Shown here piece by piece: positions 1 to 64,000 of a DNA stretch of 64,000 nucleotides. How positions within the stretch are numbered: position 1 is the first letter of the stretch; each line of letters opens with the position of its first letter. The translations under genes and the position numbers were made by a program. Where the stretch lies: contig SDNY01000001.1 of assembly GCA_004524535.1 (NCBI GenBank), forward strand, positions 37,146 through 101,145, read 5' to 3'. Source of the DNA: Promethearchaeota archaeon (GTDB lineage: Archaea; Asgardarchaeota; Lokiarchaeia; Sigyniarchaeales; SOKP01). The notes under the pieces were generated by a model. It was given only the letters and a program-made list of their open reading frames with translations, did not search any database and was not told where the DNA came from.

Positions 1-19
1 GAGTTTAGACGAATTCATA

Positions 20-826
20 ATGGATTGGCTTAGAGATCACGGACAAGCTCATAAGTTGGATGATCAATTTGCGAAAATGAGAAAGGACCCTGCTGGAAGA
101 ATTTATATGCCAATAACTTATCATGGAGCAAAATTTGCCATAAAATGCGGTTTAACACCAAATAAAGTTTCTTATATAAATTTAATTTTATCATTTCTTA
201 TATTTTATGGGGTAATAATGGCTAGTCGGGGCCATACACTTGATTTATTTACTCAACAGCCATATTATGGTGTTTGGTTTATTCCTCTTGCTTTTTTGGC
301 TTTATTTACAGGAATTATTGATGGGATTGATGGAGCAATAGCTAGATTAACAGAAACAAAGTCTAGAGCTGGTGCTTGGTTAGATAATGTGATTGATAGA
401 ATTAGTGATATATTATTATTAGTATGTCTAGTTCCAACCAGCTTTCTCGTCTTTCCTGAATATGGACTTGACTTTACATGGATAATTTGGACGAATATTT
501 TTCTAATTTTTCTTTATGAATACATGAGATCCAGACATGAAGGTTTAGGTTTGCATGAGGCGAAACCATTTGTGGGTGAAAGAATAACTCGTTTTTTTAT
601 TATCTTTACATTTTTTCTAATTTATGGCATTTCGAGTTTCTTTATATTAATTACTAATTGGATCGATCCCTCTGCTACTAAAATCTGGGCACATTCTCAT
701 GGTGGAACAATAAAATGGAATATGCTAATTTTTCAAATCAATTTATTATTGATTATGGTCTTTTCATCAATTAAATTAGCACAATATAGTTTGAAAAACC
801 TAAAAAAATTGGATGGAATCAAATAA
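20..826 (+). CDS. CDP-alcohol phosphatidyltransferase family protein (polar-lipid head-group transferase)
   Basis: Exact family motif DGAIARLTETKSRAGAWLDNVID (D-G-x2-A-R-x8-G-x3-D-x3-D) plus several hydrophobic helices. The frame is open back to base 2, so the true 5' end may lie upstream of the window. Confidence 0.8.
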   Translation: MDWLRDHGQAHKLDDQFAKMRKDPAGRIYMPITYHGAKFAIKCGLTPNKVSYINLILSFLIFYGVIMASRGHTLDLFTQQPYYGVWFIPLAFLALFTGIIDGIDGAIARLTETKSRAGAWLDNVIDRISDILLLVCLVPTSFLVFPEYGLDFTWIIWTNIFLIFLYEYMRSRHEGLGLHEAKPFVGERITRFFIIFTFFLIYGISSFFILITNWIDPSATKIWAHSHGGTIKWNMLIFQINLLLIMVFSSIKLAQYSLKNLKKLDGIK

Positions 827-864
827 TTTATAAGAGGTTTTAAATCATAAATTTCAGAAGTTTT

Positions 865-2196
865 TTGTATACCGTTATTTTAGTAATTTATTTTATTCTT
901 TTACATATCTATTTTCCACCTTTTTTATCAGCAGGAACGAAAAACGCAATTGATACCTTCATTAGTAATCCTTTAACCTATTGGTGGTTTATATTTCCAT
1001 TAATTGGACTAATCACATTATTGATCTTGATCATTTATTATGGAAGATGTTTCTTATCTTCATTTGGGCGTGGTTATCGAACTAAAAAACCCTATAATGC
1101 TAAAATAAGTATACTAATTGCATCTAAAAATGAAAAAACATTATTAGATAGAACATTAAATTCCATTCTCGCATCAGATTATCCAAAAGAAGACATTCAA
1201 ATAATTATTATTACAAGTGGTTCAACAGATGGTACCACTGATTATTCTAACAATTTTGCCAAAGAAAATAGTTCAATTGATATAGAAGTATTATCTGAGA
1301 ATCTACCTAAAAAAGGAAAACCTCCAGCATTGAATTATGGACTTAAATACGTAAAAAATGATATCGTTGTTCTTTATGATTCTGGTTGCATTTTAGAACA
1401 GAATACATTAAGAAATTTAATATCACCATTTCAAAAAGAAAAAAATAATGCAGTTATAGGGCCTGTCCTTGTTAAAAATTGGAAGATCAATAAATTAACC
1501 AGAGCGCTTTTCCTTGACTATGCTTTTTTATCTGGTGGAGGATTATTATTTGAAACGAAAAACAGATTAGGTAAATCTGCTTATTCATTCGGACGAAATT
1601 TTGCCGTAAGAACTAAACACTTAAGAAAATCTGGAGGATTTAACGAAGATTCAATGACAGAAGATCTCTATCTTTCTGTAGTTCTAAATTTAGATGGGAT
1701 TAAAATTCTATTTTCTCCTAAAGCAAAAGTCTATGAATATGTACCAAGTACTTGGGAGATCCTAAAAAAACAACGTACAAGATGGGTTGCTGGATATATT
1801 TATGATATGCCACAATTAATGGAAATGAAAAGCGAAGAAAAAGATGGCAAAAAAATTATAATCGATAGAAATATGACGATGATGCTTTTAGGAAATATAG
1901 ATGCTTGGATTCCAATATTCATTGGATTCGCAATATTTTTCTTTCTTATCGGCGAGTGGTATCTATTAAGTTGGTTTCTTTCCTGTTTAATCTTTCAATT
2001 TGGCTTTTTATTTAAAGCCGTACGAAAATATGGCGATAATCATTTTAGTATTTTGTTTTGGTGGCCAATAAGCGCTTATATTCACCTCTATATGTTTCTA
2101 CGTCAATTCAGTTTGCCAAAAGAAATCAGCTGGGATAAAACTCCAATGATTTTAGAAAAGCAAGAAGAAGAAGTTAAAGCTCTATCGACTAAATAG
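865..2196 (+). CDS. Membrane-bound family 2 glycosyltransferase, processive (cellulose/chitin-synthase-like) type
   Basis: N-terminal TM helices, then ISILIASKNE...IIIITSGSTDGT (GT-A DxD region), LYDSGC, TEDLYLS and the Q(R/Q)xRW motif as QRTRW. C-terminal TM helices follow. Apparent TTG start. Confidence 0.8.
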   Translation: MYTVILVIYFILLHIYFPPFLSAGTKNAIDTFISNPLTYWWFIFPLIGLITLLILIIYYGRCFLSSFGRGYRTKKPYNAKISILIASKNEKTLLDRTLNSILASDYPKEDIQIIIITSGSTDGTTDYSNNFAKENSSIDIEVLSENLPKKGKPPALNYGLKYVKNDIVVLYDSGCILEQNTLRNLISPFQKEKNNAVIGPVLVKNWKINKLTRALFLDYAFLSGGGLLFETKNRLGKSAYSFGRNFAVRTKHLRKSGGFNEDSMTEDLYLSVVLNLDGIKILFSPKAKVYEYVPSTWEILKKQRTRWVAGYIYDMPQLMEMKSEEKDGKKIIIDRNMTMMLLGNIDAWIPIFIGFAIFFFLIGEWYLLSWFLSCLIFQFGFLFKAVRKYGDNHFSILFWWPISAYIHLYMFLRQFSLPKEISWDKTPMILEKQEEEVKALSTK

Positions 2197-2198
2197 CC

Positions 2199-3068
2199 TT
2201 AATACATTACTTTATTATATTTCTTCTTTTTTTTGAACGACCTGTCGAAGATTGATTTTCTATTATCTTTTTTCCATTTTAAACGATTACGCCAGCGTTC
2301 AATAGCTTCCAAAGGAAATCCAAGATTCTTTTTGCGCAGAAAAAAATTAAAAAAACCAAGTAAAAGAAAAGCAATAATCACACTAAGAGCTAGTAGTACA
2401 ATATCAATTACAAAAATTTTTATATAGCTTAAGTAAAAATAAAGAAAATAAATAGAAATTAATGTATTTGATAATAATAGAATATGCATTAAGTCTGTCA
2501 TTTTATTGGTTTTAAATTTTTTTCTTTTGCTTATCCCATGAATCCCAAATTGGAAATTTATAAAAATTGTAAAAAAGGCGAATATATATAGAATTAACGA
2601 AATTTGAGAAATCAAACACGAAATTTGATAATAATACGAAAAAGGAAAAAGTGGAGTTAGATATATAAAATAACGCTCTTTATAGATGGAAAAATGATAG
2701 AGAAAAATGTTTATCATTGCAAAATCGATCGCAATAGCACAAACCGGAGCGGTTTTTGCTGGATTTGAATCAAGCACATGAAGTAAAAAAATAAAGACAT
2801 ACATAGAAAACATAGCTAAGAAAAGATTCAAGAATAAAAGAGTTGAGAATGACATTGAAAAAACAATTTCTTCTATTGATGGAATATCTGTTCTAGTAGG
2901 TAACCTAGGATCGGAAAACTTTGGGTGAAGATAAACCTCAAGAAACCAGGAAAATTCAAGAAAAATCATAAAAATTGTTAATGTCAGAAATAATTGAACC
3001 TGAAATATAAAAGCAGTCCAATTTTTTACTTTATTTTTTTTTTTAGAGCTAATATTTTCCTTTTTCAT
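2199..3068 (-). CDS. Hypothetical polytopic membrane protein with Lys-rich termini
   Basis: Long ORF with about 7 hydrophobic segments. No recognisable catalytic motif. Confidence 0.5.
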   Translation of the reverse strand: MKKENISSKKKNKVKNWTAFIFQVQLFLTLTIFMIFLEFSWFLEVYLHPKFSDPRLPTRTDIPSIEEIVFSMSFSTLLFLNLFLAMFSMYVFIFLLHVLDSNPAKTAPVCAIAIDFAMINIFLYHFSIYKERYFIYLTPLFPFSYYYQISCLISQISLILYIFAFFTIFINFQFGIHGISKRKKFKTNKMTDLMHILLLSNTLISIYFLYFYLSYIKIFVIDIVLLALSVIIAFLLLGFFNFFLRKKNLGFPLEAIERWRNRLKWKKDNRKSIFDRSFKKKKKYNKVMY

Positions 3069-3207
3069 TTGTCTTATTCAGCTTGATATTAAAAGAAAAA
3101 ATTAAACTTTCATGATTTCTATATTAATATTAAGTAATTCTATATTTTTAAAAATTAATCAATATTGAATTTTTTTAAATCTCAAAATAGTAACCATTAA
3201 ACTTCTC

Positions 3208-4542
3208 ATGATTTATGACCATATTCCTGATTTTCTTTATAATCTTATATTAAATGATCAATTGCCTAAAGAATTAAGAAAAAAATATTTCGATTTCAAA
3301 TCACATCAAATTTCAGATAAGAAATTTTGTGAAGATTTACTCAAACAATTAAAATTGTCATATAACAATTGTAATTATTATCAAGAAAAACTCTGTAAGA
3401 AGTTCGATTATACGCTTCCTGAAGATTTAACCATTGGGAATTTAGAAAAAATCCCTTATATCCCGTCTAATGACTATAAAAAATCAGTAAGTCGAAATTT
3501 AGAACTGTTAAAAGCCTCCCTTGATGAAATAGTGCTATTTTCTTGTTCCTCCTCAACGACTGGCATTACTTCAATAATTCCTCGAACATTAGAAGATTTC
3601 GACCAGATCCAATATAATGCAGTTAAAACTTATTCAGAATTTTTTAATTGGAAGGAAATAAAACCAGAACCTTATAAAAGAGCAATAATCTTTAATTTTT
3701 CGCCTGACAGATTCTTTTTATCAATAATGACAAAGAAAAATTCTAAAGGATTTGAATATGTTGATAAAACTCGTTATTTCTCATCTTGTATTAATAAACC
3801 ATTTGAATATTACGCACATGTAGAATATATGATAAAAATTAATCTACTCGTATCGATACGGACATTCTTATCAACTTTATCAGTAAGAGGGGGCTTTGTT
3901 ATGGATGTAAGCAAAATGCTCAAAATAATTAAAAAAGTTCTAAAAACGGGAAAATGGGAGAAGAGAGGAGTTAATAAAATTCTTTTTAATGGAAACCCTG
4001 CTTTAATGAATTATATGTTTGAAAATCGATTATTAAGAGAGAATATTTTTTTTGACCTCGATGAAATATCTTATGTTGGATGCAGTGGTGGAGGATGGGA
4101 TGGTGTTAAAGGGGAAGTTAAGTTAGATGCAGTAAATAAAACTCGATTTATTGAAAATTATGAAAAAATCTTTAATATTAGATCTAAGAATATAAGAGAC
4201 ATTTATTCACTCGCAGAAGTGCCGACTATTTTCGGAGGGCACTGGTCTGAAAAATATCAAGATTTTCTATTCCATTGTCCCGATACTACTCGAATTATTG
4301 TAAGAGATTTAGATAAATTAGAGCCTGTCAATGAAGGTGAAGAAGGATTATTAGAAGTTATTACACCATATGGTGTTAATGGATCAATAAATCAAGCCTT
4401 ACTTGTTGATGATATTGTTGAGATAATTTCAAAAAAGAAGTGTCCAGAATGTGGATACCAGGGAGCGGTTTTTCGAATAATAGGAAGACTGGAAAATGCC
4501 CAAGGAAAATGTTGCTCCTCCTTAATAAATTGGAGCTATTAA
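3208..4542 (+). CDS. LuxE/PaaK-like adenylate-forming enzyme (acyl-protein synthetase / F390-synthetase-like, ANL superfamily)
   Basis: P-loop-like SSSTTGITS (variant of SSGTTG), GGGWDG, and a C-terminal CPECG...FRIIGRLENAQGKCCSS tail typical of LuxE-type proteins. Paralogous to 12288..13478. Confidence 0.6.
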   Translation: MIYDHIPDFLYNLILNDQLPKELRKKYFDFKSHQISDKKFCEDLLKQLKLSYNNCNYYQEKLCKKFDYTLPEDLTIGNLEKIPYIPSNDYKKSVSRNLELLKASLDEIVLFSCSSSTTGITSIIPRTLEDFDQIQYNAVKTYSEFFNWKEIKPEPYKRAIIFNFSPDRFFLSIMTKKNSKGFEYVDKTRYFSSCINKPFEYYAHVEYMIKINLLVSIRTFLSTLSVRGGFVMDVSKMLKIIKKVLKTGKWEKRGVNKILFNGNPALMNYMFENRLLRENIFFDLDEISYVGCSGGGWDGVKGEVKLDAVNKTRFIENYEKIFNIRSKNIRDIYSLAEVPTIFGGHWSEKYQDFLFHCPDTTRIIVRDLDKLEPVNEGEEGLLEVITPYGVNGSINQALLVDDIVEIISKKKCPECGYQGAVFRIIGRLENAQGKCCSSLINWSY

Positions 4543-4612
4543 GGGAGCTCTATTTTGATAAGATTAATAATAACAAAATAACTATTAAGGTTAATTAAGG
4601 AGTATATTAATA

Positions 4613-6058
4613 ATGAAAATCAATCTCATTAACGCTGCGCCTTCAAAGATTAAGGATGGTCAATTTGAGACATTATTTTATGCTTCTGCTCCTCCTTTAG
4701 GATTATTATACCTTGCTACATATTTAAAAGATAAAGGTCATAAAATCTCTATTTTAGATCAAGCAGCTGTTAATTATGAAAATAGTGATGTAATTGACTG
4801 GGTCAAAAAAGCAGATCCAGATGTAGTAGGGTTTTCAGTTATCTGCGCATCTATAGATAATACTAAAATAATCTCTAAAACATTAAAAAGTTGGAATCCA
4901 AATCTGAAAATCATTTTTGGTAATTATCTCTCAACATTCTATGCAAGAAAAATCTTAGAAAACTATGACTGGGTAGATATTTGTGTGAGAGGGGATGGTG
5001 AAATGATATTTTCAGAGCTTATTGAAAAAATCGAATTGAATAATGATTTCAATGAAGTCGATGGAATAACGTACAAGTACAATAGTAAAATTAGAGAGAA
5101 TCAGAATCGTCGATTATTAAAAAACCTTGACATATTACCGTTTCCTGATCGTAAATTGATCCCAAATATCTATAAGAATCGAATCGGTGGAATTGATGTT
5201 TCACCACGAAAATTTACTACGATGGTTTCTTCTCGAGGATGCCCTTTTGGATGTAATTTCTGCGCATGTACAGCATTTTCTCAAGGCGTTTGGAGAACTC
5301 GATCTGTAAATAATATCTTTGAAGAGATTTGTGAATTATCAAATCAAGGTTTTCAAGAAATACTTTTTGTTGATGATAATTTCACATTGAATATGAAAAG
5401 AATCGTCGAGCTATGTAATAAAATTATGAAAGAAAAACTGGATATGGTATTTGTATGTGATGGAAGAGTAAACAATAGCTCTATTAATTTACTAAGAACT
5501 ATGAAAAAAGCAAAATTTGAAATTATAATGTTTGGATTAGAAAGTAGTTCTCAAAGAATGTTAGATTTTTATAATAAAAGAATAACACCACAGATGAGCA
5601 AAACTGCTGTAAAAAATGCGCGTAAAGCGGGTTTTAAGATGATAGTTGGGTCATTTATGATTGGTGGATTTGATGAAACCTATACTGAGGCAATCAATAC
5701 TCTTAGATTTATTTCAAAACTCGATATTGATTTCCCTCATATAATTTTTACTCGAGCATTACCTGGAACTCAACTTTTTAATAGTATGATTCAAAAAAAT
5801 ATTATTGATGAAAATCAATATTGGGAAAGGGGCGTAGATTTAATTGATTTACCTGGAGCAAAAATGAAACGGGACGTAATTTTTAAAATAATAAAAGAAC
5901 AATTCCATCTAAATTTTTTCAGACCTAAATATTTAGTTAAGGCTTTATTACGAACATTAACAAGTAAATATAGACAAGAAATGTTTTCAAGTCATCTAAA
6001 TTTTCGTGATATAGATAAATTTATTAAATTAATCAATAATCCACCTGATTTATTTTAA
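4613..6058 (+). CDS. Cobalamin-binding (class B) radical SAM protein
   Basis: N-terminal B12-binding-like Rossmann region (PPLGLLYLATYLKDKGHKISILD) followed by SSRGCPFGCNFCAC (CxxxCxxC) and a FGLESSS radical-SAM core. Confidence 0.85.
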   Translation: MKINLINAAPSKIKDGQFETLFYASAPPLGLLYLATYLKDKGHKISILDQAAVNYENSDVIDWVKKADPDVVGFSVICASIDNTKIISKTLKSWNPNLKIIFGNYLSTFYARKILENYDWVDICVRGDGEMIFSELIEKIELNNDFNEVDGITYKYNSKIRENQNRRLLKNLDILPFPDRKLIPNIYKNRIGGIDVSPRKFTTMVSSRGCPFGCNFCACTAFSQGVWRTRSVNNIFEEICELSNQGFQEILFVDDNFTLNMKRIVELCNKIMKEKLDMVFVCDGRVNNSSINLLRTMKKAKFEIIMFGLESSSQRMLDFYNKRITPQMSKTAVKNARKAGFKMIVGSFMIGGFDETYTEAINTLRFISKLDIDFPHIIFTRALPGTQLFNSMIQKNIIDENQYWERGVDLIDLPGAKMKRDVIFKIIKEQFHLNFFRPKYLVKALLRTLTSKYRQEMFSSHLNFRDIDKFIKLINNPPDLF

Positions 6059-6084
6059 GGAGTAATTTATTGAGTGAGATATAA

Positions 6085-7590
6085 TTGAAAATTGCATTAA
6101 TTAATCCAAGTTTAGAGGAAAAGATCTATTCTCCGTGGCCTCCTTTAGGGATCCTTTATTTAGGAACAATATTAACAGAGAATGGGTTTACAGTTGAATT
6201 ATTAGATGCGGCAGCAAAGTTTTATGGAAAAAATGATGTATTAAACTGGATTAAACGGGTAAAACCCGATATAGTTGGTATATCCGTCTTTACAGTAGCA
6301 TTTTTACCCGTAATTAATCTAATTAAAGTAATCAAAGACTGGAATCCTTCTATAATAATCGTGCTGGGGCATTATCACCCTACTATGGAGGCAGAGAATA
6401 TACTTCGCAAATATGGGGATTATGTTGACTACTGCGTGAGAGGGGAAGGAGAATATACCTTTTTAGAATTATGTGAATTTTTAGATAAGAATATTAATAA
6501 TTTACCAAATGATATTAAGGGGCTTGCGTTTCAATATTCTAATAAGAAAATTATCTTAACTCCAGATGCTCCTTTAATAACCGATTTAGATGATCTTCCT
6601 TTTCCAGATAGAAAATTACTTGATTTTAATTATAAATGGAATTTTTCTGGATTTGAATTTTCAAAATCAAAGATTACTTCAATCATTTCTTCTCGAGGGT
6701 GTCCATTTAATTGTTCTTATTGTGCGTGTACTAAATTTGCAAAACGCCGATTTCGACCAAGAAGTCCTGAAAATATAGTAAATGAAATACTTTTAGTAGC
6801 AGATCAAGGGTATTCGCAAATAAACTTTGTTGATGATAACTTCACTTTACAACCAAAAAGAACAATAAAGATTTGTCAATTAATAAAAAAAGAGAAAATT
6901 GATATTTACTGGCATACGGATGGTCGAGTTGACCAAACTTCTCAAGATATGTTGAAACAGATGAAAAAAGCCGGATGCAAATCAATATGGTTTGGATTTG
7001 AAAGTGCAAATCAGCGGATACTGAACCTCTATAATAAAAGAACTAAAGTGTCTCAATTCTATGAAGCTATTCGTAAAACACGGAAAGCAAATATTGAATT
7101 AATTGTTGGATTATTTATGCTTGGCGCTCCCACAGAGACGATTGCTGAAGTTAAAAATACAATAAAATTTGCTGTAGATTCTGATATTGATGTTCCCTTT
7201 TTCAATGTTGTTGAGATTTTTTCAGGAACAAAATTTTGGGATGATTATAATTCTAACGGAATAATTAATCAATATGATAACGTAAAAGCTTTAGTAGGTA
7301 CAGAAATCCAAGAAGCCGAACGATGGGAAACAACAACCAGAGTGATGGATTTCCTATTATCTCCAGAAGAACGAGAAAAAATGTTAATTGAAATCCAAAA
7401 TGCATACCAAACATTTTTTTCTTTTGAGAGAAAGATGATATTTTTATGGAAGATGCTCTATAGAACAGTAAGAAGTAAATTTATGCTAAATATGGCATAT
7501 AACATTGTGAGAAATTTTAAAGAAGCTTTTGGAGCTATATCAGCATTCAGGAATTCTAAACCTCGAGGTTTTGGGACATATGATGAGTAA
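6085..7590 (+). CDS. Cobalamin-binding (class B) radical SAM protein
   Basis: PPLGILYLGTIL..GF.VELLD, then SSRGCPFNCSYCAC. The TTG start is supported by N-terminal MKIALINP homology to its neighbours. Confidence 0.85.
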   Translation: MKIALINPSLEEKIYSPWPPLGILYLGTILTENGFTVELLDAAAKFYGKNDVLNWIKRVKPDIVGISVFTVAFLPVINLIKVIKDWNPSIIIVLGHYHPTMEAENILRKYGDYVDYCVRGEGEYTFLELCEFLDKNINNLPNDIKGLAFQYSNKKIILTPDAPLITDLDDLPFPDRKLLDFNYKWNFSGFEFSKSKITSIISSRGCPFNCSYCACTKFAKRRFRPRSPENIVNEILLVADQGYSQINFVDDNFTLQPKRTIKICQLIKKEKIDIYWHTDGRVDQTSQDMLKQMKKAGCKSIWFGFESANQRILNLYNKRTKVSQFYEAIRKTRKANIELIVGLFMLGAPTETIAEVKNTIKFAVDSDIDVPFFNVVEIFSGTKFWDDYNSNGIINQYDNVKALVGTEIQEAERWETTTRVMDFLLSPEEREKMLIEIQNAYQTFFSFERKMIFLWKMLYRTVRSKFMLNMAYNIVRNFKEAFGAISAFRNSKPRGFGTYDE

Positions 7591-7648
7591 AAGTATTGCA
7601 TTTCATTATTAGAGATTATAATAGAAAACTTAATAATAATAAAAAAAA

Positions 7649-9088
7649 ATGAAGATTGCTTTAATTTTTCCAGTTCCAATGGATCTGCAACGAGAAGATC
7701 CAAGGCCTATGTTTTCAAGTTTTGCTGAACCTCTAGGATTATTATATATCGCGGGGGTTTTAATGGAGCATGGATATGATGTATCGATTTTAGATCATGG
7801 AGCAACAAATTATACTTTCGAAGATGTATTAAATTGGATAAAAAAACAGAATCCGGATATTCTAGGTATTTCTGTTCTAACAAGATCTTTTCAATCTGGA
7901 ATAACAATAGCGAAGTTAGCAAAAGATTGGAATCCAAGTCTTACTATAATTTTAGGTAATTATCAAACTGTCTGCGCTGAAAAGATATTAAATAAGTATA
8001 ATTTCATAGATTTTTGTGTTCGAGGTGAAGGTGAATACACAATGCAAGAATTATTACCTTTGATTCGAAAAAATAACACCGATTACGAGAGTATTAAAGG
8101 AATCTATTATAGAAAAAATGGAATTGTCAAATCAACTATGCCTCGTGTATTAGAAAAGGATCTTGATAGGTTTCCAATTCCAGACCGTACATTAATTAAG
8201 GGAGCTAGATACAAGATGTCTATGGGAGGATTAGAGCTTTCTAAAGCAAAATCGGGAACTATTATGATGAGCCGAGGATGTCCTTATCAATGCCGGTTCT
8301 GTTCAGTTAATCATGAGAGTTGGCGACATAGATCAGCTGATAATGTTATTCAAGAATTACATCTCTTGGAATCTCAAGGATATCGAGAAATTATGATTAT
8401 GGATGATAATTTTACCATAAATCCCAAATGGGTAATTGAAATATGTAAAAAAATTATAAAAGAAAAAATCGATCTTATTTTTCATTGCGAAGCCAGAATT
8501 GAAGGAACTAAGGAAATGTATGAATATATGAATAGGGCTAATGTTAAGACTATTTTTTATGGAATGGAGAGTGGTAGTCAACGTGTATTAGACTATTATC
8601 AGAAAAACATAACCCCTTCTCAAAGCAAATTGGCGTTAAAAAAAGCCCGTAGCGCTGGTATTGATATGCTATTTGCTTCATTTATCATTGGGGCGCCTAT
8701 CGAAAAAATTAGTGATATACAAAAAACTGTAAATTTTGCGCTAAATTTAGATATTGATTATGCTATGTTTCACATATTTGAAGTGTTTCCTGGTATTCAA
8801 ATATGGGATGAATTAGTTGAACAAAATAAGGTGGACGAGGAAAAACACTGGGAAACTGGCGTTCGAGTAGCTGAGCTTCCATTTTATAATATCGAACTGG
8901 AATTTTTAATAGATGTAATAAGAAGAACATATAGAAAATTCTATTCAATATCAAGACCAAAATTTCTTTTCACACAATTTCTTAGGTCATTAAAAAGTCA
9001 ATATCGTCGTAATAAATTGAGAGATTTCGGTAAAGATTTTCGATCTTCCATAAGGATGTTGGATTCTTTGAGCGAAAAACGATTTTAA
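7649..9088 (+). CDS. Cobalamin-binding (class B) radical SAM protein
   Basis: EPLGLLYIAGVLMEHGYDVSILD, then MSRGCPYQCRFCSV. Third member of the tandem trio. Confidence 0.85.
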   Translation: MKIALIFPVPMDLQREDPRPMFSSFAEPLGLLYIAGVLMEHGYDVSILDHGATNYTFEDVLNWIKKQNPDILGISVLTRSFQSGITIAKLAKDWNPSLTIILGNYQTVCAEKILNKYNFIDFCVRGEGEYTMQELLPLIRKNNTDYESIKGIYYRKNGIVKSTMPRVLEKDLDRFPIPDRTLIKGARYKMSMGGLELSKAKSGTIMMSRGCPYQCRFCSVNHESWRHRSADNVIQELHLLESQGYREIMIMDDNFTINPKWVIEICKKIIKEKIDLIFHCEARIEGTKEMYEYMNRANVKTIFYGMESGSQRVLDYYQKNITPSQSKLALKKARSAGIDMLFASFIIGAPIEKISDIQKTVNFALNLDIDYAMFHIFEVFPGIQIWDELVEQNKVDEEKHWETGVRVAELPFYNIELEFLIDVIRRTYRKFYSISRPKFLFTQFLRSLKSQYRRNKLRDFGKDFRSSIRMLDSLSEKRF

Positions 9089-9093
9089 TTTTG

Positions 9094-9564
9094 TTAATAA
9101 TGAGTGATAAGTACTGTACACAGTCCTATTGCATTTAAAATAATCCCAAATATTCCAAGAACGCCTCCCTCATCTCCTGCCTTTTTAATATATCCTTTTG
9201 AAAGAATTCCTAAAGTTAATCCTCCACTATGAAGTGTTATCATCACTGTCAGAACAGTAGCTCTCCATCGATAATATTTCAGTGTCCATAAATCTGGTCT
9301 TGTAAGTAGAAATATTGGACCAATTAAAATTAAACTTAATAATCCTATAAGAAAAGATGATATTGCAAAGAGAGAATACAATGTTGAATAGAACCCTCCT
9401 TTCTTGTAAGACATCTGGTACAGTGCACTAGCTTTTGATGTATTTTGGGTGCTCTCAGGTCTTATTTGAGGAAATATAGAAGAGATTAGATTTTCTTTAC
9501 CACAGTTATGGCAAAACTTCTGATTTGGATTATTTAATTCTGTACCACAATTAGCACAATACAT
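9094..9564 (-). CDS. Zinc-ribbon membrane protein
   Basis: N-terminal MYCANCGTEL...KFCHNCG double-CxxC ribbon, then 3-4 TM helices. Paralogue of the next gene. Confidence 0.6.
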   Translation of the reverse strand: MYCANCGTELNNPNQKFCHNCGKENLISSIFPQIRPESTQNTSKASALYQMSYKKGGFYSTLYSLFAISSFLIGLLSLILIGPIFLLTRPDLWTLKYYRWRATVLTVMITLHSGGLTLGILSKGYIKKAGDEGGVLGIFGIILNAIGLCTVLITHY

Positions 9565-9675
9565 ATTTGCACCTCTTTAATTGATTTTTGTAAAAAAAAA
9601 ACCAATTAAATCTTCAATTCCATATTAAAAAATTTCATATTTATACTAATAAATTTTGATGATATTATATATAAT

Positions 9676-10206
9676 CTATAAAAAGAAACCTAGAACTATA
9701 AAGGCACCGCCTAAAGATATACAATTTAAAACAATGCCAAAAATTAAAAAAACACTTCCGACCTTCTCTAAGGGATTGTTAGGTTCAAGTTCTATTGCTT
9801 TTTTACTAAATACTTTTGATAAAATCCCTAATATTAATCCAACTCCATTAATTATCAGAATTACAATCCCTATTATAATTATTGTAGCAAAATCAATTCT
9901 ATAATAATTACGAGAGATTAGAGATAATATTAAATAACTCAAAACGTTTGCACCTAAAATAAAGGTGATTACTACTAAAACAATAGAAACAATTGATAAT
10001 ACAAAACATTTAATTGAATAAGGCCCTGGTCTATCTTGATTAACAACTGGTTTTTCCATGCTAATTGTTTGTTTTGGTATTGCTGCTGGTATATATCTAG
10101 CTTGTACTTGAGGTGCTCCAGAAGTTAATTTAATTCTATATCCACAGCTATAGCAGAAATTTTGATTAGAAGTTTTTATTTCTACGCCACAGTTAGGACA
10201 AAACAT
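9676..10206 (-). CDS. Zinc-ribbon membrane protein
   Basis: N-terminal MFCPNCGVEI...NFCYSCG ribbon, then TM helices. Preferred over the antisense ORF 9656..9904. Confidence 0.6.
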   Translation of the reverse strand: MFCPNCGVEIKTSNQNFCYSCGYRIKLTSGAPQVQARYIPAAIPKQTISMEKPVVNQDRPGPYSIKCFVLSIVSIVLVVITFILGANVLSYLILSLISRNYYRIDFATIIIIGIVILIINGVGLILGILSKVFSKKAIELEPNNPLEKVGSVFLIFGIVLNCISLGGAFIVLGFFL

Positions 10207-10321
10207 AATTTAATCTCTAAAATAATTTTTTATTATTCAAATTGGATTTAATTAATAATATAACTTTATATTTTTAAATTTTAATGTCAGATCAAAAATC
10301 TGGAGATATTATTAAATAGTC

Positions 10322-11416
10322 TTAAAATTTCTTATCAACTTCTTCCTTTTCTGATTCAGTTAGTTGTCGCACTACTTTAGCGGGAGAACCAAAAGCAATT
10401 GAATATGGTGGAATATCCTCAGACACAACTGAATTAGATCCAATAATCGATCCTCGACCAATGGTAACACCAGGTAATACAAGTGAATAAGCACCAATTC
10501 TTGCATTTTCACACACTTTAATAGGTCCGAAACTGAAGCTTCCATGTTTTATATGCATTGCATTATGAGTTAATAGTTTTACACCAATCCCACATCCACT
10601 ACCATCTTCAAATTCAATTAATTCAGGTAAAAGTGGATCAGGTATAGCCTTTTGAGAAATATGGCAATTTCTTCCGATTTTCATCCCTAAAAATCGAAAT
10701 AATTTGTTTCTAGCACGTGGCCACCCAGCTAAATAGGTGACAAGTAAGGAGAATAAATGATTAAATGCACCCCTTACAAACCATGAAACAGAAAAACCCC
10801 TACTCTGTAGGTATTTTGCAATGATTAACATTGGGATAGGTGTGAAGAGATATTCATCAGTTTCAATATTAACATATGTTATTTTCCCCTTAACTTCAAT
10901 TTCAAATTTAGGTCTTTTATGCTTCCAAATTTTTTTCGCTTTGTTCAAATCCTTCAAAAAGATATAGAAATCCACTATTACTATGATTAGGATTAAACTC
11001 AATACAAAATTGATAGGTAAAAAGAGCAAACATAACATTAGCCTTGTATTAAGAGCTAGATTTTTATTAAATAATATACTAAAATGGGCATAATAAATTA
11101 CAAAGAAGGTAACTACTACAAATCCTAGCAAACTGGAGACATATATTCGTGAACCAAACAATTGCTTTGATTTTGCGATGTTATATCCTAAAACATAAAA
11201 TAGAAGAAAAACTGCATAAGCAATAATAACACCCCCATATATAAACATACTATATTCATAGAAAACAAATGATAACCCAAATACTATATAAATATAAATT
11301 TCATCCATCCATGTAATTGAAAAGAATATTCGATGTATTACAAGCAGAATAACAAATATAACGTTGGAGAGTAACAATAGAAATGAAATAATAAATCCTT
11401 TCTTCATATTTTCCAA
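10322..11416 (-). CDS. Membrane-anchored hexapeptide-repeat (left-handed beta-helix) acyl/acetyltransferase
   Basis: About 160 aa of TM helices, then a C-terminal LbH region (ARIGAYSLVLPGVTIGRGSIIGSNSVVSEDIPPYSIAFGSPAKVV). Confidence 0.7.
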   Translation of the reverse strand: MENMKKGFIISFLLLLSNVIFVILLVIHRIFFSITWMDEIYIYIVFGLSFVFYEYSMFIYGGVIIAYAVFLLFYVLGYNIAKSKQLFGSRIYVSSLLGFVVVTFFVIYYAHFSILFNKNLALNTRLMLCLLFLPINFVLSLILIIVIVDFYIFLKDLNKAKKIWKHKRPKFEIEVKGKITYVNIETDEYLFTPIPMLIIAKYLQSRGFSVSWFVRGAFNHLFSLLVTYLAGWPRARNKLFRFLGMKIGRNCHISQKAIPDPLLPELIEFEDGSGCGIGVKLLTHNAMHIKHGSFSFGPIKVCENARIGAYSLVLPGVTIGRGSIIGSNSVVSEDIPPYSIAFGSPAKVVRQLTESEKEEVDKKF

Positions 11417-11494
11417 TATCTGATGATCGATTTAAATATTTTGTAGAATAATAAGAAATCATCTTCTAATAATAAATATATTTTTCATTCTCAC

Positions 11495-12244
11495 ATGATT
11501 AAACCTAAAATATCGGTAATAATTCCAACATACAACGAGGAGAATAATATAAAAGAGACCTTATTAGCCGTTAAAAAACAATTATGTGATTTTCCATATG
11601 AGATTATAGTCACCGATGGACAAAGCTCAGATAAAACAGTTTCTATAGCACAAAATTTTGCAAAAGTAATTATATCACCCCAAAAAGGTAAGGCATTTCA
11701 ATTAAATTATGCAACACCAAAAACATCAGGTGACTTACTACTTTTTTTAGATGCAGATACATTTATAGGACCCTTTTTTTTACAAAGAATTTACCGAATT
11801 TTTGAGAAACACAAAAATCTTTTTGCTTGTAGTGCTAGATTTAAATATTACGATGGAATTGCTCTTGCTTTTAAATTAGGTTCCAAGAGGTTCACCATTA
11901 CGAATTATTTTTTTCTTAATATCAATATGCACTTATACTATTTTTTTAAAACCTTATTTGGATATCCTGAACTTTCAGGATCTAATATAATTGTGAGAAG
12001 AGATATCTTCTTTAAAGCGGGAGGATTTAAACAAACGCCAAGTTCATTGGGGATCGATAAAGTTTTTTCAGATTCTTTATTATATCTAATTAAAAAAATG
12101 AAAGCAGGAAAAGTTAGAACACTTAATTTTGTTTCAGTATTGACAAGCGGAAGACATTTAAATGTTCGTCGTAGTTTTAAACGTATTAGTCAATATCATT
12201 CAAAAAAAGATATTTATTATAAATTAGCAAAAGAAATAGGATAA
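11495..12244 (+). CDS. Family 2 glycosyltransferase
   Basis: ISVIIPTYNEENNI...IIVTDGQSSDKT...LFLDADT (GT-A fold, DxD). Confidence 0.8.
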   Translation: MIKPKISVIIPTYNEENNIKETLLAVKKQLCDFPYEIIVTDGQSSDKTVSIAQNFAKVIISPQKGKAFQLNYATPKTSGDLLLFLDADTFIGPFFLQRIYRIFEKHKNLFACSARFKYYDGIALAFKLGSKRFTITNYFFLNINMHLYYFFKTLFGYPELSGSNIIVRRDIFFKAGGFKQTPSSLGIDKVFSDSLLYLIKKMKAGKVRTLNFVSVLTSGRHLNVRRSFKRISQYHSKKDIYYKLAKEIG

Positions 12245-12287
12245 AATTATTAAAAGACCTTTTATCTTGATTATATTCTTATCATTT

Positions 12288-13478
12288 CTATAATTTAAAT
12301 GCACTTGAATTAAATAAAGAACTGCAACCTTTTCCAATTGAGGGGGTTAATCGTCCCATTATTCTAAAAATAGCACCTTCTCTACCGCATTCGGGACATT
12401 TATCCCAGTTTTCTACTTGAGCAAGATCATCTAATAATACAGCTACACCGGCATAATTATCTACTCCATAGGGTGTTATTAGTTCTAAAATTCCAGTCTC
12501 TCCTGTCTTTCTTATTGACTCTAAAGTATCTTTATCACGGATTACAATTCTACCTTTGTTTTTGTCAACATGGAGTATAAAATCGTTATATTTTTTTGAC
12601 CAATGACCTCCACATGCTAATGGACTTTCAGTAGCAGCAAAATTATCACAGAATTTGTCCGGCGTAATATTGAACATATCACACATTTTTTCAATAAATT
12701 CTGGTTTTTCAACCTGATATCCAATTATAACTCGACCTTTGGTTCCATCCCAACCTCCACCTCCAGTAATAATATTAAAATGACCACTCATATCGAAGGT
12801 TCTTTTTTCTTTTTCATAATAATCACTTAAGACTCTATGCATCCATATCGGAGAATTGGCCATAATTGTTGGAATTTTATTCTTCTCTACCCGATTGAGT
12901 TCTTTTTTTAAATCTTTACCACTAATCCCAATAGCAGCTCTCATTTTACCTGTTTTAAAAAAATTCTTGAGTGTATGACCCAAAAAGAATTGTAATAAAA
13001 AGCTAACATGCTTTCCCTCCCATATATCAACAACAGCCTTATACAAAAGATATGCGTTCTTTTCATAGAATTTGTGTCTTATTGAGTTAATCATATATAA
13101 TTTTGGGGCAAACAGAATTAAATTGTTGATTTTGTCTTTGATTGAAAATGAATTAAAAACATCATTATAATTTGTTTTTAAAACTTCAAGATCGCTTTCA
13201 AGTCTACCAACAACACTAGGATCTCCTGAAGTTGAGGAAGATTCCAACCAAAAGTCCAATTTTTCGAAAGTGTTCCCTCGTAATAATTCTTTAAATTTGT
13301 CATTAGATTTTTTGAAATACACCCACGGTATATATGGTATTTCACCAAGATTAGATTCATTTAAAATCGTATTGAAATCATATTCAACTTCATTACAACG
13401 GTCCTTATATATCTTACAATCCTTTGCAGTTTCCTTTACAATATTTGATAAATCTTCATAAAATCCGTTTGAACTCAT
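12288..13478 (-). CDS. LuxE/PaaK-like adenylate-forming enzyme, second copy
   Basis: SSSTSGDPS, GGGGWDGTKG, CPECGREGAIFRIMGRLTPSIGKGCSS. Collinear with 3208..4542. Confidence 0.6.
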   Translation of the reverse strand: MSSNGFYEDLSNIVKETAKDCKIYKDRCNEVEYDFNTILNESNLGEIPYIPWVYFKKSNDKFKELLRGNTFEKLDFWLESSSTSGDPSVVGRLESDLEVLKTNYNDVFNSFSIKDKINNLILFAPKLYMINSIRHKFYEKNAYLLYKAVVDIWEGKHVSFLLQFFLGHTLKNFFKTGKMRAAIGISGKDLKKELNRVEKNKIPTIMANSPIWMHRVLSDYYEKEKRTFDMSGHFNIITGGGGWDGTKGRVIIGYQVEKPEFIEKMCDMFNITPDKFCDNFAATESPLACGGHWSKKYNDFILHVDKNKGRIVIRDKDTLESIRKTGETGILELITPYGVDNYAGVAVLLDDLAQVENWDKCPECGREGAIFRIMGRLTPSIGKGCSSLFNSSAFKL

Positions 13479-13581
13479 TGAAATACCTCTTTTAATACAA
13501 AAATATACTTTATTAAGTGTATTTGTTATTTAATTTTTTGCTTGTTCTTAAATAAAATGTAGATTTTCTGAACTCACCATA

Positions 13582-14301
13582 TTAAACCTTGCTATGAATC
13601 CAGTCTAATATTTCTTCAACTTGCTTTCCCTCGAAACTATGTCCTCCATCTTTAATGAGTAAGTATCGATCCTTACTTAAATTGTATTTTTCTATTAATT
13701 TTTTTCCAGTTTTTTCGAATGGTACGTATACGTCCTTCATTCCATGAATAATGAATACCTTTTTTATGATCTCGTCATTTAAATGATATTTAGGCATGAG
13801 AAGTGTTTTTCCCTTCGTGACAAACCCTATAAATTTTTTGAACCAATAAGGTGCACTTAATTGTTCCTTAATTTTGCCTAAAATCCCTTTCCCTATTGAT
13901 ACTAAAGATTGGTTTTGTTTCTTTTTTCCTTCTTCCTCCAAAAAATCTTCAATTGAATACAATGAAGACATGGCAAAAACTAAATCAACTTTTGGATTTT
14001 GTATTCCAATTGTTAAGGATGCTACGGCACCCATACTATGACCAATTAAGATTACCCGATCTGGCCCTTTGTCTCTCTCCTCCATTTTGCTGATTGCTAC
14101 ATCAATTACATATTGAATATCACGGATTTGACTTTCAAGGTCTAATTGTGAACCTTTACTTTTACCAATCCCTCTCAGATCATAAGAAAATGTCGAATAT
14201 CCGTATTTTTCCTCTAACGGCTCACAATATTTTTCCGCATCGACAGTGTTGCCCCTTGATCCTGGAGCATAAATAATTAAATCTCTACCACAACCTGCCA
14301 T
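13582..14301 (-). CDS. Alpha/beta-fold hydrolase
   Basis: Nucleophile elbow GHSMGA, a late HGMKD and GGHSF. The frame stays open 63 nt (21 codons) upstream of the first ATG and encodes a typical FFKTKDGTLLHG strand. Confidence 0.75.
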   Translation of the reverse strand: MAGCGRDLIIYAPGSRGNTVDAEKYCEPLEEKYGYSTFSYDLRGIGKSKGSQLDLESQIRDIQYVIDVAISKMEERDKGPDRVILIGHSMGAVASLTIGIQNPKVDLVFAMSSLYSIEDFLEEEGKKKQNQSLVSIGKGILGKIKEQLSAPYWFKKFIGFVTKGKTLLMPKYHLNDEIIKKVFIIHGMKDVYVPFEKTGKKLIEKYNLSKDRYLLIKDGGHSFEGKQVEEILDWIHSKV

Positions 14302-14533
14302 CCGACCATGTAATAGGGTTCCATCTTTAGTTTTAAAAAAAATGTTATTTTCACCTAAATTCTTTCAATTCTATAAATTTTTAAAACTTTCTGATTTTTC
14401 AGCACTTTCAATTTATAGTGTTACACTTATTAATGATTTAGTCAAGATTAAAAAATTATTTAAGATTCCAAAAAAGAATGCATAATATCATTACATAAAA
14501 AATACTTTAAATACGAATAAGTTCATCAAAATA

Positions 14534-15571
14534 ATGAATGTAGCCATAGTTCGAGATTGGATTTTTCAAATATTCAGATTTATCATAAAAAGCAAATTCT
14601 TAAATGAAAATCCTATAAAATACGATATTCTTCGGAAATTATTGTCCTACAGGATTACTAAAACACCAATTTCAATAATGGTGGAACCTATATGCCAATG
14701 CAATTTGAAATGTCCATTATGTACGACGCCCCATAAATATATGACAAGAGAAAAAGGGATGATGAGAATGGAAACATTTCAAAAATTACTTGATGATACA
14801 TACAGATTTGTGTTGCATTATGATTTTGATTTTGCAGGAGAGCCATTTCTTCATCCTCAACTTTTCAAAATGGTTCGACTCGCTTCGGATCGAGGGGTCT
14901 TCACAATTGTTGATTCAAATGGGACTCTAATTAATGATAGAAGAATTAATGAAATATTAGATTCGCGTCTAAATGTGCTTGCTGTAAACATTGATAATGC
15001 TAATCAAAGAACTTTCGAAGAATTTCGATTAGGAGCAGATTTCAATAAAACCATAGAACAGATTAAAAGATTATGTGAGAGAAAAAAAGAAGAGAAATTA
15101 ACTTTTCCATTCATAATTGCAGAGATTATTGTTAGCCGAGAAAATGAAAGAGAACTTCAAATTATTAATAATTTGGCCTTGAATGAGATTGGAGTTGATG
15201 CTGTGTTCTATAAAAGCATCTGCTTTCCACTACATTCAGATGGTTTTAGAAGAGATAATCCCGTTCAAGAGTTGGTAGATAAATATCTTCCGATAATAGA
15301 AAAAGTAAAAAAACGTTATAATATTGTCAATGGGGAATTAAAACTCAAAAATCCAACGTTTGAATGTAATTGGCGGAAAAAATCTCTAGTCTTATGGGAT
15401 GGAAGAGTTTCAGTATGTTGTTACGATTATGATGGACAATATACTTTTGGAAACGTGAATGAAGACCACTTTCTTGATATTTGGAATTCCCCTAAATATC
15501 GATATTACCGAGAAAAACTAATTTATAATAAAAAGCTTGCACTATGTAGAAGGTGTGCTTATAGCTTTTAA
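14534..15571 (+). CDS. Radical SAM protein with a Cys-rich SPASM/twitch-like C-terminal domain
   Basis: CQCNLKCPLC (CxxxCxxC) and a GEPFLHP motif. C-terminal cysteines: CNW...VCCYDYDG...CRRCAY. Confidence 0.75.
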   Translation: MNVAIVRDWIFQIFRFIIKSKFLNENPIKYDILRKLLSYRITKTPISIMVEPICQCNLKCPLCTTPHKYMTREKGMMRMETFQKLLDDTYRFVLHYDFDFAGEPFLHPQLFKMVRLASDRGVFTIVDSNGTLINDRRINEILDSRLNVLAVNIDNANQRTFEEFRLGADFNKTIEQIKRLCERKKEEKLTFPFIIAEIIVSRENERELQIINNLALNEIGVDAVFYKSICFPLHSDGFRRDNPVQELVDKYLPIIEKVKKRYNIVNGELKLKNPTFECNWRKKSLVLWDGRVSVCCYDYDGQYTFGNVNEDHFLDIWNSPKYRYYREKLIYNKKLALCRRCAYSF

Positions 15572-15583
15572 ATAGGCTCTCAA

Positions 15584-17449
15584 TTAAATTTCCCATGTTT
15601 TAAAAAAGTTTGATATTGTATCACATGATAATTTTTGTGTATTATCGAGTTTTACTAATCCAAAACCTTTTTCTATATGGTCACTCCATTCATGAATAAT
15701 CAAACCATTAACAAAAATATCTTTTTTCAACAATTTAAAAACTTCAGCGAATCCGTTCGCTTGTGCTGATTCATCATATTTAAAACTGTTAAAATCTTCA
15801 TGATATTGCACTGGCATTGGCCCCACTCGAATCGTATTTGAGACCGTTTGAAATCCCAATTCGGAGATGATTACAGGTTTTTTAAAAGTCTTAAGATATT
15901 GAATGGTTTGTTTAAACGGTAAAGCTGCGCGGCTTGCGGGACTACCTTTTAATACTTTAAGTATTAGCTTTGGGACATCTTGAATAAACTCTACAAATAA
16001 ATCACTGAAATAAAGGTTGCAACAAATAACATCAAAATGCTTCCAAGGAACATGGCGAACTTCCCATGAGCCAGAAGCATATGAAACCATTCCACTAAAG
16101 TGATCCCTCACTTTTTTAGATAATTTTTCTAAATATCCTTTGATTCTATGTTCTTCTTTTCCAATTTTGCTCAATTTGGCAAGACGGGAGGTGCCTATGC
16201 CCGGAATCATTTCTAAAAATGATGGTGTAAATTGCCTAAAAAAGTCCTGATTAAATCGTTCTATATGACCTGATTTATCATCACTCAATTCTAAAGTGAG
16301 TTCATTTCCAATGCAAAAGATATCGACATCCGCCGTTTGCGCTCTCTGTGAATGATCCAAGCAAAAATCTTCGAATTCTTCAAATGTAAGTGAATGATCT
16401 AGCTTGGGTTTGTCAATTCCTTCAGGATAGACATATTTTGGATTTAATATGACATTAAGACCGAGTTCTTTTGCTACAGACGCAAACTCATATGATTGGG
16501 TTTTTGGCCCCATAGCATCAAGTCTAATAGTGTTAATGTTCATTGTTTGGATTAACTTTTGGAGTTCAGATTTAAATTCATATGGTGTTTTTGGATTCCA
16601 CCCCAAAGATTCGTGCTGAAAATGTATTCCTTTAAAGAGCCCATAAATACCCGCAAACGCATTAATCCTTTTTAATCCCTTTTTAAATAAGATATCAAAA
16701 AATCCTGGGAGCATATGAAAAGGTCTGGCACTCCAACCCATTAATTCTAAAATAGTGATCTTTTTCTGCTTCATTGCTCCTAATACTTCATCAATATCAT
16801 GAACATCGTCAATATCAGGACCAATTAAATTGAAATATCGACCGATTTGATAAACGCTATGAGCATCATCTGCTCCTAAAACGAACATTTGTGGTCTCAG
16901 TTTTATAAGGGCAGAACACATATTGTTAAGGAAGGGGGGTAAGTCAGCATGAAAAACTTCGATTCCATCAAAGTTTAAATTCTTTATTTGCGCTTTTTTC
17001 AATCCCCCGAAGGTTCTGAAAATTCCTTCTCCTGGGTGGAATGGGTGGGCAATAACTGATACTCCACCTTGATCGTGAATAATCTCATTAATTTGTGTGA
17101 TTGGGAGTTTTTCTCCCTCCTTGACTTTAATTTCAGATTGTAGTCCATATGCAAGTATATCACCATGTTGACTGTCAACTTCTTCACTAATTATATAGCC
17201 ACACTCGGGATATTTCTCTTGAATATAAGATTTTGCATGATTCGCTACTCGAATATTGTTATGATCCGTTAATGCTATAAGATTTACACCTACTTTAACA
17301 AGGGCATCAATTACATTGCGGTAGTCATCACCATCTGAAAAATTAGTATGATTATGTGATGCAAAAACGATATATCCCTCGTTTTTAAAGTGTTCCAGCT
17401 CTTTTTTAGAAACCCTCTTAACTTCAGGTAATATATTTTCAGAATCCAA
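15584..17449 (-). CDS. PHP-domain phosphoesterase fused to a clan GH-A-like TIM-barrel glycoside hydrolase domain
   Basis: N-terminal ASHNHTNFSDG...LTDHNNI...AHPFHP...GADDAH (PHP His/Asp ligands). The C-terminal half has IGNELT (acid/base-like NE) and IISELG (nucleophile-like E). Apparent TTG start. Confidence 0.55.
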   Translation of the reverse strand: MDSENILPEVKRVSKKELEHFKNEGYIVFASHNHTNFSDGDDYRNVIDALVKVGVNLIALTDHNNIRVANHAKSYIQEKYPECGYIISEEVDSQHGDILAYGLQSEIKVKEGEKLPITQINEIIHDQGGVSVIAHPFHPGEGIFRTFGGLKKAQIKNLNFDGIEVFHADLPPFLNNMCSALIKLRPQMFVLGADDAHSVYQIGRYFNLIGPDIDDVHDIDEVLGAMKQKKITILELMGWSARPFHMLPGFFDILFKKGLKRINAFAGIYGLFKGIHFQHESLGWNPKTPYEFKSELQKLIQTMNINTIRLDAMGPKTQSYEFASVAKELGLNVILNPKYVYPEGIDKPKLDHSLTFEEFEDFCLDHSQRAQTADVDIFCIGNELTLELSDDKSGHIERFNQDFFRQFTPSFLEMIPGIGTSRLAKLSKIGKEEHRIKGYLEKLSKKVRDHFSGMVSYASGSWEVRHVPWKHFDVICCNLYFSDLFVEFIQDVPKLILKVLKGSPASRAALPFKQTIQYLKTFKKPVIISELGFQTVSNTIRVGPMPVQYHEDFNSFKYDESAQANGFAEVFKLLKKDIFVNGLIIHEWSDHIEKGFGLVKLDNTQKLSCDTISNFFKTWEI

Positions 17450-17660
17450 TTTTTATCTAACCTTATATTGATTAAAATAGATCCATCTTTAGCTTGTATT
17501 TACACTAAACAAATTTATTTAGAGCTAATACATAGAAGCAAGATTTCTCATTAAATTATTAGATTATATAATTAAAAGTGTGTTTTAAGTGATTCTTTTA
17601 ATAAAACTTAATAAAAATGAAAATAGTTTAATTTATATCTTAAATACGGCTGCTATAGTA

Positions 17661-18413
17661 ATGAAGATTGCTCTGACTTTTGATATTGAAAGAGATATTC
17701 CCAACGTTTTAGATATGTATATCGGAGCAAAAGTTGGATTGTTGAAAATACTAGAAATATTAGAAAAATTCACAATTAAAGGGACTTTTTTTTGTACTGG
17801 AAATGTAGTTGAGAAAATACCTGAGTATATAAAATTAATAGAGCGAAAAGGTCATGAAATTGCATGTCATAGCTTTAACCATGAAAGATTAAACCATTTA
17901 AATTTTAAAAAGTGTCAAGAAATAATTTATCAGAATAAAAAGATAATTGAGAGTATCTGTCAAAAATCAAAAATTGTTGGTTTTCGAGCCCCTCATTTAA
18001 AACCTCCAAAATTTCTATTCAAAGTATTAAATAATTTAGGATTCAAATATGATTCTTCAATTAAAACCCCAAAGAAATTGATTTATTTCCAAAAAGAAAA
18101 ATATCAAATTCAAGAATTTCATCCTTCAAATCTGAACATTCTTTTTAGATTACCTATGGGTTCTTCTTTTTTAAGAAAATGGACATATCGAAATGAATTA
18201 GTTGTATTATGTTTTCATCCATGGGAAGCAATAGATGTAAAATCTTTATTTTTTAATAATAAAAACTTATTGGATATCATTAAAAATATTATTTTTAGAC
18301 CAGATCGGGTAGGAAATACAGGAGATGTGTTTATTAGCAGAATTGAAAACTTTATAGAGGAATCTCTATCCAAAGAAGCCGAATTTGTTAGTTTAAACCA
18401 ATTATTAATGTAA
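17661..18413 (+). CDS. Polysaccharide deacetylase (NodB/CE4-like)
   Basis: MKIALTFDIERD, GTFFCTG and HEIACHSFNHERL (H-x4-H-like metal site). I chose the ATG at 17661; the ORF track begins at a GTG at 17589. Confidence 0.65.
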   Translation: MKIALTFDIERDIPNVLDMYIGAKVGLLKILEILEKFTIKGTFFCTGNVVEKIPEYIKLIERKGHEIACHSFNHERLNHLNFKKCQEIIYQNKKIIESICQKSKIVGFRAPHLKPPKFLFKVLNNLGFKYDSSIKTPKKLIYFQKEKYQIQEFHPSNLNILFRLPMGSSFLRKWTYRNELVVLCFHPWEAIDVKSLFFNNKNLLDIIKNIIFRPDRVGNTGDVFISRIENFIEESLSKEAEFVSLNQLLM

Positions 18414-18441
18414 AGAGTTTGATTAATTAATTTTAATTTTT

Positions 18442-19902
18442 TTAATCAGTAAATCTCCCAAAACCAGACATTTTAAGATGTCTAAACTGCATAATCGCTG
18501 TCATTGCTTTTTTCGTATGTACAAGAAAATTTAGAGCAAGTTTTCGTTTGTATGGGCTTAGTAGCATGCTAGGAAGAAATCTTATATTTCTGAACGATAT
18601 ATGTTGCCTATATGCTTGTCTTATCAAACCTAGTATGATATTTCTCTGTGATTCCGTGTGAGTTAAATCCATAACTCTTATAGAATTTTCCCAGTATTTA
18701 TTTTCATCAATAAGCCCTTGTCCAACTAAGTCATCCCACATTGGGATTCCAGGCCAAGCCTCAACAACATTCAGAAAGAAAAAATCCAATCCTGAATTCA
18801 AAGCAAATCTAATAGTGTTTTGACACTCGGATATTTTTTCAGATGGAGCACCTACCATAAATAAACCAATAACAAAATCAATTTTTGCCTTTTTTGCTAT
18901 TTGAATAGCTCTAAGTGATTGGTTAGGTGATATCTTTTTATTATAATAATCTAGAATTCTTTGGTTAGCACTCTCGATTCCAAAACTAACAGATTTACAA
19001 CCAGAAAATGCCATTTGTTCAAAAAATTCCCTTGAAACATTATCTACTCTCATTTCAGCATGCCAATTAACATCTAGATTTTCTTTTCTTAATAATCTAC
19101 AAAATTTTAACACATTCTTAAGATTCAACGAGAAATTATCATCTACAAATGCTATCTCCGAATAACCTTGTGAAGCTAAATAAGAGAATTCCTCAACCAA
19201 ACGCTCAGGAGACTTGGATCGGTATCTATTGTTTGAGAATTTAGCAACAGCGCAATACGCACAACCATAAGGACAGCCTCGGGTAAAAAAAGTTGTGGCA
19301 AGTTTTGAGTCCATCAATTCTATACCAGCTAAATTCTGATGATATTGTATTTTAAGAAGTGAACGATCTGGAAAAGGTAAATCATCTAAATTTTTATTTA
19401 CTGGACAATTTTGATTATGTTTAATTTTACCATTAACCCGATAACTTATCCCCAATATATCAGTAGGTTCATGCTTGGGTTCATTTTCAAGAAAATTAAT
19501 TAAATTAGATAAAATATATTCATTTTCCCCTTTTACACAGTAATCTACAATGTGAGAATACTTTTCTAAAATTTTGTCAGCACATATTGTTGGATGATAA
19601 TGTCCTAAAATAATTTTAATATTTGGATTCCATCTTTTAACCATCTCAGATATTTTAATTGAAGATAAAAATCCAACAGTAAAGGCAGTAATTCCAATAA
19701 CTTCGGGATCAAATCTTTTTATCCAATTTAAAAGGGCTTCAAAACTGAACCCATTAGATGCCTGATCCAATAATCTAACTATATGGCCTTGTTCTTTTAA
19801 AATTGTCCCTATTAATGTAATCCCTAATGGTGGCCATTTTTGTCCATAAAATTGTTCTTTTTCCTCTAAAATTGGACTAGGATTGATTAGAGCTACTCTC
19901 AA
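18442..19902 (-). CDS. Cobalamin-binding (class B) radical SAM protein
   Basis: PPLGITLIGTILKEQGHIVRLLD, then FTRGCPYGCAYCAV. The TTG start is supported by MRVALINPS homology to the 4.6-9.1 kb trio. Confidence 0.85.
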   Translation of the reverse strand: MRVALINPSPILEEKEQFYGQKWPPLGITLIGTILKEQGHIVRLLDQASNGFSFEALLNWIKRFDPEVIGITAFTVGFLSSIKISEMVKRWNPNIKIILGHYHPTICADKILEKYSHIVDYCVKGENEYILSNLINFLENEPKHEPTDILGISYRVNGKIKHNQNCPVNKNLDDLPFPDRSLLKIQYHQNLAGIELMDSKLATTFFTRGCPYGCAYCAVAKFSNNRYRSKSPERLVEEFSYLASQGYSEIAFVDDNFSLNLKNVLKFCRLLRKENLDVNWHAEMRVDNVSREFFEQMAFSGCKSVSFGIESANQRILDYYNKKISPNQSLRAIQIAKKAKIDFVIGLFMVGAPSEKISECQNTIRFALNSGLDFFFLNVVEAWPGIPMWDDLVGQGLIDENKYWENSIRVMDLTHTESQRNIILGLIRQAYRQHISFRNIRFLPSMLLSPYKRKLALNFLVHTKKAMTAIMQFRHLKMSGFGRFTD

Positions 19903-20141
19903 GTTATTTAGTCTCTAGAATTAATTCTTTGTTAACATTGTATTTTAATATGATGTAAAGATATTAATAACTTTTTTTCCTTGATTTTAAATCATAATTA
20001 GAAATAAGTGATCAGATAATGAAAAAACTTTTAATATAAGTTCAATCAACAATATATATTGAATTATTTTAATAAATAATACAAAAATCCAATTATTAAG
20101 AAATCAAAAGGAGGAAGATTGAGTTAAGTGAATTATCATCA

Positions 20142-21038
20142 ATGATTAATAACGAAAAAGATAATATAAAATCTTTAATGATGCAAAAAAAGAAGGGGAA
20201 AGTTGTTAAACTTCTATTTAAACTTGCAGCAAATGTTAATGAAAACAATAAAATGGAATTCTACGATTTTTTCGGGGAATTGCTACATTATAATTGCGAT
20301 TATTTTACGGATTATGCATATTATCCTGTGATCCCGAAACTTAAAAAATACTTCATGGATAATCAATTATTAGAAATGGAGAAGTACCTAATAACTAAGT
20401 ATGCCTTGAGTTCTAAAGAAAATATCTTAGCTGCCTCTAATGCTGTTGCACTTATACATGAGGACAAAGTCGTTGGACGTGTGTATTTAACTAATATGAG
20501 AATGATTGCTGTTGGTCCATTGATAGAGAAAAAGAAAAGTGCAATGTCAATGACTCATGGGATAATTTTTGCGGCTATTGCATCAGGTAGAGATGCAAGA
20601 AGGAAGCGTATTCGAGAAGCTTTACGGCAAAATATAGATGAGGAGGATATATTATATTTTGGTCATCAAATACCCATTAATGAAACAACTAGAATCAAAA
20701 ATACTGGTGGTAAAATTGTATATGTAGCAAATCTTGAAATTGAGAAAAAGGGTAAGACGAGAATTAGAAGCTTCAAAATACAGGTTGTTCCAAAGCCAAT
20801 GAAAAAAGAGCCCGGCAAAGTTTTTAAAAGTAGAAGATTGCAATTCTTAAACACAGTTGAAGAGACACTACATTATTTAGAAAAAGGTTTCCCTGCTCAA
20901 ACTGGCGCACCTGTGAGTTCTTCTTCAACTATTACGCCTGATGCAAATAAAGGTTCATTTTGTCCATTTTGCGGTAAGGAAGTCAATAAAGATTTAAAAG
21001 TTTGTGAAAATTGTGGAAGTTCTATAGTAAAAGATTAA
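20142..21038 (+). CDS. Hypothetical protein with C-terminal zinc ribbon
   Basis: C-terminal FCPFCGKEV...VCENCGSSI. The central GRVYLTNMRMIAVG is faintly GRAM/PH-like, which is weak evidence. Confidence 0.45.
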   Translation: MINNEKDNIKSLMMQKKKGKVVKLLFKLAANVNENNKMEFYDFFGELLHYNCDYFTDYAYYPVIPKLKKYFMDNQLLEMEKYLITKYALSSKENILAASNAVALIHEDKVVGRVYLTNMRMIAVGPLIEKKKSAMSMTHGIIFAAIASGRDARRKRIREALRQNIDEEDILYFGHQIPINETTRIKNTGGKIVYVANLEIEKKGKTRIRSFKIQVVPKPMKKEPGKVFKSRRLQFLNTVEETLHYLEKGFPAQTGAPVSSSSTITPDANKGSFCPFCGKEVNKDLKVCENCGSSIVKD

Positions 21039-21102
21039 CCAATTTTCACAAAATAGAAAAAACCTTATATACTTTTTATAAAATCTTTTTTTTTTTTCAT
21101 TT

Positions 21103-22551
21103 TCATTTTGAAATGATTTCACGTAAAAATGGATCGTATCCTATAGTATCTTTTCTGCTGATTGCTTTGTCAATTACTTTTCTAAAAATTTTAAAGAAAA
21201 TATTTTCAAATCCCGCGCTAAAAACTTCCTTTTTCCATCTAAAATATGCAGGATGTCTAATCAATTTAAATATTGGCACGTTATTGGATTCAAAAACTTT
21301 CCTTCCAACGATTGCACTAGTAATTGAAATCATTTCAAGATAATTTTTATGTTTAATATAGTCTGGAGCGCATTCTCTCCTAATTTTTGCCCAACTAAGA
21401 AGATTAGATGGGGGGGTAAATCCCATTTTTATAGCATGGTCGTAAACTGCTGTTTTAGGATAAGGAAAAAGAATCTTTATTGAAAATTCGCAATTAGGGC
21501 TAATTTCTTTAATTTTCTTGATGATAGCTATTGTTTTTCTTATATCATTTTTAGTTTCACCTGGTATACCAATCATCCAGCTATAATCGGCAATTATATC
21601 TAAATCCTGAGTAATTTTGGCGCTATTAATTATATCTTTTATAGAAATGTTTTTATTCAAGATATTTAATACACGTTGAGAGCCTGATTCTGGTCCAAAA
21701 TACATTTGACTACATCCATGTTCTCTTGCTTCTTTAGCTAATTTATAATTTACTTGATCAACACGCAAATCCGCTTTCCATTTAATATCATGCTCTTTAA
21801 AGTAATTAAAAAGTTCTTTTATTCGGTTTAAATTTGCAAAGAAATTATCGTCATAAAAAGTAAATTTCTCAGCACCAAAATCCAATATTTTATCAAATTC
21901 TTTAAAACACTTCTCAGAAGACCATCCTCTCCAAACATTATTAAAAAGAGCATTATAGCAAAATGCACAGTTAAAAGGACAACCACGACTGGTAATTAGG
22001 TTGAAATTACCATTTTTTAAATATCGTATAGGATTTATTAAATGCCAAGGTACACTCAATTCATTTACTTCAGAATTCTTTAAAATTGTATTGTCAGGAT
22101 TATGAATAATTCTATTACCATTTTTTAGTGAAAGACCTTTTATTTGGGTTTTTTTTTTACCACTTACCAACTCATGATAAGATCTTTCACCTTCTCCTCG
22201 AATAACAAAATCTATTAAATTATTTCGCAGTGTTTGACCTGGAAGAATAGTCGAATGAATGCCTCCCCATACTATTTTAATTTTAGGAAAGTCTTTCTTT
22301 ATAGATTTACAAAATTTCAAAGCTTGAAAAATTTGTGGCCCTGTCATTACTGAAACGCCAATGTATTCAGGTTCATTAATGGAAATAGTATCCTTTACTT
22401 GATTAAGTGAGTCAAATCGTAAATCGAAGATTTTTACATCTATATTTCGTTTAATCAGATAATCAGTGATAAATAAAATAGAATAAGGAGGAGTAGGGAT
22501 TTGAGTCTTAGCAAATTCAAGCTGTGGATAAATTAAAATTGTATGCTTCAT
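21103..22551 (-). CDS. Cobalamin-binding (class B) radical SAM protein
   Basis: B12-like N-terminal domain, then TSRGCPFNCAFCYN and FGPESGSQR. Confidence 0.85.
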   Translation of the reverse strand: MKHTILIYPQLEFAKTQIPTPPYSILFITDYLIKRNIDVKIFDLRFDSLNQVKDTISINEPEYIGVSVMTGPQIFQALKFCKSIKKDFPKIKIVWGGIHSTILPGQTLRNNLIDFVIRGEGERSYHELVSGKKKTQIKGLSLKNGNRIIHNPDNTILKNSEVNELSVPWHLINPIRYLKNGNFNLITSRGCPFNCAFCYNALFNNVWRGWSSEKCFKEFDKILDFGAEKFTFYDDNFFANLNRIKELFNYFKEHDIKWKADLRVDQVNYKLAKEAREHGCSQMYFGPESGSQRVLNILNKNISIKDIINSAKITQDLDIIADYSWMIGIPGETKNDIRKTIAIIKKIKEISPNCEFSIKILFPYPKTAVYDHAIKMGFTPPSNLLSWAKIRRECAPDYIKHKNYLEMISITSAIVGRKVFESNNVPIFKLIRHPAYFRWKKEVFSAGFENIFFKIFRKVIDKAISRKDTIGYDPFLREIISK

Positions 22552-22622
22552 ACTAACTTTTTTAATTCAATTAAATTTCTTGACTATAAAAAAAAGATAA
22601 AAATAAAAGCAAAAAAAAGGAT

Positions 22623-23141
22623 TTATTCTATTTCAGCCCCACATGCACCGCAAAATGTTTCTATCCCATCCAGTTTCACACCACAATTTGGGCAAAACTT
22701 TTTCTCCCCGTTTGTAGTTGGGGGTTTTTCCAATGGAGCGGATTCTACTGGTTCTACTTCTATTTTTTGTGGTGGTGCAAATTGAGGTTCTGCACCATGC
22801 TTGATAGTAATCTCACTATAAATTATACTCCAAATTTTTAGTTCGGAGACCTTAATTCCGTGAGTTGGACAATTCAGGCGAATTAATGTCCACGGTCCTG
22901 ACACTCTTAAATTATGCACTGGTGCTTGTTGTCCACATTTTATACAACGGAAAACACCATCATGAAGAAGATGAGAAACAACATCTTTTCGCATTATAGG
23001 AATTTTAATTACTCTCCCTCCATGGGTTGGACATTTTTGTTTTATGATCATTTGAGTTCCTGCAAGTTTTACTAAATAAATAGAACCAAAACTACTACAC
23101 TTTGGACACTTAAACAACATAGAATAATCTGGTTCAGCCAT
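22623..23141 (-). CDS. Multi-zinc-ribbon protein with an internal duplication
   Basis: Two repeated modules (FKCPKCSS...CPTHGGRVIKI and FRCIKCGQ...CPTHGIKVSEL) plus a C-terminal FCPNCG...FCGACG ribbon. Confidence 0.55.
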   Translation of the reverse strand: MAEPDYSMLFKCPKCSSFGSIYLVKLAGTQMIIKQKCPTHGGRVIKIPIMRKDVVSHLLHDGVFRCIKCGQQAPVHNLRVSGPWTLIRLNCPTHGIKVSELKIWSIIYSEITIKHGAEPQFAPPQKIEVEPVESAPLEKPPTTNGEKKFCPNCGVKLDGIETFCGACGAEIE

Positions 23142-23260
23142 TAAAAATTCTCTCCATATTTAATTTATTATAATAAAAAGTAATAGATAATATTCCTTTA
23201 AATTTTTTATCACATAATAAAAATAAAATGATATAATAATTGGTCAAAAGAAAATTTGAA

Positions 23261-23389
23261 TTAATTAATTTCTTCCCCACAGACGCCACAGAATTTCTCG
23301 GACCCAACTAGACCTGTTCTACAACTTGGGCAAAATTTATATATATTGTTTTTATTAGATTTGTTTAATTCTATTACCTTCCGATACAT
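23261..23389 (-). CDS. Possible small zinc-ribbon protein (42 aa), absent from the ORF track
   Basis: Hand translation: MYRKVIELNKSNKNNIYKFCPSCRTGLVGSEKFCGVCGEEIN. It has the same FCxxCG module as other proteins in the window. Confidence 0.3.
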   Translation of the reverse strand: MYRKVIELNKSNKNNIYKFCPSCRTGLVGSEKFCGVCGEEIN

Positions 23390-23611
23390 ATACGACCATA
23401 AGGAATATGGAAAGATTAAATCCGGGAATCCAAAAAGACGAAATAAATTTGGTCTTAGAGGTTATTGATAAATTTATCAATTGGGATTTGTTATGTAGTT
23501 AATTTTTTTCATATCTCTTTTTTAATTTCGTAATACAAGAACAAAATATTATAAATAAGGAATAATTTATTAGATCCTTTTTTTATTACTTAATTGAGGT
23601 TATATAATAAT

Positions 23612-23893
23612 ATGATGAAAACGGATGCTATAAACGATTCAACGGAAAAAGCAGTGAAAAGCTTCGATAATATAAAAAAAGCTCTAAAAGGTTTGATGGA
23701 AATTGCAAGAATAAGTGCTCCAACCGAAAACGACCTTTATTTTAAATTAACCTTAGATAATATTGTCGTTCTGTATGGTAATATTATAGATTTAATTACA
23801 AACGATAGCGGGATAAAACAACTAAAGAAAAAGTTGCATGATTTAGAAATAAGCAAAAAAACTCCCCTTAAGTTTTTAGAAAGCAACGATTGA
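23612..23893 (+). CDS. Hypothetical small helical protein
   Basis: ORF only. I prefer the ATG at 23612 over the TTG at 23594. No motif recognised. Confidence 0.3.
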   Translation: MMKTDAINDSTEKAVKSFDNIKKALKGLMEIARISAPTENDLYFKLTLDNIVVLYGNIIDLITNDSGIKQLKKKLHDLEISKKTPLKFLESND

Positions 23894-23915
23894 AACGCAT
23901 TTTAAAAATACTTAT

Positions 23916-24542
23916 TTATTTCAAAACTTTTTTAGTTTCCATATACCAAAGGTACAAATCAAGTTCAGCCAAGTTAAACCCTAATCTTTCGGCTATATCT
24001 TTTAATAATTCCTCAATTTCCAAATATTTCTTTTTTGTCATTGTTTTTGGTTTTTCAATTAAACCATGTTTGACTAAGAGATCTATGATGTGAAAATCAA
24101 CAATCGCATAGTTATCAAATCCAATATTTCTTAAAAAATGGCTTGCTTCCTTATATCCTATTCCTTTTATATTACTAACAATCCATTCCCTCAGCATATT
24201 TCCGTTTTTATTAGACTTTATTCTTTTATTCAATTCTTCCTTATTACATCTCGCTTCAACGATGTATTTGGACCGTATATTAGGAAAACGATACCCAAGC
24301 TCTTTAAATTTATTCGTTAATTGATATTGTGAAAGATTTAAGAAATCATCTCCTATATTTTCATGAATTTCGATACATTTTTCTGCACTGCAGTTTGCTG
24401 TCATGATACAAAAACAGAGTTCTGTGAATATTTTATCTGAAGCTTTGTCTTTGATTTCTGAGAATTCGGCTATTCTTGTATTGACTAAATTATTTATTCC
24501 GCTTTTTTTCAGTTTTTCTAAAGAAGTCAATAACTCTTTCAT
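23916..24542 (-). CDS. ogg: N-glycosylase/DNA lyase, archaeal Ogg2-type 8-oxoguanine glycosylase
   Basis: About 208 aa with an HhH-GPD-type motif IKGIGYKEASHFLRNIGFDNYAIVDFH. Size and layout match archaeal Ogg proteins. Confidence 0.75.
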   Translation of the reverse strand: MKELLTSLEKLKKSGINNLVNTRIAEFSEIKDKASDKIFTELCFCIMTANCSAEKCIEIHENIGDDFLNLSQYQLTNKFKELGYRFPNIRSKYIVEARCNKEELNKRIKSNKNGNMLREWIVSNIKGIGYKEASHFLRNIGFDNYAIVDFHIIDLLVKHGLIEKPKTMTKKKYLEIEELLKDIAERLGFNLAELDLYLWYMETKKVLK

Positions 24543-24675
24543 TTTTTCTGGTAATTAATCATAATTTAAAATAAAAACTGTTTAATCATATAAGTCAAGA
24601 AATATATTTTCACGAAATAAATTTAATTGATTATATTTTATTTTATAATATATTTATTAAAAGGGATGAATTATA

Positions 24676-25683
24676 ATGAGTTCCCGAAAAAGTAAAGTAA
24701 TTGTCCTTGGTTCATTAGCTTTTGATTATATCATGAGTTTTGAAGAAAACATTTGCAATGCTGTATCTATGGATCATGAGAAAGGTGAATTTCAATCCAC
24801 GATAACAGCATGTGCCCGTATTAAACATTTTGGAGGCACAGCAGGAAATATAGCTTATAATCTGGGTCTTCTGAATATTGCTAGCGTAAGTTTAGTTGGT
24901 GCTGTAGGACCTGATTTTGACCAATTAGGGTATAAGGAACATATACAAAAATTTGAAAATATTAGTCTTGGAATTGAGGTTCATGAGGATTTATTTACTG
25001 CTGCGTGCTATATTGTGAATGATGTGAAAGCAAATCAGATGATAATTTTTCATGGTGGTGCTCTTGATAAATGCAAAGATATCGATTTAAATGAAAAAAT
25101 TGGAGATCCTCAAGAATATGCTTATGCAATAAATTCAACTCAGAGTGTGGAAGCTATGGAGTGTTTTTCAGATCAATTATTCTCATTAAGAATTCCCATG
25201 ATATTCGATCCTGGACAAGTAACTCCTTTATTTCCTAAGGACTTACTTATAGAGATAATAAAAAAATCGTATATTCTAATTGGAAATAAATATGAAATTA
25301 ATCAGATTACTAAAAAAACGGGAATGACAGAGGATGATCTAATCTCTCATGTCAAAGCGATTATTAGGACCAAAGGTGATGAAGGTTCAGAATTGATTTA
25401 TAAGGATGAATCGGACGCAATATTTAAAAATGAAATACCTATTTGTAAACCTGAAAAAGCTATTCAAGAAACAACAGGTGCGGGAGATGGATATAGGGCA
25501 GGTCTCTTATCTGGACTGATTTTGAACATGACTCTACTTGACTCTTGTCGATTAGGAGCGGTAATTGGATCATTTGTGATTGAAACTCAAGGAGCCCAAA
25601 CACAAAAATACACGATAAATAACGTACGGAAACGTTTCTTTAATGCGTATGGGTATATGCCTCAAGAATTAGAGGGTTTGTAA
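24676..25683 (+). CDS. PfkB-family carbohydrate/nucleoside kinase
   Basis: N-terminal GSLAFDY and FGGTAGN, and a C-terminal TGAGDGYRAGLLSG anion-hole motif. Confidence 0.8.
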   Translation: MSSRKSKVIVLGSLAFDYIMSFEENICNAVSMDHEKGEFQSTITACARIKHFGGTAGNIAYNLGLLNIASVSLVGAVGPDFDQLGYKEHIQKFENISLGIEVHEDLFTAACYIVNDVKANQMIIFHGGALDKCKDIDLNEKIGDPQEYAYAINSTQSVEAMECFSDQLFSLRIPMIFDPGQVTPLFPKDLLIEIIKKSYILIGNKYEINQITKKTGMTEDDLISHVKAIIRTKGDEGSELIYKDESDAIFKNEIPICKPEKAIQETTGAGDGYRAGLLSGLILNMTLLDSCRLGAVIGSFVIETQGAQTQKYTINNVRKRFFNAYGYMPQELEGL

Positions 25684-25724
25684 TGTTCTAATTTCCTGAG
25701 AGAAAAAATAGAAAAATCATAGTT

Positions 25725-25758
25725 AATTCTTTTAATCCATCAACTTTTAAAAAAGAAT
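25725..25758. terminator. Hairpin between convergent genes; copy A of a ~30-nt repeat
   Basis: attctttt (25726-25733) pairs with aaaagaat (25751-25758). It lies between the stop codons at 25683 (+) and 25773 (-). Confidence 0.3.
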
Positions 25759-25772
25759 AGATTTCAGGACAA

Positions 25773-26594
25773 TTATATGTCCCAAACTTCTGATTTTAAT
25801 AAGTGTTCGATGCGAGTTTTCCTTGGTCTGACAAATTTCGTTCGACCTTCTCTGCGTTCCAGTAATAGTGATTTTTCTAAAGTTATTGAATTTACCAACT
25901 GGACTTCTAAATCACCCTCATTAAGGATAATATGATTAAAGCTTGGACTTTCGTCTGCTCGAACTTTATCAGATGTAGACGTTCCACAATAAAGAAAAGT
26001 TGTTGGACCAATTACATAGGCATGTGGAATATGTTTATGTCCCATTATAACTAAATCAATTTTAAATAATAGGGCCAATTCGATTAATTCACCTGCATCC
26101 ACGAGTGTAGTTTGTTTACGACCGCTGTATGGTACGGCAATCGCATGGTGATGCATTGCAATAACTCTATTCTCATAATCTACATTCAGCATACGCCCTA
26201 AATAATCCAATTGTTCATCTCCAAGCTCTCCTACACTTAGATCATCCTTAGCGCTGCAGACTCCAACAATAATGGTTTTTTTCTTTTCAAGAACCAATTT
26301 CGACCTTCTAGGACCAATAAATTTCTCAAAAAAGATCATTCCATTATTTTTGGCATCATGATTCCCGGGAACCGCCAAAAAATTCTGCGTATGTTCTTTA
26401 ATTCTTTGTATATAAGGAACGATCTTTTGATATTGGGTAAAACGCCCTTTATGAACGATATCTCCCGTTAAGACCACGGCGTCTGGCTTATTATCTTTAA
26501 CATATTGAGCAACATTATCAAAATATGAATCCCTAAATTCAGATCCATAGTGTAAATCTGAGATTTGCAAGATCGACACCATATTATTTTTCAC
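25773..26594 (-). CDS. Calcineurin-like metallophosphoesterase
   Basis: ISDLHYG, LTGDIVHKG, PGNHD, MHHH and GHKHIPH motifs in canonical order. Confidence 0.8.
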   Translation of the reverse strand: MKNNMVSILQISDLHYGSEFRDSYFDNVAQYVKDNKPDAVVLTGDIVHKGRFTQYQKIVPYIQRIKEHTQNFLAVPGNHDAKNNGMIFFEKFIGPRRSKLVLEKKKTIIVGVCSAKDDLSVGELGDEQLDYLGRMLNVDYENRVIAMHHHAIAVPYSGRKQTTLVDAGELIELALLFKIDLVIMGHKHIPHAYVIGPTTFLYCGTSTSDKVRADESPSFNHIILNEGDLEVQLVNSITLEKSLLLERREGRTKFVRPRKTRIEHLLKSEVWDI

Positions 26595-27010
26595 CTAATC
26601 TGTAATTAATATTACTTAATATATCATTAAAATATAAAGTTATAAAACTTCTGCAATAATTATTGATTTTTCTTCTTTTTTTTTAAATTTCTTATTTCTC
26701 TAGAGAGGATTTATATATTATATTGCATTTTTTCATAAGGGATAATGTAAGAATTTTAGAATTTTAATAATAAATTCTTAGAAAAGGTTATGGGAAACAA
26801 ATTAAAAAATAATTTTAATTTAGATATTGAACTTAAAAAATTGAAGATTCCGCCAGACACTTATAATTCGAGCGGGACTCATGTTAATGAGCTTTCGCCA
26901 GAAGAAAAGAAAAAATGTCTTTCCATATTAAAAAATGAATTTATCCCAAACTAAATCTATAATTTTACCTCTTTATATAATAAAAAGGAAAAATTTCTTT
27001 CCTTATAGTA

Positions 27011-27048
27011 AATTCTTTTAATCCTTCAACTTTTAAAAAGGATTAAAA
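27011..27048. repeat. Copy B of the ~30-nt repeat, forming a perfect 10-bp hairpin just upstream of the 27072 start
   Basis: aattcttttaatccttcaacttttaaaaag nearly matches 25725..25755. ttttaatcct (27016-27025) pairs with aggattaaaa (27039-27048). Confidence 0.3.
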
Positions 27049-27071
27049 TAAATAATAATAATAAATAACTT

Positions 27072-27698
27072 ATGAGAAGTACTAAAGAATTCAGATTTAA
27101 ATGTACTAGATGTGGTAATTGTTGTACAGATAAAAGTACAATTGTAAACCTTACCTACTCAGATATATTAAGCATTAAGAAAGGATTAAATTTAATGCTC
27201 AATGAAACTTTAGAAATCCTTGGATTTTACACATATGATAAAGAACCTGCCGCTGAAGATCTTGAAAAGATGGTAATACCTCCAATAAGAACAGAAAAAG
27301 GATTAGCATTTGTAGGACTCCTAAAGAGAGATTCAGGAGCTTGTTATTTTTACGATGAAAAGAATGTAAAATGTAAAATTTACAATTTAAGACCAAATTT
27401 CTGTCGAACATTCCCATTTACATTTGAAATTTTTTTTAATAAGGCTGATAGAACTAAAGCCAAAATAAAAATGAGCTATACAGAAAAGGGAGAAGAATAT
27501 TGTCCTGGAATTTCTGCGGATATGCCTCTTATTAATGAAGAACAATGGATTCAATTGGGTAAAAAAACTATTGAAGATTTGAACGACAATAACATTTTCA
27601 TAAATAAGTGGAATGATGCAGTAAGAGGTGGTCAAATTACTCCTACTGTAAAAAATCTCCTATCAACAATTTTTAATTTAGAAAAAAAATTAAAATAA
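27072..27698 (+). CDS. YkgJ/UPF0153-type Cys-cluster (CxxCxxCC) protein
   Basis: CTRCGNCC at the N-terminus and a second cluster ACYFYDEKNVKCKIYNLRPNFCRTFPF. Confidence 0.65.
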   Translation: MRSTKEFRFKCTRCGNCCTDKSTIVNLTYSDILSIKKGLNLMLNETLEILGFYTYDKEPAAEDLEKMVIPPIRTEKGLAFVGLLKRDSGACYFYDEKNVKCKIYNLRPNFCRTFPFTFEIFFNKADRTKAKIKMSYTEKGEEYCPGISADMPLINEEQWIQLGKKTIEDLNDNNIFINKWNDAVRGGQITPTVKNLLSTIFNLEKKLK

Positions 27699-29333
27699 AG
27701 ACGCATTAGAAATTGTTTTGTAGCTTGCGCAGGCCAGCAAAGTCCAGAATAGCATACGCAGTTCTATAGTATATGCTAATTTATCGGTCTTCCAATTAAA
27801 TTCTTTTTTAAGATCTTCTGAATTAAAATACCTTACATTTTTTATAATATGAGTGAGTAAAATTTGACAAATTGTGTACTCGGCTTTTTTCAAATCCAGT
27901 AAATCTATAATTAATAGAGCTCTAGCTGAATCTGTTATTGTATCATTAATCATTCCATTCTGAGTTATCAATTTCTTTAATTTACTCATATATAACGATT
28001 TGAAATGACTTAGATTAGCTTTTTTATCAAGCAATTTTATACTGGCTAAATGTTCTAATATATCTAATACTGGATTATACTCTTTAATGTTTTCTGAATT
28101 AGATAAAATATCTAAACTTAAAATAGAATTTATAAGATTAGTTTTAAGTGCAATTATACCTCCACTTTTTTCTAATATTTTTAAGCATAAAATAGTAAAA
28201 AAATTAAGGTGAAGCTTCTCTGGTATAAAATCTTTTAATTCAGATTCAAGAAACCTTTGTATATCCGTTAGATCTACAAATTCAATATTATCATTATATA
28301 AGAGATTTAATTCTGAAAGTATTGCGAGACCGAAAAAATTATTAATTGGATCAGGAGTGGACTCTTTAGAAGCACGAAAAATCTTTCCATTTACGTATTT
28401 TCTAGCTATTTCAATAATTTGTTTTGCATTTAAGGATAATTCAATATTTAACATCCTCAAAATACTAATAAAATAGAAAAGATTTTCTAAATTGAGAAAT
28501 TCAAGGTTAGAATCTTTCGAATTTTTTAAATTAGCTATGTCGATGTTAAATTCATTAATTATATCCGAATTAATTGGTGAGAAACTTCCAATAGAATCAA
28601 GAAAAAGTTTTTGTTTTTGTGGTAGCTGAAAGTTTAATTTTTCAGGAATTACCTCTTGAATTGAGACTTTTGGTTTAGAAGGACCAACTTTAGACACTAT
28701 TCTTTTTTCCTCAAATTCCTTTAATTCCTCTGGAGTTGCTGATTTTATTACCATATCCCCCTTAATGATTTTCTCCTCTTTCTTGGTTAAATAATCTGAT
28801 GGCACGACTGAATTTTTTATTTCCTCCATACATTCTTTAATTGCCTCTCGAATATCTGAGGATGGTATTTTATTATGCTTGAATTTATTTAAACGATTGA
28901 TAAAACCACGAGGCAAAAGGTCAAAAAGATCTAAATTTTCCATTTTTTTCGTGTCTAAATCAATCAAATAATCAAATAAAATCTCAAAAAGAATTTGATC
29001 AATATAATCTTTTAAATCTCTTTCAAAATAGGAATTATAATCAGGATAATCATCTGGGTTTTTTTTTGTGAGCGTATTAAATTGTTTCATACTTTCTTCT
29101 AGTTTATTTTTTGGGACTCCAATTGTCATAAACGCTAATTTAATAGCGTTTAACATCGTTTCTATATTTGTTTTTCGAGTTTCTTCACTATCTTGCGATG
29201 GTTTTTTTTCTAAGTTAATTTCTTTTTCTGCCAAAATATCCTTAATATAATTAAAACTTCGAAAATAGAAATTAAAAATCTCATCCTTAAACAACTGAAT
29301 AAACTTTTCTAAGATTGGTGCTACTTCTTCCAT
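27690..29333 (-). CDS. Hypothetical large helical protein
   Basis: 547-aa ORF. The C-terminal half looks like repeated helical hairpins. No catalytic motif recognised. Overlaps the convergent gene by 9 nt. Confidence 0.45.
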   Translation of the reverse strand: MEEVAPILEKFIQLFKDEIFNFYFRSFNYIKDILAEKEINLEKKPSQDSEETRKTNIETMLNAIKLAFMTIGVPKNKLEESMKQFNTLTKKNPDDYPDYNSYFERDLKDYIDQILFEILFDYLIDLDTKKMENLDLFDLLPRGFINRLNKFKHNKIPSSDIREAIKECMEEIKNSVVPSDYLTKKEEKIIKGDMVIKSATPEELKEFEEKRIVSKVGPSKPKVSIQEVIPEKLNFQLPQKQKLFLDSIGSFSPINSDIINEFNIDIANLKNSKDSNLEFLNLENLFYFISILRMLNIELSLNAKQIIEIARKYVNGKIFRASKESTPDPINNFFGLAILSELNLLYNDNIEFVDLTDIQRFLESELKDFIPEKLHLNFFTILCLKILEKSGGIIALKTNLINSILSLDILSNSENIKEYNPVLDILEHLASIKLLDKKANLSHFKSLYMSKLKKLITQNGMINDTITDSARALLIIDLLDLKKAEYTICQILLTHIIKNVRYFNSEDLKKEFNWKTDKLAYTIELRMLFWTLLACASYKTISNASLF

Positions 29334-29411
29334 TTTTCAATTTATATCCTTATATTAATCTTATATCAATACTTACATTTATATTTATATCGAACAAAAT
29401 GGCAGTAATTT

Positions 29412-30149
29412 ATGAAAAGTTACTATTATAATAAAATTGCTAAGGATTATGATATAAAAAGAAAAAAGCCGTGGAAAGCGCTTGAAAACTTTTTATCATA
29501 TTTGGCAGAAAAAAATTATGCTTTTAAAGGATATTGTATCGATTTAGGATGTGCGAATGGAAGAAATTTTAAATTATTTAAAAACTCAAGTAATAAATTA
29601 ATTGGTATAGATAAATCTCTCGAATTTTTAAAAATTGCGCACGAAGAATTAAACAGGTCCACACATTATTCTAAAATCGATTCAAATAATATTCAACTAA
29701 TTCTTGGAGGGTTGAAACATATTCCAATCAGGAATAATTCCGTCCAAAATATCTTCTCAATTGCTACAATTCATCATATAAAAGGCAAAACCGAAAGGGA
29801 AAAAATTATAACCCATATATCTGATTTATTAAGCAAGGATGGTTATTTTTTACTAACAGTGTGGCGTAAATGGCAAAAAAAGTATAAGAAATACTTCATT
29901 TCTAATTTAATTAAAAGAATTTTCAATCCAAAATATAGAAAGCACCAAAATGAATTAAAATTATATGAATTTGGTGATAAATATGTACCTTGGACTATTT
30001 CTAAAGAAAAAAAGACTTACAATCGTTTCTATCATTTCTTTTCTAAGCGAGAAGTAAAAAGATTACTCAGAATTTTTAAAATTAAAGAGTTTTCAATAAG
30101 AGGGGGATCAACAAATAAAGATAATTTTTTTATATTAGCTAAAAAATAG
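29412..30149 (+). CDS. Class I SAM-dependent methyltransferase, Trm9/ALKBH8-MTase-like
   Basis: YNKIAKDYDIKRKKPW, motif I CIDLGCANGRN, IATIHHI, and GYFLLTVW followed by a basic tail. The layout resembles Trm9-type tRNA methyltransferases. Confidence 0.6.
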   Translation: MKSYYYNKIAKDYDIKRKKPWKALENFLSYLAEKNYAFKGYCIDLGCANGRNFKLFKNSSNKLIGIDKSLEFLKIAHEELNRSTHYSKIDSNNIQLILGGLKHIPIRNNSVQNIFSIATIHHIKGKTEREKIITHISDLLSKDGYFLLTVWRKWQKKYKKYFISNLIKRIFNPKYRKHQNELKLYEFGDKYVPWTISKEKKTYNRFYHFFSKREVKRLLRIFKIKEFSIRGGSTNKDNFFILAKK

Positions 30150-30190
30150 TGTTCTGAAAAAGAGTTCAATTACATTATAAAAATCTATTA

Positions 30191-30682
30191 CTAATGGCAA
30201 ATAATTGACATAAAAGACTCTAAAATGTAAGGTTTAAATCCTTCATAATGTTCTCTTATAATAACAGAATGCATATTGAATTGTCGCTCTGTTAGTTCGC
30301 AATATAAAACACCATGTAAATTGTTTTCCGGATAATATCTTTTCCTTATCATTTTTGATCGCCCACCAGACCAATATGTAAATTCATGGGTATGGAGCCA
30401 AACTTGTTCCTTTTTTGTAACAACTACATTAATTGCGTTATACATATCTATTGATTCTTGAACCTCTCGACTATGAAGGAATTTAGTTCTGTCCTTTTTT
30501 AACCAATCAAATTCCATTGTAGCATTTGGCCCCCATATCTCATCATAGTTATTATGACTGTGAAATTTTATGGTTCCTTTATTTTCATCTCCTGTTACTT
30601 CGACTTCTTTAAACCAAATTGGTACTTTATTTATTGTGACATTAAATTCTGATTTTTCATAAATAAAATAATTCTTCTGCAT
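30191..30682 (-). CDS. Hypothetical protein
   Basis: ORF only. Confidence 0.4.
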   Translation of the reverse strand: MQKNYFIYEKSEFNVTINKVPIWFKEVEVTGDENKGTIKFHSHNNYDEIWGPNATMEFDWLKKDRTKFLHSREVQESIDMYNAINVVVTKKEQVWLHTHEFTYWSGGRSKMIRKRYYPENNLHGVLYCELTERQFNMHSVIIREHYEGFKPYILESFMSIICH

Positions 30683-30784
30683 CCTTATACCTCTATATTA
30701 CATAACAAAATGATATATAATAAAATTATGTTATAAATTTTTTGAATTCCTAAGATTTTATTGCTGTAATTAAAAAGAGAAGAA

Positions 30785-31462
30785 TTACTTATTTAACAGT
30801 TCTTTTCCTTCCTCTACCCATTTCTTTATTCTATCTGCTGAAACACCTGATATCAGCATAGCTAATTCTTCAGGATCTTCTTTTATTAATCCTTCAACAC
30901 TATTAACCCCAAGATCCTGGAATTTCTTAGCAGTAGCAGAACCTAATCCAGATAACTTTGATAAAGAGATCTCTATTTCTTCTGGTTTGGGGGCAGGTTT
31001 CGGTTTGGCTTTAGTGGCTGGAGTCAGCTTAGTTTTTGGGGGTGTTTTTACTTTAGGTTCAATTACAGTCTTTTTAGGAATAGCTTGCATCTTTTCTTCT
31101 TTTTCGATTTCTTGTACGACTTCTATTTTTTCTTTTGGTATTTTTTTCTTCTTAACTTTCCGTTTAGGACTTGCTTTTACTCTTTCTTCTTTGGGTAAAT
31201 AAGGTTTCTTTTTCTTCTCCTTTTTTTTCAGAGGTTTTAAAGCTTTTAATTGTTCAATATTCCATTCATGTGTGGATTTTCTAAAATAGTCAATTTTTAT
31301 GTTTAATTCTTTTAAGAACGCAATTGTTTTTCCAGCTGCCTTTATTTCTGTCAAAGAAAAACCGTTTCCTTCTCTTATATGCCCTTCTCTAGAGGGAGAC
31401 TTTACCGTCGCAATGGTCTTTTTGACTGTAGTTGTTTTTTCTGTTTTATCCGTTTTTTCCAT
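30785..31462 (-). CDS. Ribosomal protein eL13-like domain fused to a Lys-rich linker and a C-terminal helix-hairpin-helix
   Basis: REGNGFSLTEIKAAGKTIAFLKELNIKIDYFRKSTHEWNIEQLKAL resembles the eL13 core (R.GRGFSL.EL..AGI....A..IGI.VD.RR.N.S.ES...N...L). The C-terminus has LSGLGSATAKKFQDLGVNSVEGL (HhH). Confidence 0.5.
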   Translation of the reverse strand: MEKTDKTEKTTTVKKTIATVKSPSREGHIREGNGFSLTEIKAAGKTIAFLKELNIKIDYFRKSTHEWNIEQLKALKPLKKKEKKKKPYLPKEERVKASPKRKVKKKKIPKEKIEVVQEIEKEEKMQAIPKKTVIEPKVKTPPKTKLTPATKAKPKPAPKPEEIEISLSKLSGLGSATAKKFQDLGVNSVEGLIKEDPEELAMLISGVSADRIKKWVEEGKELLNK

Positions 31463-31558
31463 AATTTAACACGAGTTTGAAATCCTATTAAAGTAATTAT
31501 GATATATCTTGAAAATTTTTATTCTTTTCTATATAAACCAAAGATTGAATAAAATTAT

Positions 31559-32197
31559 TTAAAAAAAGATTAAATCAATTTTTTTCAATTTTTTTAATAT
31601 TTCATTAATTTCAGTTCGATTTTTCTCAGGATACATTCTTGAAATTTTAAGTGGAGAATTTTTACCGTTGCATTGTAAAGCTACACTGTGTTCAAATTCA
31701 GTTATAATTCCATTGGCTAATATTCTTTCTAAAACACTCTCAACAACTAATAATTTGGGAAATACCTCAGAAATTCTTCCTCCAAACGTTATGTTTTCTA
31801 TATCCGCATTAAAGGATTGAAACTTTTTTTCTGTAGTTTCTCTGAATAATTTTAGATCCGATCTATGTTTTTTCCAGAATCTATGACCGATTTTATATAG
31901 TGCCTTCTTAGTTTGACCAATCTCGTCATCAGCATCTGAGACTGAACAAATCAATACCCTTGAGGGATGGTGATAATAAATTAAGAATGTGGTATCTTCG
32001 GACTCCAAAACTCTGTTCATTTCATTTGTACTTTCACTTTTAGCCATTGCTTCTTTAATATTATCTATAGTTCGATTAATTGTTTCAAAAAAACCGGGAA
32101 ATATATTATTTTTAAATTTCTTTTGGAATTCCTTAAAAGAAATTTCCATTAGCGATATACCGTTATCAACATCAATTAAAAAAACTTTATATATCAA
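31559..32197 (-). CDS. Hypothetical protein, possible longin/roadblock-like fold
   Basis: The N-terminus IYKVFLIDVDNGISLMEISF, followed by an alternating strand/helix pattern, resembles longin/roadblock starts. Sits directly upstream of the GTPase gene. Weak evidence. Confidence 0.35.
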   Translation of the reverse strand: MIYKVFLIDVDNGISLMEISFKEFQKKFKNNIFPGFFETINRTIDNIKEAMAKSESTNEMNRVLESEDTTFLIYYHHPSRVLICSVSDADDEIGQTKKALYKIGHRFWKKHRSDLKLFRETTEKKFQSFNADIENITFGGRISEVFPKLLVVESVLERILANGIITEFEHSVALQCNGKNSPLKISRMYPEKNRTEINEILKKLKKIDLIFF

Positions 32198-32296
32198 AAT
32201 TAGAACGGGTTTTATTCACTTTTATTCTTATTATAAATAATAAAAATTCTGCTATATATTGCTGTGGATTAAAAATAGAGATTTTCTTAAATTACC

Positions 32297-33712
32297 CTAA
32301 ATATAACTACTAATTAAATCTATAAGAGTTTTAGAAAATTCTGGCAGACAATTATCAATTTTTTCCATTCCAACAAATTTTTCAATAAATAATAGCAAAA
32401 AAAGATTAAATTTTCCTACTTTTATTTTCTTAAAGATAATATTTTTACTTTCAGATGTTATATCTGAGGATACTATAAAATCTTCCTTTAGCAATTTAAA
32501 TTCTTTAAAAGTTTTATATAAAGTTTGAAAGTGGGGGGCTGAAATCTCAAATACTCTTCGAGAAACTTCGTCTTTAGAATAATTGGCTAATATAATTCCA
32601 TTTTCGTTTAAAAGTAATAACGCATCAGCATTCGTTTTATCTGCAAAAAATTTTAATTGTTTTTTAAAAAATTCACGATTCGGGGAAAGTTGCGAGAGCC
32701 CGAATGAATATGCAGAGATTAAGCTCCAATAATCGAAAATACTCGTCCGAAAGATTTTTATAAAAAATTTATCTGAATTTTTGTTAATTCCATTAGTGGC
32801 ATATTGTACTTTTTTTATTATTTCTTCTGAGAGCTTTAAATCTGGATCATATTTATTTAAACAAACAATAACTGGTGGGAATTCATCCAATTCTCTTAAA
32901 GATTTAATTATTCTAATAAAAAGGTCTATAGATTCATCTAATCTCTCTTTTGAATCTTGGATATCAATTATATAAAATAATAAGTCAACATTATATAGAT
33001 AATATTTGCTTTGTTCAAGATACTTTTCCCTGTATCTTTTTTGTCCACCTAAGTCCCACAGGGTCATTTGAGAGTTTTGATCTTCAAAAATTGTCTCCTC
33101 AGACCTTTCTACTCCTTTTGTGGGGAGCGTCTTTATAATTTCAGAATATTTCTTTTTGATTGCAAGAAGAAAACTTGTCTTTCCAGCCCTATCCAAGCCA
33201 ACAAATATTATCTTTATTTTTCTTTTTACAGAAAAAGGATCTTTTAAATCTGAACTAAAAGCAATCAAGTGTTCCCTTATTTCATTAATAATTTTTTTAT
33301 ATTCATTTAACTCTTTTGTATTTTGTATCTGTGTAGCGCCTTTTTCGAGAATAGCTCTCAGATATTTCATATTCTCGTGAAAAAAATTTTTATTCTCATC
33401 ATCAATTAACACCGTAATTGTGGCGGCCATAGCATTGCCTCTTGCCTTCTCATCCGCTATCAGAAAAAAATATGTAAGTCCACTTAGTTTTAAGTCAGGA
33501 AATGGAAGAATACCGAAATAATTAATATTTAAATCATCGCCATCTTGATATATTTCATCTCCCATAAGTAAACTAATCGTTTTCATAGCTATTATAAGAC
33601 GAGCGCTCTCATCCATATCATCTGGCCAATACACCTTAGGAGTAGGACCTTCTTCGTCAAACACTGACAAGACGATAGATTTGATTATATGCTTTTTTTC
33701 CTGTTCCGTCAT
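32297..33712 (-). CDS. Multidomain Arf-like small GTPase (N-terminal longin-like domain, GTPase, C-terminal roadblock-like domain)
   Basis: G1 GLDRAGKTS, G3 WDLGGQ, G4 NKYD. About 165 aa precede the GTPase domain and about 130 aa follow it (ADALLLLNENGIILANYS). Confidence 0.75.
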   Translation of the reverse strand: MTEQEKKHIIKSIVLSVFDEEGPTPKVYWPDDMDESARLIIAMKTISLLMGDEIYQDGDDLNINYFGILPFPDLKLSGLTYFFLIADEKARGNAMAATITVLIDDENKNFFHENMKYLRAILEKGATQIQNTKELNEYKKIINEIREHLIAFSSDLKDPFSVKRKIKIIFVGLDRAGKTSFLLAIKKKYSEIIKTLPTKGVERSEETIFEDQNSQMTLWDLGGQKRYREKYLEQSKYYLYNVDLLFYIIDIQDSKERLDESIDLFIRIIKSLRELDEFPPVIVCLNKYDPDLKLSEEIIKKVQYATNGINKNSDKFFIKIFRTSIFDYWSLISAYSFGLSQLSPNREFFKKQLKFFADKTNADALLLLNENGIILANYSKDEVSRRVFEISAPHFQTLYKTFKEFKLLKEDFIVSSDITSESKNIIFKKIKVGKFNLFLLLFIEKFVGMEKIDNCLPEFSKTLIDLISSYI

Positions 33713-33929
33713 AGCATTGCCGTAATTAATTATTAGATGATCCTTTTTTTTCCATCCAAAATGTAGAATTTTATTATTTAAGTATCTTGCTTTAAAATAT
33801 ATAAAATGATTACATTATTTATTTTTATTTTATACAAGGGTTGAATTATTTAAAAAAATCAAGAATCAAATTTTAAACATCGAATTCCTGAATTATTAGA
33901 CCTCAAAGATATATTTAATATAGATTAAA

Positions 33930-34418
33930 TCAGTCTAATTTAAATGTAAAATCCCTACTGATCTGTACTACATCAATAAATTCTCTTAAATCCCAGCTAG
34001 AAATACGATATAAGAATTCTTTTCTAATCTTCCTTCTTCTCCGAAGAATTAGTCGTTTGGATAAATTCATTTTAGATAACTCCATTATTTTTTTTATATA
34101 TCCTTCACATAGTTCCTTTAAATCTGCCATTGGTCTTCCTATTCTGGTATATTTTTTTCTCTCTTCTTCATATCCCATCTCTGATAACACAGAGCATACA
34201 ATTTCTCGAATATGTGGTCCTGAAAGGAACCCGATTTCGGAACTTATAATCCTCCTTAAAACAGTTTTAGTAATTTGTTCAGCAGATTCATCATTTAAGG
34301 ATGTTTCTTTTAATAGACTACTATATATCTTATTTTCATCAAAAGGCTTGATACCACTTTTGGTAGCTACATCTGAGGGAAGATATTTTCTAATAATTTC
34401 ATCATTATTTCTGCTCAA
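33930..34418 (-). CDS. ATP-cone-like domain protein
   Basis: The N-terminal region KSGIKPFDENKIYSSLLKETSL..ESAEQITKTVLRRI resembles an ATP-cone. Apparent TTG start. Preferred over the antisense ORF 34057..34434. Confidence 0.45.
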   Translation of the reverse strand: MSRNNDEIIRKYLPSDVATKSGIKPFDENKIYSSLLKETSLNDESAEQITKTVLRRIISSEIGFLSGPHIREIVCSVLSEMGYEEERKKYTRIGRPMADLKELCEGYIKKIMELSKMNLSKRLILRRRRKIRKEFLYRISSWDLREFIDVVQISRDFTFKLD

Positions 34419-34766
34419 CCTGAATCCCCTTTAATAAAATTTAAAAATCCAATCTCTATTCAGTTTCATCTATATAAACTCCATCATTATTACTTTACTT
34501 GTATCTACAAGATCATTACTTTCTTTTAGATACAGGCTTTAAAACCACGATTAATCTTTTAACTTAATAAATAGTTTTCCAAGTATAAAATTAAAGGGAA
34601 TTTAAAAAAAGGTTATTATTAACACATTAAAGTTGAGAGATCTATCTTTTAAAATGAATGTGAACAAAGAAAGGAGAATATTCTTTATAAGGGACTTCTA
34701 AATCATAAAATTTAGAATTTTATTAACCTCTTTTCATTTTTTTAAATAGTAATTCTAATTATTTTT

Positions 34767-35564
34767 ATGTCAAATTTATATTCTCCATCCTCCATAAAAT
34801 GCTTTTTTTCTGAGCTTTATAAAATTATAGGAGATACAGACAAAGCTGTGTCTGAAATCTGGTTTGAAATTTCAGAGATTAAGATTCTAGAACAATTAGA
34901 TAAATACGAATTGAGTGAATTTTTAGATAATTTTGAATTTATTGAAAAAAAGCGTGGAAATTATATGGATTATATCTCAATCGATAAAATCAAATTTGTA
35001 GCAGAAGCTATTAAATATCTTGAGATTGATATTAAGAATCTATCAGAATTATTAGATTTCAATGGATTTGAAGCCTTGGTTCAGGAAATATTATTAAGGA
35101 ATGATTATAGAGCCATAAAAAATTTTAGATTTACAGATAAATCAGATTTTAAATCAAAAACAGGGCAAAAGAAATACGAAATTGATGTTATTGGAGTCTA
35201 CCGAAATTTCTTTCTAATTATTGATGCTAAACAATGGAGGCGCAAAGATTCATTCAGTCAAATCAATAAAGCTGCTAATTTGCAACTTCAGCGTGTTATA
35301 GCATTAAAGAAAAATCCAGAAATATTTACACAACTAATTCATAAACTTCTTGGACTAAATCCTCGCATTAGATCTTATTTGCCGTTAAAGCTTATCCCAA
35401 TCATTGTATCTATAGAAGATAATGGAATCAAAATAAACGATAAACAAGTACCACTCGTTTCAATTACAAATTTTAATGCTTTTTTGAATGAATTTCAAAA
35501 TTATTTACATTATTATAAGGTTGTAGAAATTAAGAAAGTAAATATACAGAAACAATTGGTTTAA
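34767..35564 (+). CDS. Hypothetical protein with a PD-(D/E)xK nuclease-like core
   Basis: YEIDVIGVYRNFFLIIDAKQW fits D...(D/E)-x-K spacing. Confidence 0.4.
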   Translation: MSNLYSPSSIKCFFSELYKIIGDTDKAVSEIWFEISEIKILEQLDKYELSEFLDNFEFIEKKRGNYMDYISIDKIKFVAEAIKYLEIDIKNLSELLDFNGFEALVQEILLRNDYRAIKNFRFTDKSDFKSKTGQKKYEIDVIGVYRNFFLIIDAKQWRRKDSFSQINKAANLQLQRVIALKKNPEIFTQLIHKLLGLNPRIRSYLPLKLIPIIVSIEDNGIKINDKQVPLVSITNFNAFLNEFQNYLHYYKVVEIKKVNIQKQLV

Positions 35565-35576
35565 ATATTTTAGATA

Positions 35577-36848
35577 TTATAGTTGATAATTAACCCCTGG
35601 GATTATACCTGCGATTCGAAATAATTCTTTGCCAGCAATTAAATTCTCTAACGTTTCTTGTTTAATTTGGTTAAAAAATATAGGAAACAAAAAATCTTGA
35701 TTTTCTGAGTAAGAGCTTATCAATTGTTTTTTTAAATTTGTATCTTCTTCTATTAACTTTGCTAGCGCCGTATTTTTATATATACGATAATAAAAACTAA
35801 TTCCAACTGTTTTAGGAGGATTATTTTCAAAAAATTTAAGACATTTTTTGGTTGACTCAAGTGATTCATTAGGATAGCCTGTTAATAAATCAATTGCTAA
35901 ATCTATTTTATATTTATCACAATATTCGATTATTATATCTAAATCTTTATAAGAATAATTATTTAGAGCTTGAATTCGCTCATCGCTATCTACAGTAAGC
36001 GTAATAAGGTAAGCGTTTGATTCATGTAATACTCGAAATAATTCTTCATTATATGGGCTTGGTTTCATATATAAAGCCCATTTCATCTCTAACTTTTGTT
36101 CAATTAAGCTTTTACAAAACTCTATTGAGTAATCTATATTAGTATTAAACTCACTGTCGCATAAGTGAAAATGGGTGTAACCTGAATCAACTAAATATCT
36201 TAACTCTTCTATGATATTTGAAATTTTTTTCAAGTATACAGGAGTATTTGCTTCAATACAGTAAGGACACTTGTTAGTGCATCCCACATGCGTTTCAAAA
36301 CCAATAATTCCCTCTTTTGAAATGTACGAAGGATAATCTATCTTCTTTCCTCGATAATGAATTAAATCTGTATCAAGTCCATATTGCCAACCGTCAAATA
36401 ATTTTTTATCTAATTGATTAGATTGCCATTGCTTTAAAAAACGAGGGAATATAACTTCTCCTGGACCTATTATACCATAATCTGCTTCAAGATATTTTAA
36501 TATTTCATTTGGCATACTTGAGAATCCAGACCCCCCCAAAATTACAGGAATTCTATAAATTTTAGCACATTGGATTAATTTTTTGACATCAAATAGAAAA
36601 AATTCATTATTAAAATAAATTGCTGAATCAATATTCCTTAAAGAGAAAGCAATTAAATCGTAAGAACTTTCCTTAAGTTTTTGATTTAATTTATCTATTG
36701 GCGAATTTTCAAAACATAAATCCAAAATATCGGCATTATAACCATGCTTCTCTAACACTGTCATTAAGTATTCTAAACCTACTGGAATTACAGGTGGATT
36801 TTTAAAAGTGTTTGGATTTACTAATAAGATGTTCATGCTATTTGCCAT
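35577..36848 (-). CDS. Cobalamin-binding (class B) radical SAM protein, divergent sixth copy
   Basis: PVIPVGLEYLMTVLEKHGYNADILD, then HVGCTNKCPYCIE (CxxxCxxC). Confidence 0.8.
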   Translation of the reverse strand: MANSMNILLVNPNTFKNPPVIPVGLEYLMTVLEKHGYNADILDLCFENSPIDKLNQKLKESSYDLIAFSLRNIDSAIYFNNEFFLFDVKKLIQCAKIYRIPVILGGSGFSSMPNEILKYLEADYGIIGPGEVIFPRFLKQWQSNQLDKKLFDGWQYGLDTDLIHYRGKKIDYPSYISKEGIIGFETHVGCTNKCPYCIEANTPVYLKKISNIIEELRYLVDSGYTHFHLCDSEFNTNIDYSIEFCKSLIEQKLEMKWALYMKPSPYNEELFRVLHESNAYLITLTVDSDERIQALNNYSYKDLDIIIEYCDKYKIDLAIDLLTGYPNESLESTKKCLKFFENNPPKTVGISFYYRIYKNTALAKLIEEDTNLKKQLISSYSENQDFLFPIFFNQIKQETLENLIAGKELFRIAGIIPGVNYQL

Positions 36849-36955
36849 CCTTAAATCTTCGCTAATTTTAAGAGAAACTTGTTTAAATATTAATTACTAT
36901 AATAAAATAGATAAAATAATATATAGTAATGATGTAAGAAAGAAAATTATTGTAT

Positions 36956-38026
36956 TTATTTTTCAATTTTTAAATAATCTTTCAACTGTTTTTTAACAAT
37001 ATCTACGGCGAATCCAATAATACCACTCTTAACCTTTGGATGTGAGAATATTATCAATACCATATCTTTCAATGATGGCATCTCAACATCAATTGGTGCG
37101 ATGTCTAGAATGCCTTCAGTGCCTCGCAAGGAGATAGACTTTAATTTACCAGCGTTTAATCCTTCAATGATATCTGATCCAATCATTGTAAGATTTTGCC
37201 CTATTGCAGGAAGTAAAGTCTCCGAAATTCTGCTTGAAATTGCTGAAGCTATGATTTTATCTCCTTTTAAAATAGATGAAGCTTCAATGTGTAAATCTAA
37301 ACTTAAAAGATTTTTTAGAATATCGGTCATATTTGCCGGAGGTATTTTTTCTTTTGACTTTTTGTCTTTTAAGGACTCTGATTTTGGTTTCTCCTCTTTT
37401 GGTACCTTTAATTTTTTTGAAAGAACACTTAACACTTCAGTCATATCCTTTTCTAATCGTTTTTGTTTAATAAGTGAATCATCCCGAGGAGCCCCCGGAC
37501 CGGCAACCGCTGCAGACGTTGGATTTTGTTCCACGCATTGTATTTCTGGTTTATGCTTAAATGTTCCATATATTCTGTCAGGAGCAATAACCGAACCAGA
37601 ATAAGGTTTAGGTTCAATTTCTTTAAGCATTTTATTTTCTTTTTTAGTAGTTGTTTTAGCTATAAAGGAAGGTGTATTAGATATTTCTATTCTATCTAGT
37701 TCATTATTCTTTCTATTTGGAGATTTTAAAGATTCCATCGGTTGATTCGGTAGAGGCTCTATTTTAGGGATTTCATGTAAATCTAAATTGTTTGATGTTT
37801 GTATTTTATTAAGGTTAGGATTAAAAAATCTTGTTTCACTGGGGATTTTTTCTGCTTCTCTTCTTATTTTTTTTTTTTCCTTTTTTTTTTTAATTTCTTT
37901 AGGTTTTTGAGTTGCTATTTTAATTCTAGGAGACTTTGAAGGAACTGGAAGCAATGCCCCGCACTTTCTACAAAAACGACCATTTTCCTCGTTGTTAGTA
38001 ACGCCACAGTTGCTGCAAATTATCAT
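36956..38026 (-). CDS. Zinc ribbon, Lys-rich disordered linker and Roadblock/LC7 (MglB-like) domain protein
   Basis: MIICSNCG...FCRKCG, a low-complexity K/E/P linker, then a C-terminal ~115 aa roadblock-like region (HIEASSILKGDKIIASA...ISLRGTEGILDIAPI). Confidence 0.6.
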   Translation of the reverse strand: MIICSNCGVTNNEENGRFCRKCGALLPVPSKSPRIKIATQKPKEIKKKKEKKKIRREAEKIPSETRFFNPNLNKIQTSNNLDLHEIPKIEPLPNQPMESLKSPNRKNNELDRIEISNTPSFIAKTTTKKENKMLKEIEPKPYSGSVIAPDRIYGTFKHKPEIQCVEQNPTSAAVAGPGAPRDDSLIKQKRLEKDMTEVLSVLSKKLKVPKEEKPKSESLKDKKSKEKIPPANMTDILKNLLSLDLHIEASSILKGDKIIASAISSRISETLLPAIGQNLTMIGSDIIEGLNAGKLKSISLRGTEGILDIAPIDVEMPSLKDMVLIIFSHPKVKSGIIGFAVDIVKKQLKDYLKIEK

Positions 38027-38194
38027 GGGAATTAAATTTTAGTTTTAAATGTTATTTTAATTATAAAAATTCGATTTTATTAATGTTTATATTATAATTT
38101 AAAATTCAAAAAAACTAACCAGAGTTTTAAAATATCAGGATATATTATATTAGATAAAATAATTCACCTTCTTTATATAGGATTTCTTTTAGTC

Positions 38195-39133
38195 TCATTT
38201 ATATAAGATTTCTTTTAATAAATTAACAAGTGTGAGGTATTCATCTTTATTAATATCTGGATCTTCTCTGATTGCTAATAAATAATAGGGCGGGCCATTT
38301 TCTTTTATTGTAAATGGTTTGAATAAAAAAAATCTTCCAAATCTTTGGATTATCATTTTTTCTTCGGATTTTTCATAGATAAATTCCGAATATAGAAAAC
38401 TGTCATTTAAACTTAAGAAATAAGGAGTGGTTTGGTTCAAAATATCCTTTACTGCCGCATTATTATAGTATGAACCAACAATGAGAGAATTATCGTCTAT
38501 AATTTGAACACCTTCTGCTTTAAATTTAGTAGCGAAAGTTTCAATAGTTTTTTGAATTAAATTCGCTTTTGGATATAACGTTAAAAATATTTCCGATATT
38601 GCAGTGATAATCGACGATAAGTAGTAGATTGAAGTTCTGTAAAAATAGAATTTTTTGTATTCCATTGAATTTTTAATTTTATCCTGTAAGCTTAGTAAAA
38701 ATTTATCCAAATCATCTTGGTCCTCTTTAGCCAAGTTTGGGTCACATTTATGAAAAAAAACATAAATAGGGGGTTCAATTTCAAGGGTCTTAAATTGTTT
38801 AATAACATCACTTAAATAAGACAAGGATTCTTGAATTCTTTCTTTATCTCGCACGTCGATTACATAAATGGCAATTTCGGTTTTATCGAAGTATTTATTT
38901 GGACTTTTGAGGTATGAAATCCGATAGGCTATTTGCCCTCCTAAATCCCATTCTGAAATGTTTCTCCCTAAATATTGGAAAACCAGTCGTTGTGCACCTC
39001 GAGTAGGTTCAATATTAGCTATTTTTGAGAATTCTCTCTTAAGTGCAAATATAATTGAAGTCTTACCTGCGGAATCAAGACCTGTAAATAGAATTTTTTG
39101 AAGTTTAGCACTTTCATCTTTTAAATATTCCAA
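38195..39133 (-). CDS. Small GTPase with a C-terminal roadblock-like domain (Rag/Gtr-like architecture)
   Basis: G1 GLDSAGKTS, G3 WDLGGQ, G4 HKCD (HKxD as in Rag/Gtr GTPases). Its 312 aa leave about 135 aa C-terminal to the G domain. Confidence 0.75.
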   Translation of the reverse strand: MEYLKDESAKLQKILFTGLDSAGKTSIIFALKREFSKIANIEPTRGAQRLVFQYLGRNISEWDLGGQIAYRISYLKSPNKYFDKTEIAIYVIDVRDKERIQESLSYLSDVIKQFKTLEIEPPIYVFFHKCDPNLAKEDQDDLDKFLLSLQDKIKNSMEYKKFYFYRTSIYYLSSIITAISEIFLTLYPKANLIQKTIETFATKFKAEGVQIIDDNSLIVGSYYNNAAVKDILNQTTPYFLSLNDSFLYSEFIYEKSEEKMIIQRFGRFFLFKPFTIKENGPPYYLLAIREDPDINKDEYLTLVNLLKEILYK

Positions 39134-39198
39134 ATATTCGCACCAAAATTCTTTCTATCTTCCTAATATCTTCTATAAATATAATTGTTATATTAAAT

Positions 39199-40575
39199 TT
39201 ATTTATTGAAAATTTCAACTAAATAATTCTTAAAATCACTATAATCGTTGATTACCACTGGATTTGGAAATTCAGACTTATTTTGAATAATTTCCAGGGA
39301 TTTAGGAATCTTAGGAGTTATATTTATTAAAGAAATTATTTCTTCTGGGAATTTAGCGGGATCAGCAGTTTCAAAATTAATGAGCTTATAACTGTTATCT
39401 TCGGGAAAATCGATACGATATTTTTCTAAACAAGCCCAACCTACAGCTCCATGTGGTTCAATTATTTTTTTATTATATTTCTTATAGAAATTTACAATTG
39501 TTTCTTTAGTTAGCTCATTAGTTATGGAATAAGACACTATATCTTTGCGTATTCTTTCCAAATCGGGTATCTTATGCATAACACCTGTTTCATCAATTTG
39601 ACCCCCATATAGATCAATTAATCTAGCGAAATTCGAAGGATGTCCTACATTCATGGCATTACTAATACATTTCTTTGAGGGTTCAACCTTTTCATATTTC
39701 CCAGTTTCTAAGAATTTTGGAAATTCATCATTCTCGTTTACGGCAGAAATGAACCTTTTAACTGGGAGCCCCATATTAGATGCAATTAATCCTCCCATTA
39801 AGTTTCCGAAATTTCCAGAAGGTACTGAAAAAATAACTTCTTCCCCTTTCTTTTCAATCACACTTGAATAACTGTAAAAATAATAGAGGGTTTGAGGCAT
39901 CAATCTTCCAAAGTTTATAGAATTTGCTGAAGAAAGGCCTATATGCTGTAAATCGGGATCTGCGAAGGCAATTTTGACCAAACGTTGACAATCATCAAAT
40001 TTTCCTGTGATTCCGATAGCCGTAACATTTTTTCCAAGTGTAGTCATCTGTTTCCTCTGTAAATCACTTATCTCATCCTTTGGAAAAAGCACTACTACTT
40101 TTATACGATTCATTTCATAAAATGCTTGAGCAACTGCTCCTCCTGTATCTCCAGAGGTTGCTGTTAAAATTACAGCATTTTTATTATCTTCTTCAAGGAA
40201 ATATTCCATAATTCTCGCAAGCGTGCGAGCCCCGAAATCTTTAAAACTAGCGGTAGGTCCTTGATCAAGATAGCACTGGTAATCATTGTTTCCGATATGT
40301 TCAACGGGAACTGAGAAATTTAGAGCACCTTTCAAAATCTTTTTAAGCTCAGGCTTAGGTATTATATTACCAATAATATTGGATATTACTATGAATCCTA
40401 TTTCATCAAGGGACAAGTCCTTAAATGAATAGATTTGCTCTTCGGTTAGTTTAGGTATTTCATTTAGCATATAGAGTCCTTTATCTAAAGCTTGACCTCT
40501 TATTATCGCTGTCTTAAAATCCACATCGGGAGTATTTTTGTTAGTAGAATGAAACATTATACCATTAGTTGTCAT
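39199..40575 (-). CDS. thrC: Threonine synthase
   Basis: PLP-lysine motif GPTASFKDFGAR, TSGDTGGA and PSGNFGN. Length is typical of long-form ThrC. Confidence 0.85.
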   Translation of the reverse strand: MTTNGIMFHSTNKNTPDVDFKTAIIRGQALDKGLYMLNEIPKLTEEQIYSFKDLSLDEIGFIVISNIIGNIIPKPELKKILKGALNFSVPVEHIGNNDYQCYLDQGPTASFKDFGARTLARIMEYFLEEDNKNAVILTATSGDTGGAVAQAFYEMNRIKVVVLFPKDEISDLQRKQMTTLGKNVTAIGITGKFDDCQRLVKIAFADPDLQHIGLSSANSINFGRLMPQTLYYFYSYSSVIEKKGEEVIFSVPSGNFGNLMGGLIASNMGLPVKRFISAVNENDEFPKFLETGKYEKVEPSKKCISNAMNVGHPSNFARLIDLYGGQIDETGVMHKIPDLERIRKDIVSYSITNELTKETIVNFYKKYNKKIIEPHGAVGWACLEKYRIDFPEDNSYKLINFETADPAKFPEEIISLINITPKIPKSLEIIQNKSEFPNPVVINDYSDFKNYLVEIFNK

Positions 40576-40680
40576 GATTCTATTCTTTTTATTTTAAGCT
40601 ATTAAATTTAAAAAGTGTTTTAAAATTCAAAATATTTTCCCTTAGTTAAAAAAATAAATCTTATATCAAATTCATTAATT

Positions 40681-41988
40681 CTATATTTGTTCAATATTCC
40701 TTTGACCAGGAATAATTGAATTAGGTCCACTAGTGATATAAGCAATAATTGTTGCTACCCCTGCGGGAATAAATAATAATGGAACCCATGTCATTTCTAT
40801 TATAATAAATATAGACGCAATAGGATTATTGGTTGCTGCGCCTAATGCTGCTGAGATTCCCAGTAATACAAATAATTCAGGATTTTCTGGATAAAAAAAC
40901 ACCCCAAAAACGCCTCCAAGAATTGCCCCTAAGAACATCAGTGGCATTATTATACCTGCGCTATTCATAGTTCCAATAGATAAAATTATAGCAATTGTTA
41001 TTATTAGTAATAATATTAAGAGAAAAGTCAATAGATTCAACCCTAAATTCTCAGTTAATATCGAAATAAAATTAAAATCAGGATGAGAGAGTTCTGAACG
41101 GTACCCAACTTTAATAATTGGTATTGTAAGAAGAAGAAAAAGACCATAAGCACATCCTCCAATCAATGGTAAAATCCAGAGTCCTGGTTTTTTTTTTAAT
41201 TTATTCCTTAATATGCTCGTTAATCCTCTTAAAAAATAAGTTAAGAATAAAATAAATATCCCAACAAAAACACCAAACGCGATTAAAAAGGGTAATAAAG
41301 AAATATAATTCACTTTATCCGGGCTAATGGATGAAAGGTTTGTTTTTATTAGAGGACTAAATCCAAAGAATAAACAAAAAATGATATAACCTATTATAGC
41401 AGCAATAATTGAGGGTATTAACGATTTATATCTTATATGATTATTATAAGGTAGTTCTGCACAAAATAATGCCCCACTTATCGGGGCTTTTAATATGGCT
41501 GCGGTGCACGCGCTAGCACCTATAAAAGATGCATCCTCTTTATCTTGACCGAGCTTTTCTGAAAGTAGTGCTCCTAGATTAGCTCCAATTAATAAGCCAG
41601 GACCTTCCCTTCCACATATCATTCCAGACCCATAAGTCCATGATGTTGCAAAAGTTTTACCAAAGACTATCGATATTCTTTTGGAAGCATTTTCTTCTTC
41701 ACTGGAAGTTACCTCTCTTATGAATTCTGGTGATCCCGTACCTAAAATCTCTTCTAAATTACCAAATTTAACCAATAAACTCGTTAATATTCCTGCCAAA
41801 ATCGGAGCTAAAAAATATGGCAATAATGAAAATGTTATTTGAAAGAAAATTAAGAGATAGTTAAATAAAACCATAATAAATCCGCAAATCACACCCAAGA
41901 TAATTGCTAATAGAAGAATCTGGATTAAATCCTTAGTCCAAGAAACAGTTCGTTCGATTTCTATTGAAATTGAAGTTTTTTTTGACAT
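40681..41988 (-). CDS. ClC-family voltage-gated chloride channel/antiporter
   Basis: GTGSPE, GREGPGLLIGANLG and GIIMPLMFLGA selectivity-filter-like motifs in a polytopic protein. Confidence 0.8.
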   Translation of the reverse strand: MSKKTSISIEIERTVSWTKDLIQILLLAIILGVICGFIMVLFNYLLIFFQITFSLLPYFLAPILAGILTSLLVKFGNLEEILGTGSPEFIREVTSSEEENASKRISIVFGKTFATSWTYGSGMICGREGPGLLIGANLGALLSEKLGQDKEDASFIGASACTAAILKAPISGALFCAELPYNNHIRYKSLIPSIIAAIIGYIIFCLFFGFSPLIKTNLSSISPDKVNYISLLPFLIAFGVFVGIFILFLTYFLRGLTSILRNKLKKKPGLWILPLIGGCAYGLFLLLTIPIIKVGYRSELSHPDFNFISILTENLGLNLLTFLLILLLIITIAIILSIGTMNSAGIIMPLMFLGAILGGVFGVFFYPENPELFVLLGISAALGAATNNPIASIFIIIEMTWVPLLFIPAGVATIIAYITSGPNSIIPGQRNIEQI

Positions 41989-42018
41989 AGGATATTTTTA
42001 AGAAGAATTTTATATATT

Positions 42019-42576
42019 TTAAAATGTGTCTGTGAATCTTAAATTCTCAGAGTTATTGAATTTTAATAATTCATTAATTTTCTTCACAGCTTCCTCTGCT
42101 GTTTTTACACCATAAACCATATCTGATCTTCTGTCATCTACTTTTTTATTTGCCATCTCGGAAGACCAGCCTCCTACATCAGTCAAAGCAACAATAGGTT
42201 TCTGATATATCCAAGCAAGAGCGATTTCTGTCAATGTACCCGCTTTTCCCGCAATAGCTATGCAAGCGTCTCCACTAAGAACGACTACTAAATTTCTCGC
42301 TTGAGAAAAGGGTACGGGAATAGCAATATCAACATATTTGTTTGCAGCACTTTTTTCCTTAGAAGGTACAATTCCAATAGTTAATCCGCCTTCTTGTTTG
42401 GCACCTTTACACACTGCTTCCATTACTCCTGAAAGACCTCCACAAGAAATAGCATATCCGTTTTTCGCTAATAGTCTCCCTATTTCAATTGTTTTTTTTT
42501 CTGTATCACTATCAATATCGCTAGCCCCAATAACTGAGATAACACCTCGACAATCTTTTTTAAAGTCGAATTTCAT
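42019..42576 (-). CDS. LOG/TIGR00725-family Rossmann protein
   Basis: ISVIGASD, GGLSGVMEAVCKGA and IAIAGKAGTLTEIALAW match the LOG-like layout. Confidence 0.6.
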   Translation of the reverse strand: MKFDFKKDCRGVISVIGASDIDSDTEKKTIEIGRLLAKNGYAISCGGLSGVMEAVCKGAKQEGGLTIGIVPSKEKSAANKYVDIAIPVPFSQARNLVVVLSGDACIAIAGKAGTLTEIALAWIYQKPIVALTDVGGWSSEMANKKVDDRRSDMVYGVKTAEEAVKKINELLKFNNSENLRFTDTF

Positions 42577-42583
42577 AGAAGAA

Positions 42584-43597
42584 TTATCCCCTTTTTTTAA
42601 CTATATTAATCAAATCATTCAATATAGCTGATGCCGCTTCAGGTCCACCCGCCCCTCTTCCCATCAGAACGATTGGTCCTGCATATTTTGTCTGTAATTC
42701 CATTACATTAAGTGTTCCCGAGATATTTAAAGGTGAATCTCTTTCAATTAACCTTGGCTCTACGATCAATTCATCTTCATCAACTATAGCTAAATGTTTA
42801 ATTATAAGACCATCACTTTTGGCCAACTCTATGGTTTGTGGTGTTATTTTAGAGATCCCTTTAATTTTTACATCTTTAATGGTTTTTCTCCAACCAAGTA
42901 ACTTATTAGCTAATATCACCAATTTTCCAGCAGCATCGAAACCTTCAATATCCAGAGTTGGATCTGTCTCAGCGATTCCTAATTCTTGAGCTTCCTTTAA
43001 AGCTTTGGAAAATGTGATTCCCTCAGCAGCCATTCGACTAAGAATGTAGTTACATGTCCCATTTAATATTGCCTTGATCCGAGTAATTTGATTTCCTATA
43101 AGACAATCAGCGATTGATAAAGCGGGCACAACACTAGCAACTGACGCTTCATATTTAACAATTAAATTATTATTTTTTGCTAAATCCTCAATTTGTTGAT
43201 ATTTTAAATAAAATGGCCCTTTATTTGAAGAAACAACGTTTATTCCATTATTTAAAGCCTCCATAATATGTGATAATGCTGGTTCTCCAGTATTAGGATT
43301 GGTTGGTGTGGCTTCAACACAGATATTTATATCCAATTTTTTATATAAATCCGTAGGTTTGGAATCAACTTTCCAATAAGGAAGTTCCCTAAATCTTTCT
43401 CCTTTACTTAGAACTTCTTCTAAATTAATTCCATCTTCATTTATTAATGCTCCATCATATTCCACGATTGCAACCATTTTAATATTTAAATTAAATTTTT
43501 CGTTCAGAATTTCACTCTTTTCTTTTAATAATTCAATTAAACTCGTTCCAACGTTGCCCTTTCCAATCAAACAAATTTTAATATCCATTTTATTCAC
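42584..43597 (-). CDS. hom: Homoserine dehydrogenase
   Basis: N-terminal LIGKGNVGTSL Rossmann motif, VSSNKGP, and a C-terminal catalytic region AETDPTLDIEGFDAAGKLVILAN. Confidence 0.85.
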   Translation of the reverse strand: MNKMDIKICLIGKGNVGTSLIELLKEKSEILNEKFNLNIKMVAIVEYDGALINEDGINLEEVLSKGERFRELPYWKVDSKPTDLYKKLDINICVEATPTNPNTGEPALSHIMEALNNGINVVSSNKGPFYLKYQQIEDLAKNNNLIVKYEASVASVVPALSIADCLIGNQITRIKAILNGTCNYILSRMAAEGITFSKALKEAQELGIAETDPTLDIEGFDAAGKLVILANKLLGWRKTIKDVKIKGISKITPQTIELAKSDGLIIKHLAIVDEDELIVEPRLIERDSPLNISGTLNVMELQTKYAGPIVLMGRGAGGPEAASAILNDLINIVKKRG

Positions 43598-43849
43598 AGA
43601 TTACTAAAAAAATTATCAAATATATTTTCTATTTGAATATTACATAAAAATTTATGCTACTATTAAACTTTAATAGAAAATTGAAATTTTATTATCATTC
43701 AATAATTAATAATTTGGTTATGAAATATTATTAAGATTTATTTTATATTCTATTGGTAGCCATAAGATATCATATATCTGTTCTAAGATAATAGATAGAA
43801 ATGAAAAAAATGAAAAATTTATAATTCATTGATTTTAAGGATTTAACTC

Positions 43850-45505
43850 TTATTGAATGAAATAATAAAGGAAGATTTCTCTTACAAAATTAAAAATTGG
43901 TTTAAAAAATTTAAAAAATAGATTAATAATGATTAAGTATATTACCATAAAAATCGCAAAAATATATATAACATAATTAAATAATGAGTCATCTTCAATG
44001 TTAACGACCATTCTATTACTATCGAATATTAAAATCCCTATTAAAAAGCAAGATATCGGAGCTATATGTAAAAGCATTCTATCATATGATGTACTTACGT
44101 GAAACTTGACTGGTAACGGTGTTATTATATATACATAGATATAAACTAAGAAGTGAATGAAAACTAAAAGAAAAAGGAAAAAATTATCCTCTTTAAATAG
44201 CACATTGTAGTTAAGGATTATTAAAAAGACTATAACAATCCAAAAAAAAATACCCCAATTATACGGTTGAATAATTAATATAAATCCCCATATTGAAATA
44301 TTTGAAATTCTTCTTAGAGTTCCTCGAAAATACAAAATAATCAAAACACGACCGAGATACATAGATGGATATCTATTTAAAATAACAAACAATAACCATG
44401 GTAAAAAAATTATGAAACCTAAAATAAAAGAACTCAAAAAATTCTTAAGAACATCATTTGGGATAATCATGTTCTTTCGATATTGAAACAAAAAATATAA
44501 GGTTAGTATCAGGATATTAACGAAAAAGAGATAATATCCTTCTTGTTTTGTCCATGCCATTAATCCCATAAATATGGATGAATAGATTAGATAATATTGC
44601 TTCTTAGTTTTAAAATAGAAAAATATGAAAATTGTACTAATAGTATAAAAAAAAGTAAACGGAATATCGGCATATACGCATTTTGCCATTTTAAAGGTTT
44701 CTCCAACGATGGCGAATAATGTAGTAATTAGTATAGAGTATGTTCGACTTAACTTGAAAGATCTCAAGGAATAGTATAGGAATATAAGTAAGGAAATGAA
44801 ATAAAAAAGAGTTAGAATTTTAGCAAAATGATATTCAGTAAGATAAAGAGAATAAAAGAAACATAAATTTAAAGGAACTAATAATGGATAATTTTGTCTA
44901 TCCAATTTATTTAAAAATTTAAAATCCCCTCCATTAAAAAGTTTTTTGGCTCTTAGATTCCATATAAACACTTCATCCCAACCCCTAAAGGGATATATAA
45001 ACCAATGGGAACTAAGATAAATTAACTCAATTATTAATAGGAAAATGCAAAAATATTCTATTTTATTAAATCTTTGACGTTTTATTGTTTTCACAATCTC
45101 ATTTATATCCCCTTTCAAATTAATATAGATTTTAAAGAATATCAATAAAAATATCGATAGAATCAATATAGGTAAAAATGATAATCTTGAATGAAGCCCC
45201 ATTAAAATACTGAGAAACATTGATAAACAAAGGAATCCAGTTCCTAAGCCATAACTAAGAGCACATTTCACTAATGGAGGAAATTCATTATTACTAGGAA
45301 GAAAATATAGTACAGTGTATCCAATAAAAAAAATTATTATTAGGCCTAAAATAGTAGTAGATATGAACCATAGATATTCCAAAAATGTTAAAGGATCTAA
45401 ATTATAAAAGCGTGGCTTAAAAATGTAAAATGTAAAGATCGCACATAATGTTGTTGTCCCTAATAAAAAAAAAAATATTAGACGGGGGATAGAATATTCT
45501 TTCAT
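43850..45505 (-). CDS. Large polytopic membrane protein, possible GT-C-fold (ArnT/PMT-like) glycosyltransferase
   Basis: 551 aa with more than 12 hydrophobic helices. The loop motif RGWDEVFIW resembles the DE-containing first loop of GT-C enzymes. Weak evidence. Confidence 0.45.
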   Translation of the reverse strand: MKEYSIPRLIFFFLLGTTTLCAIFTFYIFKPRFYNLDPLTFLEYLWFISTTILGLIIIFFIGYTVLYFLPSNNEFPPLVKCALSYGLGTGFLCLSMFLSILMGLHSRLSFLPILILSIFLLIFFKIYINLKGDINEIVKTIKRQRFNKIEYFCIFLLIIELIYLSSHWFIYPFRGWDEVFIWNLRAKKLFNGGDFKFLNKLDRQNYPLLVPLNLCFFYSLYLTEYHFAKILTLFYFISLLIFLYYSLRSFKLSRTYSILITTLFAIVGETFKMAKCVYADIPFTFFYTISTIFIFFYFKTKKQYYLIYSSIFMGLMAWTKQEGYYLFFVNILILTLYFLFQYRKNMIIPNDVLKNFLSSFILGFIIFLPWLLFVILNRYPSMYLGRVLIILYFRGTLRRISNISIWGFILIIQPYNWGIFFWIVIVFLIILNYNVLFKEDNFFLFLLVFIHFLVYIYVYIITPLPVKFHVSTSYDRMLLHIAPISCFLIGILIFDSNRMVVNIEDDSLFNYVIYIFAIFMVIYLIIINLFFKFFKPIFNFVREIFLYYFIQ

Positions 45506-45619
45506 TTCAATAGAAATCCATTAATATAACGTAAAAATATAATTTCATTGGTTATTATTTCAAATAATAAATATGTTATTATCATTTAAAAATTAATATT
45601 TTTAAAAGATTCCTATACT

Positions 45620-45754
45620 TTAATTTTGTGTCCAGCGTAAGTGTTTTGGGATTCTCTTGCCACATTCGGGGCAAAACTGCAATTCTTTCTCAATAAGCTC
45701 TTTACATTGAGGGCATTTGATTTTTCCTTCAGGGTTTTTGCTCTTTTTAGGCAT
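45620..45754 (-). CDS. Small zinc-ribbon protein (44 aa), absent from the ORF track
   Basis: Hand translation: MPKKSKNPEGKIKCPQCKELIEKELQFCPECGKRIPKHLRWTQN, with two CPxC pairs. Confidence 0.45.
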   Translation of the reverse strand: MPKKSKNPEGKIKCPQCKELIEKELQFCPECGKRIPKHLRWTQN

Positions 45755-45789
45755 TTTTGATAGGATATTATTATAATATTTTTAATAAA

Positions 45790-46293
45790 TTATGCTCTAA
45801 TTAAAGATAGATTCTTTTCTTCACATATCTTTTTAAGTTCTTCTATGAATTCTTTTTCTTCAATTGTTTCTGGGACTTCAAATTTAAACTTAACATTGCT
45901 AACTTCTTCAAGTTCCGTAAATTTAGCTTGTAATTCTTTGGTTTTAATCCCTTTAGCCGCCAATCTTTTAATCGTATCAAGAACATCTGTATCAAATACA
46001 TGTCCAGTTATTATTATAACAAAATGCCTCTTTTTCGCACCGAAAGTTATTTTGTCAATTGGAATGTTCTTTTCGAAGAGTTCTTTTTGAATTTTCTCCA
46101 AGCTGATATCTTTTAATTCTTCGTTCAAATCAAAAGTTATTTCGACAGGAATCATATTATTTATTTTCTTGTCATGATAGTGAAGTATAGAATAGATATT
46201 CCCGCCGTTATCTGAAATTGGGGAAATCAACTCAACCAGAGTACCAGGCGTATCAGGCAATTTTACTACTATATTTACTTCTAAATTTGTCAT
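45790..46293 (-). CDS. ACT-domain protein
   Basis: VVKLPDTPGTLVELISPISDNGGNIYSILH is a typical ACT beta-alpha-beta start. The gene is near hom and thrC. Confidence 0.6.
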   Translation of the reverse strand: MTNLEVNIVVKLPDTPGTLVELISPISDNGGNIYSILHYHDKKINNMIPVEITFDLNEELKDISLEKIQKELFEKNIPIDKITFGAKKRHFVIIITGHVFDTDVLDTIKRLAAKGIKTKELQAKFTELEEVSNVKFKFEVPETIEEKEFIEELKKICEEKNLSLIRA

Positions 46294-46314
46294 TTTTAAT
46301 AAACCAATTAAAAT

Positions 46315-47271
46315 CTAAAATTTAATTACATCTACTTTATCTTTACCATCATTTATTTTTAGAATCTTTTGTTTAATAATTTTTCCAATAACATTAGCCT
46401 CTAAACCGTATTTTTTAAAAACTTTAATTATCGATTCAGTATTATTATCTGAAGCTGTTAATATAAAAGAGGTTGTTAAATACATTTTAATATACATTTC
46501 TAATGTATAATTAAGCCCTTTTAATTGAGGAGGTATTATAATTTTATTTACATTCACATCTGCACCAACATTAGAATAATTTGATAGTTGGAGAATAGTT
46601 CCAAAAATTCCCCCATTTGAAATATCTTTAGATGCATTTGCGAGGTGTTTTTCAGCTATTATATTCATAGATTTTCTTTTCATTAATATATCTTCAGAAT
46701 TTTTGAAAGTCACTGTATCAAAATAGAGTTTGCTTGCTTTTCCTATTCTTCCGTCAAAATCAACAGCTAATATTATATTATCGTTAATCTGAGCATTTAT
46801 TGCCGATATATAATTATTTTTATCAATCTCTCCAATCATAGTGGAACTAAGCTCATAACAAATTCCATTTGGATTAGTGTGCCCCCTGATTATTGGAACA
46901 TGAAATTTTTTAGAAGCTTCACATATACCTTCTAAAATAATTTTGCATGTATCAATGTTCTTAACTGAGATGATTAAACTTGCGGCAATAGGAATCCCTC
47001 CACAGGCGTAAATATCATCTACACTAACTAATATTGAACTAAATCCGGCCCCAAAAGGAAACTTCTCAATAAAGCCAGTTTTTATTCTATCTGTTGTAAC
47101 TAATATATATCTATCATTATCTTTTATAGCAGCTGAATCTTGACCTATATCTGAAAAAATTCGAGAACTTTTAAATGAATTATAATCGATATATTGAACT
47201 ATAGGGCTAATCGCTATTTTTTCTATTATATTTTCGTTTTTTCTTATGCTTTCAGCTATTTTTTTTAACAT
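46315..47271 (-). CDS. AIR-synthase-related (PurM/ThiL/HypE superfamily) protein
   Basis: GQDSAAIKDNDRYILVTTDRI plus a Gly-rich GGIPIAASL N-domain, and a C-domain with DISNGGIFGT. Confidence 0.6.
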   Translation of the reverse strand: MLKKIAESIRKNENIIEKIAISPIVQYIDYNSFKSSRIFSDIGQDSAAIKDNDRYILVTTDRIKTGFIEKFPFGAGFSSILVSVDDIYACGGIPIAASLIISVKNIDTCKIILEGICEASKKFHVPIIRGHTNPNGICYELSSTMIGEIDKNNYISAINAQINDNIILAVDFDGRIGKASKLYFDTVTFKNSEDILMKRKSMNIIAEKHLANASKDISNGGIFGTILQLSNYSNVGADVNVNKIIIPPQLKGLNYTLEMYIKMYLTTSFILTASDNNTESIIKVFKKYGLEANVIGKIIKQKILKINDGKDKVDVIKF

Positions 47272-47645
47272 CTAAGTTTCTTATATAAAGCTATTAATAA
47301 TTATTTTACCTAAAATTATGATAAGAGATTGGAAATTGATCTTTAAAAAAATAATTAGATGAAATTTTATAGAAATCAATCCTTTATTTTCTTTTTTTAC
47401 GAAAAAACCACGTTGTAAAAGTTTTTTAAAATGGTATTATGTTTTAACTCTTTTCTTTCCTAACCTTTTTATTATTTCTTGATAATTTTTAATAAGATTA
47501 TCTCTAATATCGCCCTTTTAATTTAGAAATCATATATAATAATAGATATTAAAAATGTATTAATTTCTATTATATATAACTAAAGATTTTTTTATTTAAT
47601 AAATATAAAAAAAAAAAATATAAAAGTTAAAATTTTGAAAAATTA

Positions 47646-47846
47646 GTGAAAATTATGGAGACTAAAACTTTAATTATGATGTTATTCAATGTTGCTTTAA
47701 TTTTGGCTGTTGCTGGAATCATTACAACCATAGCTCGAATTTTTATAATCTATAAACCAATAATTTTTCTTTATGTTCCAATAATCCTTATCGCACTTGG
47801 TTTACTTTTACAGATATATTTGAAAGAGAAAGAATTAACAGATTAA
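47646..47846 (+). CDS. Small two-TM membrane protein
   Basis: ORF with two hydrophobic helices. GTG at 47646 or ATG at 47655. Confidence 0.35.
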   Translation: MKIMETKTLIMMLFNVALILAVAGIITTIARIFIIYKPIIFLYVPIILIALGLLLQIYLKEKELTD

Positions 47847-47988
47847 ATACTTTTCAATTTTTTTTTTTACTTATTTCCAGAAACTTAAATCTTTATTTAA
47901 GAGCTCTAAAAAAGATTGAATTGATCTTAATCTAAAATTTTTTAGATTCTTTCAACATTTACTATTAACCTTAGCATTAATTATTTTC

Positions 47989-48891
47989 TTAAAAGATTAA
48001 CTTCATTGGTGTTTTTTCCGATATTTTTTCTCTTAATATTCTCTTACGGTAATAAGAATTTATTCCTGAGATTAATGCGATTGAAGGAACAACACATTTT
48101 GCGTATTTCACACCACCAAATAATATAAAATCACTACCTGCATCTGCACAATATGTCATAAGAGAAGCAATTGCTCCACATCGAGAACTAATTCCAAACT
48201 TTTTGACAAACTCCCACCCATATATTGCATTAGAAGGAGCAAATCCTGTAGGTAGACCTAATTCACTTTTAACTAGTCGTGTGGTTTCCACATTTATACA
48301 AATTGAAGGCAAGTCCAACACTGCCGCATCCACAATAATATTTTCAATTTGTGCTTTTTGAGACATAGGAATTAATTTTTCATTAAGTAGTTTTAATTTT
48401 TGTTCAGGAAAGATATATCTATTGCCGAAGGCTAAAAGAACAGCGTTTCTCACTCCAATATTTTTTAATTTATCTAAATTTTCATCGCTCGTGTTATCAT
48501 CAATACTATTTAATATAGCCCTGGCTAATAATCCGATTTCTTTTAATCCTTCCATTGCTGGGATCCGAATACTATCATTTAATCCATCAACTAAAAATGG
48601 ACAATCTACTATATCAGCAATGTATTCACATTGTTTTATAAGTGCTTCAGGATGCGCTCCTACAACATCAATAATCGCCTGCATCCCTGTTTCTTCTATA
48701 ATTGTTAAAAACTCGTTTAATTCTTGTTCTACTATATTTTTATCGATTCTCCCTGCCTTTTCATCTAATAGAGCTTTATGATTTTTATAAAAGACAGATC
48801 CAATCAAAACTATTGGATTTTCACCGGGTTGTCCTCCGATTTTAACATTTCCAATTTCTACTACTTTTTGGTTTTTTTCAAATTTTAGCAT
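47989..48891 (-). CDS. mtrH: MtrH-like methyltransferase (tetrahydromethanopterin S-methyltransferase subunit H family)
   Basis: The N-terminus MLKFEKNQKVVEIGNVKIGGQPGENPIVLIGSVFY closely matches the MtrH signature (F.KEQ.V.EI.G.K.GGQPGE.PT.L.G..FY). Confidence 0.75.
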   Translation of the reverse strand: MLKFEKNQKVVEIGNVKIGGQPGENPIVLIGSVFYKNHKALLDEKAGRIDKNIVEQELNEFLTIIEETGMQAIIDVVGAHPEALIKQCEYIADIVDCPFLVDGLNDSIRIPAMEGLKEIGLLARAILNSIDDNTSDENLDKLKNIGVRNAVLLAFGNRYIFPEQKLKLLNEKLIPMSQKAQIENIIVDAAVLDLPSICINVETTRLVKSELGLPTGFAPSNAIYGWEFVKKFGISSRCGAIASLMTYCADAGSDFILFGGVKYAKCVVPSIALISGINSYYRKRILREKISEKTPMKLIF

Positions 48892-48997
48892 AAACTAGTA
48901 AAGAATATCAAAAATAAAAGATATACTCTAAATTTGAGTTTGAAATAATTCTCAGGAAAACTTCCCAGTAAAGTGGAAAAATCTGGTAATAAGAAAA

Positions 48998-50323
48998 TTA
49001 ACTTTTTGTTTCAACAATATAATAATCTTTATCAAAATGTAGTTTTAACAAACAAATTCCAAGTAATACAGTAAAAATTAGATAACCAATACCCCCACCA
49101 AACAAATTAGGATAATTTGGATTCAATAATTCTATTCTGGTATCAAATGTTAAATAAATGCCTAAAATGGAAATTAATCCAATGAGTACGTATTTATTTT
49201 TTTTAATAAAATCTCTTCCTATTATATCTTGATAAAAGAAAGGTATAAAAAATAAAACAGTTAGGGGTAATAGAATTATTATAGTTTTATAAGCCAAGTG
49301 ATTTAAGAATATGAAAGCAATCGCAAAATAACTGAATTTTTCGTGTATCTTCAATTTTTTAGTTATTATTAAGAATCCTATGATTTCGTACATAAAAATC
49401 ATGAGTATAAGGTTTACTAAATATTTAGCTAAGCGCGGAATAATAAAAATCTCATCTATGAAAATTAAATAATAACACACTGAGTTTAATTGTACCCATT
49501 GAAAAAATCTAAAAACTTTGTAATAATCAAAAATAAGTTCTGGATAAATAAAAAACAGAAAATTTTGAGCTAGAAGAATTATTGCTACTAATCCATAGGT
49601 CTCAAGATTTTCTTTCTTTAATAATTCGCCAAGAGTGATATCGTGAAATATAAAGATTAATAACAAAAAAATAAAATAAGGGATCATCGAAACAATCAGA
49701 CCAAAAAGAAAATAAGTAATAAATTTATATTTGATATCTTTCTCTTTTTCTTCTTTTTTGTATTGAATTTCTCTTCTAAGGATAAATAATAATATTGTCC
49801 CTGCCAAGAATTTTGATTGATTTGTCAAAAACTGAAAATATATGAGAAATCCATTTGAAATTACCATGAGAAACAAAAATCTATGAATTTTTTCTTTAAC
49901 ACCTAATAATTTTAAGATTTTATTGAATTCTAATACGAATAAAACTGCAAAAATATAATTTAAACTATACCAGATAAAGTAAGAGATACTATAAGGCAAT
50001 AATGATAAGGATATTGCCCAAAGCATAAGGAAAAATGGTAAATATGTATTTAGAAGCCAAAATTCATTTTTTTCTTCGTAAACTCTATTTGGGTCAATTA
50101 AAAGCTGTCTTCCAGATCGATAATAAGTCCAGGAATCAGAATAATATAAATATGGGAAATGGTTCACTACAATTAAAAAATGTATTGCCCATGTGCCAAT
50201 ACATATCAACGGAATAATAATATAAAGGATTTCGTTATTTTTCTTTTTTCTAAGGTATAAAAACAAGCATATAAGGAAAAATATTAATGAAAACCATATA
50301 ATTGATAAAAAAAGAAATAGCAA
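48998..50323 (-). CDS. Array paralogue P1: polytopic membrane protein, DUF2029/GT87-like putative GT-C glycosyltransferase
   Basis: 441 aa, TTG start, loop SDSWTYYRSGRQLLIDPNRVY. C-terminal class C (IVETKS). Confidence 0.65.
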   Translation of the reverse strand: MLFLFLSIIWFSLIFFLICLFLYLRKKKNNEILYIIIPLICIGTWAIHFLIVVNHFPYLYYSDSWTYYRSGRQLLIDPNRVYEEKNEFWLLNTYLPFFLMLWAISLSLLPYSISYFIWYSLNYIFAVLFVLEFNKILKLLGVKEKIHRFLFLMVISNGFLIYFQFLTNQSKFLAGTILLFILRREIQYKKEEKEKDIKYKFITYFLFGLIVSMIPYFIFLLLIFIFHDITLGELLKKENLETYGLVAIILLAQNFLFFIYPELIFDYYKVFRFFQWVQLNSVCYYLIFIDEIFIIPRLAKYLVNLILMIFMYEIIGFLIITKKLKIHEKFSYFAIAFIFLNHLAYKTIIILLPLTVLFFIPFFYQDIIGRDFIKKNKYVLIGLISILGIYLTFDTRIELLNPNYPNLFGGGIGYLIFTVLLGICLLKLHFDKDYYIVETKS

Positions 50324-50455
50324 GGCTCATTCTCACTTTCTTTATTTCACTATTTAATGATAAAATTAATCTTTCTTTAAAAATATTGATATGAACGTCT
50401 ATAATTAATGAAATTGAAGCTTAATATATTTCTAGTTTAATTCTCTTCAGAATCA
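50324..50455 (-). repeat. Conserved inter-paralogue spacer U1 (putative promoter plus 5' UTR)
   Basis: A 132-nt spacer; a near-identical copy precedes each of the nine genes. In sense orientation it contains caatatttttaaagaaag (TATA-like) about 55 nt before the TTG. Confidence 0.6.
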
Positions 50456-51796
50456 CTATCCATCTTCCGTTTTTCTTTCAACAATATAAAAATCTTTGTC
50501 TAAATGTAGTTTTAACAAACAAATTCCCAGTAATACGGTAAAAATTAGATAACCAGCACTCCCACCAAATATATTAGGATATAATGGATTTTCTACAGGA
50601 TTAAATGGATTTACTACATTTACAGATAGATAAATACCTAAAACGGATAATAATCCAATCAGTATGTATTTATTTTTTTTAAAAAAATCTCTTCCTCTTA
50701 CATCTTGATGGAAGTAAGGAATAAAAAGTAAAAGAGTTAGGGGTAATAAAATTATTAAAGTTTTATCAGCTAAGCTATATAAAAATATGAAAGAAATTGC
50801 AAAATAGCTGAATTTTTCGTGTATCTTCAATTTTTTAGTTATTATTAAGAATCCTATGATTTCGCCCAAAATAATGAGAAGTATAAGGGAGACTATAAAT
50901 TGAGTCATGTTTGGAATAATAAAAATCTCATTTATAATAATTAAATAATAATGCACTAATCTAAATTGTAAAATTTGATAAAATTTTAAAACTTCGAAAT
51001 AATCTAAAATAAGTCCTGGATAAATAAAAAACAAAAAATTTTGAGATAAAAAAATTACTGCGACTAATCCATAGGTTTTAAGATTTTCTTTCTTAAATAA
51101 TTCGCCAAAAGGAATATCGTGAAACATAAAGATTAATAACAAAAAAATAAAATAGGGGGCCATCGTTACAATCATACAAAAAAGAAAATAAGTAATAAAC
51201 TTATATTTGAAATCTTTCTCTTTTTCTTCTTTGTTGTATTGAATTTCTCTTCTAAGGATAAATAATAATATTGCCCCTACCAAGAATTTTGATTGATTTA
51301 AAGCAAACTGGTGAAATATAAGAAATCCATTTGAAATTACCATTAGAAACAAAAATCTATGCATTTTTTCTCTAATCCCTAATAATTTTAAGATTTTATT
51401 GAATTCTAATACGAGTAAAATCGCAAAAATATAATTTAGACCATACCAAATTAAGTAAGATATATTATAAGGTAATAATGATAGAGATATTGCCCAAAGC
51501 ATAAGAAAAAATGGTAAATATATCACCCCCCAATAACCATAATCTTTTTTATAAAAGCTATTTGGGTTAATTAAAAGCTGTCTCCCAGAGTAATAGTAAA
51601 TCCCAAAATCCCAAAAAGGAATTTCTTGGTTAATGGTTACTAAAGTTAAGCAATATAGAGCCCATATGCCAATACATATCAACGGAATAATAATATAAAG
51701 GATTTCATAATTTTTCTTTTTTCTAAGGTATAAAAACAAGCATATGAGGAAAAATATTAACGATAGCCATATAATTGATAAAAACCAAATTAGCAA
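50456..51796 (-). CDS. Array paralogue P2
   Basis: 446 aa, TTG start, loop WDFGIYYYSGRQLLINPNSFY. Tail ERKTEDG (class B). Confidence 0.65.
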   Translation of the reverse strand: MLIWFLSIIWLSLIFFLICLFLYLRKKKNYEILYIIIPLICIGIWALYCLTLVTINQEIPFWDFGIYYYSGRQLLINPNSFYKKDYGYWGVIYLPFFLMLWAISLSLLPYNISYLIWYGLNYIFAILLVLEFNKILKLLGIREKMHRFLFLMVISNGFLIFHQFALNQSKFLVGAILLFILRREIQYNKEEKEKDFKYKFITYFLFCMIVTMAPYFIFLLLIFMFHDIPFGELFKKENLKTYGLVAVIFLSQNFLFFIYPGLILDYFEVLKFYQILQFRLVHYYLIIINEIFIIPNMTQFIVSLILLIILGEIIGFLIITKKLKIHEKFSYFAISFIFLYSLADKTLIILLPLTLLLFIPYFHQDVRGRDFFKKNKYILIGLLSVLGIYLSVNVVNPFNPVENPLYPNIFGGSAGYLIFTVLLGICLLKLHLDKDFYIVERKTEDG

Positions 51797-51928
51797 GACT
51801 CTATCTCACTTTCTTTATTTCACTATTTAATGATAAAATTAATCTTTCTTTAAAAATATTGATATGAACGTCTATAATTAATGAAATTGAAGCTTAATAT
51901 ATTTCTAGTTTAATTCTCTTCAGAATCA
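51797..51928 (-). repeat. Conserved spacer U2
   Basis: 132 nt, essentially identical to U1. Confidence 0.6.
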
Positions 51929-53272
51929 CTAGCCATCTTCCGTTTTTCTTTCAACAATATAAAAATCTTTGTCTAAATGTAGTTTTAACAAACAAATTCC
52001 CAGTAATACAGTAAAAATTAGGTAACCAGCACTCCCACCAAACAAATTAGGATAAAGTGGATTTTCTATAGGATAAAATAGATTTTCTACATTCACTGAT
52101 AAATAAATACCCAAAACGGAAATTAATCCAATCAATATGTATTTATTTTTTTTAAAAAAATCTCTTCCTATTTCATCTTGATGGAAGAAAGGAATAAAAA
52201 GTAAAAGAGTTAGGGGAAATAAAATTATAAGAACTCTATGAGCTAAGTGATTTAATAATATAAAAGAAAATGCAAAATAGCTGAATTTTTCTTGTATCTT
52301 CAATTTTTTAGTGATTAATAAGAATCCTATGATTTCGTACATAATAATGAGGAATATAAGGGTAAGTATAAATTTAGCTCCGTTTGGAATTATAAAAATA
52401 TCATATATAAACATAAAATAATAAAGCGCTAATCTAAATTGCAAATTTTGAAAATATCTAATAATTTTAAAATAATCAAAAATAAGTCCTGGATAAATAA
52501 TAAATAAAAAATTTTGAGCTAAAAAAATTACTGCGACTAATCCATAGGTTTTAAGATTTTCTTTCTCAAATAATTCGCTAAAAGGGATATCGTGGAATAT
52601 AAAGATTAATAACAAAAAAAGAAAAAAAGGGATCATCCCCACAATCATAACAAAAAGGAAATACGTAATAAATTTATATTTGAAATCTTTCTCTTTTTCT
52701 TCTTTGTTGTATTGAATTTCTCTTCTAAGAATAAATAATAATAGTGCACCTACGAAGAATTTTGATTGATTTAAACCAAATTGTAGAAATATAAGATAAC
52801 CATTTGAAATTACCATGAGGAACAAAAATCTATGAATTTTTTCCTTAATCTCTAATAATTTTAAGATTTTATTGAATTCTAATACGAATAAAACCGCAAA
52901 AATATAATGTAAAATATACCAGATAAAGTAAGCTACAACATAAGGCAATAATGAAATGGATATTGCCCAAAGCATAAGAAAAAATGGTAAACTTGTCATT
53001 CCCATCCAATAACCATGATCCTCTTTATAAAATCTATTTGGGTCAATTAAAAGCTGTCTCCCAGAGTAATAGTAAATCCCAAAATCAAAATAAAGAAATT
53101 TTGGGTTAAAAGATAGTATAATTAACCAATGTATCGCCCATAACCCAATAGAAATCAAGGGAATAATAATATAAAGGATTTCGTTATTTTTCTTTTTTCT
53201 AAGGTATAAAAACAAGCATATGAGGAAAAATATTAGCGATAGCCATAAAATTGATAAATAAATAAATAGCAC
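51929..53272 (-). CDS. Array paralogue P3
   Basis: 447 aa, TTG start, loop FDFGIYYYSGRQLLIDPNRFY (Asp codon at 53084..53086). Tail ERKTEDG (class B). Confidence 0.65.
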   Translation of the reverse strand: MLFIYLSILWLSLIFFLICLFLYLRKKKNNEILYIIIPLISIGLWAIHWLIILSFNPKFLYFDFGIYYYSGRQLLIDPNRFYKEDHGYWMGMTSLPFFLMLWAISISLLPYVVAYFIWYILHYIFAVLFVLEFNKILKLLEIKEKIHRFLFLMVISNGYLIFLQFGLNQSKFFVGALLLFILRREIQYNKEEKEKDFKYKFITYFLFVMIVGMIPFFLFLLLIFIFHDIPFSELFEKENLKTYGLVAVIFLAQNFLFIIYPGLIFDYFKIIRYFQNLQFRLALYYFMFIYDIFIIPNGAKFILTLIFLIIMYEIIGFLLITKKLKIQEKFSYFAFSFILLNHLAHRVLIILFPLTLLLFIPFFHQDEIGRDFFKKNKYILIGLISVLGIYLSVNVENLFYPIENPLYPNLFGGSAGYLIFTVLLGICLLKLHLDKDFYIVERKTEDG

Positions 53273-53446
53273 GGCTTACTATCACTTTCTTGTTTCAGTA
53301 TTTAATGATAAAATTAATTATTCTTTAAAAATATTGATATGAAAGGTTATACTTAATTCAATTGAAGCATAATATATTTCTAGTTTAATTCTTTTCAGAA
53401 TCACTAGCAATCCCCCGCTTTTCTCTTAATTTCTTTATAGGTCTAC
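53273..53446 (-). repeat. Conserved spacer U3, long form
   Basis: 174 nt. It is longer because P4 stops early inside the long relic of the upstream gene's tail (53385..53459). Confidence 0.6.
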
Positions 53447-54775
53447 TTAGAGTTCCTGTTTTCTTTCAACAATATAAAAATCTTTGTCTAAATACAGTTT
53501 TAACAAACAAATTCCAAGTAATATAGTAAAAATTAACCAACCAGCACTCCCACCAAACAAATTAGGATAATGTGGATTAAATCCTAATACTCCTTCCCAT
53601 GTAAAATAAATGCCTGAAACGGAAATTAATCCCATCAGTACGTATTTATTTTTTTTTATAAAATCTTTTCCTCTTACCTCTTGATAAAAGAAAGGAATAA
53701 AAAGTAAAAGAGTTAGGGGTAATAAAATTATTAGGATTCTATAAGCTAGGTAACTTAAAAATATGAAAGAAATGGCATAATAACTGAATTTTTCTTGTAT
53801 ATTCAATTTTTTAGTTATTAATAAGAAACCTATGATTACGTACATAAAAATGAGGAATATAAAGGATACTATAATTTTAGCTAGTATTGGAATAATAAAA
53901 ATCCTATTTAAGATAATTAAATAATAATTCTCTAAAAAAAGACTAAAAATATGCCATTTTTGAGAAATTAGAAAAAAATCAAAAATAAGTCTTGGATAAA
54001 TAATAAACAAAAAATTTTGAGCTAGAAAAATTGATCCTACTAATCCATAGGTTTTAAGATTTTCTTTCTCAAATAATTCGCCAAAAGGGATATCGTGAAA
54101 GATAAAAATTAATAACAAAAAAAGAAAAAAAGGGATCATCCCAACAATCATACAAAAAAGAAAATAAGTAATAAATTTATATTTGAAATCTTTCACTCTT
54201 TCTTCTTTTTTGTATTGAATTTCTCTTCTAAGGATAAAAAATAATAGTGTCCCTACGATGAATTTTGATTGATTGCTAAAAAATTGAAGATATATGAGAT
54301 AACCATTTGAAGTTACCATGAGAAACAAAAATCTATGAATTTTTTCTTTAATCCCTAATAATTTTAAGATTTTATTGAATTCTAATACGAGTAAAACCGC
54401 AAAAATATAATTTAAACCATACCAGATAAAGTAAGATATCCTATAAGGCAATAATGAGAGCGATGTTGCCCAAAACATAGGAAAAAATGGTAAATATATC
54501 ATTCCTGTCGAGTCACCATTTTTTTCTATGTACAATCTATTAGGGTCAATTAAAAGCTGTCTACCTGAGTAATAATAAATAGAAAAATCTATATAAGCAT
54601 TTAATGGGAAAAAATATGCTACAATTAAACTATGTATCGCCCATATGCCAATACAAATCAAGGGGATAATAATATAAAGGATTTCGTTATTTTTCTTTTT
54701 TCTAAGATATAAAAACAAGCATATAAGGAAAAGTATTAACGATAGCCATATAATTGATAAAAACCGAAATAGCAA
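53447..54775 (-). CDS. Array paralogue P4
   Basis: 442 aa, TTG start, loop IDFSIYYYSGRQLLIDPNRLY. Tail ERKQEL (class A). Confidence 0.65.
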   Translation of the reverse strand: MLFRFLSIIWLSLILFLICLFLYLRKKKNNEILYIIIPLICIGIWAIHSLIVAYFFPLNAYIDFSIYYYSGRQLLIDPNRLYIEKNGDSTGMIYLPFFPMFWATSLSLLPYRISYFIWYGLNYIFAVLLVLEFNKILKLLGIKEKIHRFLFLMVTSNGYLIYLQFFSNQSKFIVGTLLFFILRREIQYKKEERVKDFKYKFITYFLFCMIVGMIPFFLFLLLIFIFHDIPFGELFEKENLKTYGLVGSIFLAQNFLFIIYPRLIFDFFLISQKWHIFSLFLENYYLIILNRIFIIPILAKIIVSFIFLIFMYVIIGFLLITKKLNIQEKFSYYAISFIFLSYLAYRILIILLPLTLLLFIPFFYQEVRGKDFIKKNKYVLMGLISVSGIYFTWEGVLGFNPHYPNLFGGSAGWLIFTILLGICLLKLYLDKDFYIVERKQEL

Positions 54776-54907
54776 GGCTCTATCTCACTTTCTTTATTTC
54801 ACTATTTAATGATAAAATTAACCTTTCTTTAAAAATATTGATATAAAAGGCTATAATTAATTCATTTGAATCTTAATATATTTCTAGATTAATTTTCTTC
54901 AGAATTA
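54776..54907 (-). repeat. Conserved spacer U4
   Basis: 132 nt, same sequence family. Confidence 0.6.
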
Positions 54908-56269
54908 CTAGCAATCTTCCGTTTTTCTTTCAACAATATGAAAATCTTTATCTAAATGTAGTTTTAATAAACAAATTCCAAGTAATATAGTAAAAATTAA
55001 CCAACCAGCACTCCCACCAAACAAATTAGGATAATATGAATATGGATTTAATATATTTAATCTTGTCTCACTGGTTAAATTAATGTCATATGTTAAATAA
55101 ATGCCTAAAACAGAAATTAATCCAATCAGTACGTATTTATTTTTTTTAATAAAATTTCTCCCTATTTCATCTTGATGGAAGAAAGGAATAAAAAGTAAAA
55201 GAGTTAAGGGGATTAGAACTATCAAAGTTTTAAAAGCTATGCTATTTAAAAATATGAAAGAAATTGCAAAATAGCTGAATTTTTCGTGTATCTTCAATTT
55301 TTTAGTTATTAATAAGAATCCTATGATTTCGTACAGAATAATGAGAAATATAACGGAGACTATAACTTTAACTGCGATTGGAATAATAAAAATCTCATGT
55401 ATAAAAGTTAAATAATAAAACGCTAAGCTAATTTGGTAAATTTGATAATATCTAAAAATTATGAAATAATAATCAAAAATAAGTCTTGGATAAATAATAA
55501 ATAAAAAATTTTGAGATAGAAAAATTACTGCGACTAATCCATAGGTTTTAAGATTTTCTTTCTCAAATAATTCGCTAAAAGGGATATCGTGAAAGATAGA
55601 GATTAATAAAAAAAAAATAAAATAAGGGACCATCCCAATAATCATACCAAAAAGAAAATAAGTAATAAATTTATATTTGAAATCTTTCTCTTTTTCTTCT
55701 TTGTTGTATTGAATTTCTCTTCTAAGGATAAATAATAATAGTGCACATACGAAGAATTTTGATTGATTTAAAGCAAATTGCATAATTATGAGAAATCCAT
55801 TTGAAATTACTATGAGAAACAAAAATCTATTAATTTTTTCTTTCACACCTAATAATTTTAAGATTTTATTGAATTCTAATACGAGTAAAGCTGCAAAAAT
55901 ATAATTTACCCCATACCAGATAAAATAAGCTATGTGATAAGGGAATAATGAAATGGATATTGCCCAAAGCATACCAAAAAATGGTAAACATGGGATTGAG
56001 TCCCAGTAATAAGGATGTTCTCTGTAAAATTTATTAGGGTCAATTAAAAGCTGTCTACTAGGGTAATAGTAAATCCCAAAATCAGAATAAAAAAATCTTG
56101 GGTTAAAGTATAGTATAATTAACCAATGTATCGCCCAGAGACCAATACAAATCAACGGAATAATTATATAAAGTATTTCATTATTTTTCTTTTTTCTAAG
56201 GTATAAAAACAAGCATATAAGGAAAAATATTAATGAAAACCATATAATTGATAAAAAAAGAAATAGCAA
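54908..56269 (-). CDS. Array paralogue P5
   Basis: 453 aa, TTG start, loop SDFGIYYYPSRQLLIDPNKFY. Tail ERKTEDC (class B). Confidence 0.65.
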   Translation of the reverse strand: MLFLFLSIIWFSLIFFLICLFLYLRKKKNNEILYIIIPLICIGLWAIHWLIILYFNPRFFYSDFGIYYYPSRQLLIDPNKFYREHPYYWDSIPCLPFFGMLWAISISLFPYHIAYFIWYGVNYIFAALLVLEFNKILKLLGVKEKINRFLFLIVISNGFLIIMQFALNQSKFFVCALLLFILRREIQYNKEEKEKDFKYKFITYFLFGMIIGMVPYFIFFLLISIFHDIPFSELFEKENLKTYGLVAVIFLSQNFLFIIYPRLIFDYYFIIFRYYQIYQISLAFYYLTFIHEIFIIPIAVKVIVSVIFLIILYEIIGFLLITKKLKIHEKFSYFAISFIFLNSIAFKTLIVLIPLTLLLFIPFFHQDEIGRNFIKKNKYVLIGLISVLGIYLTYDINLTSETRLNILNPYSYYPNLFGGSAGWLIFTILLGICLLKLHLDKDFHIVERKTEDC

Positions 56270-56404
56270 GGCTCAATCTCACTTTCTTTATTTCACTATT
56301 TAATGATAAAATTAATCTTTCTTTAAAAATATTGATATGAAAGGCTATACTTAATTCAATTGAAGCTTAATATATTTCTAGTTTAATTCTCTTCAGAATC
56401 ATTA
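56270..56404 (-). repeat. Conserved spacer U5
   Basis: 135 nt, same sequence family. Confidence 0.6.
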
Positions 56405-57733
56405 TCAATCTTCCGTTTTTCTTTCAACAATATAAAAATCTTTGTCTAAATGTAGTTTTAATAAGCAAATTCCAAGTAAAACAGTAAAAATTAACCAACC
56501 AGCATTCCCACCAAACAAATTAGGATAATGTAGATTTATTGGTACTATTCCATCCCATGTTAAATAAATACCTAAAACGGAAATTAATCCAATCAATATA
56601 TATTTATTTTTTTTAATAAAATCTATTTCTATTTCATCTTGATGGAAGAAAGGAATAAAAAGTAAAAGGATTAGGGGTAATAAAATTATTAAAATTTTAA
56701 AAGCTAAATAATTTAAAAAGATGAAAGAAAGTGCAAAATAACTGAATTTTTCGTGTATCTTCAATTTTTTAGTTATTAATAAGAATCCTATGATTACGTA
56801 CATTAAAATGAGGAATATAAGGGAGACTATAATTCTAGCTATAATTGGAATAAAAAAAATCTTATTTATAAAAATTAAATAATAATGTGGTAAAAAAAAC
56901 TGTAAATTATGAAAATATTGAGAAATTAGAAAAAAATCAAAAATAAGTCCTGGATATATAAAAAATAAAAAATTTTGAGCTAGAAAAATTAATAACACTA
57001 ATCCATAGGTTTTAAGATTTTCTTTCTCAAATAATTTGCCAAAAGGGATATCGTGAAAGATAAAGATTAATAATAAAAAAAGAAAATAAGGAATCATTCC
57101 CACAATCATAACAAAAAGAAAATAAGTAATAAATTTATATTTGAAATCTTTCTCTTTTTCTTCTTTTTTGTATTGAATTTCTCTTCTAAGGATAAAAAAT
57201 AATATTGCCCCTACGAAGAATTTTGATTGACTAAAAAAAAATTGAAAAAATATGAGAAATCCATTTGAAATTACTATGAGAAATAAAAATCTATGAATTT
57301 TTTCTTTTACACCTAATAATTTTAAGATTTTATTGAATTCTAATATGAATAAAACCGCAAAAATATAATTTAAGATATACCAGATAAAGTAAGAGATATA
57401 ATAAGGCAATAATGAGAGCGATATTGCCCAAAGCATAAGGAAAAATGGTAAATATGCTATTGTAACAAATAAGCTACTTCTTTTTTTGTATAATCTATTG
57501 GGGTCAATTAATAGCTGTCTACCAGAGTAATAATATATATCAAAATCATAATAAGAAATTTGTGGATTATGGTATACAATAATTAAGCTATGTATTGCCC
57601 AAATGCCAATACAAATCAATGGAATAATAATATAAAGGATTTCAATATTCTTCTTTTTTCTAAAGTATAAAAACAAGTATATAAGGAATAATATTAACGA
57701 TAGCCATATAATTGATAAATTACGAGGTATCAA
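56405..57733 (-). CDS. Array paralogue P6
   Basis: 442 aa, TTG start, loop YDFDIYYYSGRQLLIDPNRLY. Tail ERKTED (class B). Confidence 0.65.
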   Translation of the reverse strand: MIPRNLSIIWLSLILFLIYLFLYFRKKKNIEILYIIIPLICIGIWAIHSLIIVYHNPQISYYDFDIYYYSGRQLLIDPNRLYKKRSSLFVTIAYLPFFLMLWAISLSLLPYYISYFIWYILNYIFAVLFILEFNKILKLLGVKEKIHRFLFLIVISNGFLIFFQFFFSQSKFFVGAILFFILRREIQYKKEEKEKDFKYKFITYFLFVMIVGMIPYFLFLLLIFIFHDIPFGKLFEKENLKTYGLVLLIFLAQNFLFFIYPGLIFDFFLISQYFHNLQFFLPHYYLIFINKIFFIPIIARIIVSLIFLILMYVIIGFLLITKKLKIHEKFSYFALSFIFLNYLAFKILIILLPLILLLFIPFFHQDEIEIDFIKKNKYILIGLISVLGIYLTWDGIVPINLHYPNLFGGNAGWLIFTVLLGICLLKLHLDKDFYIVERKTED

Positions 57734-57867
57734 ATTTCACTTTCACTTTTTCTGTTTCACTATTTAATTATAAAATTAATCTTTCTTTAAAAATATTAAT
57801 ATGAAAGGCTATAATTAATTCAATTGAAGCTTAATATATTTATAATTTAATTCTCTTCAGAATCACA
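57734..57867 (-). repeat. Conserved spacer U6
   Basis: 134 nt, same sequence family. Confidence 0.6.
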
Positions 57868-59190
57868 TTAATCTTCCGTTTTTCTTTCAACAATATAAAA
57901 ATCTTTGTCTAAATGTAGTTTTAATAAACAAAATCCAAGTAATAAAGTGAAAAATAGATAACCAGCAGTCCCAAAAAACAAATTAGGATAAAAGGTGTTT
58001 TGTTTTTCTATTGTTAAATAAATTCCCAAAACGGAAAGTAATCCAATCAGTACGTATTTGTTATTATTAATAAAATCTCTTCCAATTGCATCTTGATGGA
58101 AGTAAGGAATAAAAAGTAAAAGAATTAAGGGGAATAGAATTATTATAGTTTTATAAGCTAAGGTATTCGTTAATAAGAAAGAAAGTGCAAAATAGCTGAA
58201 TTTTTCGTGGATCTTCAATTTTTTAGTAATTAATAAGAATGCTATAATTACGTACATAAGAATTATGAGTATAAAGGAGATTATAAATTTAGTTTCGAGT
58301 GGAATATAAAAAATCTTTTTAATGAAAACTAAATAATAACACAATGATTTTAATTGTATAGATTGAAAATATCTAAAAACTATGAAATAATAATCAAAAA
58401 TAAGTCTTGGATAAATAATAAGTAAAAAATTTTGAGATAGAAAAATAACTGCGACTAATCCATAGGTTTTTAGATTTTCTTTCTCAAATAATTTGCCAAA
58501 AGGGATATCGTGAAAGATAAAGATTAATAATAAAAAAAGAAAATAAGGAATCATTCCCACAATCATAGCAAAAAGAAAATAAGTAATAAATTTATATTTG
58601 AAATCTTTCTCTTTTTCTTCTTTTTTGTATTGAATTTCTCTTCTAAGGATAAAAAATAATATGACTCCTACGAAGAATTTTGATTGATTTAATGCAAATT
58701 GATGAATTATAAGCCATCCATTTGAAATTACCATGAGAAACAAAAATCTATGAATTTTTTCTTTAAGTCCTAATAATTTTAAGATTTTATTGAATTCTAA
58801 TATGAATAAAATCGCAAAAATATAATGTAAACCATACCAAACAAAATAGGATATATTATAAGGTAATAATGAAATGGATATTGCCCAAAGCATACAAAAA
58901 AATGGTAAAGATGTTATTCCAATCCAAGAACCATAATTTTCTCTGTAAAATCTATTTGGGTCAATTAAAAGCTGTCTCCCTGAGTAATAATAAACACCAA
59001 AATCCCAAAAAGGAAGTTTCTGGCGAATGTATATTACAATTAACCAATGTATCGCCCAGATGGCAATACATATTATTGGGATAATAATATAAAGGATTTC
59101 ATTATTTTTCTTTTTTCTAAGGTATAAAAACAAGCAAATAAGGAAAAATATTAACGATAGCCATATAAATAATAAAAATCGTAATATCAA
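57868..59190 (-). CDS. Array paralogue P7
   Basis: 440 aa, TTG start, loop WDFGVYYYSGRQLLIDPNRFY. Tail ERKTED (class B). Most similar overall to P8. Confidence 0.65.
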   Translation of the reverse strand: MILRFLLFIWLSLIFFLICLFLYLRKKKNNEILYIIIPIICIAIWAIHWLIVIYIRQKLPFWDFGVYYYSGRQLLIDPNRFYRENYGSWIGITSLPFFCMLWAISISLLPYNISYFVWYGLHYIFAILFILEFNKILKLLGLKEKIHRFLFLMVISNGWLIIHQFALNQSKFFVGVILFFILRREIQYKKEEKEKDFKYKFITYFLFAMIVGMIPYFLFLLLIFIFHDIPFGKLFEKENLKTYGLVAVIFLSQNFLLIIYPRLIFDYYFIVFRYFQSIQLKSLCYYLVFIKKIFYIPLETKFIISFILIILMYVIIAFLLITKKLKIHEKFSYFALSFLLTNTLAYKTIIILFPLILLLFIPYFHQDAIGRDFINNNKYVLIGLLSVLGIYLTIEKQNTFYPNLFFGTAGYLFFTLLLGFCLLKLHLDKDFYIVERKTED

Positions 59191-59276
59191 GGCTCGCTCT
59201 TACTATTTTTATTTCAATATTTAATGATAAAATTAATTATTCTTTAAAAATATTGATATGAAAGGCTATAATTAAT
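59191..59276 (-). repeat. Conserved spacer U7, truncated
   Basis: Only the promoter-proximal ~86 nt match the spacer family. Unique sequence follows (59277..59489). Confidence 0.55.
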
Positions 59277-59489
59277 TCTCTACATAAGTATGGATATGAT
59301 GTATCAGACGATGAGATAGAGGCTGTATAAAGGATCATTAAAAATGATGTTTTAATGGGTTACAAGACAATCTCCTTTTGGGCGATTGATCCAAGCGAAT
59401 ATAATGATTTAATTGAAAATTTGAAATAATTCTCAGAATAATTATCCGGTACAGATAAGGAATCTAGAAATTCTACCTTATAAAAAAAA

Positions 59490-60803
59490 TTAACTTTTTG
59501 TTTCAACAATATAAAAATCTTTGTCTAAATGTAGTTTTAACAAGCAAATTCCAAGTAATAAAGTGAAAATTAGGTAACCAGCAGTCCCAAAAAACAAATT
59601 AGGATAAAATGGATTTTCTACTCCCTCTGTTAAATAAATACATAAAACGGAAAGTAATCCAATCAGTACGTATTTATTATTTTTAATAAAATCTTTTCCG
59701 ATTTCATCTTGGTGCAAGAAAGGAATAAAAATTAAAAGAATTAAGGGGAATAGAATTATTAAAGTTTTTTCAGCTAAGGTATTCGTTAATAAGAAAGAAA
59801 GCGCAAAATAGCTGAATTTTTCGTGTATCTTAAATTTTTTAGTTATTAATAAGAATGCTATGATTACGTACATGAAAATGAGGCGTATAAAGGAGAGTAT
59901 AAATTTAGCTCTGGGCGGAATAAAAAAAATCTTTTTAATGAAAACTAAATAATAACCCAATGAGTATAATTGTACCCCTTGAAAATATCTAAAAACATGG
60001 TAATAATCAAAAATAAGTCCAGGATAAATAAAAAACAAAAAATTTTGAGCTAGAAAAATTATTATCACTAATCCATAGGTTTTAAGATTTTCTTTCTCAA
60101 ATAATTCTCCAAGAGGGATATCGTGAAATATAAAGATTAATAACAAAAAAAGAAAAAAAGGGATCATCCCCACAATCATAACAAAAAGAAAATAAGTAAT
60201 AAATTTATATTTGAAATCTTTCTCTTTTTCTTCTTTTTTGTATTGAATTTCTCTTCTAAGGATAAATAATAATAGTGCTCCTACGAAGAATTTTGATTGA
60301 TTTAAAGCAAATTGTAGAAATATAAGATAACCATTTGATATTACCATGAGGAACAAAAATCTATGAATTTTTTCTTTAACACCTAATAATTTTAAGATTT
60401 TATTAAATTCCAATATGAATAAGACTGCACAAATATAATGAAAACCATACCAAACAAAGTAAGCTATATTATAAGGTAATAATGAAATCGATATTGCCCA
60501 TAGCATACAAAAAAATGGTAAAGATGTTATTCCAACCCAAAAACCATAATCTTCTTTGTAAAATCTATTTGGGTCAATTAAAAGCTGTCTACCTGAGTAA
60601 TAATAAACACCAAAATCCCAAAAAGGAATATTCTGACGAATATATATTATAATTAAACTATGTAGTGCCCAGATGCCAATACATATCATTGGGATAATAA
60701 TATAAAGAATCTCATTATTCTTCTTTTTTCTAAGGTATAAAAACAAGCATATAAGAAAGAATATTAACGATAGCCATATAATTGGTAAAATATAATGAAG
60801 CAA
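59490..60803 (-). CDS. Array paralogue P8
   Basis: 437 aa, TTG start, loop WDFGVYYYSGRQLLIDPNRFY. C-terminal class C (IVETKS), as in P1. Confidence 0.65.
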   Translation of the reverse strand: MLHYILPIIWLSLIFFLICLFLYLRKKKNNEILYIIIPMICIGIWALHSLIIIYIRQNIPFWDFGVYYYSGRQLLIDPNRFYKEDYGFWVGITSLPFFCMLWAISISLLPYNIAYFVWYGFHYICAVLFILEFNKILKLLGVKEKIHRFLFLMVISNGYLIFLQFALNQSKFFVGALLLFILRREIQYKKEEKEKDFKYKFITYFLFVMIVGMIPFFLFLLLIFIFHDIPLGELFEKENLKTYGLVIIIFLAQNFLFFIYPGLIFDYYHVFRYFQGVQLYSLGYYLVFIKKIFFIPPRAKFILSFIRLIFMYVIIAFLLITKKFKIHEKFSYFALSFLLTNTLAEKTLIILFPLILLIFIPFLHQDEIGKDFIKNNKYVLIGLLSVLCIYLTEGVENPFYPNLFFGTAGYLIFTLLLGICLLKLHLDKDFYIVETKS

Positions 60804-60971
60804 GGCTCACTCTTACTTTTTTGTTTCACTATTTAATGATAAAATTAATGATTCTTTAAAAATATTAATATGAAAGGCTATAATTAATTAAATTGAAGCT
60901 TAATATATTTCTAGTTTAATTCTCTTCAAAATCACTAGCAATCCCCTGTTTTTCTTTTAATTTCTTGCTAA
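60804..60971 (-). repeat. Conserved spacer U8, long form
   Basis: 168 nt. It includes most of the long relic (60916..60984), which overlaps the P9 stop codon. Confidence 0.6.
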
Positions 60972-62339
60972 TTAAACTTCCTGTTTTCTTTCAACAATAT
61001 AAAAATCTTTGTTTAAATACAGTTTTAACAAACAAATTCCAAGTAATACTGTAAAAATTAGGAGACCAGTACCCCCACCAAACAAGTCAGGATAATGTAG
61101 ATTTAATCCTTCCATAGTGACATTTGATAAATAAATACCCAAAACGGAAATTAATCCAATCAGTACGAATTTATTTTTTTTAATAAAATCTCTTCCAATT
61201 TCATCTTGGTGCAAGAAAGGAATAAAAAGTAAAAGAATTAAGGGGAATAGAATTATAAAAGTTCTTTCAACTAAGCAATTTAAAAATATGAAAGAAATTG
61301 CGAAATAGCTGAATTTTTCGTGGATCTTCAATTTTTTAGTTATTAATAAGAATCCTATGATTTCGTACAGAATAATAAGGAGTATAAGGGAGATTATAAA
61401 TTTAGCAGCATTTGGAATAATAAAATTCGTATTAATAAAAGCTAAATAATATAACGCTAAGCTAAATTGTAATCCTTGATAATCCCTAAAAATTTTGAAA
61501 TAATCAAAAATAAGTCCTGGATAAATAATAAATAAAAAATTTTGACCTAGAAAAATTAATGTTACTATTCCATAGGTTTTAAGATTTTCTTTCTTAAATA
61601 ATTTACCAAAAGGGATATCGTGAAAGATAAAGATTAACAACAAAAAAATAAAATAAGGGTCCATCCCAACAATCATAACAAAAAGAAAATAAGTACTAAA
61701 CTTATATTTGAAATCTTTCTGTTTTTCTTCTTTGTTGTATTGAATTTCTCTTCTAAGGATAAATAATAATATTGTGCCTAACAAGAATTTTGATTGATTT
61801 AAAGCAAATTGGAAAAGTATGAGATTTCCATTTGAAATTACCATAAGAAACAAAAATCTATGAATTTTTTCTTTAATCCCTAATAATTTTAAGATTTTAT
61901 TAAATTCTAATACGAATAAAACCGCAGAAATATAATGTAAAATATACCAGATAAAGTAAGATATAATATAGGGCAATAATGAGAGAGATATTGCCCAAAG
62001 CATAAGAAAAAATGGTAAACTTGTTATTGCCCAAGTGCCATGCTTTTTTTGGTAAAATCTATTTGGGTCAATTAAAAGCTGTCTCCCAGCGAAATAGTAA
62101 AACCCAAAATCAGTATAAGGAACCCCCTGATAAGCCCAAATCCCATAATCATAATAATCTACTTTAAACCAACCAAAATATAATAAAATTAACCAATGTA
62201 TCGCCCACATGCCAATACATATCAACGGGATAATAATATAAAGGATTTCATTATTTTTCTTTTTTCTAAGGTATAAAAACAAGCATATGAGGAATATTAT
62301 TAACGATAGCCATATAATTGATAAAAACCAAAATAGCAA
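60972..62339 (-). CDS. Array paralogue P9
   Basis: 455 aa, TTG start, extended first loop (GWFKVDYYDYGIWAYQGVPYTDFGFYYFAGRQLLIDPNRFY). Tail ERKQEV (class A). Confidence 0.65.
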   Translation of the reverse strand: MLFWFLSIIWLSLIIFLICLFLYLRKKKNNEILYIIIPLICIGMWAIHWLILLYFGWFKVDYYDYGIWAYQGVPYTDFGFYYFAGRQLLIDPNRFYQKKHGTWAITSLPFFLMLWAISLSLLPYIISYFIWYILHYISAVLFVLEFNKILKLLGIKEKIHRFLFLMVISNGNLILFQFALNQSKFLLGTILLFILRREIQYNKEEKQKDFKYKFSTYFLFVMIVGMDPYFIFLLLIFIFHDIPFGKLFKKENLKTYGIVTLIFLGQNFLFIIYPGLIFDYFKIFRDYQGLQFSLALYYLAFINTNFIIPNAAKFIISLILLIILYEIIGFLLITKKLKIHEKFSYFAISFIFLNCLVERTFIILFPLILLLFIPFLHQDEIGRDFIKKNKFVLIGLISVLGIYLSNVTMEGLNLHYPDLFGGGTGLLIFTVLLGICLLKLYLNKDFYIVERKQEV

Positions 62340-62452
62340 AGCTCTCTCTCACTTTCTTTATTTCACTATTTAATGATAAAATTAATCTTTCTTTAAAAAT
62401 ATTGATATGAAAGGCTATAATTAATTAAATTGAAGCTTAATATATTTCTAGT
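62340..62452 (-). repeat. Founder copy of the spacer (U9), between the sortase-like gene and P9
   Basis: 113 nt, same sequence family as U1-U8. Confidence 0.6.
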
Positions 62453-63559
62453 TTAATTCTCTTCAGAATCACTAGCAATCTTCCGCTTTTCTTTTAATTT
62501 CTTGCTAATTAAAGTTCCTGTATAAATTATAGAGAGAATAAATTCTGGGATCCATTTATGCATTAATAATACGATTATTGCAGCTATAAAAGAGCTCGCA
62601 GCGCTTATAGAATAATGAATATCATTCCAGGCATATCCCAAATAAAATAAATATAGTTGTATGATCATTCGGATTATATTTACGACATAAAATATTATTG
62701 ACGAAATAATCAGAGATTTTGTTTTCCTCCAGATAATATCTTCATTTGTTTTACGATCTCGAGAATGAGGTGTAAAAATAATAATCCCTGCGAAAACGCA
62801 AATTGCTTGAACCCCCGTACAAAAGGTTTCGAAATCTATTGGTCCCCTATCAGGTATAATAAATCTCCAATGATATGTTGATTCAGGTGAATAAACAGCT
62901 TTAGCGTCCATATCAAATAATAAATTCAAAAAAAAAACGGTCTGCTTCACTACAATTTCATGTAGCCAATAATTCATCTCTGTATCAAAGAATAAATATA
63001 CTAAATATGCTAACACGGGTGCACCAATCGCTAGTATTGCAATTGAACGAATAGTGAAATAATATTTTTTTCCTTCAAATTCTATGACAGGACTGTCTAT
63101 CTCTCCTTTTTTGTTCTCATTTTTGAGAGAAGTTTCGTTTAATTCTTTATCCCTAGCATGTCTTAAATAGTAATGAAACCTATCAATGATAATATAGTTG
63201 AGAATTATTAATAAAGGAATCATTATTAAGCCCATATTATATCTTGTCGTTAATTTTGATTCCATTAAAGGAATTGTTGCCCCAATAATAAAAGCAAATA
63301 ATAAATTAATTGTCAACATTAACCATATTGATACTTTCTTTTTAAGTATTTGAACCATAGCATCTATCTTTAGAAAATTTAATACTAAATAAGTAAAAAT
63401 TATAGATATTATCATAATAATAAATCCAAATATGAAACTATTTACAGTCATTATTGTGAATAAATATAACCCAATAAAAAAAGCAACTAATAAATTAATT
63501 GACTGTAGTCCCCATATTATGATTTTCCTATTAATTATCTTTTCCATGGTATCTCTCAT
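62453..63559 (-). CDS. Exosortase/archaeosortase-family-like polytopic membrane protein
   Basis: The C-terminal half carries, in order, FETFCTGVQAICVF (Cys in a C-S/T-G context), VVNIIRMIIQ (N-x-x-R) and NDIHYSISAASSF (His). This matches the Cys/Arg/His order of exosortase/archaeosortase domains. The N-terminal half has duplicated TM hairpins. Confidence 0.5.
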   Translation of the reverse strand: MRDTMEKIINRKIIIWGLQSINLLVAFFIGLYLFTIMTVNSFIFGFIIMIISIIFTYLVLNFLKIDAMVQILKKKVSIWLMLTINLLFAFIIGATIPLMESKLTTRYNMGLIMIPLLIILNYIIIDRFHYYLRHARDKELNETSLKNENKKGEIDSPVIEFEGKKYYFTIRSIAILAIGAPVLAYLVYLFFDTEMNYWLHEIVVKQTVFFLNLLFDMDAKAVYSPESTYHWRFIIPDRGPIDFETFCTGVQAICVFAGIIIFTPHSRDRKTNEDIIWRKTKSLIISSIIFYVVNIIRMIIQLYLFYLGYAWNDIHYSISAASSFIAAIIVLLMHKWIPEFILSIIYTGTLISKKLKEKRKIASDSEEN

Positions 63560-63679
63560 TTAAAATTTTTTAGGAATAAAATTTATTATTTTAAAAGTTG
63601 TAATTAGTAGAAGTAAATATAGAATTTCTTTTAATTTTATTTTTTAAGATAAATAAGAGCTTATCATCTTTTGAAAGTG

Positions 63680-64000
63680 TCACTGATATTTATGAACTAA
63701 CATAAATAACGAGTTTACAAATATCCATATAACTATTGATATTGTCCATATCCACTCTGTTAGTGGTATTTGCGTTAAGAAAAAAGTTATAATTATGCCT
63801 CCTACTGCAAAAGAATAATAAGCTTGAAATCTATTATAATTAAAATCTTGAATCATTAAAATTCCAAAAATTATAATCGATATGAATGCATGTATCCAAT
63901 GAATTACAGCTAGAGTTCCATGAGTAGCATTTATTAATCTATTCTCTTCAGTCAGAGGAAAAAAGCCTATTAATGAAAATGTAATTGAAGAAATAAGCGC
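63680..64000 (-). CDS. Partial hypothetical membrane protein (3' portion; 5' end beyond the window)
   Basis: Hand translation is open for 106 codons from base 64000 to a TGA stop at 63680..63682 (...HGTLAVIHWIHAFISIIIFGILM...IWIFVNSLFMLVHKYQ). Hydrophobic helices. Not in the ORF track. Confidence 0.4.
   Translation of the reverse strand, partial: ALISSITFSLIGFFPLTEENRLINATHGTLAVIHWIHAFISIIIFGILMIQDFNYNRFQAYYSFAVGGIIITFFLTQIPLTEWIWTISIVIWIFVNSLFMLVHKYQ

Follow-up and report, generated by a model that had tools for sequence, protein, structure and literature searches.

A stretch of 64,000 nucleotides from an uncultured Lokiarchaeia-type Asgard archaeon, hereafter the window, raises the question of whether a Rag-like small GTPase of these archaea is encoded next to a regulator of its own. 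Two neighbouring genes on the minus strand, to which all coordinates below refer, encode the GTPase (38195..39133, 312 aa) and a protein built of zinc ribbon, linker and roadblock domain, here termed ZnRB (36956..38026, 356 aa). Asgard Rag-like GTPases are known, but the main structural survey calls their role unknown and reports that their partners cannot be read from the genome of MK-D1, a cultured strain (PMC10933270). Crystal structures of such GTPases now exist. Here, we describe one specific Rag-like GTPase whose neighbour, in most Lokiarchaeia apart from that strain, is constantly a roadblock protein with an unusual, putatively tethering arm, and we regard ZnRB as a concrete candidate for the first Rag-type GTPase-regulator pair in archaea, with the MK-D1 lineage, which has no ZnRB neighbour, as a natural control. 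If the two proteins bind, the pair bears on the assembly of the eukaryotic Rag-Ragulator-folliculin system; if they do not, the finding shrinks to another member of a described GTPase class.

Both open reading frames are real genes rather than chance frames, since searches at E<=1e-3 found 690 homologue protein clusters for the GTPase and 432 for ZnRB, nearly all of them full length among the matches listed. The GTPase begins at a TTG codon and its N-terminus, MEYLK, agrees with its homologues. An Rfam scan of the window gave no match. An earlier note on this DNA had taken the pair for a eukaryote-like signature of the Asgard kind, which fits the Asgard host.

A two-domain GTPase of the Rag/Gtr type

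The open reading frame list and its translation confirm the 312-residue frame and the three motifs on which the earlier note had based its Rag/Gtr assignment. The G domain (residues 1-186; 38576..39133) carries GLDSAGKTS as G1 (residues 18-26; 39056..39082), WDLGGQ as switch II (residues 62-67; 38933..38950), HKCD as G4 (residues 128-131; 38741..38752) and a G5-like TSIYY (38621..38635). GLDSAGKTS and WDLGGQ are conserved in 32 orthologues, in which H128, K129 and D131 of G4 are invariant, and in the alignment human RagA has HKMD and RTSIW where the window protein has HKCD and RTSIY. The domain that follows, put at roughly 135 residues in the earlier note, comprises 126 (residues 187-312; 38198..38575); in the AF2 model residues 189-311 form an alpha-beta-beta-alpha-beta-beta-beta-alpha roadblock fold, with pLDDT mostly 70-92. 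A G domain followed by a C-terminal roadblock domain, together with an HKxD G4, is also the layout of eukaryotic Rag/Gtr proteins.

Database comparisons of the full-length protein point to the same class. The best Pfam match of the full-length GTPase is Gtr1_RagA (PF04670; 1.4e-24; 87.3 bits against a cut-off of 22), ahead of Arf (8e-21; 74.7 bits), and in the PDB the C-terminal 223 residues match nothing but RagA and Rag-like proteins of Asgard archaea. When solved structures are compared by Foldseek, ranks 1-44 all go to full-length chains of Asgard Rag-like, RagA/C or Gtr1/2 proteins, and nearly all alignments to Rag/Gtr chains span about 300-330 columns and cover both domains. The best 60 PDB sequence matches contain no MglA, Ras or Rab. 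In its two-domain build the GTPase corresponds to the Rag/Gtr type, an HKxD G domain being followed by a C-terminal roadblock domain.

The front of the G domain tells a different story, in that G1 to G3 are Arf-like when compared with eukaryotic Rag proteins: GLDSAGKTS and WDLGGQ follow the Arf pattern (GLDxAGKT, WDxGGQ) more closely than the Rag one, and on the isolated G domain Pfam Arf (76.7 bits) outscores Gtr1_RagA (66.1 bits). A phmmer search of the PDB likewise gave 58 bits for Arl3 and 50 bits for RagA. Because of the Arf-type G1 and switch II motifs and the preference of the isolated G domain for Arf, we call the protein Rag-like, a name that makes no claim of Rag orthology.

The closest solved relative is PDB 8YL2 (E 2.7e-79, 46.8% identity over 280 residues), LokiRagO of Candidatus Prometheoarchaeum syntrophicum MK-D1, which is also the best structural match and which its entry title, our sole source for the oligomeric state, describes as a ‘homotetrameric RagA-like small GTPase’. 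LokiRagO and LokiRagM (8ZLA/9M28) share the two-domain layout, the HKxD motif and the TSIY(D) motif with the window GTPase, although LokiRagO, at 341 aa, has a longer N-terminus. Among the papers searched, none dealt with these PDB entries. The class of Rag-like GTPases is already published, and the window protein is one more of a kind already described. In eukaryotes, Rag/Gtr proteins are obligate heterodimers of two paralogues that associate through their C-terminal domains; the window locus has one GTPase gene in place of an obligate A/C pair, and tandem copies occur at six other loci (L005, L008, L032, L046, L059 and L081).

Domain architecture of ZnRB

The note's description of ZnRB, a zinc ribbon tethered by a Lys-rich linker to a C-terminal Roadblock/LC7 domain, holds for each part. 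The four cysteines of the N-terminal ribbon (residues 1-27; 37946..38026), C4, C7, C19 and C22, form two CxxC knuckles that are invariant in 27 homologues, and the model gives this segment short strands at pLDDT 76-82. Pfam zinc-ribbon models match 23-25 of the 27 family members weakly (best 2.6e-6), with the window protein itself under the curated cut-off. Judged from its sequence, the N-terminus fits a four-cysteine zinc ribbon with a putative metal site.

Between ribbon and roadblock runs a mostly disordered linker of about 200 residues with four recognisable parts. Its polybasic segment (residues 28-79; 37790..37945) contains 17 Lys and Arg residues for a net charge of +12, compared with a family median of +10; its sequence is variable and its pLDDT lies below 50. 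Motif A, NLDLHEIPK (37763..37789; family consensus LxLQEIPK), has invariant L83, I86 and P87 in 27 sequences. Motif B, MLKEIEPKPYSGSVIA (37583..37630; family consensus LxEITPxPFxGSIIA), keeps L134, E136, I137, P141 and G144 invariant at pLDDT of about 64-70, and it looks like a second copy of an xEIxP motif. A conserved helix ahead of the roadblock (KQKxLExDMxxVLxxLSKK, residues 182-206; 37409..37483) is predicted at residues 182-205 with pLDDT 71-87, and its L191, E192, D194, M195, L199, L202, S203 and K205 are invariant.

The C-terminal domain (residues 230-356; 36959..37339) is predicted by AF2 to have the roadblock order of elements, alpha-beta-beta-alpha-beta-beta-beta-alpha, over residues 233-352 (pLDDT 64-87). 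Foldseek returned 94 PDB matches at E<=1e-3, of which the best 50 are all roadblock-containing entries; the top ones, at E 1.5e-6 to 1e-4 and TM 0.6-0.76, include MK-D1 Roadblock3 (9JUE), a Thorarchaeota roadblock (7F8M), 3KYE, LAMTOR2 and MglB. Profile evidence comes from the family: Pfam Robl_LC7 (PF03259) matches 10 of 27 members (best 2.7e-5), distant members match weakly or faintly, and the window protein has no match at E<=1. R266, in the beta2-alpha2 loop, is invariant. Using hhalign, the ZnRB roadblock profile aligned with the profiles of the GTPase C-terminal domain, the longin domain and the G domain at probabilities below 1%, a comparison that is silent on binding; a recent duplication therefore did not give rise to the two roadblock domains. 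The full-length architecture is common to the 432 homologue clusters, and the family counts 171 representatives, no more, in 1.84 billion proteins.

Comparison with known roadblock proteins sets this architecture apart. The best fold matches are the stand-alone Asgard roadblocks (MK-D1 Roadblock1-3: 7YH1, 9JQ8, 9JUE; Thorarchaeota 7F8M), which share 16-23% identity with the ZnRB C-terminal domain at TM 0.61-0.69 but, unlike ZnRB, are single-domain proteins of about 110-120 aa with neither zinc ribbon nor linker. MglB shares the C-terminal helix and lacks the 230-residue N-terminal extension. The fold of the Ragulator subunit LAMTOR2 resembles that of the ZnRB roadblock at TM 0.64-0.76. In Ragulator and EGO-TC a lipidated LAMTOR1/Ego1 chain holds two roadblock heterodimers together, whereas the window locus has one roadblock gene and no LAMTOR1-like lipidated wrap, with the zinc ribbon and polybasic arm in its place; the N-terminus of ZnRB, MIICSNCG, is the start of the zinc ribbon and has no Gly2 or Cys lipidation motif.

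A ribbon followed directly by a polybasic segment throughout the family also raises the question of nucleic acid binding: the two parts could be an L40e-like module through which ZnRB links the GTPase to the ribosome or to RNA instead of a membrane. By sequence, ZnRB resembles just two kinds of PDB entry, a designed rubredoxin and archaeal L40e, and several homologues are annotated by JGI not just as roadblock but also, in truncated form, as ‘ribosomal protein L4...’. We consider this reading very improbable, given that the similarity to L40e (E 1.4-2.8 for the two hits) is not statistically significant, that no Pfam L40e match is among the families listed, that the locus has no ribosomal context, and that Asgard genomes abound everywhere in short ribbons with four cysteines (Liu et al., preprint 10.1101/2020.10.19.343400).

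Conservation of the gene pair and its surroundings

ZnRB lies 168 nt downstream of the GTPase on the same strand, exactly as the earlier note had it, and this order is widely kept. In 67 of 72 testable Lokiarchaeia species-level genomes the GTPase gene is directly upstream of ZnRB on the same strand, with gaps of 84-295 nt (median about 178 nt) in the syntenic genomes; in four of the five exceptions it lies 1-3 kb upstream of ZnRB. We found no description of this pairing in the papers searched. The nearest published parallel is a conserved Asgard neighbourhood that also combines a roadblock-superfamily (LAMTOR1-like) protein with a small GTPase, but whose GTPase is Rab-like (stated not to be Rag) and which has a DENN protein and no zinc-ribbon roadblock (Liu et al., 10.1101/2020.10.19.343400). 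Most Asgard eukaryote-like genes lie outside conserved neighbourhoods (same source), and the roadblock genes of MK-D1 have no fixed GTPase neighbour (Tran et al. 2024, PMC10933270).

Adjacency could nonetheless be inherited synteny only, with ZnRB transcribed on its own and serving another Asgard GTPase, such as the longin-Rag paralogue described below, or none. Because the loci all belong to a single archaeal class, part of the adjacency signal is plain synteny, and the junction between ZnRB and the next, NERD-like gene, which seems unrelated in function, is as conserved (74 of 78 loci) as that between the GTPase and ZnRB. The orthologous locus of MK-D1 points the same way: the LokiRagO gene occupies an equivalent position, preceded by LOG and followed downstream by a 471-aa longin-Rag gene, with a NERD/Mrr-like gene in opposite orientation, but no ZnRB gene lies within 8 kb, and two further GTPases of the MK-D1 clade, in partly different neighbourhoods, have none within 5 kb. 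These loci indicate that the GTPase can exist without an adjacent partner, and GTPase genes of MK-D1 are generally found outside operons with roadblock genes (Tran et al. 2024, PMC10933270).

The spacer between the two genes (38027..38194, 168 nt) is of the same tenor. It contains a T8 run about 75 nt past the GTPase stop codon and, about 35-50 nt ahead of the ZnRB ATG, a promoter-like block that includes AAAATCGAATTTTTAT (38063..38078). This block is identical in the window and in two other loci (L001 and L002), where the flanks diverge, and was not found in the other 88 loci. With a long gap, a T-run and a conserved promoter-like block, co-transcription of the two genes is doubtful; a tight operon, which we also considered, is unsupported given the 84-295 nt gaps and the same block.

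Several features of gene order run against synteny alone, and we consider that explanation unlikely. Adjacency persists in distant ZnRB members at 27-36% identity, with the GTPase adjoining in three of four testable cases, and two of these have different flanking genes: one locus reads Rag-Rag-ZnRB and then actin (L081), and another has the C-terminal part of a Rag gene, ZnRB and then a longin-Rag gene directly downstream (L086). At a further locus ThrC is followed by Rag and, after a gap of just 39 nt, by ZnRB (L085). On the other side of the GTPase, the upstream neighbour varies among 63 loci: LOG occupies this place in 27 and ThrC in 24, while 12 loci have some other gene there, and the junction with ZnRB is by this measure steadier than the upstream one.

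A second Rag-like gene, the longin-Rag paralogue, recurs at these loci. In the window it encodes 471 aa (32297..33712; Pfam Gtr1_RagA 1.8e-25, Folliculin 2.3e-4) and consists of a folliculin-like longin domain, a Rag-like G domain with NKYD as G4, and a C-terminal domain of Rag type; an orthologue lies downstream on the same strand, 1-8 kb away, in 52 of 54 loci. Its longin domain has invariant GP and ARG motifs of the folliculin type (the GP/Arg motif is defined in PMC12290439), and the Folliculin model matches 20 of 20 orthologues; the longin domain, searched as a profile against the PDB, gave no match. These sub-threshold Pfam matches and two motifs suggest a link to folliculin, and a longin protein of this kind near the GTPase and ZnRB is a point of likeness to the Rag-Ragulator/EGO system.

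Co-variation and a possible mode of action

A mirror-tree comparison bears on whether the two proteins evolve as partners. Evolutionary distances of the GTPase and of the ZnRB roadblock correlate at r 0.79, the highest value of all gene pairs at the locus, which again speaks against mere synteny, and when two neighbouring genes are controlled for, the partial correlation is 0.53, compared with 0.03-0.34 for control pairs. These values are suggestive only: the pairs are non-independent, and a mixture of paralogues probably blurs the longin-Rag column.

Taken with the conserved gene order, this signal suggests that the GTPase and ZnRB form a module. The best explanation, one that we hold tentatively and a little short of even confidence, is a lokiarchaeial Rag-like GTPase that has a roadblock adaptor of its own as working partner. 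On this analysis ZnRB is most likely an adaptor or regulator dedicated to the GTPase, like Ragulator or MglB in principle. The minimal module that the earlier note had seen in the pair thus stands in part, backed by gene order in 67 of 72 genomes and by the mirror-tree, while the MK-D1 lineage locus without ZnRB counts against it.

Which of the two models ZnRB would follow depends on where it touches the GTPase. In the MglA-MglB system a roadblock dimer serves as platform for the GTPase, and in the Rag-Ragulator complex LAMTOR2/3 bind the Rag C-terminal domains; structures of both kinds are among the Foldseek matches above. If ZnRB were an MglB-type regulator, its roadblock dimer would sit on the switch regions of the G domain as a GAP and/or GEF and would not be a scaffold for the C-terminal domain. 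The mglB-mglA pair is an established prokaryotic precedent for a roadblock gene beside a small-GTPase gene, on the same strand as here. ZnRB has a full roadblock with a C-terminal helix as MglB does, MglB is among its structural matches (TM 0.60-0.68), and the invariant R266 in the beta2-alpha2 loop would suit such a role. The mirror-tree, if anything, also favours MglB-like action, since the partial correlation of the ZnRB roadblock is 0.56 for the G domain and 0.39 for the roadblock domain of the GTPase. Nevertheless, we judge an MglB-type mode to be improbable. Judged by the sequence matches above, this is no MglA-like GTPase, and its own fused roadblock domain would fill the platform position under the G domain, as in Rag/Gtr structures; moreover, known Rag GAPs use a longin and not a roadblock domain, and at this locus a folliculin-like longin is fused to the nearby paralogue.

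For the preferred adaptor reading we propose the following mechanism. The GTPase would dimerise or oligomerise through its own roadblock domain, as the Rag/Gtr precedent and the ‘homotetramer’ in the title of 8YL2 suggest. The ZnRB roadblock domain, itself probably dimeric, would then dock on the GTPase, most likely on the roadblock platform in the manner of LAMTOR2/3 on RagA/C, because the G domains of the GTPase itself would take up the other face of that platform. The repeated pair of linear motifs in ZnRB could engage a two-fold symmetric partner, and the zinc ribbon and polybasic arm may tether the complex to a surface, most plausibly a negatively charged membrane. What the complex holds at that surface would in turn depend on the nucleotide state of the GTPase.

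The longin-Rag paralogue, with its GP and Arg-finger motifs, suggests that the whole locus is a small Rag-type switch network. In its most far-reaching form, which we think quite unlikely, ZnRB would be an archaeal functional counterpart of Ragulator that anchors a Rag-like oligomer at the membrane by its zinc-ribbon/polybasic arm, the folliculin-type motifs of longin-Rag would provide GAP activity, and the locus would represent a pre-eukaryotic Rag-Ragulator-folliculin nutrient switch that predates TOR; we know of no TOR kinase in archaea. The frequent neighbours thrC, hom and LOG would, if this were so, hint at amino-acid or nucleotide status as the input.

The GTPase, ZnRB and their families

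Two genes on the reverse strand, encoding a 312-residue Rag-like GTPase (38195..39133; TTG start, with an MEYLK N-terminus common to homologues) and, after a 168-nt spacer, a 356-residue zinc-ribbon/linker/roadblock protein that we call ZnRB (36956..38026), lie exactly where an earlier note had placed them. Both are real genes, with homologues at E<=1e-3 in 690 (GTPase) and 432 (ZnRB) protein clusters; among the matches listed nearly all are full length, and the named ones come almost entirely from Lokiarchaeota/Promethearchaeota metagenome bins. The window has a G+C content of ~29%, and its nearest relatives are the bins L001 and L002, in which the two genes are 72% and 61% identical at the protein level.

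Translation recovers the GTPase motifs claimed in the note at residues 18-26 (GLDSAGKTS), 62-67 (WDLGGQ) and 128-131 (HKCD), and gives the C-terminal domain, put there at ~135 residues, a length of 126. H128, K129 and D131 are invariant across 32 aligned orthologues, making HKxD a fixed feature of the protein. Full-length Pfam searches favor Gtr1_RagA (87.3 bits, profile positions 1-219 of 232) over Arf (74.7 bits), whereas the G domain alone prefers Arf (76.7 against 66.1 bits). Since GLDxAGKT and WDxGGQ are motifs of the Arf type, the protein combines Rag-like features (its architecture, its G4 and G5 motifs and its C-terminal domain) with an Arf-like G1 to G3.

The C-terminal 223 residues match only two Asgard Rag-like proteins and human RagA in the PDB, with HKCD aligned to HKMD and RTSIY to RTSIW of RagA; MglA, Ras and Rab are absent from the best 60 PDB sequence matches of the GTPase. 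In its AF2 model (mean pLDDT 75.8), a Ras-like domain precedes an alpha-beta-beta-alpha-beta-beta-beta-alpha unit which, as modeled, is a roadblock domain. Among solved structures, Foldseek ranks 1-44 (nearly all with ~300-330 aligned columns) are headed by 8YL2, entitled 'Homo Tetrameric RagA-like small GTPase from Asgard Lokiarchaeota (LokiRagO)', followed by LokiRagM (8ZLA/9M28), RagA/RagC and Gtr1/Gtr2, bearing out the Rag/Gtr layout with C-terminal roadblock that had been proposed; the model sets its two domains at a different angle, hence the large rmsd values. This mixed character agrees with Tran et al. (PMC10933270), and Asgard RagGtr sequences have been placed around the eukaryotic Rag clade (preprint 10.1101/2024.02.28.582541). 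Given this published class, the GTPase alone is a further member of a described and structurally solved group.

ZnRB has the layout read earlier from its sequence: an N-terminal CxxC...CxxC, a Lys/Arg-rich stretch and a globular C-terminal domain. An alignment of 27 homologues reveals four invariant cysteines in the ribbon (residues 1-27), a segment of constant positive charge and variable sequence (28-79; family median net +10), two conserved and similar-looking short motifs, LxLQEIPK (around residue 83) and LxEITPxPFxGSIIA (133-148), a conserved helix (182-206), and a strongly conserved C-terminal domain (230-356). In the AF2 model, ribbon, helix and C-terminal domain have pLDDT ~65-87 and the remainder is disordered. 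The C-terminal domain again has the topology alpha-beta-beta-alpha-beta-beta-beta-alpha, and its best structural matches (E 1.5e-6 to 1e-4; TM 0.6-0.76 on target) are MK-D1 and Thorarchaeota roadblock proteins, a Streptomyces roadblock/LC7 protein, LAMTOR2 and MglB, in line with the roadblock/LC7 assignment in the note. Pfam Robl_LC7 does not reach the window protein; it reaches 10 of 27 relatives. NCBI and JGI annotations already name several relatives 'roadblock/LC7 domain-containing'.

Searched against 1.84 billion representatives, the ZnRB profile returns 171 matches, 60 of them below 1e-30, indicating a small and compact family. Matches outside it have either just a zinc ribbon or a roadblock domain joined to some other module (such as AAA_22 or TPR), and all named members are Lokiarchaeota/Promethearchaeota save one roadblock-only relative labeled Bathyarchaeota. 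The papers searched describe neither a zinc-ribbon roadblock protein nor its linkage to a Rag-like GTPase, although the wider literature may do so.

Gene order as evidence for pairing

All pairing data come from one archaeal class. With each GTDB species represented by a single genome, a scan returned 80 ZnRB loci; an orthologous GTPase lies immediately upstream on the same strand in 67 of the 72 with enough upstream sequence (gaps of 84-295 nt between tblastn ends), and 1-3 kb upstream in four of the other five. The GTPase's own upstream neighbor varies (27 LOG, 24 ThrC and 12 other genes in 63 loci). More telling than this count are distant ZnRB members of only 27-36% identity: L081 has the order LOG, Rag, Rag, ZnRB, actin; in L085, ThrC and Rag are followed, after 39 nt, by ZnRB; and in L086, ZnRB stands between the end of a Rag gene and a longin-Rag gene. 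A yet more remote roadblock-only relative (L083) lacks the GTPase neighbor. Evolutionary distances are also suggestive of pairing, short of proof: the correlation between GTPase and ZnRB roadblock domain (r 0.79) is the highest of all gene pairs in the locus, and with two neighbors regressed out it is 0.53, against 0.03-0.34 for controls. The parts, and the conserved order in which they occur, are established, and the earlier interpretation was right about the parts; the partnership it drew is plausible only, and unproven.

That the adjacency reflects synteny alone is, in our estimate, unlikely. Against a strict module stand the restriction of the data to one class, the constancy of a second junction, the MK-D1 locus and the form of the spacer. 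A NERD-like gene, weakly PD-(D/E)xK nuclease-like and convergent to ZnRB (34767..35564, forward strand), lies directly downstream of ZnRB in 74 of 78 loci, a junction as constant as that between GTPase and ZnRB. At 100% identity, 8YL2 matches a protein of cultured Prometheoarchaeum syntrophicum MK-D1, whose chromosomal locus, with LOG upstream and, beyond an oppositely oriented NERD/Mrr-like gene, the 471-residue longin-Rag gene, is clearly equivalent to ours. MK-D1 keeps the NERD-like gene beside the GTPase though no ZnRB lies within 8 kb, and two more GTPases of its clade have none within 5 kb; this lineage is a natural control.

The 168-nt spacer is long and contains a T8 run. Within it, the window, L001 and L002 share a 35-nt block (38054..38088, reverse strand; AACATTAATAAAATCGAATTTTTAT..TAAAATAACA) without a single difference, between diverging flanks; the block is missing from the other 88 loci. 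It looks like a TATA/BRE-type promoter for ZnRB, and probably serves that gene as a lineage-specific promoter or operator. In L001, the closest relative (7990..8010), the codon opposite the ZnRB start ATG is ATT; its ZnRB may start either at a different site or with a non-canonical codon.

In six loci (L005, L008, L032, L046, L059 and L081) the Rag-like gene is doubled in tandem ahead of ZnRB, with copies 44-59% identical to the window protein. The doubling recalls the eukaryotic RagA/RagC pair, and also the 'pair of Rag-like genes in an operon' in MK-D1 (PMC10933270).

A candidate roadblock adaptor

Read most economically, ZnRB would serve the GTPase as its dedicated roadblock adaptor or regulator. 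In Rag/Gtr structures, the proteins' own roadblock dimer forms a platform beneath the G domains, and the LAMTOR2/3 dimer of Ragulator stacks on its opposite side; by this analogy, docking of ZnRB on the GTPase's C-terminal domain is favored. We tentatively propose, at somewhat under even odds, that the ZnRB roadblock domain docks there, that the zinc-ribbon/polybasic arm serves as a tether, most plausibly to membrane, and that the two copies of an xEIxP motif engage a symmetric partner. ZnRB as a ribosome or nucleic-acid tether strikes us as quite improbable. An MglB-like GAP or GEF acting on the G domain is a better candidate, slightly favored by a distance correlation that is stronger with the G domain and by the invariance of Arg266 in ZnRB, yet still doubtful beside the adaptor role.

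Likened from genes and models, the locus would work like Rag-Ragulator and is no member of that system: it has a single roadblock protein and no LAMTOR1-type lipid anchor, and its GTPase is Arf-like in G1 to G3. To our knowledge, TOR is absent from archaea. The locus is not an MglA-MglB system either, given a GTPase of non-MglA type. Liu et al. (preprint 10.1101/2020.10.19.343400) described an Asgard roadblock/Rab-like/DENN operon, whose GTPase belongs to a different family. What the pair adds to the GTPase-roadblock theme is the conserved ZnRB with its architecture; the GTPase will not surprise a specialist, and the gain is a concrete candidate partner.

Surrounding genes

The longin-Rag gene (32297..33712, reverse strand) encodes a 471-residue paralogue with an N-terminal longin-like domain, a Rag-like G domain whose G4 is NKYD rather than HKxD, and a Rag-type C-terminal domain; in 52 of 54 loci an orthologue lies downstream of ZnRB, 1-8 kb away. 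G22-P23 and A90-R91-G92 of the longin-like domain are invariant and Pfam Folliculin matches 20 of 20 orthologues just under cut-off, suggesting that a Rag-like GTPase may here carry a GAP domain in cis.

Between ZnRB and the NERD-like gene sits an inserted B12-binding radical SAM gene (35577..36848, reverse strand); among the 80-locus rows listed, it occurs only in L001 and L002, the two nearest relatives of the window. Threonine synthase (39199..40575), a LOG/lysine-decarboxylase-like gene (42019..42576) and homoserine dehydrogenase (42584..43597) lie upstream of the GTPase on its strand, neighbors that may or may not tie it to amino-acid metabolism. Farther on, nine tandem paralogous ORFs (48998..62339, reverse strand; 437-455 residues, 70-85% mutual identity, spacers of ~130 nt) encode multi-pass membrane proteins, with no Pfam match in the three scanned; an MtrH gene (47989..48891) adjoins them. 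A 225-residue ORF (30785..31462, reverse strand) combines a weak ribosomal protein L13e match with a helix-hairpin-helix domain, and L085 likewise has an L13e gene near the equivalent locus.

Follow-up and report, generated by a model that had tools for sequence, protein, structure and literature searches.

At an Asgard archaeal locus, nine membrane glycosyltransferase-like genes form a 13.5-kb tandem array beside the gene for archaeosortase H (ArtH), and seven of the eight joints between them carry a piece of the ArtH end. These junction sequences are very probably molecular fossils of the building of the array and not functional elements, and the five-step history proposed below carries the same high confidence as a whole. 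The ArtH-tail relics can be regarded as a classic tandem-duplication scar in which the history of the array may be read; the mechanism is ordinary and implies no new kind of biology, and the locus serves as a well-resolved example of it. The window referred to throughout is the whole 64,000-nt stretch that was analyzed, which lies on a 110-kb contig of a short-read metagenome-assembled genome (MAG).

The 368-aa gene next to the array, described as sortase-like in an earlier sequence-only reading of this DNA, is by sequence ArtH: it is not a sortase but matches the equivalog model NCBIfam NF041736 (2.7e-100, 334 bits, with the cutoff at 200), as well as two ArtH N-terminal domains, and 533 homologues were found in Asgard archaea. 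In comparison with the archaeosortases ArtA-ArtG of the exosortase/archaeosortase family, the gene matches the ArtH equivalog model along with the family signature TIGR04178, and ArtH has its conserved partner in an MtrH-like gene rather than in the array. A literature search found no paper describing ArtH. The nine paralogues (P1 to P9) belong to an unannotated, Asgard-only family whose predicted fold is that of GT-C glycosyltransferases. Pfam, NCBIfam and PDB sequence searches returned nothing at threshold, and an AlphaFold model (pLDDT 84, pTM 0.86) searched with Foldseek matched 9wno_A, 9dm5 and 9ub7_B/8imx_U (probability 1.0, TM 0.47-0.58). The predicted fold thus resembles GT-C glycosyltransferases of the PimE (GT87), PIG-M/Gpi14 (GT50) and PIG-U type, although sequence identity to these structural matches is just 10-14%. 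An aspartate in the first loop after TM2 (D63) is nearly invariant, and distant homologues lie in glycan gene clusters, adjoining GT87 and AftA_N genes. The native end of the paralogue, VETKS followed by a stop, is kept by P1 and P8, and this end and its flank were defined from P1, P8 and a solitary copy elsewhere (L049). Approximately 165 nt of the P8 3' flank are common with the L049 flank, and its first ~57 nt with the P1 flank. The flank represented by the long-form spacer also precedes L049 and a second solitary copy (L052), both without ArtH, and in the window this spacer presumably carries the promoter and ribosome-binding site (RBS) of P9.

Table. Features of the ArtH-paralogue array, from ArtH to the MtrH-like gene (positions in the window)
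Feature	Positions	Strand	Remarks
ArtH (368 aa)	62453..63559	-	NF041736; TAA stop at the array's left edge
Source segment TGTLISKKLKEKRKIASDSEEN (stop), last 22 ArtH codons and stop	62453..62521	-	copied into junctions; conserved in orthologues and L058
ArtH-proximal spacer, long form (113 nt)	62340..62452	-	native 5' flank of the paralogue unit; recurs at every junction
P9 (455 aa), ends ERKQEV-stop read from relic	60972..62339	-	L001 orthologue 96.8% identical (nucleotide)
Class A relic behind P9, 69 nt	60916..60984	-	63/69 identical to ArtH tail
P8 (437 aa), native VETKS-stop	59490..60803	-	
P8 native 3' flank	59288..59489	-	+ strand: decayed C-terminus of a convergent gene
Class C joint, probable short ArtH-tail relic	59272..59287	-	TTATGTAGAGAATTAA vs ArtH TTCTGAAGAGAATTAA; then spacer 31 nt shorter
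Short-form spacer upstream of P7	59191..59271	-	matches 62426-62341, 79/86 identical
P7 (440 aa), ends ERKTED-stop	57868..59190	-	orthologue L048a 93.5% identical
Class B relic behind P7, 32 nt, 1-nt deletion	57847..57878	-	junction alignment
P6 (442 aa), ends ERKTED-stop	56405..57733	-	orthologue L048b 95.0% identical
Class B relic behind P6, 33 nt	56383..56415	-	junction alignment
P5 (453 aa), ends ERKTEDC-stop	54908..56269	-	orthologue L048c 94.2% identical
Class B relic behind P5, 33 nt	54889..54921	-	junction alignment
P4 (442 aa), ends ERKQEL-stop	53447..54775	-	
Class A relic behind P4, 75 nt (69 nt + 6-nt insertion)	53385..53459	-	
P3 (447 aa), ends ERKTEDG-stop	51929..53272	-	
Class B relic behind P3, 33 nt	51910..51942	-	junction alignment
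P2 (446 aa), ends ERKTEDG-stop	50456..51796	-	
Class B relic behind P2, 33 nt	50437..50469	-	junction alignment
P1 (441 aa), last copy, native VETKS-stop	48998..50323	-	
Native 3' flank kept behind P1, array's right edge	48941..48997	-	common with P8 and L049 flanks
Remnant of ancestral ArtH-MtrH intergenic region	48892..48940	-	aligns with L058 just upstream of the MtrH start
MtrH-like methyltransferase gene	47989..48891	-	Pfam MtrH 6.9e-60; ancestral downstream neighbour of ArtH

The region 62340-62560 (minus sense) was aligned locally with each inter-paralogue junction, which defined the breakpoints to the nucleotide and separated three types of joint. At the class A joint P9/P8, homology begins exactly where 62521 meets 60984 and continues unbroken as far as the start codon of the following paralogue, taking in the ArtH stop (62453-55) and all of the spacer (168 of 180 positions identical, 93.3%); at P4/P3 it begins where 62521 meets 53459 (160/175, 91.4%). 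The similarity is not of the low-complexity A/T kind and crosses the ArtH stop codon. The 69-nt tail which the sequence-only reading had placed behind P9 and P4 recurs there together with the stop and the 113-nt spacer. The shortened tail reported behind P2, P3, P5, P6 and P7 is also borne out, as a 33-nt version. In these class B joints (P7/P6, P6/P5, P5/P4, P3/P2 and P2/P1) homology begins within TT[G/A]AAAGAAAA (ArtH 62497-62487), a stretch present both at the 3' end of the paralogue and in the ArtH tail; 154-157 columns are aligned with 90.9-95.5% identity, and the unambiguous ArtH-derived portion is 62485-62453. The ArtH-tail 33-mer has six matches at three or fewer mismatches (0.00 expected, 100 shuffles), and the upstream ArtH 36-mer has two (0.00 expected from shuffles). 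The claim that the relics are read in another frame holds as well: ArtH reads ACA GGA ACT TTA ATT, P9 reads its relic as CAG GAA GTT TAA, and class B reads ACG GAA GAT TGC TAG to give ERKTED(C/G) and a stop. These tails do not terminate the paralogues early, as had been proposed, but are 2-3 residues longer than the native VETKS end.

Class B had been attributed to a ~36-nt deletion. Measured against the class A joint P9/P8 the difference is 34 nt, and deletion is one of two routes, since either a deletion or an independent join at the 11-nt microhomology would give an identical product. Because both class A copies share GGGGATT and class B carries GGAAGATT, class B is derived from neither present class A copy. 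A second independent illegitimate recombination, between TTGAAAGAAAA of the paralogue 3' end and TTAAAAGAAAA of the ArtH tail (62497-62487), is a genuine contender that we nevertheless lean against. The two sites have microhomology at 11 of 12 nt, CGGAAGATT is common to class B and the window ArtH where the class A copies share CGGGGGATT/CAGGGGATT, and the spacer haplotype differs (GAAAGATT vs GAAT[AC]ATT). However, slippage between the repeats in a class A joint yields an equal product, and the copies next to class B joints had separated long before the window and L001 lineages did. Outgroup sequences give GGG as the ancestral state in ArtH, so AAG in class B is more readily seen as a mutation of the relic that ArtH acquired afterwards than as an ArtH state passed on to class B.

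The eighth joint, P8/P7, is of a third type (class C), in which the native VETKS end and ~200 nt of native 3' flank are followed by at most ~10-16 nt of ArtH tail. The same sequence, AGAGAATTAATTATAGCCT, occurs where the ArtH stop meets the spacer in L059, and L001 has a nearly identical one there; in this post hoc comparison the anchored match outside the spacer part is 8/10; P8/P7 therefore probably carries a short ArtH-tail relic. Given a joint of another type, the array requires two or more join events that were independent of each other. The duplication unit of the sequence-only reading, consisting of ArtH tail, spacer and paralogue, accordingly fits seven of the eight joints and fails at P8/P7, where the native end and 3' flank are found.

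An array-free sister lineage (L058) has ArtH directly followed by the MtrH-like gene. Its homology to the window ends at 62454 and restarts at 48940, and it keeps the same 68 nt of ArtH tail; it also has nine extra ArtH codons and 12 nt that the window lacks, with no trace of the 5' or 3' flanks of the paralogue. ArtH is directly followed by the MtrH-like gene in 34 of 44 GTDB Asgard loci (Loki-, Hod-, Hermod- and Odin-type), and only one of the 44, L004, has a paralogue within 10 kb of ArtH; the clade of L004 also includes the metagenome contig L056. A neighbor-joining tree of ArtH nucleotide sequences, whose root rests on distant outgroups (~65% identity), places L058 outside (window,(L056,(L001,L059))). 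Comparison of these sequences shows the array as a lineage-specific insertion into a conserved ArtH-MtrH pair, with loss of nine ArtH codons and then amplification. It follows from insertion into an otherwise conserved pair that the adjacency of ArtH and the paralogues is secondary and implies no functional link. The earlier proposal that ArtH and a founder paralogue were adjacent before amplification thus stands insofar as they were neighbors before the seven joints formed, but that adjacency is itself secondary. A genome with a single paralogue copy beside ArtH was not found, and the related contigs L001 and L056 break inside the first paralogue. It is unlikely that L058 lost an array whose adjacency to ArtH was ancestral to the clade: the root is weakly determined (ArtH nucleotide identity to the window is 88.7% for L058 vs 89.4% for L056) and many direct repeats would ease deletion, but deletion between relics could not restore nine codons and 12 nt, L058 shows no trace of the paralogue flanks, and ArtH followed by MtrH is the rule.

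The array is also old. Orthologues in L048 (GCA_048887025.1) and L001 are 93.5-96.8% identical, with order and joints matching the window, and this shows, at the level of the sequences compared, that the array order is older than the split from these two other sampled lineages. A chimeric or mis-collapsed contig is very improbable. The source is metagenome-assembled and related assemblies break at the repeat, but the copies differ by 11-18% and are separable, each joint has private substitutions, the class B joints of P7/P6/P5 are reproduced at 93.5-95% identity in L048, another MAG, and the ArtH tail is reproduced exactly by L003 (Logan SRR7615342; 100% identical over 64000-62447). Just as improbable is that a functional motif, for instance a terminator or a regulatory site, was retained or gained independently behind both ArtH and the paralogues and that the shared sequence is no duplication scar. 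Conservation of relic and spacer (p-distance 0.10-0.12) is about double that of synonymous sites of the coding sequences (pS ~0.23), an excess that spacer promoter/RBS function and gene conversion would explain; the similarity runs collinearly for 146-182 nt and takes in coding sequence read in another frame, P1 and P8 with native ends lack it, and no Rfam family matches.

As the sequence-only reading held, the relic is the 3' end of the upstream gene, and the direction of transfer was from ArtH to the junctions, because the tail is conserved in array-free orthologues (...IIYTGTLISKKLKEK... at 55-90% identity) and present in L058. The reverse, that the sequence was native to the paralogue unit and gave ArtH its C-terminal tail, is scarcely credible, and for the entire 69-nt segment it is refuted: the final three variable sites in the window ArtH tail look relic-derived, which suggests some flow from relic to gene, but TGTLISKKLKEK stays conserved among ArtH orthologues as distant as ~55% identity, the NCBIfam ArtH model reaches residue 357, L058 has the whole 68 nt, the native paralogue ends (P1, P8, L049 and the distant homologues P0131-P0145) lack the ArtH-tail sequence, and there is no significant match to it upstream of L049 or L052 (score reached by 172/2000 and 951/2000 shuffles).

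With ArtH as the source, the following history may be proposed. In a first step, which the comparison with relatives shows, a ~1.7-kb unit was inserted between ArtH and the MtrH-like gene in a Promethearchaeota/Lokiarchaeia-type ancestor. It consisted of a gene for a GT-C-fold membrane protein together with ~110 nt of its own 5' flank and part of its 3' flank; ArtH thereby lost its final nine codons, and a new TAA was made at the joint. Secondly, an illegitimate event at 1-2 nt of microhomology may have joined the last codons of the paralogue (...GTTGAAAGAAA) to ArtH position -69; the anatomy of this joint is observed, and the mechanism is what we infer. The resulting duplication of ArtH tail, spacer and paralogue would constitute the class A joint, in which the copied ArtH codons, in the paralogue frame, give 3-4 new residues and a stop. 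Thirdly, homologous unequal crossing-over between copies could have enlarged the array, each new copy inheriting the joint. In this step class B would have arisen through loss of 34 nt between the direct repeats or through a second join at that microhomology, and a third join, at P8/P7, would have put the final ~10-16 nt of ArtH behind ~200 nt of native 3' flank. Unequal crossing-over at the junction, as first suggested, does not account for the novel joint, which needs an illegitimate, microhomology-level event; homologous crossing-over anywhere in the unit would then spread it. In the fourth step the copies diverged, and they are now 82-89% identical within the array (dS ~0.28, dN/dS 0.54). 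Paralogue trees are star-like and mosaic and give no order for the three join events. The closest copy to P8 is P7, not P1, a pattern not predicted by the simplest scenarios of block duplication, and an extra deletion is needed at the array's right edge, since the native flank is down to 57 nt behind P1 vs ~200 nt behind P8.

The fifth step would be ongoing gene conversion between junctions. The P2/P1 and P3/P2 junctions share an identical run of 128 nt between coding sequences that are 84-88% identical, which suggests that junctions exchange sequence in this way. ArtH of L058, L001, L002 and L059 has CGGGGGATTGTT throughout and the window ArtH has CGGAAGATTGCT, agreeing with class B at all three sites; those 33 nt are otherwise unchanged. 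From 62482 to 62328 there are 20 differences between the window and L001 in ~155 nt, 17 of which match other units of the window, and the next ~360 nt hold only 9. On these three rooted nucleotide sites and the clustered differences, conversion apparently wrote the class B state of the relics into the live ArtH gene, changing RGIV to RKIA (...KRGIV... to ...KRKIA...).

Work by Roth and Andersson reportedly dealt with two-step gene amplification in bacteria. A model in which a rare duplication creates a novel join and homologous recombination then expands the array is established for bacteria (PMC2656507), with lac of E. coli and Salmonella as its systems. The Asgard array resembles these in its head-to-tail units, in a novel joint that fuses sequences non-adjacent in the parental arrangement with little or no homology (1-2 nt at class A), in the inheritance of that joint by most copies, and in the survival of the unduplicated arrangement in relatives. 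Unlike the transient, selected and unstable lac amplifications, it is old and fixed, as judged from its dS and its conservation across sampled lineages, it resides in an Asgard archaeon, it has three joint types and its copies have diverged as paralogues. Partial-gene relics and chimeric gene ends are known at the boundaries of segmental and tandem duplications, and tandem families show concerted evolution by gene conversion. The ArtH relics are similar in that a fragment of a neighboring gene was co-duplicated, is read in another frame and adds new C-terminal residues, and in that relics and parent are alike enough for exchange; pseudogene-to-gene conversion is the closest analogue. To our knowledge, on a literature search that was not exhaustive, no such case has been described in archaea. 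The present case differs from other duplication-boundary relics in that the fragment is only 33-69 nt long and that its apparent conversion into the parent alters two residues of a live archaeosortase.

The nine tandem paralogues, P9 to P1, lie behind an archaeosortase H gene (ArtH), and most of their joints carry a copied piece, or relic, of the ArtH 3' end. When 62340-62560 was aligned to every inter-paralogue junction, the homology behind P9, the copy next to ArtH, was found to begin exactly at 62521 (equivalent to 60984) and to extend past the ArtH stop codon across the entire 113-nt spacer to the next start codon (168/180 identical). The homology behind P4 has the same ArtH starting base (equivalent to 53459), with 160 of 175 positions identical and a 6-nt insertion that lengthens the relic to 75 nt; these two joints, P9/P8 and P4/P3, form class A. 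In class B, behind P7, P6, P5, P3 and P2, the onset falls within TT[G/A]AAAGAAAA, which the ArtH tail (62497-62487) has in common with the paralogue end, and the shortened relic comprises 33 unambiguous ArtH nucleotides (62485-62453) plus spacer, at 90.9-95.5% identity. A similarity confined to low-complexity A/T runs and stopping short of the ArtH stop codon can be dismissed, as the homology passes that stop; the ArtH 33-mer has six matches at no more than three mismatches and the upstream 36-mer has two, against none expected for either. The relic is read one base off the ArtH frame, which ends the class A paralogues in ERKQEV or ERKQEL and the class B paralogues in ERKTED(G/C), as the sequence-only reading had described.

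The nine copies are head-to-tail direct repeats with a period of 1457-1613 nt. Each class A or class B joint fuses the last codons of a paralogue to position -69 or -33 of ArtH, respectively, sequences that are non-adjacent in the parental arrangement, and past the fusion point homology continues via the stop codon of ArtH, then the spacer, into the following copy. At the array ends, P1 keeps its native VETKS terminus and native flank, and an intact ArtH precedes P9. Independent assemblies reproduce the ArtH tail at 100% (L003) and the P7/P6/P5 joints (L048). The original observation is confirmed and its interpretation holds at the core: the joints carry a relic of the upstream gene, the duplicated unit consisted of tail, spacer and paralogue, and ArtH and a founder copy were adjacent before amplification. 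Corrections and additions concern what the upstream gene is, what kind of event founded the joint, a third joint type, the origin of the array by insertion, and gene conversion with an apparent flow back into ArtH.

Previously labelled only sortase-like, the upstream gene is no sortase but an archaeosortase H by its match to NCBIfam equivalog NF041736 (2.7e-100; 334.4 bits, cutoff 200). It also matches the family signature TIGR04178 (32.9, cutoff 23), and the ArtH N-terminal domain occurs in it twice. An exact look-up of the 368-aa protein gave no match, the protein collection using a 364-aa start, and literature searches for archaeosortase H returned nothing specific. By its homologues the window belongs to an Asgard MAG, that of a Promethearchaeota archaeon (locus tags EU529_00405-00445, 110-kb contig). 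An internal duplication was seen in the N-terminal half of ArtH (~63030-63320), with two NF041739 matches and ~73-74% nucleotide self-similarity between two ~100-nt segments.

Coordinates of the genes and compared segments (window positions unless a comparison locus is named)
Feature	Coordinates	Strand	Remark
ArtH gene	62453-63559	minus	368 aa; then nine head-to-tail paralogues
Paralogues P9 to P1	P9 60972-62339; P1 48998-50323	minus	437-455 aa
MtrH-like methyltransferase gene	47989-48891		downstream of P1
Comparison of paralogue 5' ends	62328-62339 vs L001 11177-11195 and window 60792-60803
14-residue insertion	61150-62200 (P9); L001 11306-11420
Three-gene order around ArtH	46315-48891 and 62453-63559		also loci L005-L047, L058
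Genes between ArtH and MtrH elsewhere	L005 1284-2998; L007 11032-12175; L008 11047-13012; L045 2179-4950

The tail belongs to ArtH. ArtH orthologues with identity as low as ~55%, from genomes that have no paralogue nearby, retain the tail motif (...IIYTGTLISKKLKEK...), and the ArtH family model extends to residue 357. The tail is absent from native-ended paralogues, namely P1 and P8 (VETKS), a solitary copy in another Asgard assembly (L049, VERKR) and members of the family that are more distant. The spacer is native to the paralogue as its 5' flank and also occurs ahead of solitary copies located behind unrelated genes in relatives, one lying between a Ras-like GTPase gene and a proteasome alpha-subunit gene (L049, GCA_048887025.1, 2725 nt) and the other behind a 231-aa gene (L052, Ga0209536_100213186). 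The L049 locus resembles a possible donor for the founder. A likeness to the ArtH-tail relic, noticed by eye upstream of these two solitary copies, was rejected when 172 of 2000 (L049) and 951 of 2000 (L052) shuffles reached the observed score.

A scan of genome contigs with ArtH yielded 44 species-representative Asgard loci. An MtrH-like gene directly follows ArtH in 34 of these and is separated from it by unrelated genes in four more, while a paralogue occurs within 10 kb of ArtH only in a 91% identical relative (L001/L004, a single contig). A nearby paralogue is also seen in L056, a metagenome contig whose ArtH is 87% identical. The ENA contig L058, whose ArtH is 86% identical at the protein level, lacks the array and has the order peptidase M42, DUF998, ArtH, MtrH. 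The window and L058 are homologous up to 62454, the second base of the window's ArtH stop codon, and again from 48940, 57 nt past the P1 stop; between those points L058 has nine more ArtH codons (...EENYSDSNEKKK, then a stop) and 12 nt. A neighbor-joining tree of ArtH nucleotide sequences places L058 outside (window,(L056,(L001,L059))). Because of this empty site, the normal ArtH-MtrH order and the position of L058 in the tree, we conclude that the 13,513-nt block 48941-62453 is a lineage-specific insertion, which truncated ArtH and supplied its present stop codon. With the insertion established and the spacer assigned to the paralogue, the proposal that ArtH and the founder were neighbors before amplification is therefore correct, yet their adjacency is an accident of insertion and not conserved synteny. 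The zero-copy site was found, but no one-copy state was seen next to ArtH, since L001 and L056 end within the first paralogue; no single-copy orthologous locus was found among the 44 ArtH loci, and none of the six loci recovered by a metagenome scan with the paralogue alignment has a complete joint between two paralogues. The analysis also accounts for the breaks of related assemblies at the array locus. At the edges of the insertion (62450-62454 and 48937-48941) there are short possible microhomologies with target and donor-like flanks, TTA(A) on the left and AACT on the right; these matches, only a few nucleotides long, are consistent with microhomology-mediated insertion.

Tandem duplication of a segment running from X to Y creates one new joint, in which Y is followed by X. 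For class A, Y is the last codons of the paralogue (...GTTGAAAGAAA) and X the ArtH sequence from -69 (ACAGGAAC...). The sequence-only reading attributed the array to unequal crossing-over at this junction, but the partners share only 1-2 nt, and the class A event would have been illegitimate recombination rather than unequal crossing-over between homologous sequences. Once two copies existed, homologous unequal exchange anywhere in the 1.5-kb unit could expand the array, with new copies inheriting the joint; duplication followed by expansion is an established model (PMC2656507). Class B could have arisen by loss of sequence between the direct repeats TTGAAAGAAAA and TTAAAAGAAAA within a class A joint, or by a second join at that microhomology, which would give the same product. 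The deletion proposed earlier is thus one of two routes to class B, and its size would be 34 nt, the length difference between the two classes, instead of ~36 nt. Class B is not derived from either present class A copy, because both of these have GGGGATT with the spacer haplotype GAAT[AC]ATT, as opposed to GGAAGATT with GAAAGATT in class B.

The P8/P7 joint, which the sequence-only reading did not describe, is of a separate type. Here the native P8 end is followed by ~200 nt of native 3' flank, common to L049 over ~165 nt and containing a decayed convergent gene, and then by TTATGTAGAGAATTAA-TTATAGCC. The latter matches the ArtH-stop/spacer joint GAAGAGAATTAATTATAG of the sister strains L001, L002 and L059, a joint without 31 nt of spacer between two AATTAA repeats. 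We read P8/P7 as a probable third join that kept only ~10-16 nt of ArtH, and as no more than probable because the anchored match outside the spacer is 8/10 and the comparison was post hoc. Given three joint types, the joints are not all identical by descent from one event, and at least two founding events are needed. The copies themselves are almost equidistant, and an attempt to order the duplications by paralogue similarity was abandoned in the face of a star-like matrix (82-89% nucleotide identity) and best partners that shift between 150-nt segments. In the P8 flank (59288-59489, plus-strand reading), the decayed gene is a C-terminus (...LHKYGYDVSDDEIEAV, stop, RIIKNDVLMGYKTISFWAIDPSEYNDLIENLK, stop) with an internal stop, homologous to the flank of the solitary L049 copy (1804-1953, minus strand); Pfam and NCBIfam searches of it gave noise only (E >= 0.1), and Rfam had no matches across the whole window.

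The array has long been in place. Paralogue divergence stands at dS ~0.28 and dN ~0.15, and orthologues of P9 (in L001) and of P7, P6 and P5 (in L048) are 93.5-96.8% identical with order and joints kept, so the array predates the split of the window, L001 and L048 lineages. Conservation of relics and spacers (p ~0.10-0.12) is about double that of synonymous sites (pS ~0.23). Promoter and ribosome-binding-site constraint in the spacer probably accounts for part of this conservation; the other part is gene conversion. The P2/P1 and P3/P2 junctions share a 128-nt identical run, with flanking coding sequences 84-88% identical. Between the window and L001 there are 20 differences in ~155 nt (62482-62328) and 9 in the next ~360 nt, and at 17 of those 20 sites the window has the majority state of its own other units. 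Rooting is possible for three of the sites, which lie within the ArtH coding sequence: L058, L001, L002 and L059 have CGGGGGATTGTT (RGIV), and the window has CGGAAGATTGCT (RKIA), the exact class B relic state, and the rest of those 33 nt is unchanged. Because the copies beside class B joints had diverged well before these lineages separated, conversion from relic to gene is the simplest reading. On these three sites, a conversion tract probably passed from a class B junction into the live ArtH 3' end. It is rather likely that the relics act as gene-conversion donors and that the live ArtH had its C-terminus rewritten in this way, a case of a non-coding relic that seems to have changed the gene it came from. 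In L001 and L059 the first paralogue starts TTGCTTCATTAT... (MLHY...), as does window P8 and unlike window P9, and the rest of the gene has 97-99% identity with P9, so an exchange of 5' ends between copies has taken place in one lineage.

The events are of a known kind and involve no new mechanism; what they offer is unusually clean detail and, rare for an Asgard archaeon, an expansion history at nucleotide level that comprises insertion, illegitimate joint, expansion, divergence and ongoing conversion.

The family to which the paralogues belong is very small and confined to Asgard archaea: in a collection of 5.8 billion proteins it has 36 members at E<=1e-5. The best curated-family HMM was GT87, below its cutoff (E 0.054; 13.7 bits, cutoff 25); Pfam found nothing at E<=0.01 in any of 29 family members, and neither an NCBIfam search of the paralogues nor a PDB sequence profile search of the family gave a match, and it was the comparison of folds alone that proved informative. 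An AlphaFold (AF2) model built on the 29 members (pLDDT 84.3, pTM 0.86) predicts a polytopic GT-C fold. Its best Foldseek matches in the PDB, 9wno_A (E 1.5e-4), 9ub7_B, 9dm5, ALG3, ArnT and PglB (TM 0.47-0.58 for the best), are GT-C enzymes and include GPI mannosyltransferase I, PIG-U and PimE. D63, in the motif Y-x-D-F-G-I-Y-Y of the first extracytoplasmic loop after TM2, is conserved in at least 90% of the members and, by analogy, may be catalytic. Homologues at 53-55% identity are single-copy and sit in glycan clusters with GT2, GT4, AftA_N, GT87, a Wzx-like flippase and DegT. Most likely, the paralogues are polyprenyl-phosphate-sugar-dependent glycosyltransferases acting outside the membrane. 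The annotation is hereby corrected for both parts of the locus, an archaeosortase H gene followed by an array of a previously unannotated GT-C-fold family.

Variation among the nine copies is focused on codons ~31-120, 271-330 and 391-420, and these segments are consistent with diverging acceptor specificity. Within codons ~271-330 (e.g. 52300-52480 in P3), pN reaches 0.25 against a pS of 0.21 in one 30-codon window, which may reflect either diversifying selection or relaxed constraint in a predicted loop/helix region of lower pLDDT. The frame-shifted paralogue ends are probably harmless, because the relic-replaced residues fall in a short, variable tail of low model confidence (pLDDT <50 for 435-441). 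Across 48998-62339 the start codon is TTG in eight of the nine paralogues and GTG in the other. In GenBank several copies are annotated as 403-415 aa, shorter by 38 codons; protein-level conservation of these upstream 38 codons (pN 0.095 vs pS 0.23) suggests that the longer reading frames are correct. A 14-residue insertion (GWFKVDYYDYGIWA) beside the conserved Asp in the first extracytoplasmic loop is present in P9 and its L001 orthologue and absent from the other eight copies.

A functional coupling of ArtH and the array would be much more interesting. The array would then not be neutral, and nine diversifying PIG-M/PIG-U/PimE-like GT-C enzymes would make varied glycolipids or glycans to serve as acceptors for surface proteins that ArtH processes. 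Such a system would amount to an Asgard counterpart of GPI-type anchoring whose variability is built in, with the ArtH-tail relics maintaining recombination in the array and a flexible number of copies while ArtH stays undamaged. We regard this coupling as very unlikely, because only one small clade has the adjacency, which an insertion into the conserved ArtH-MtrH pair brought about; the adjacency is no evidence of a functional link.

Downstream of P1, the MtrH-like gene is accompanied by a gene like 'methanogenesis marker 2', an AIR-synthase-related gene ~1.5 kb further on. The three-gene order of ArtH, MtrH-like and AIR-synthase-related genes is kept in 34 of the 44 Asgard ArtH loci, across Loki-, Hod-, Hermod- and Odin-type MAGs. 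In the four Asgard genomes with unrelated genes in the ArtH-MtrH gap, these encode an MBL-fold protein, TPR proteins and a GH3-like glycosidase, and this intergenic gap has been invaded repeatedly.
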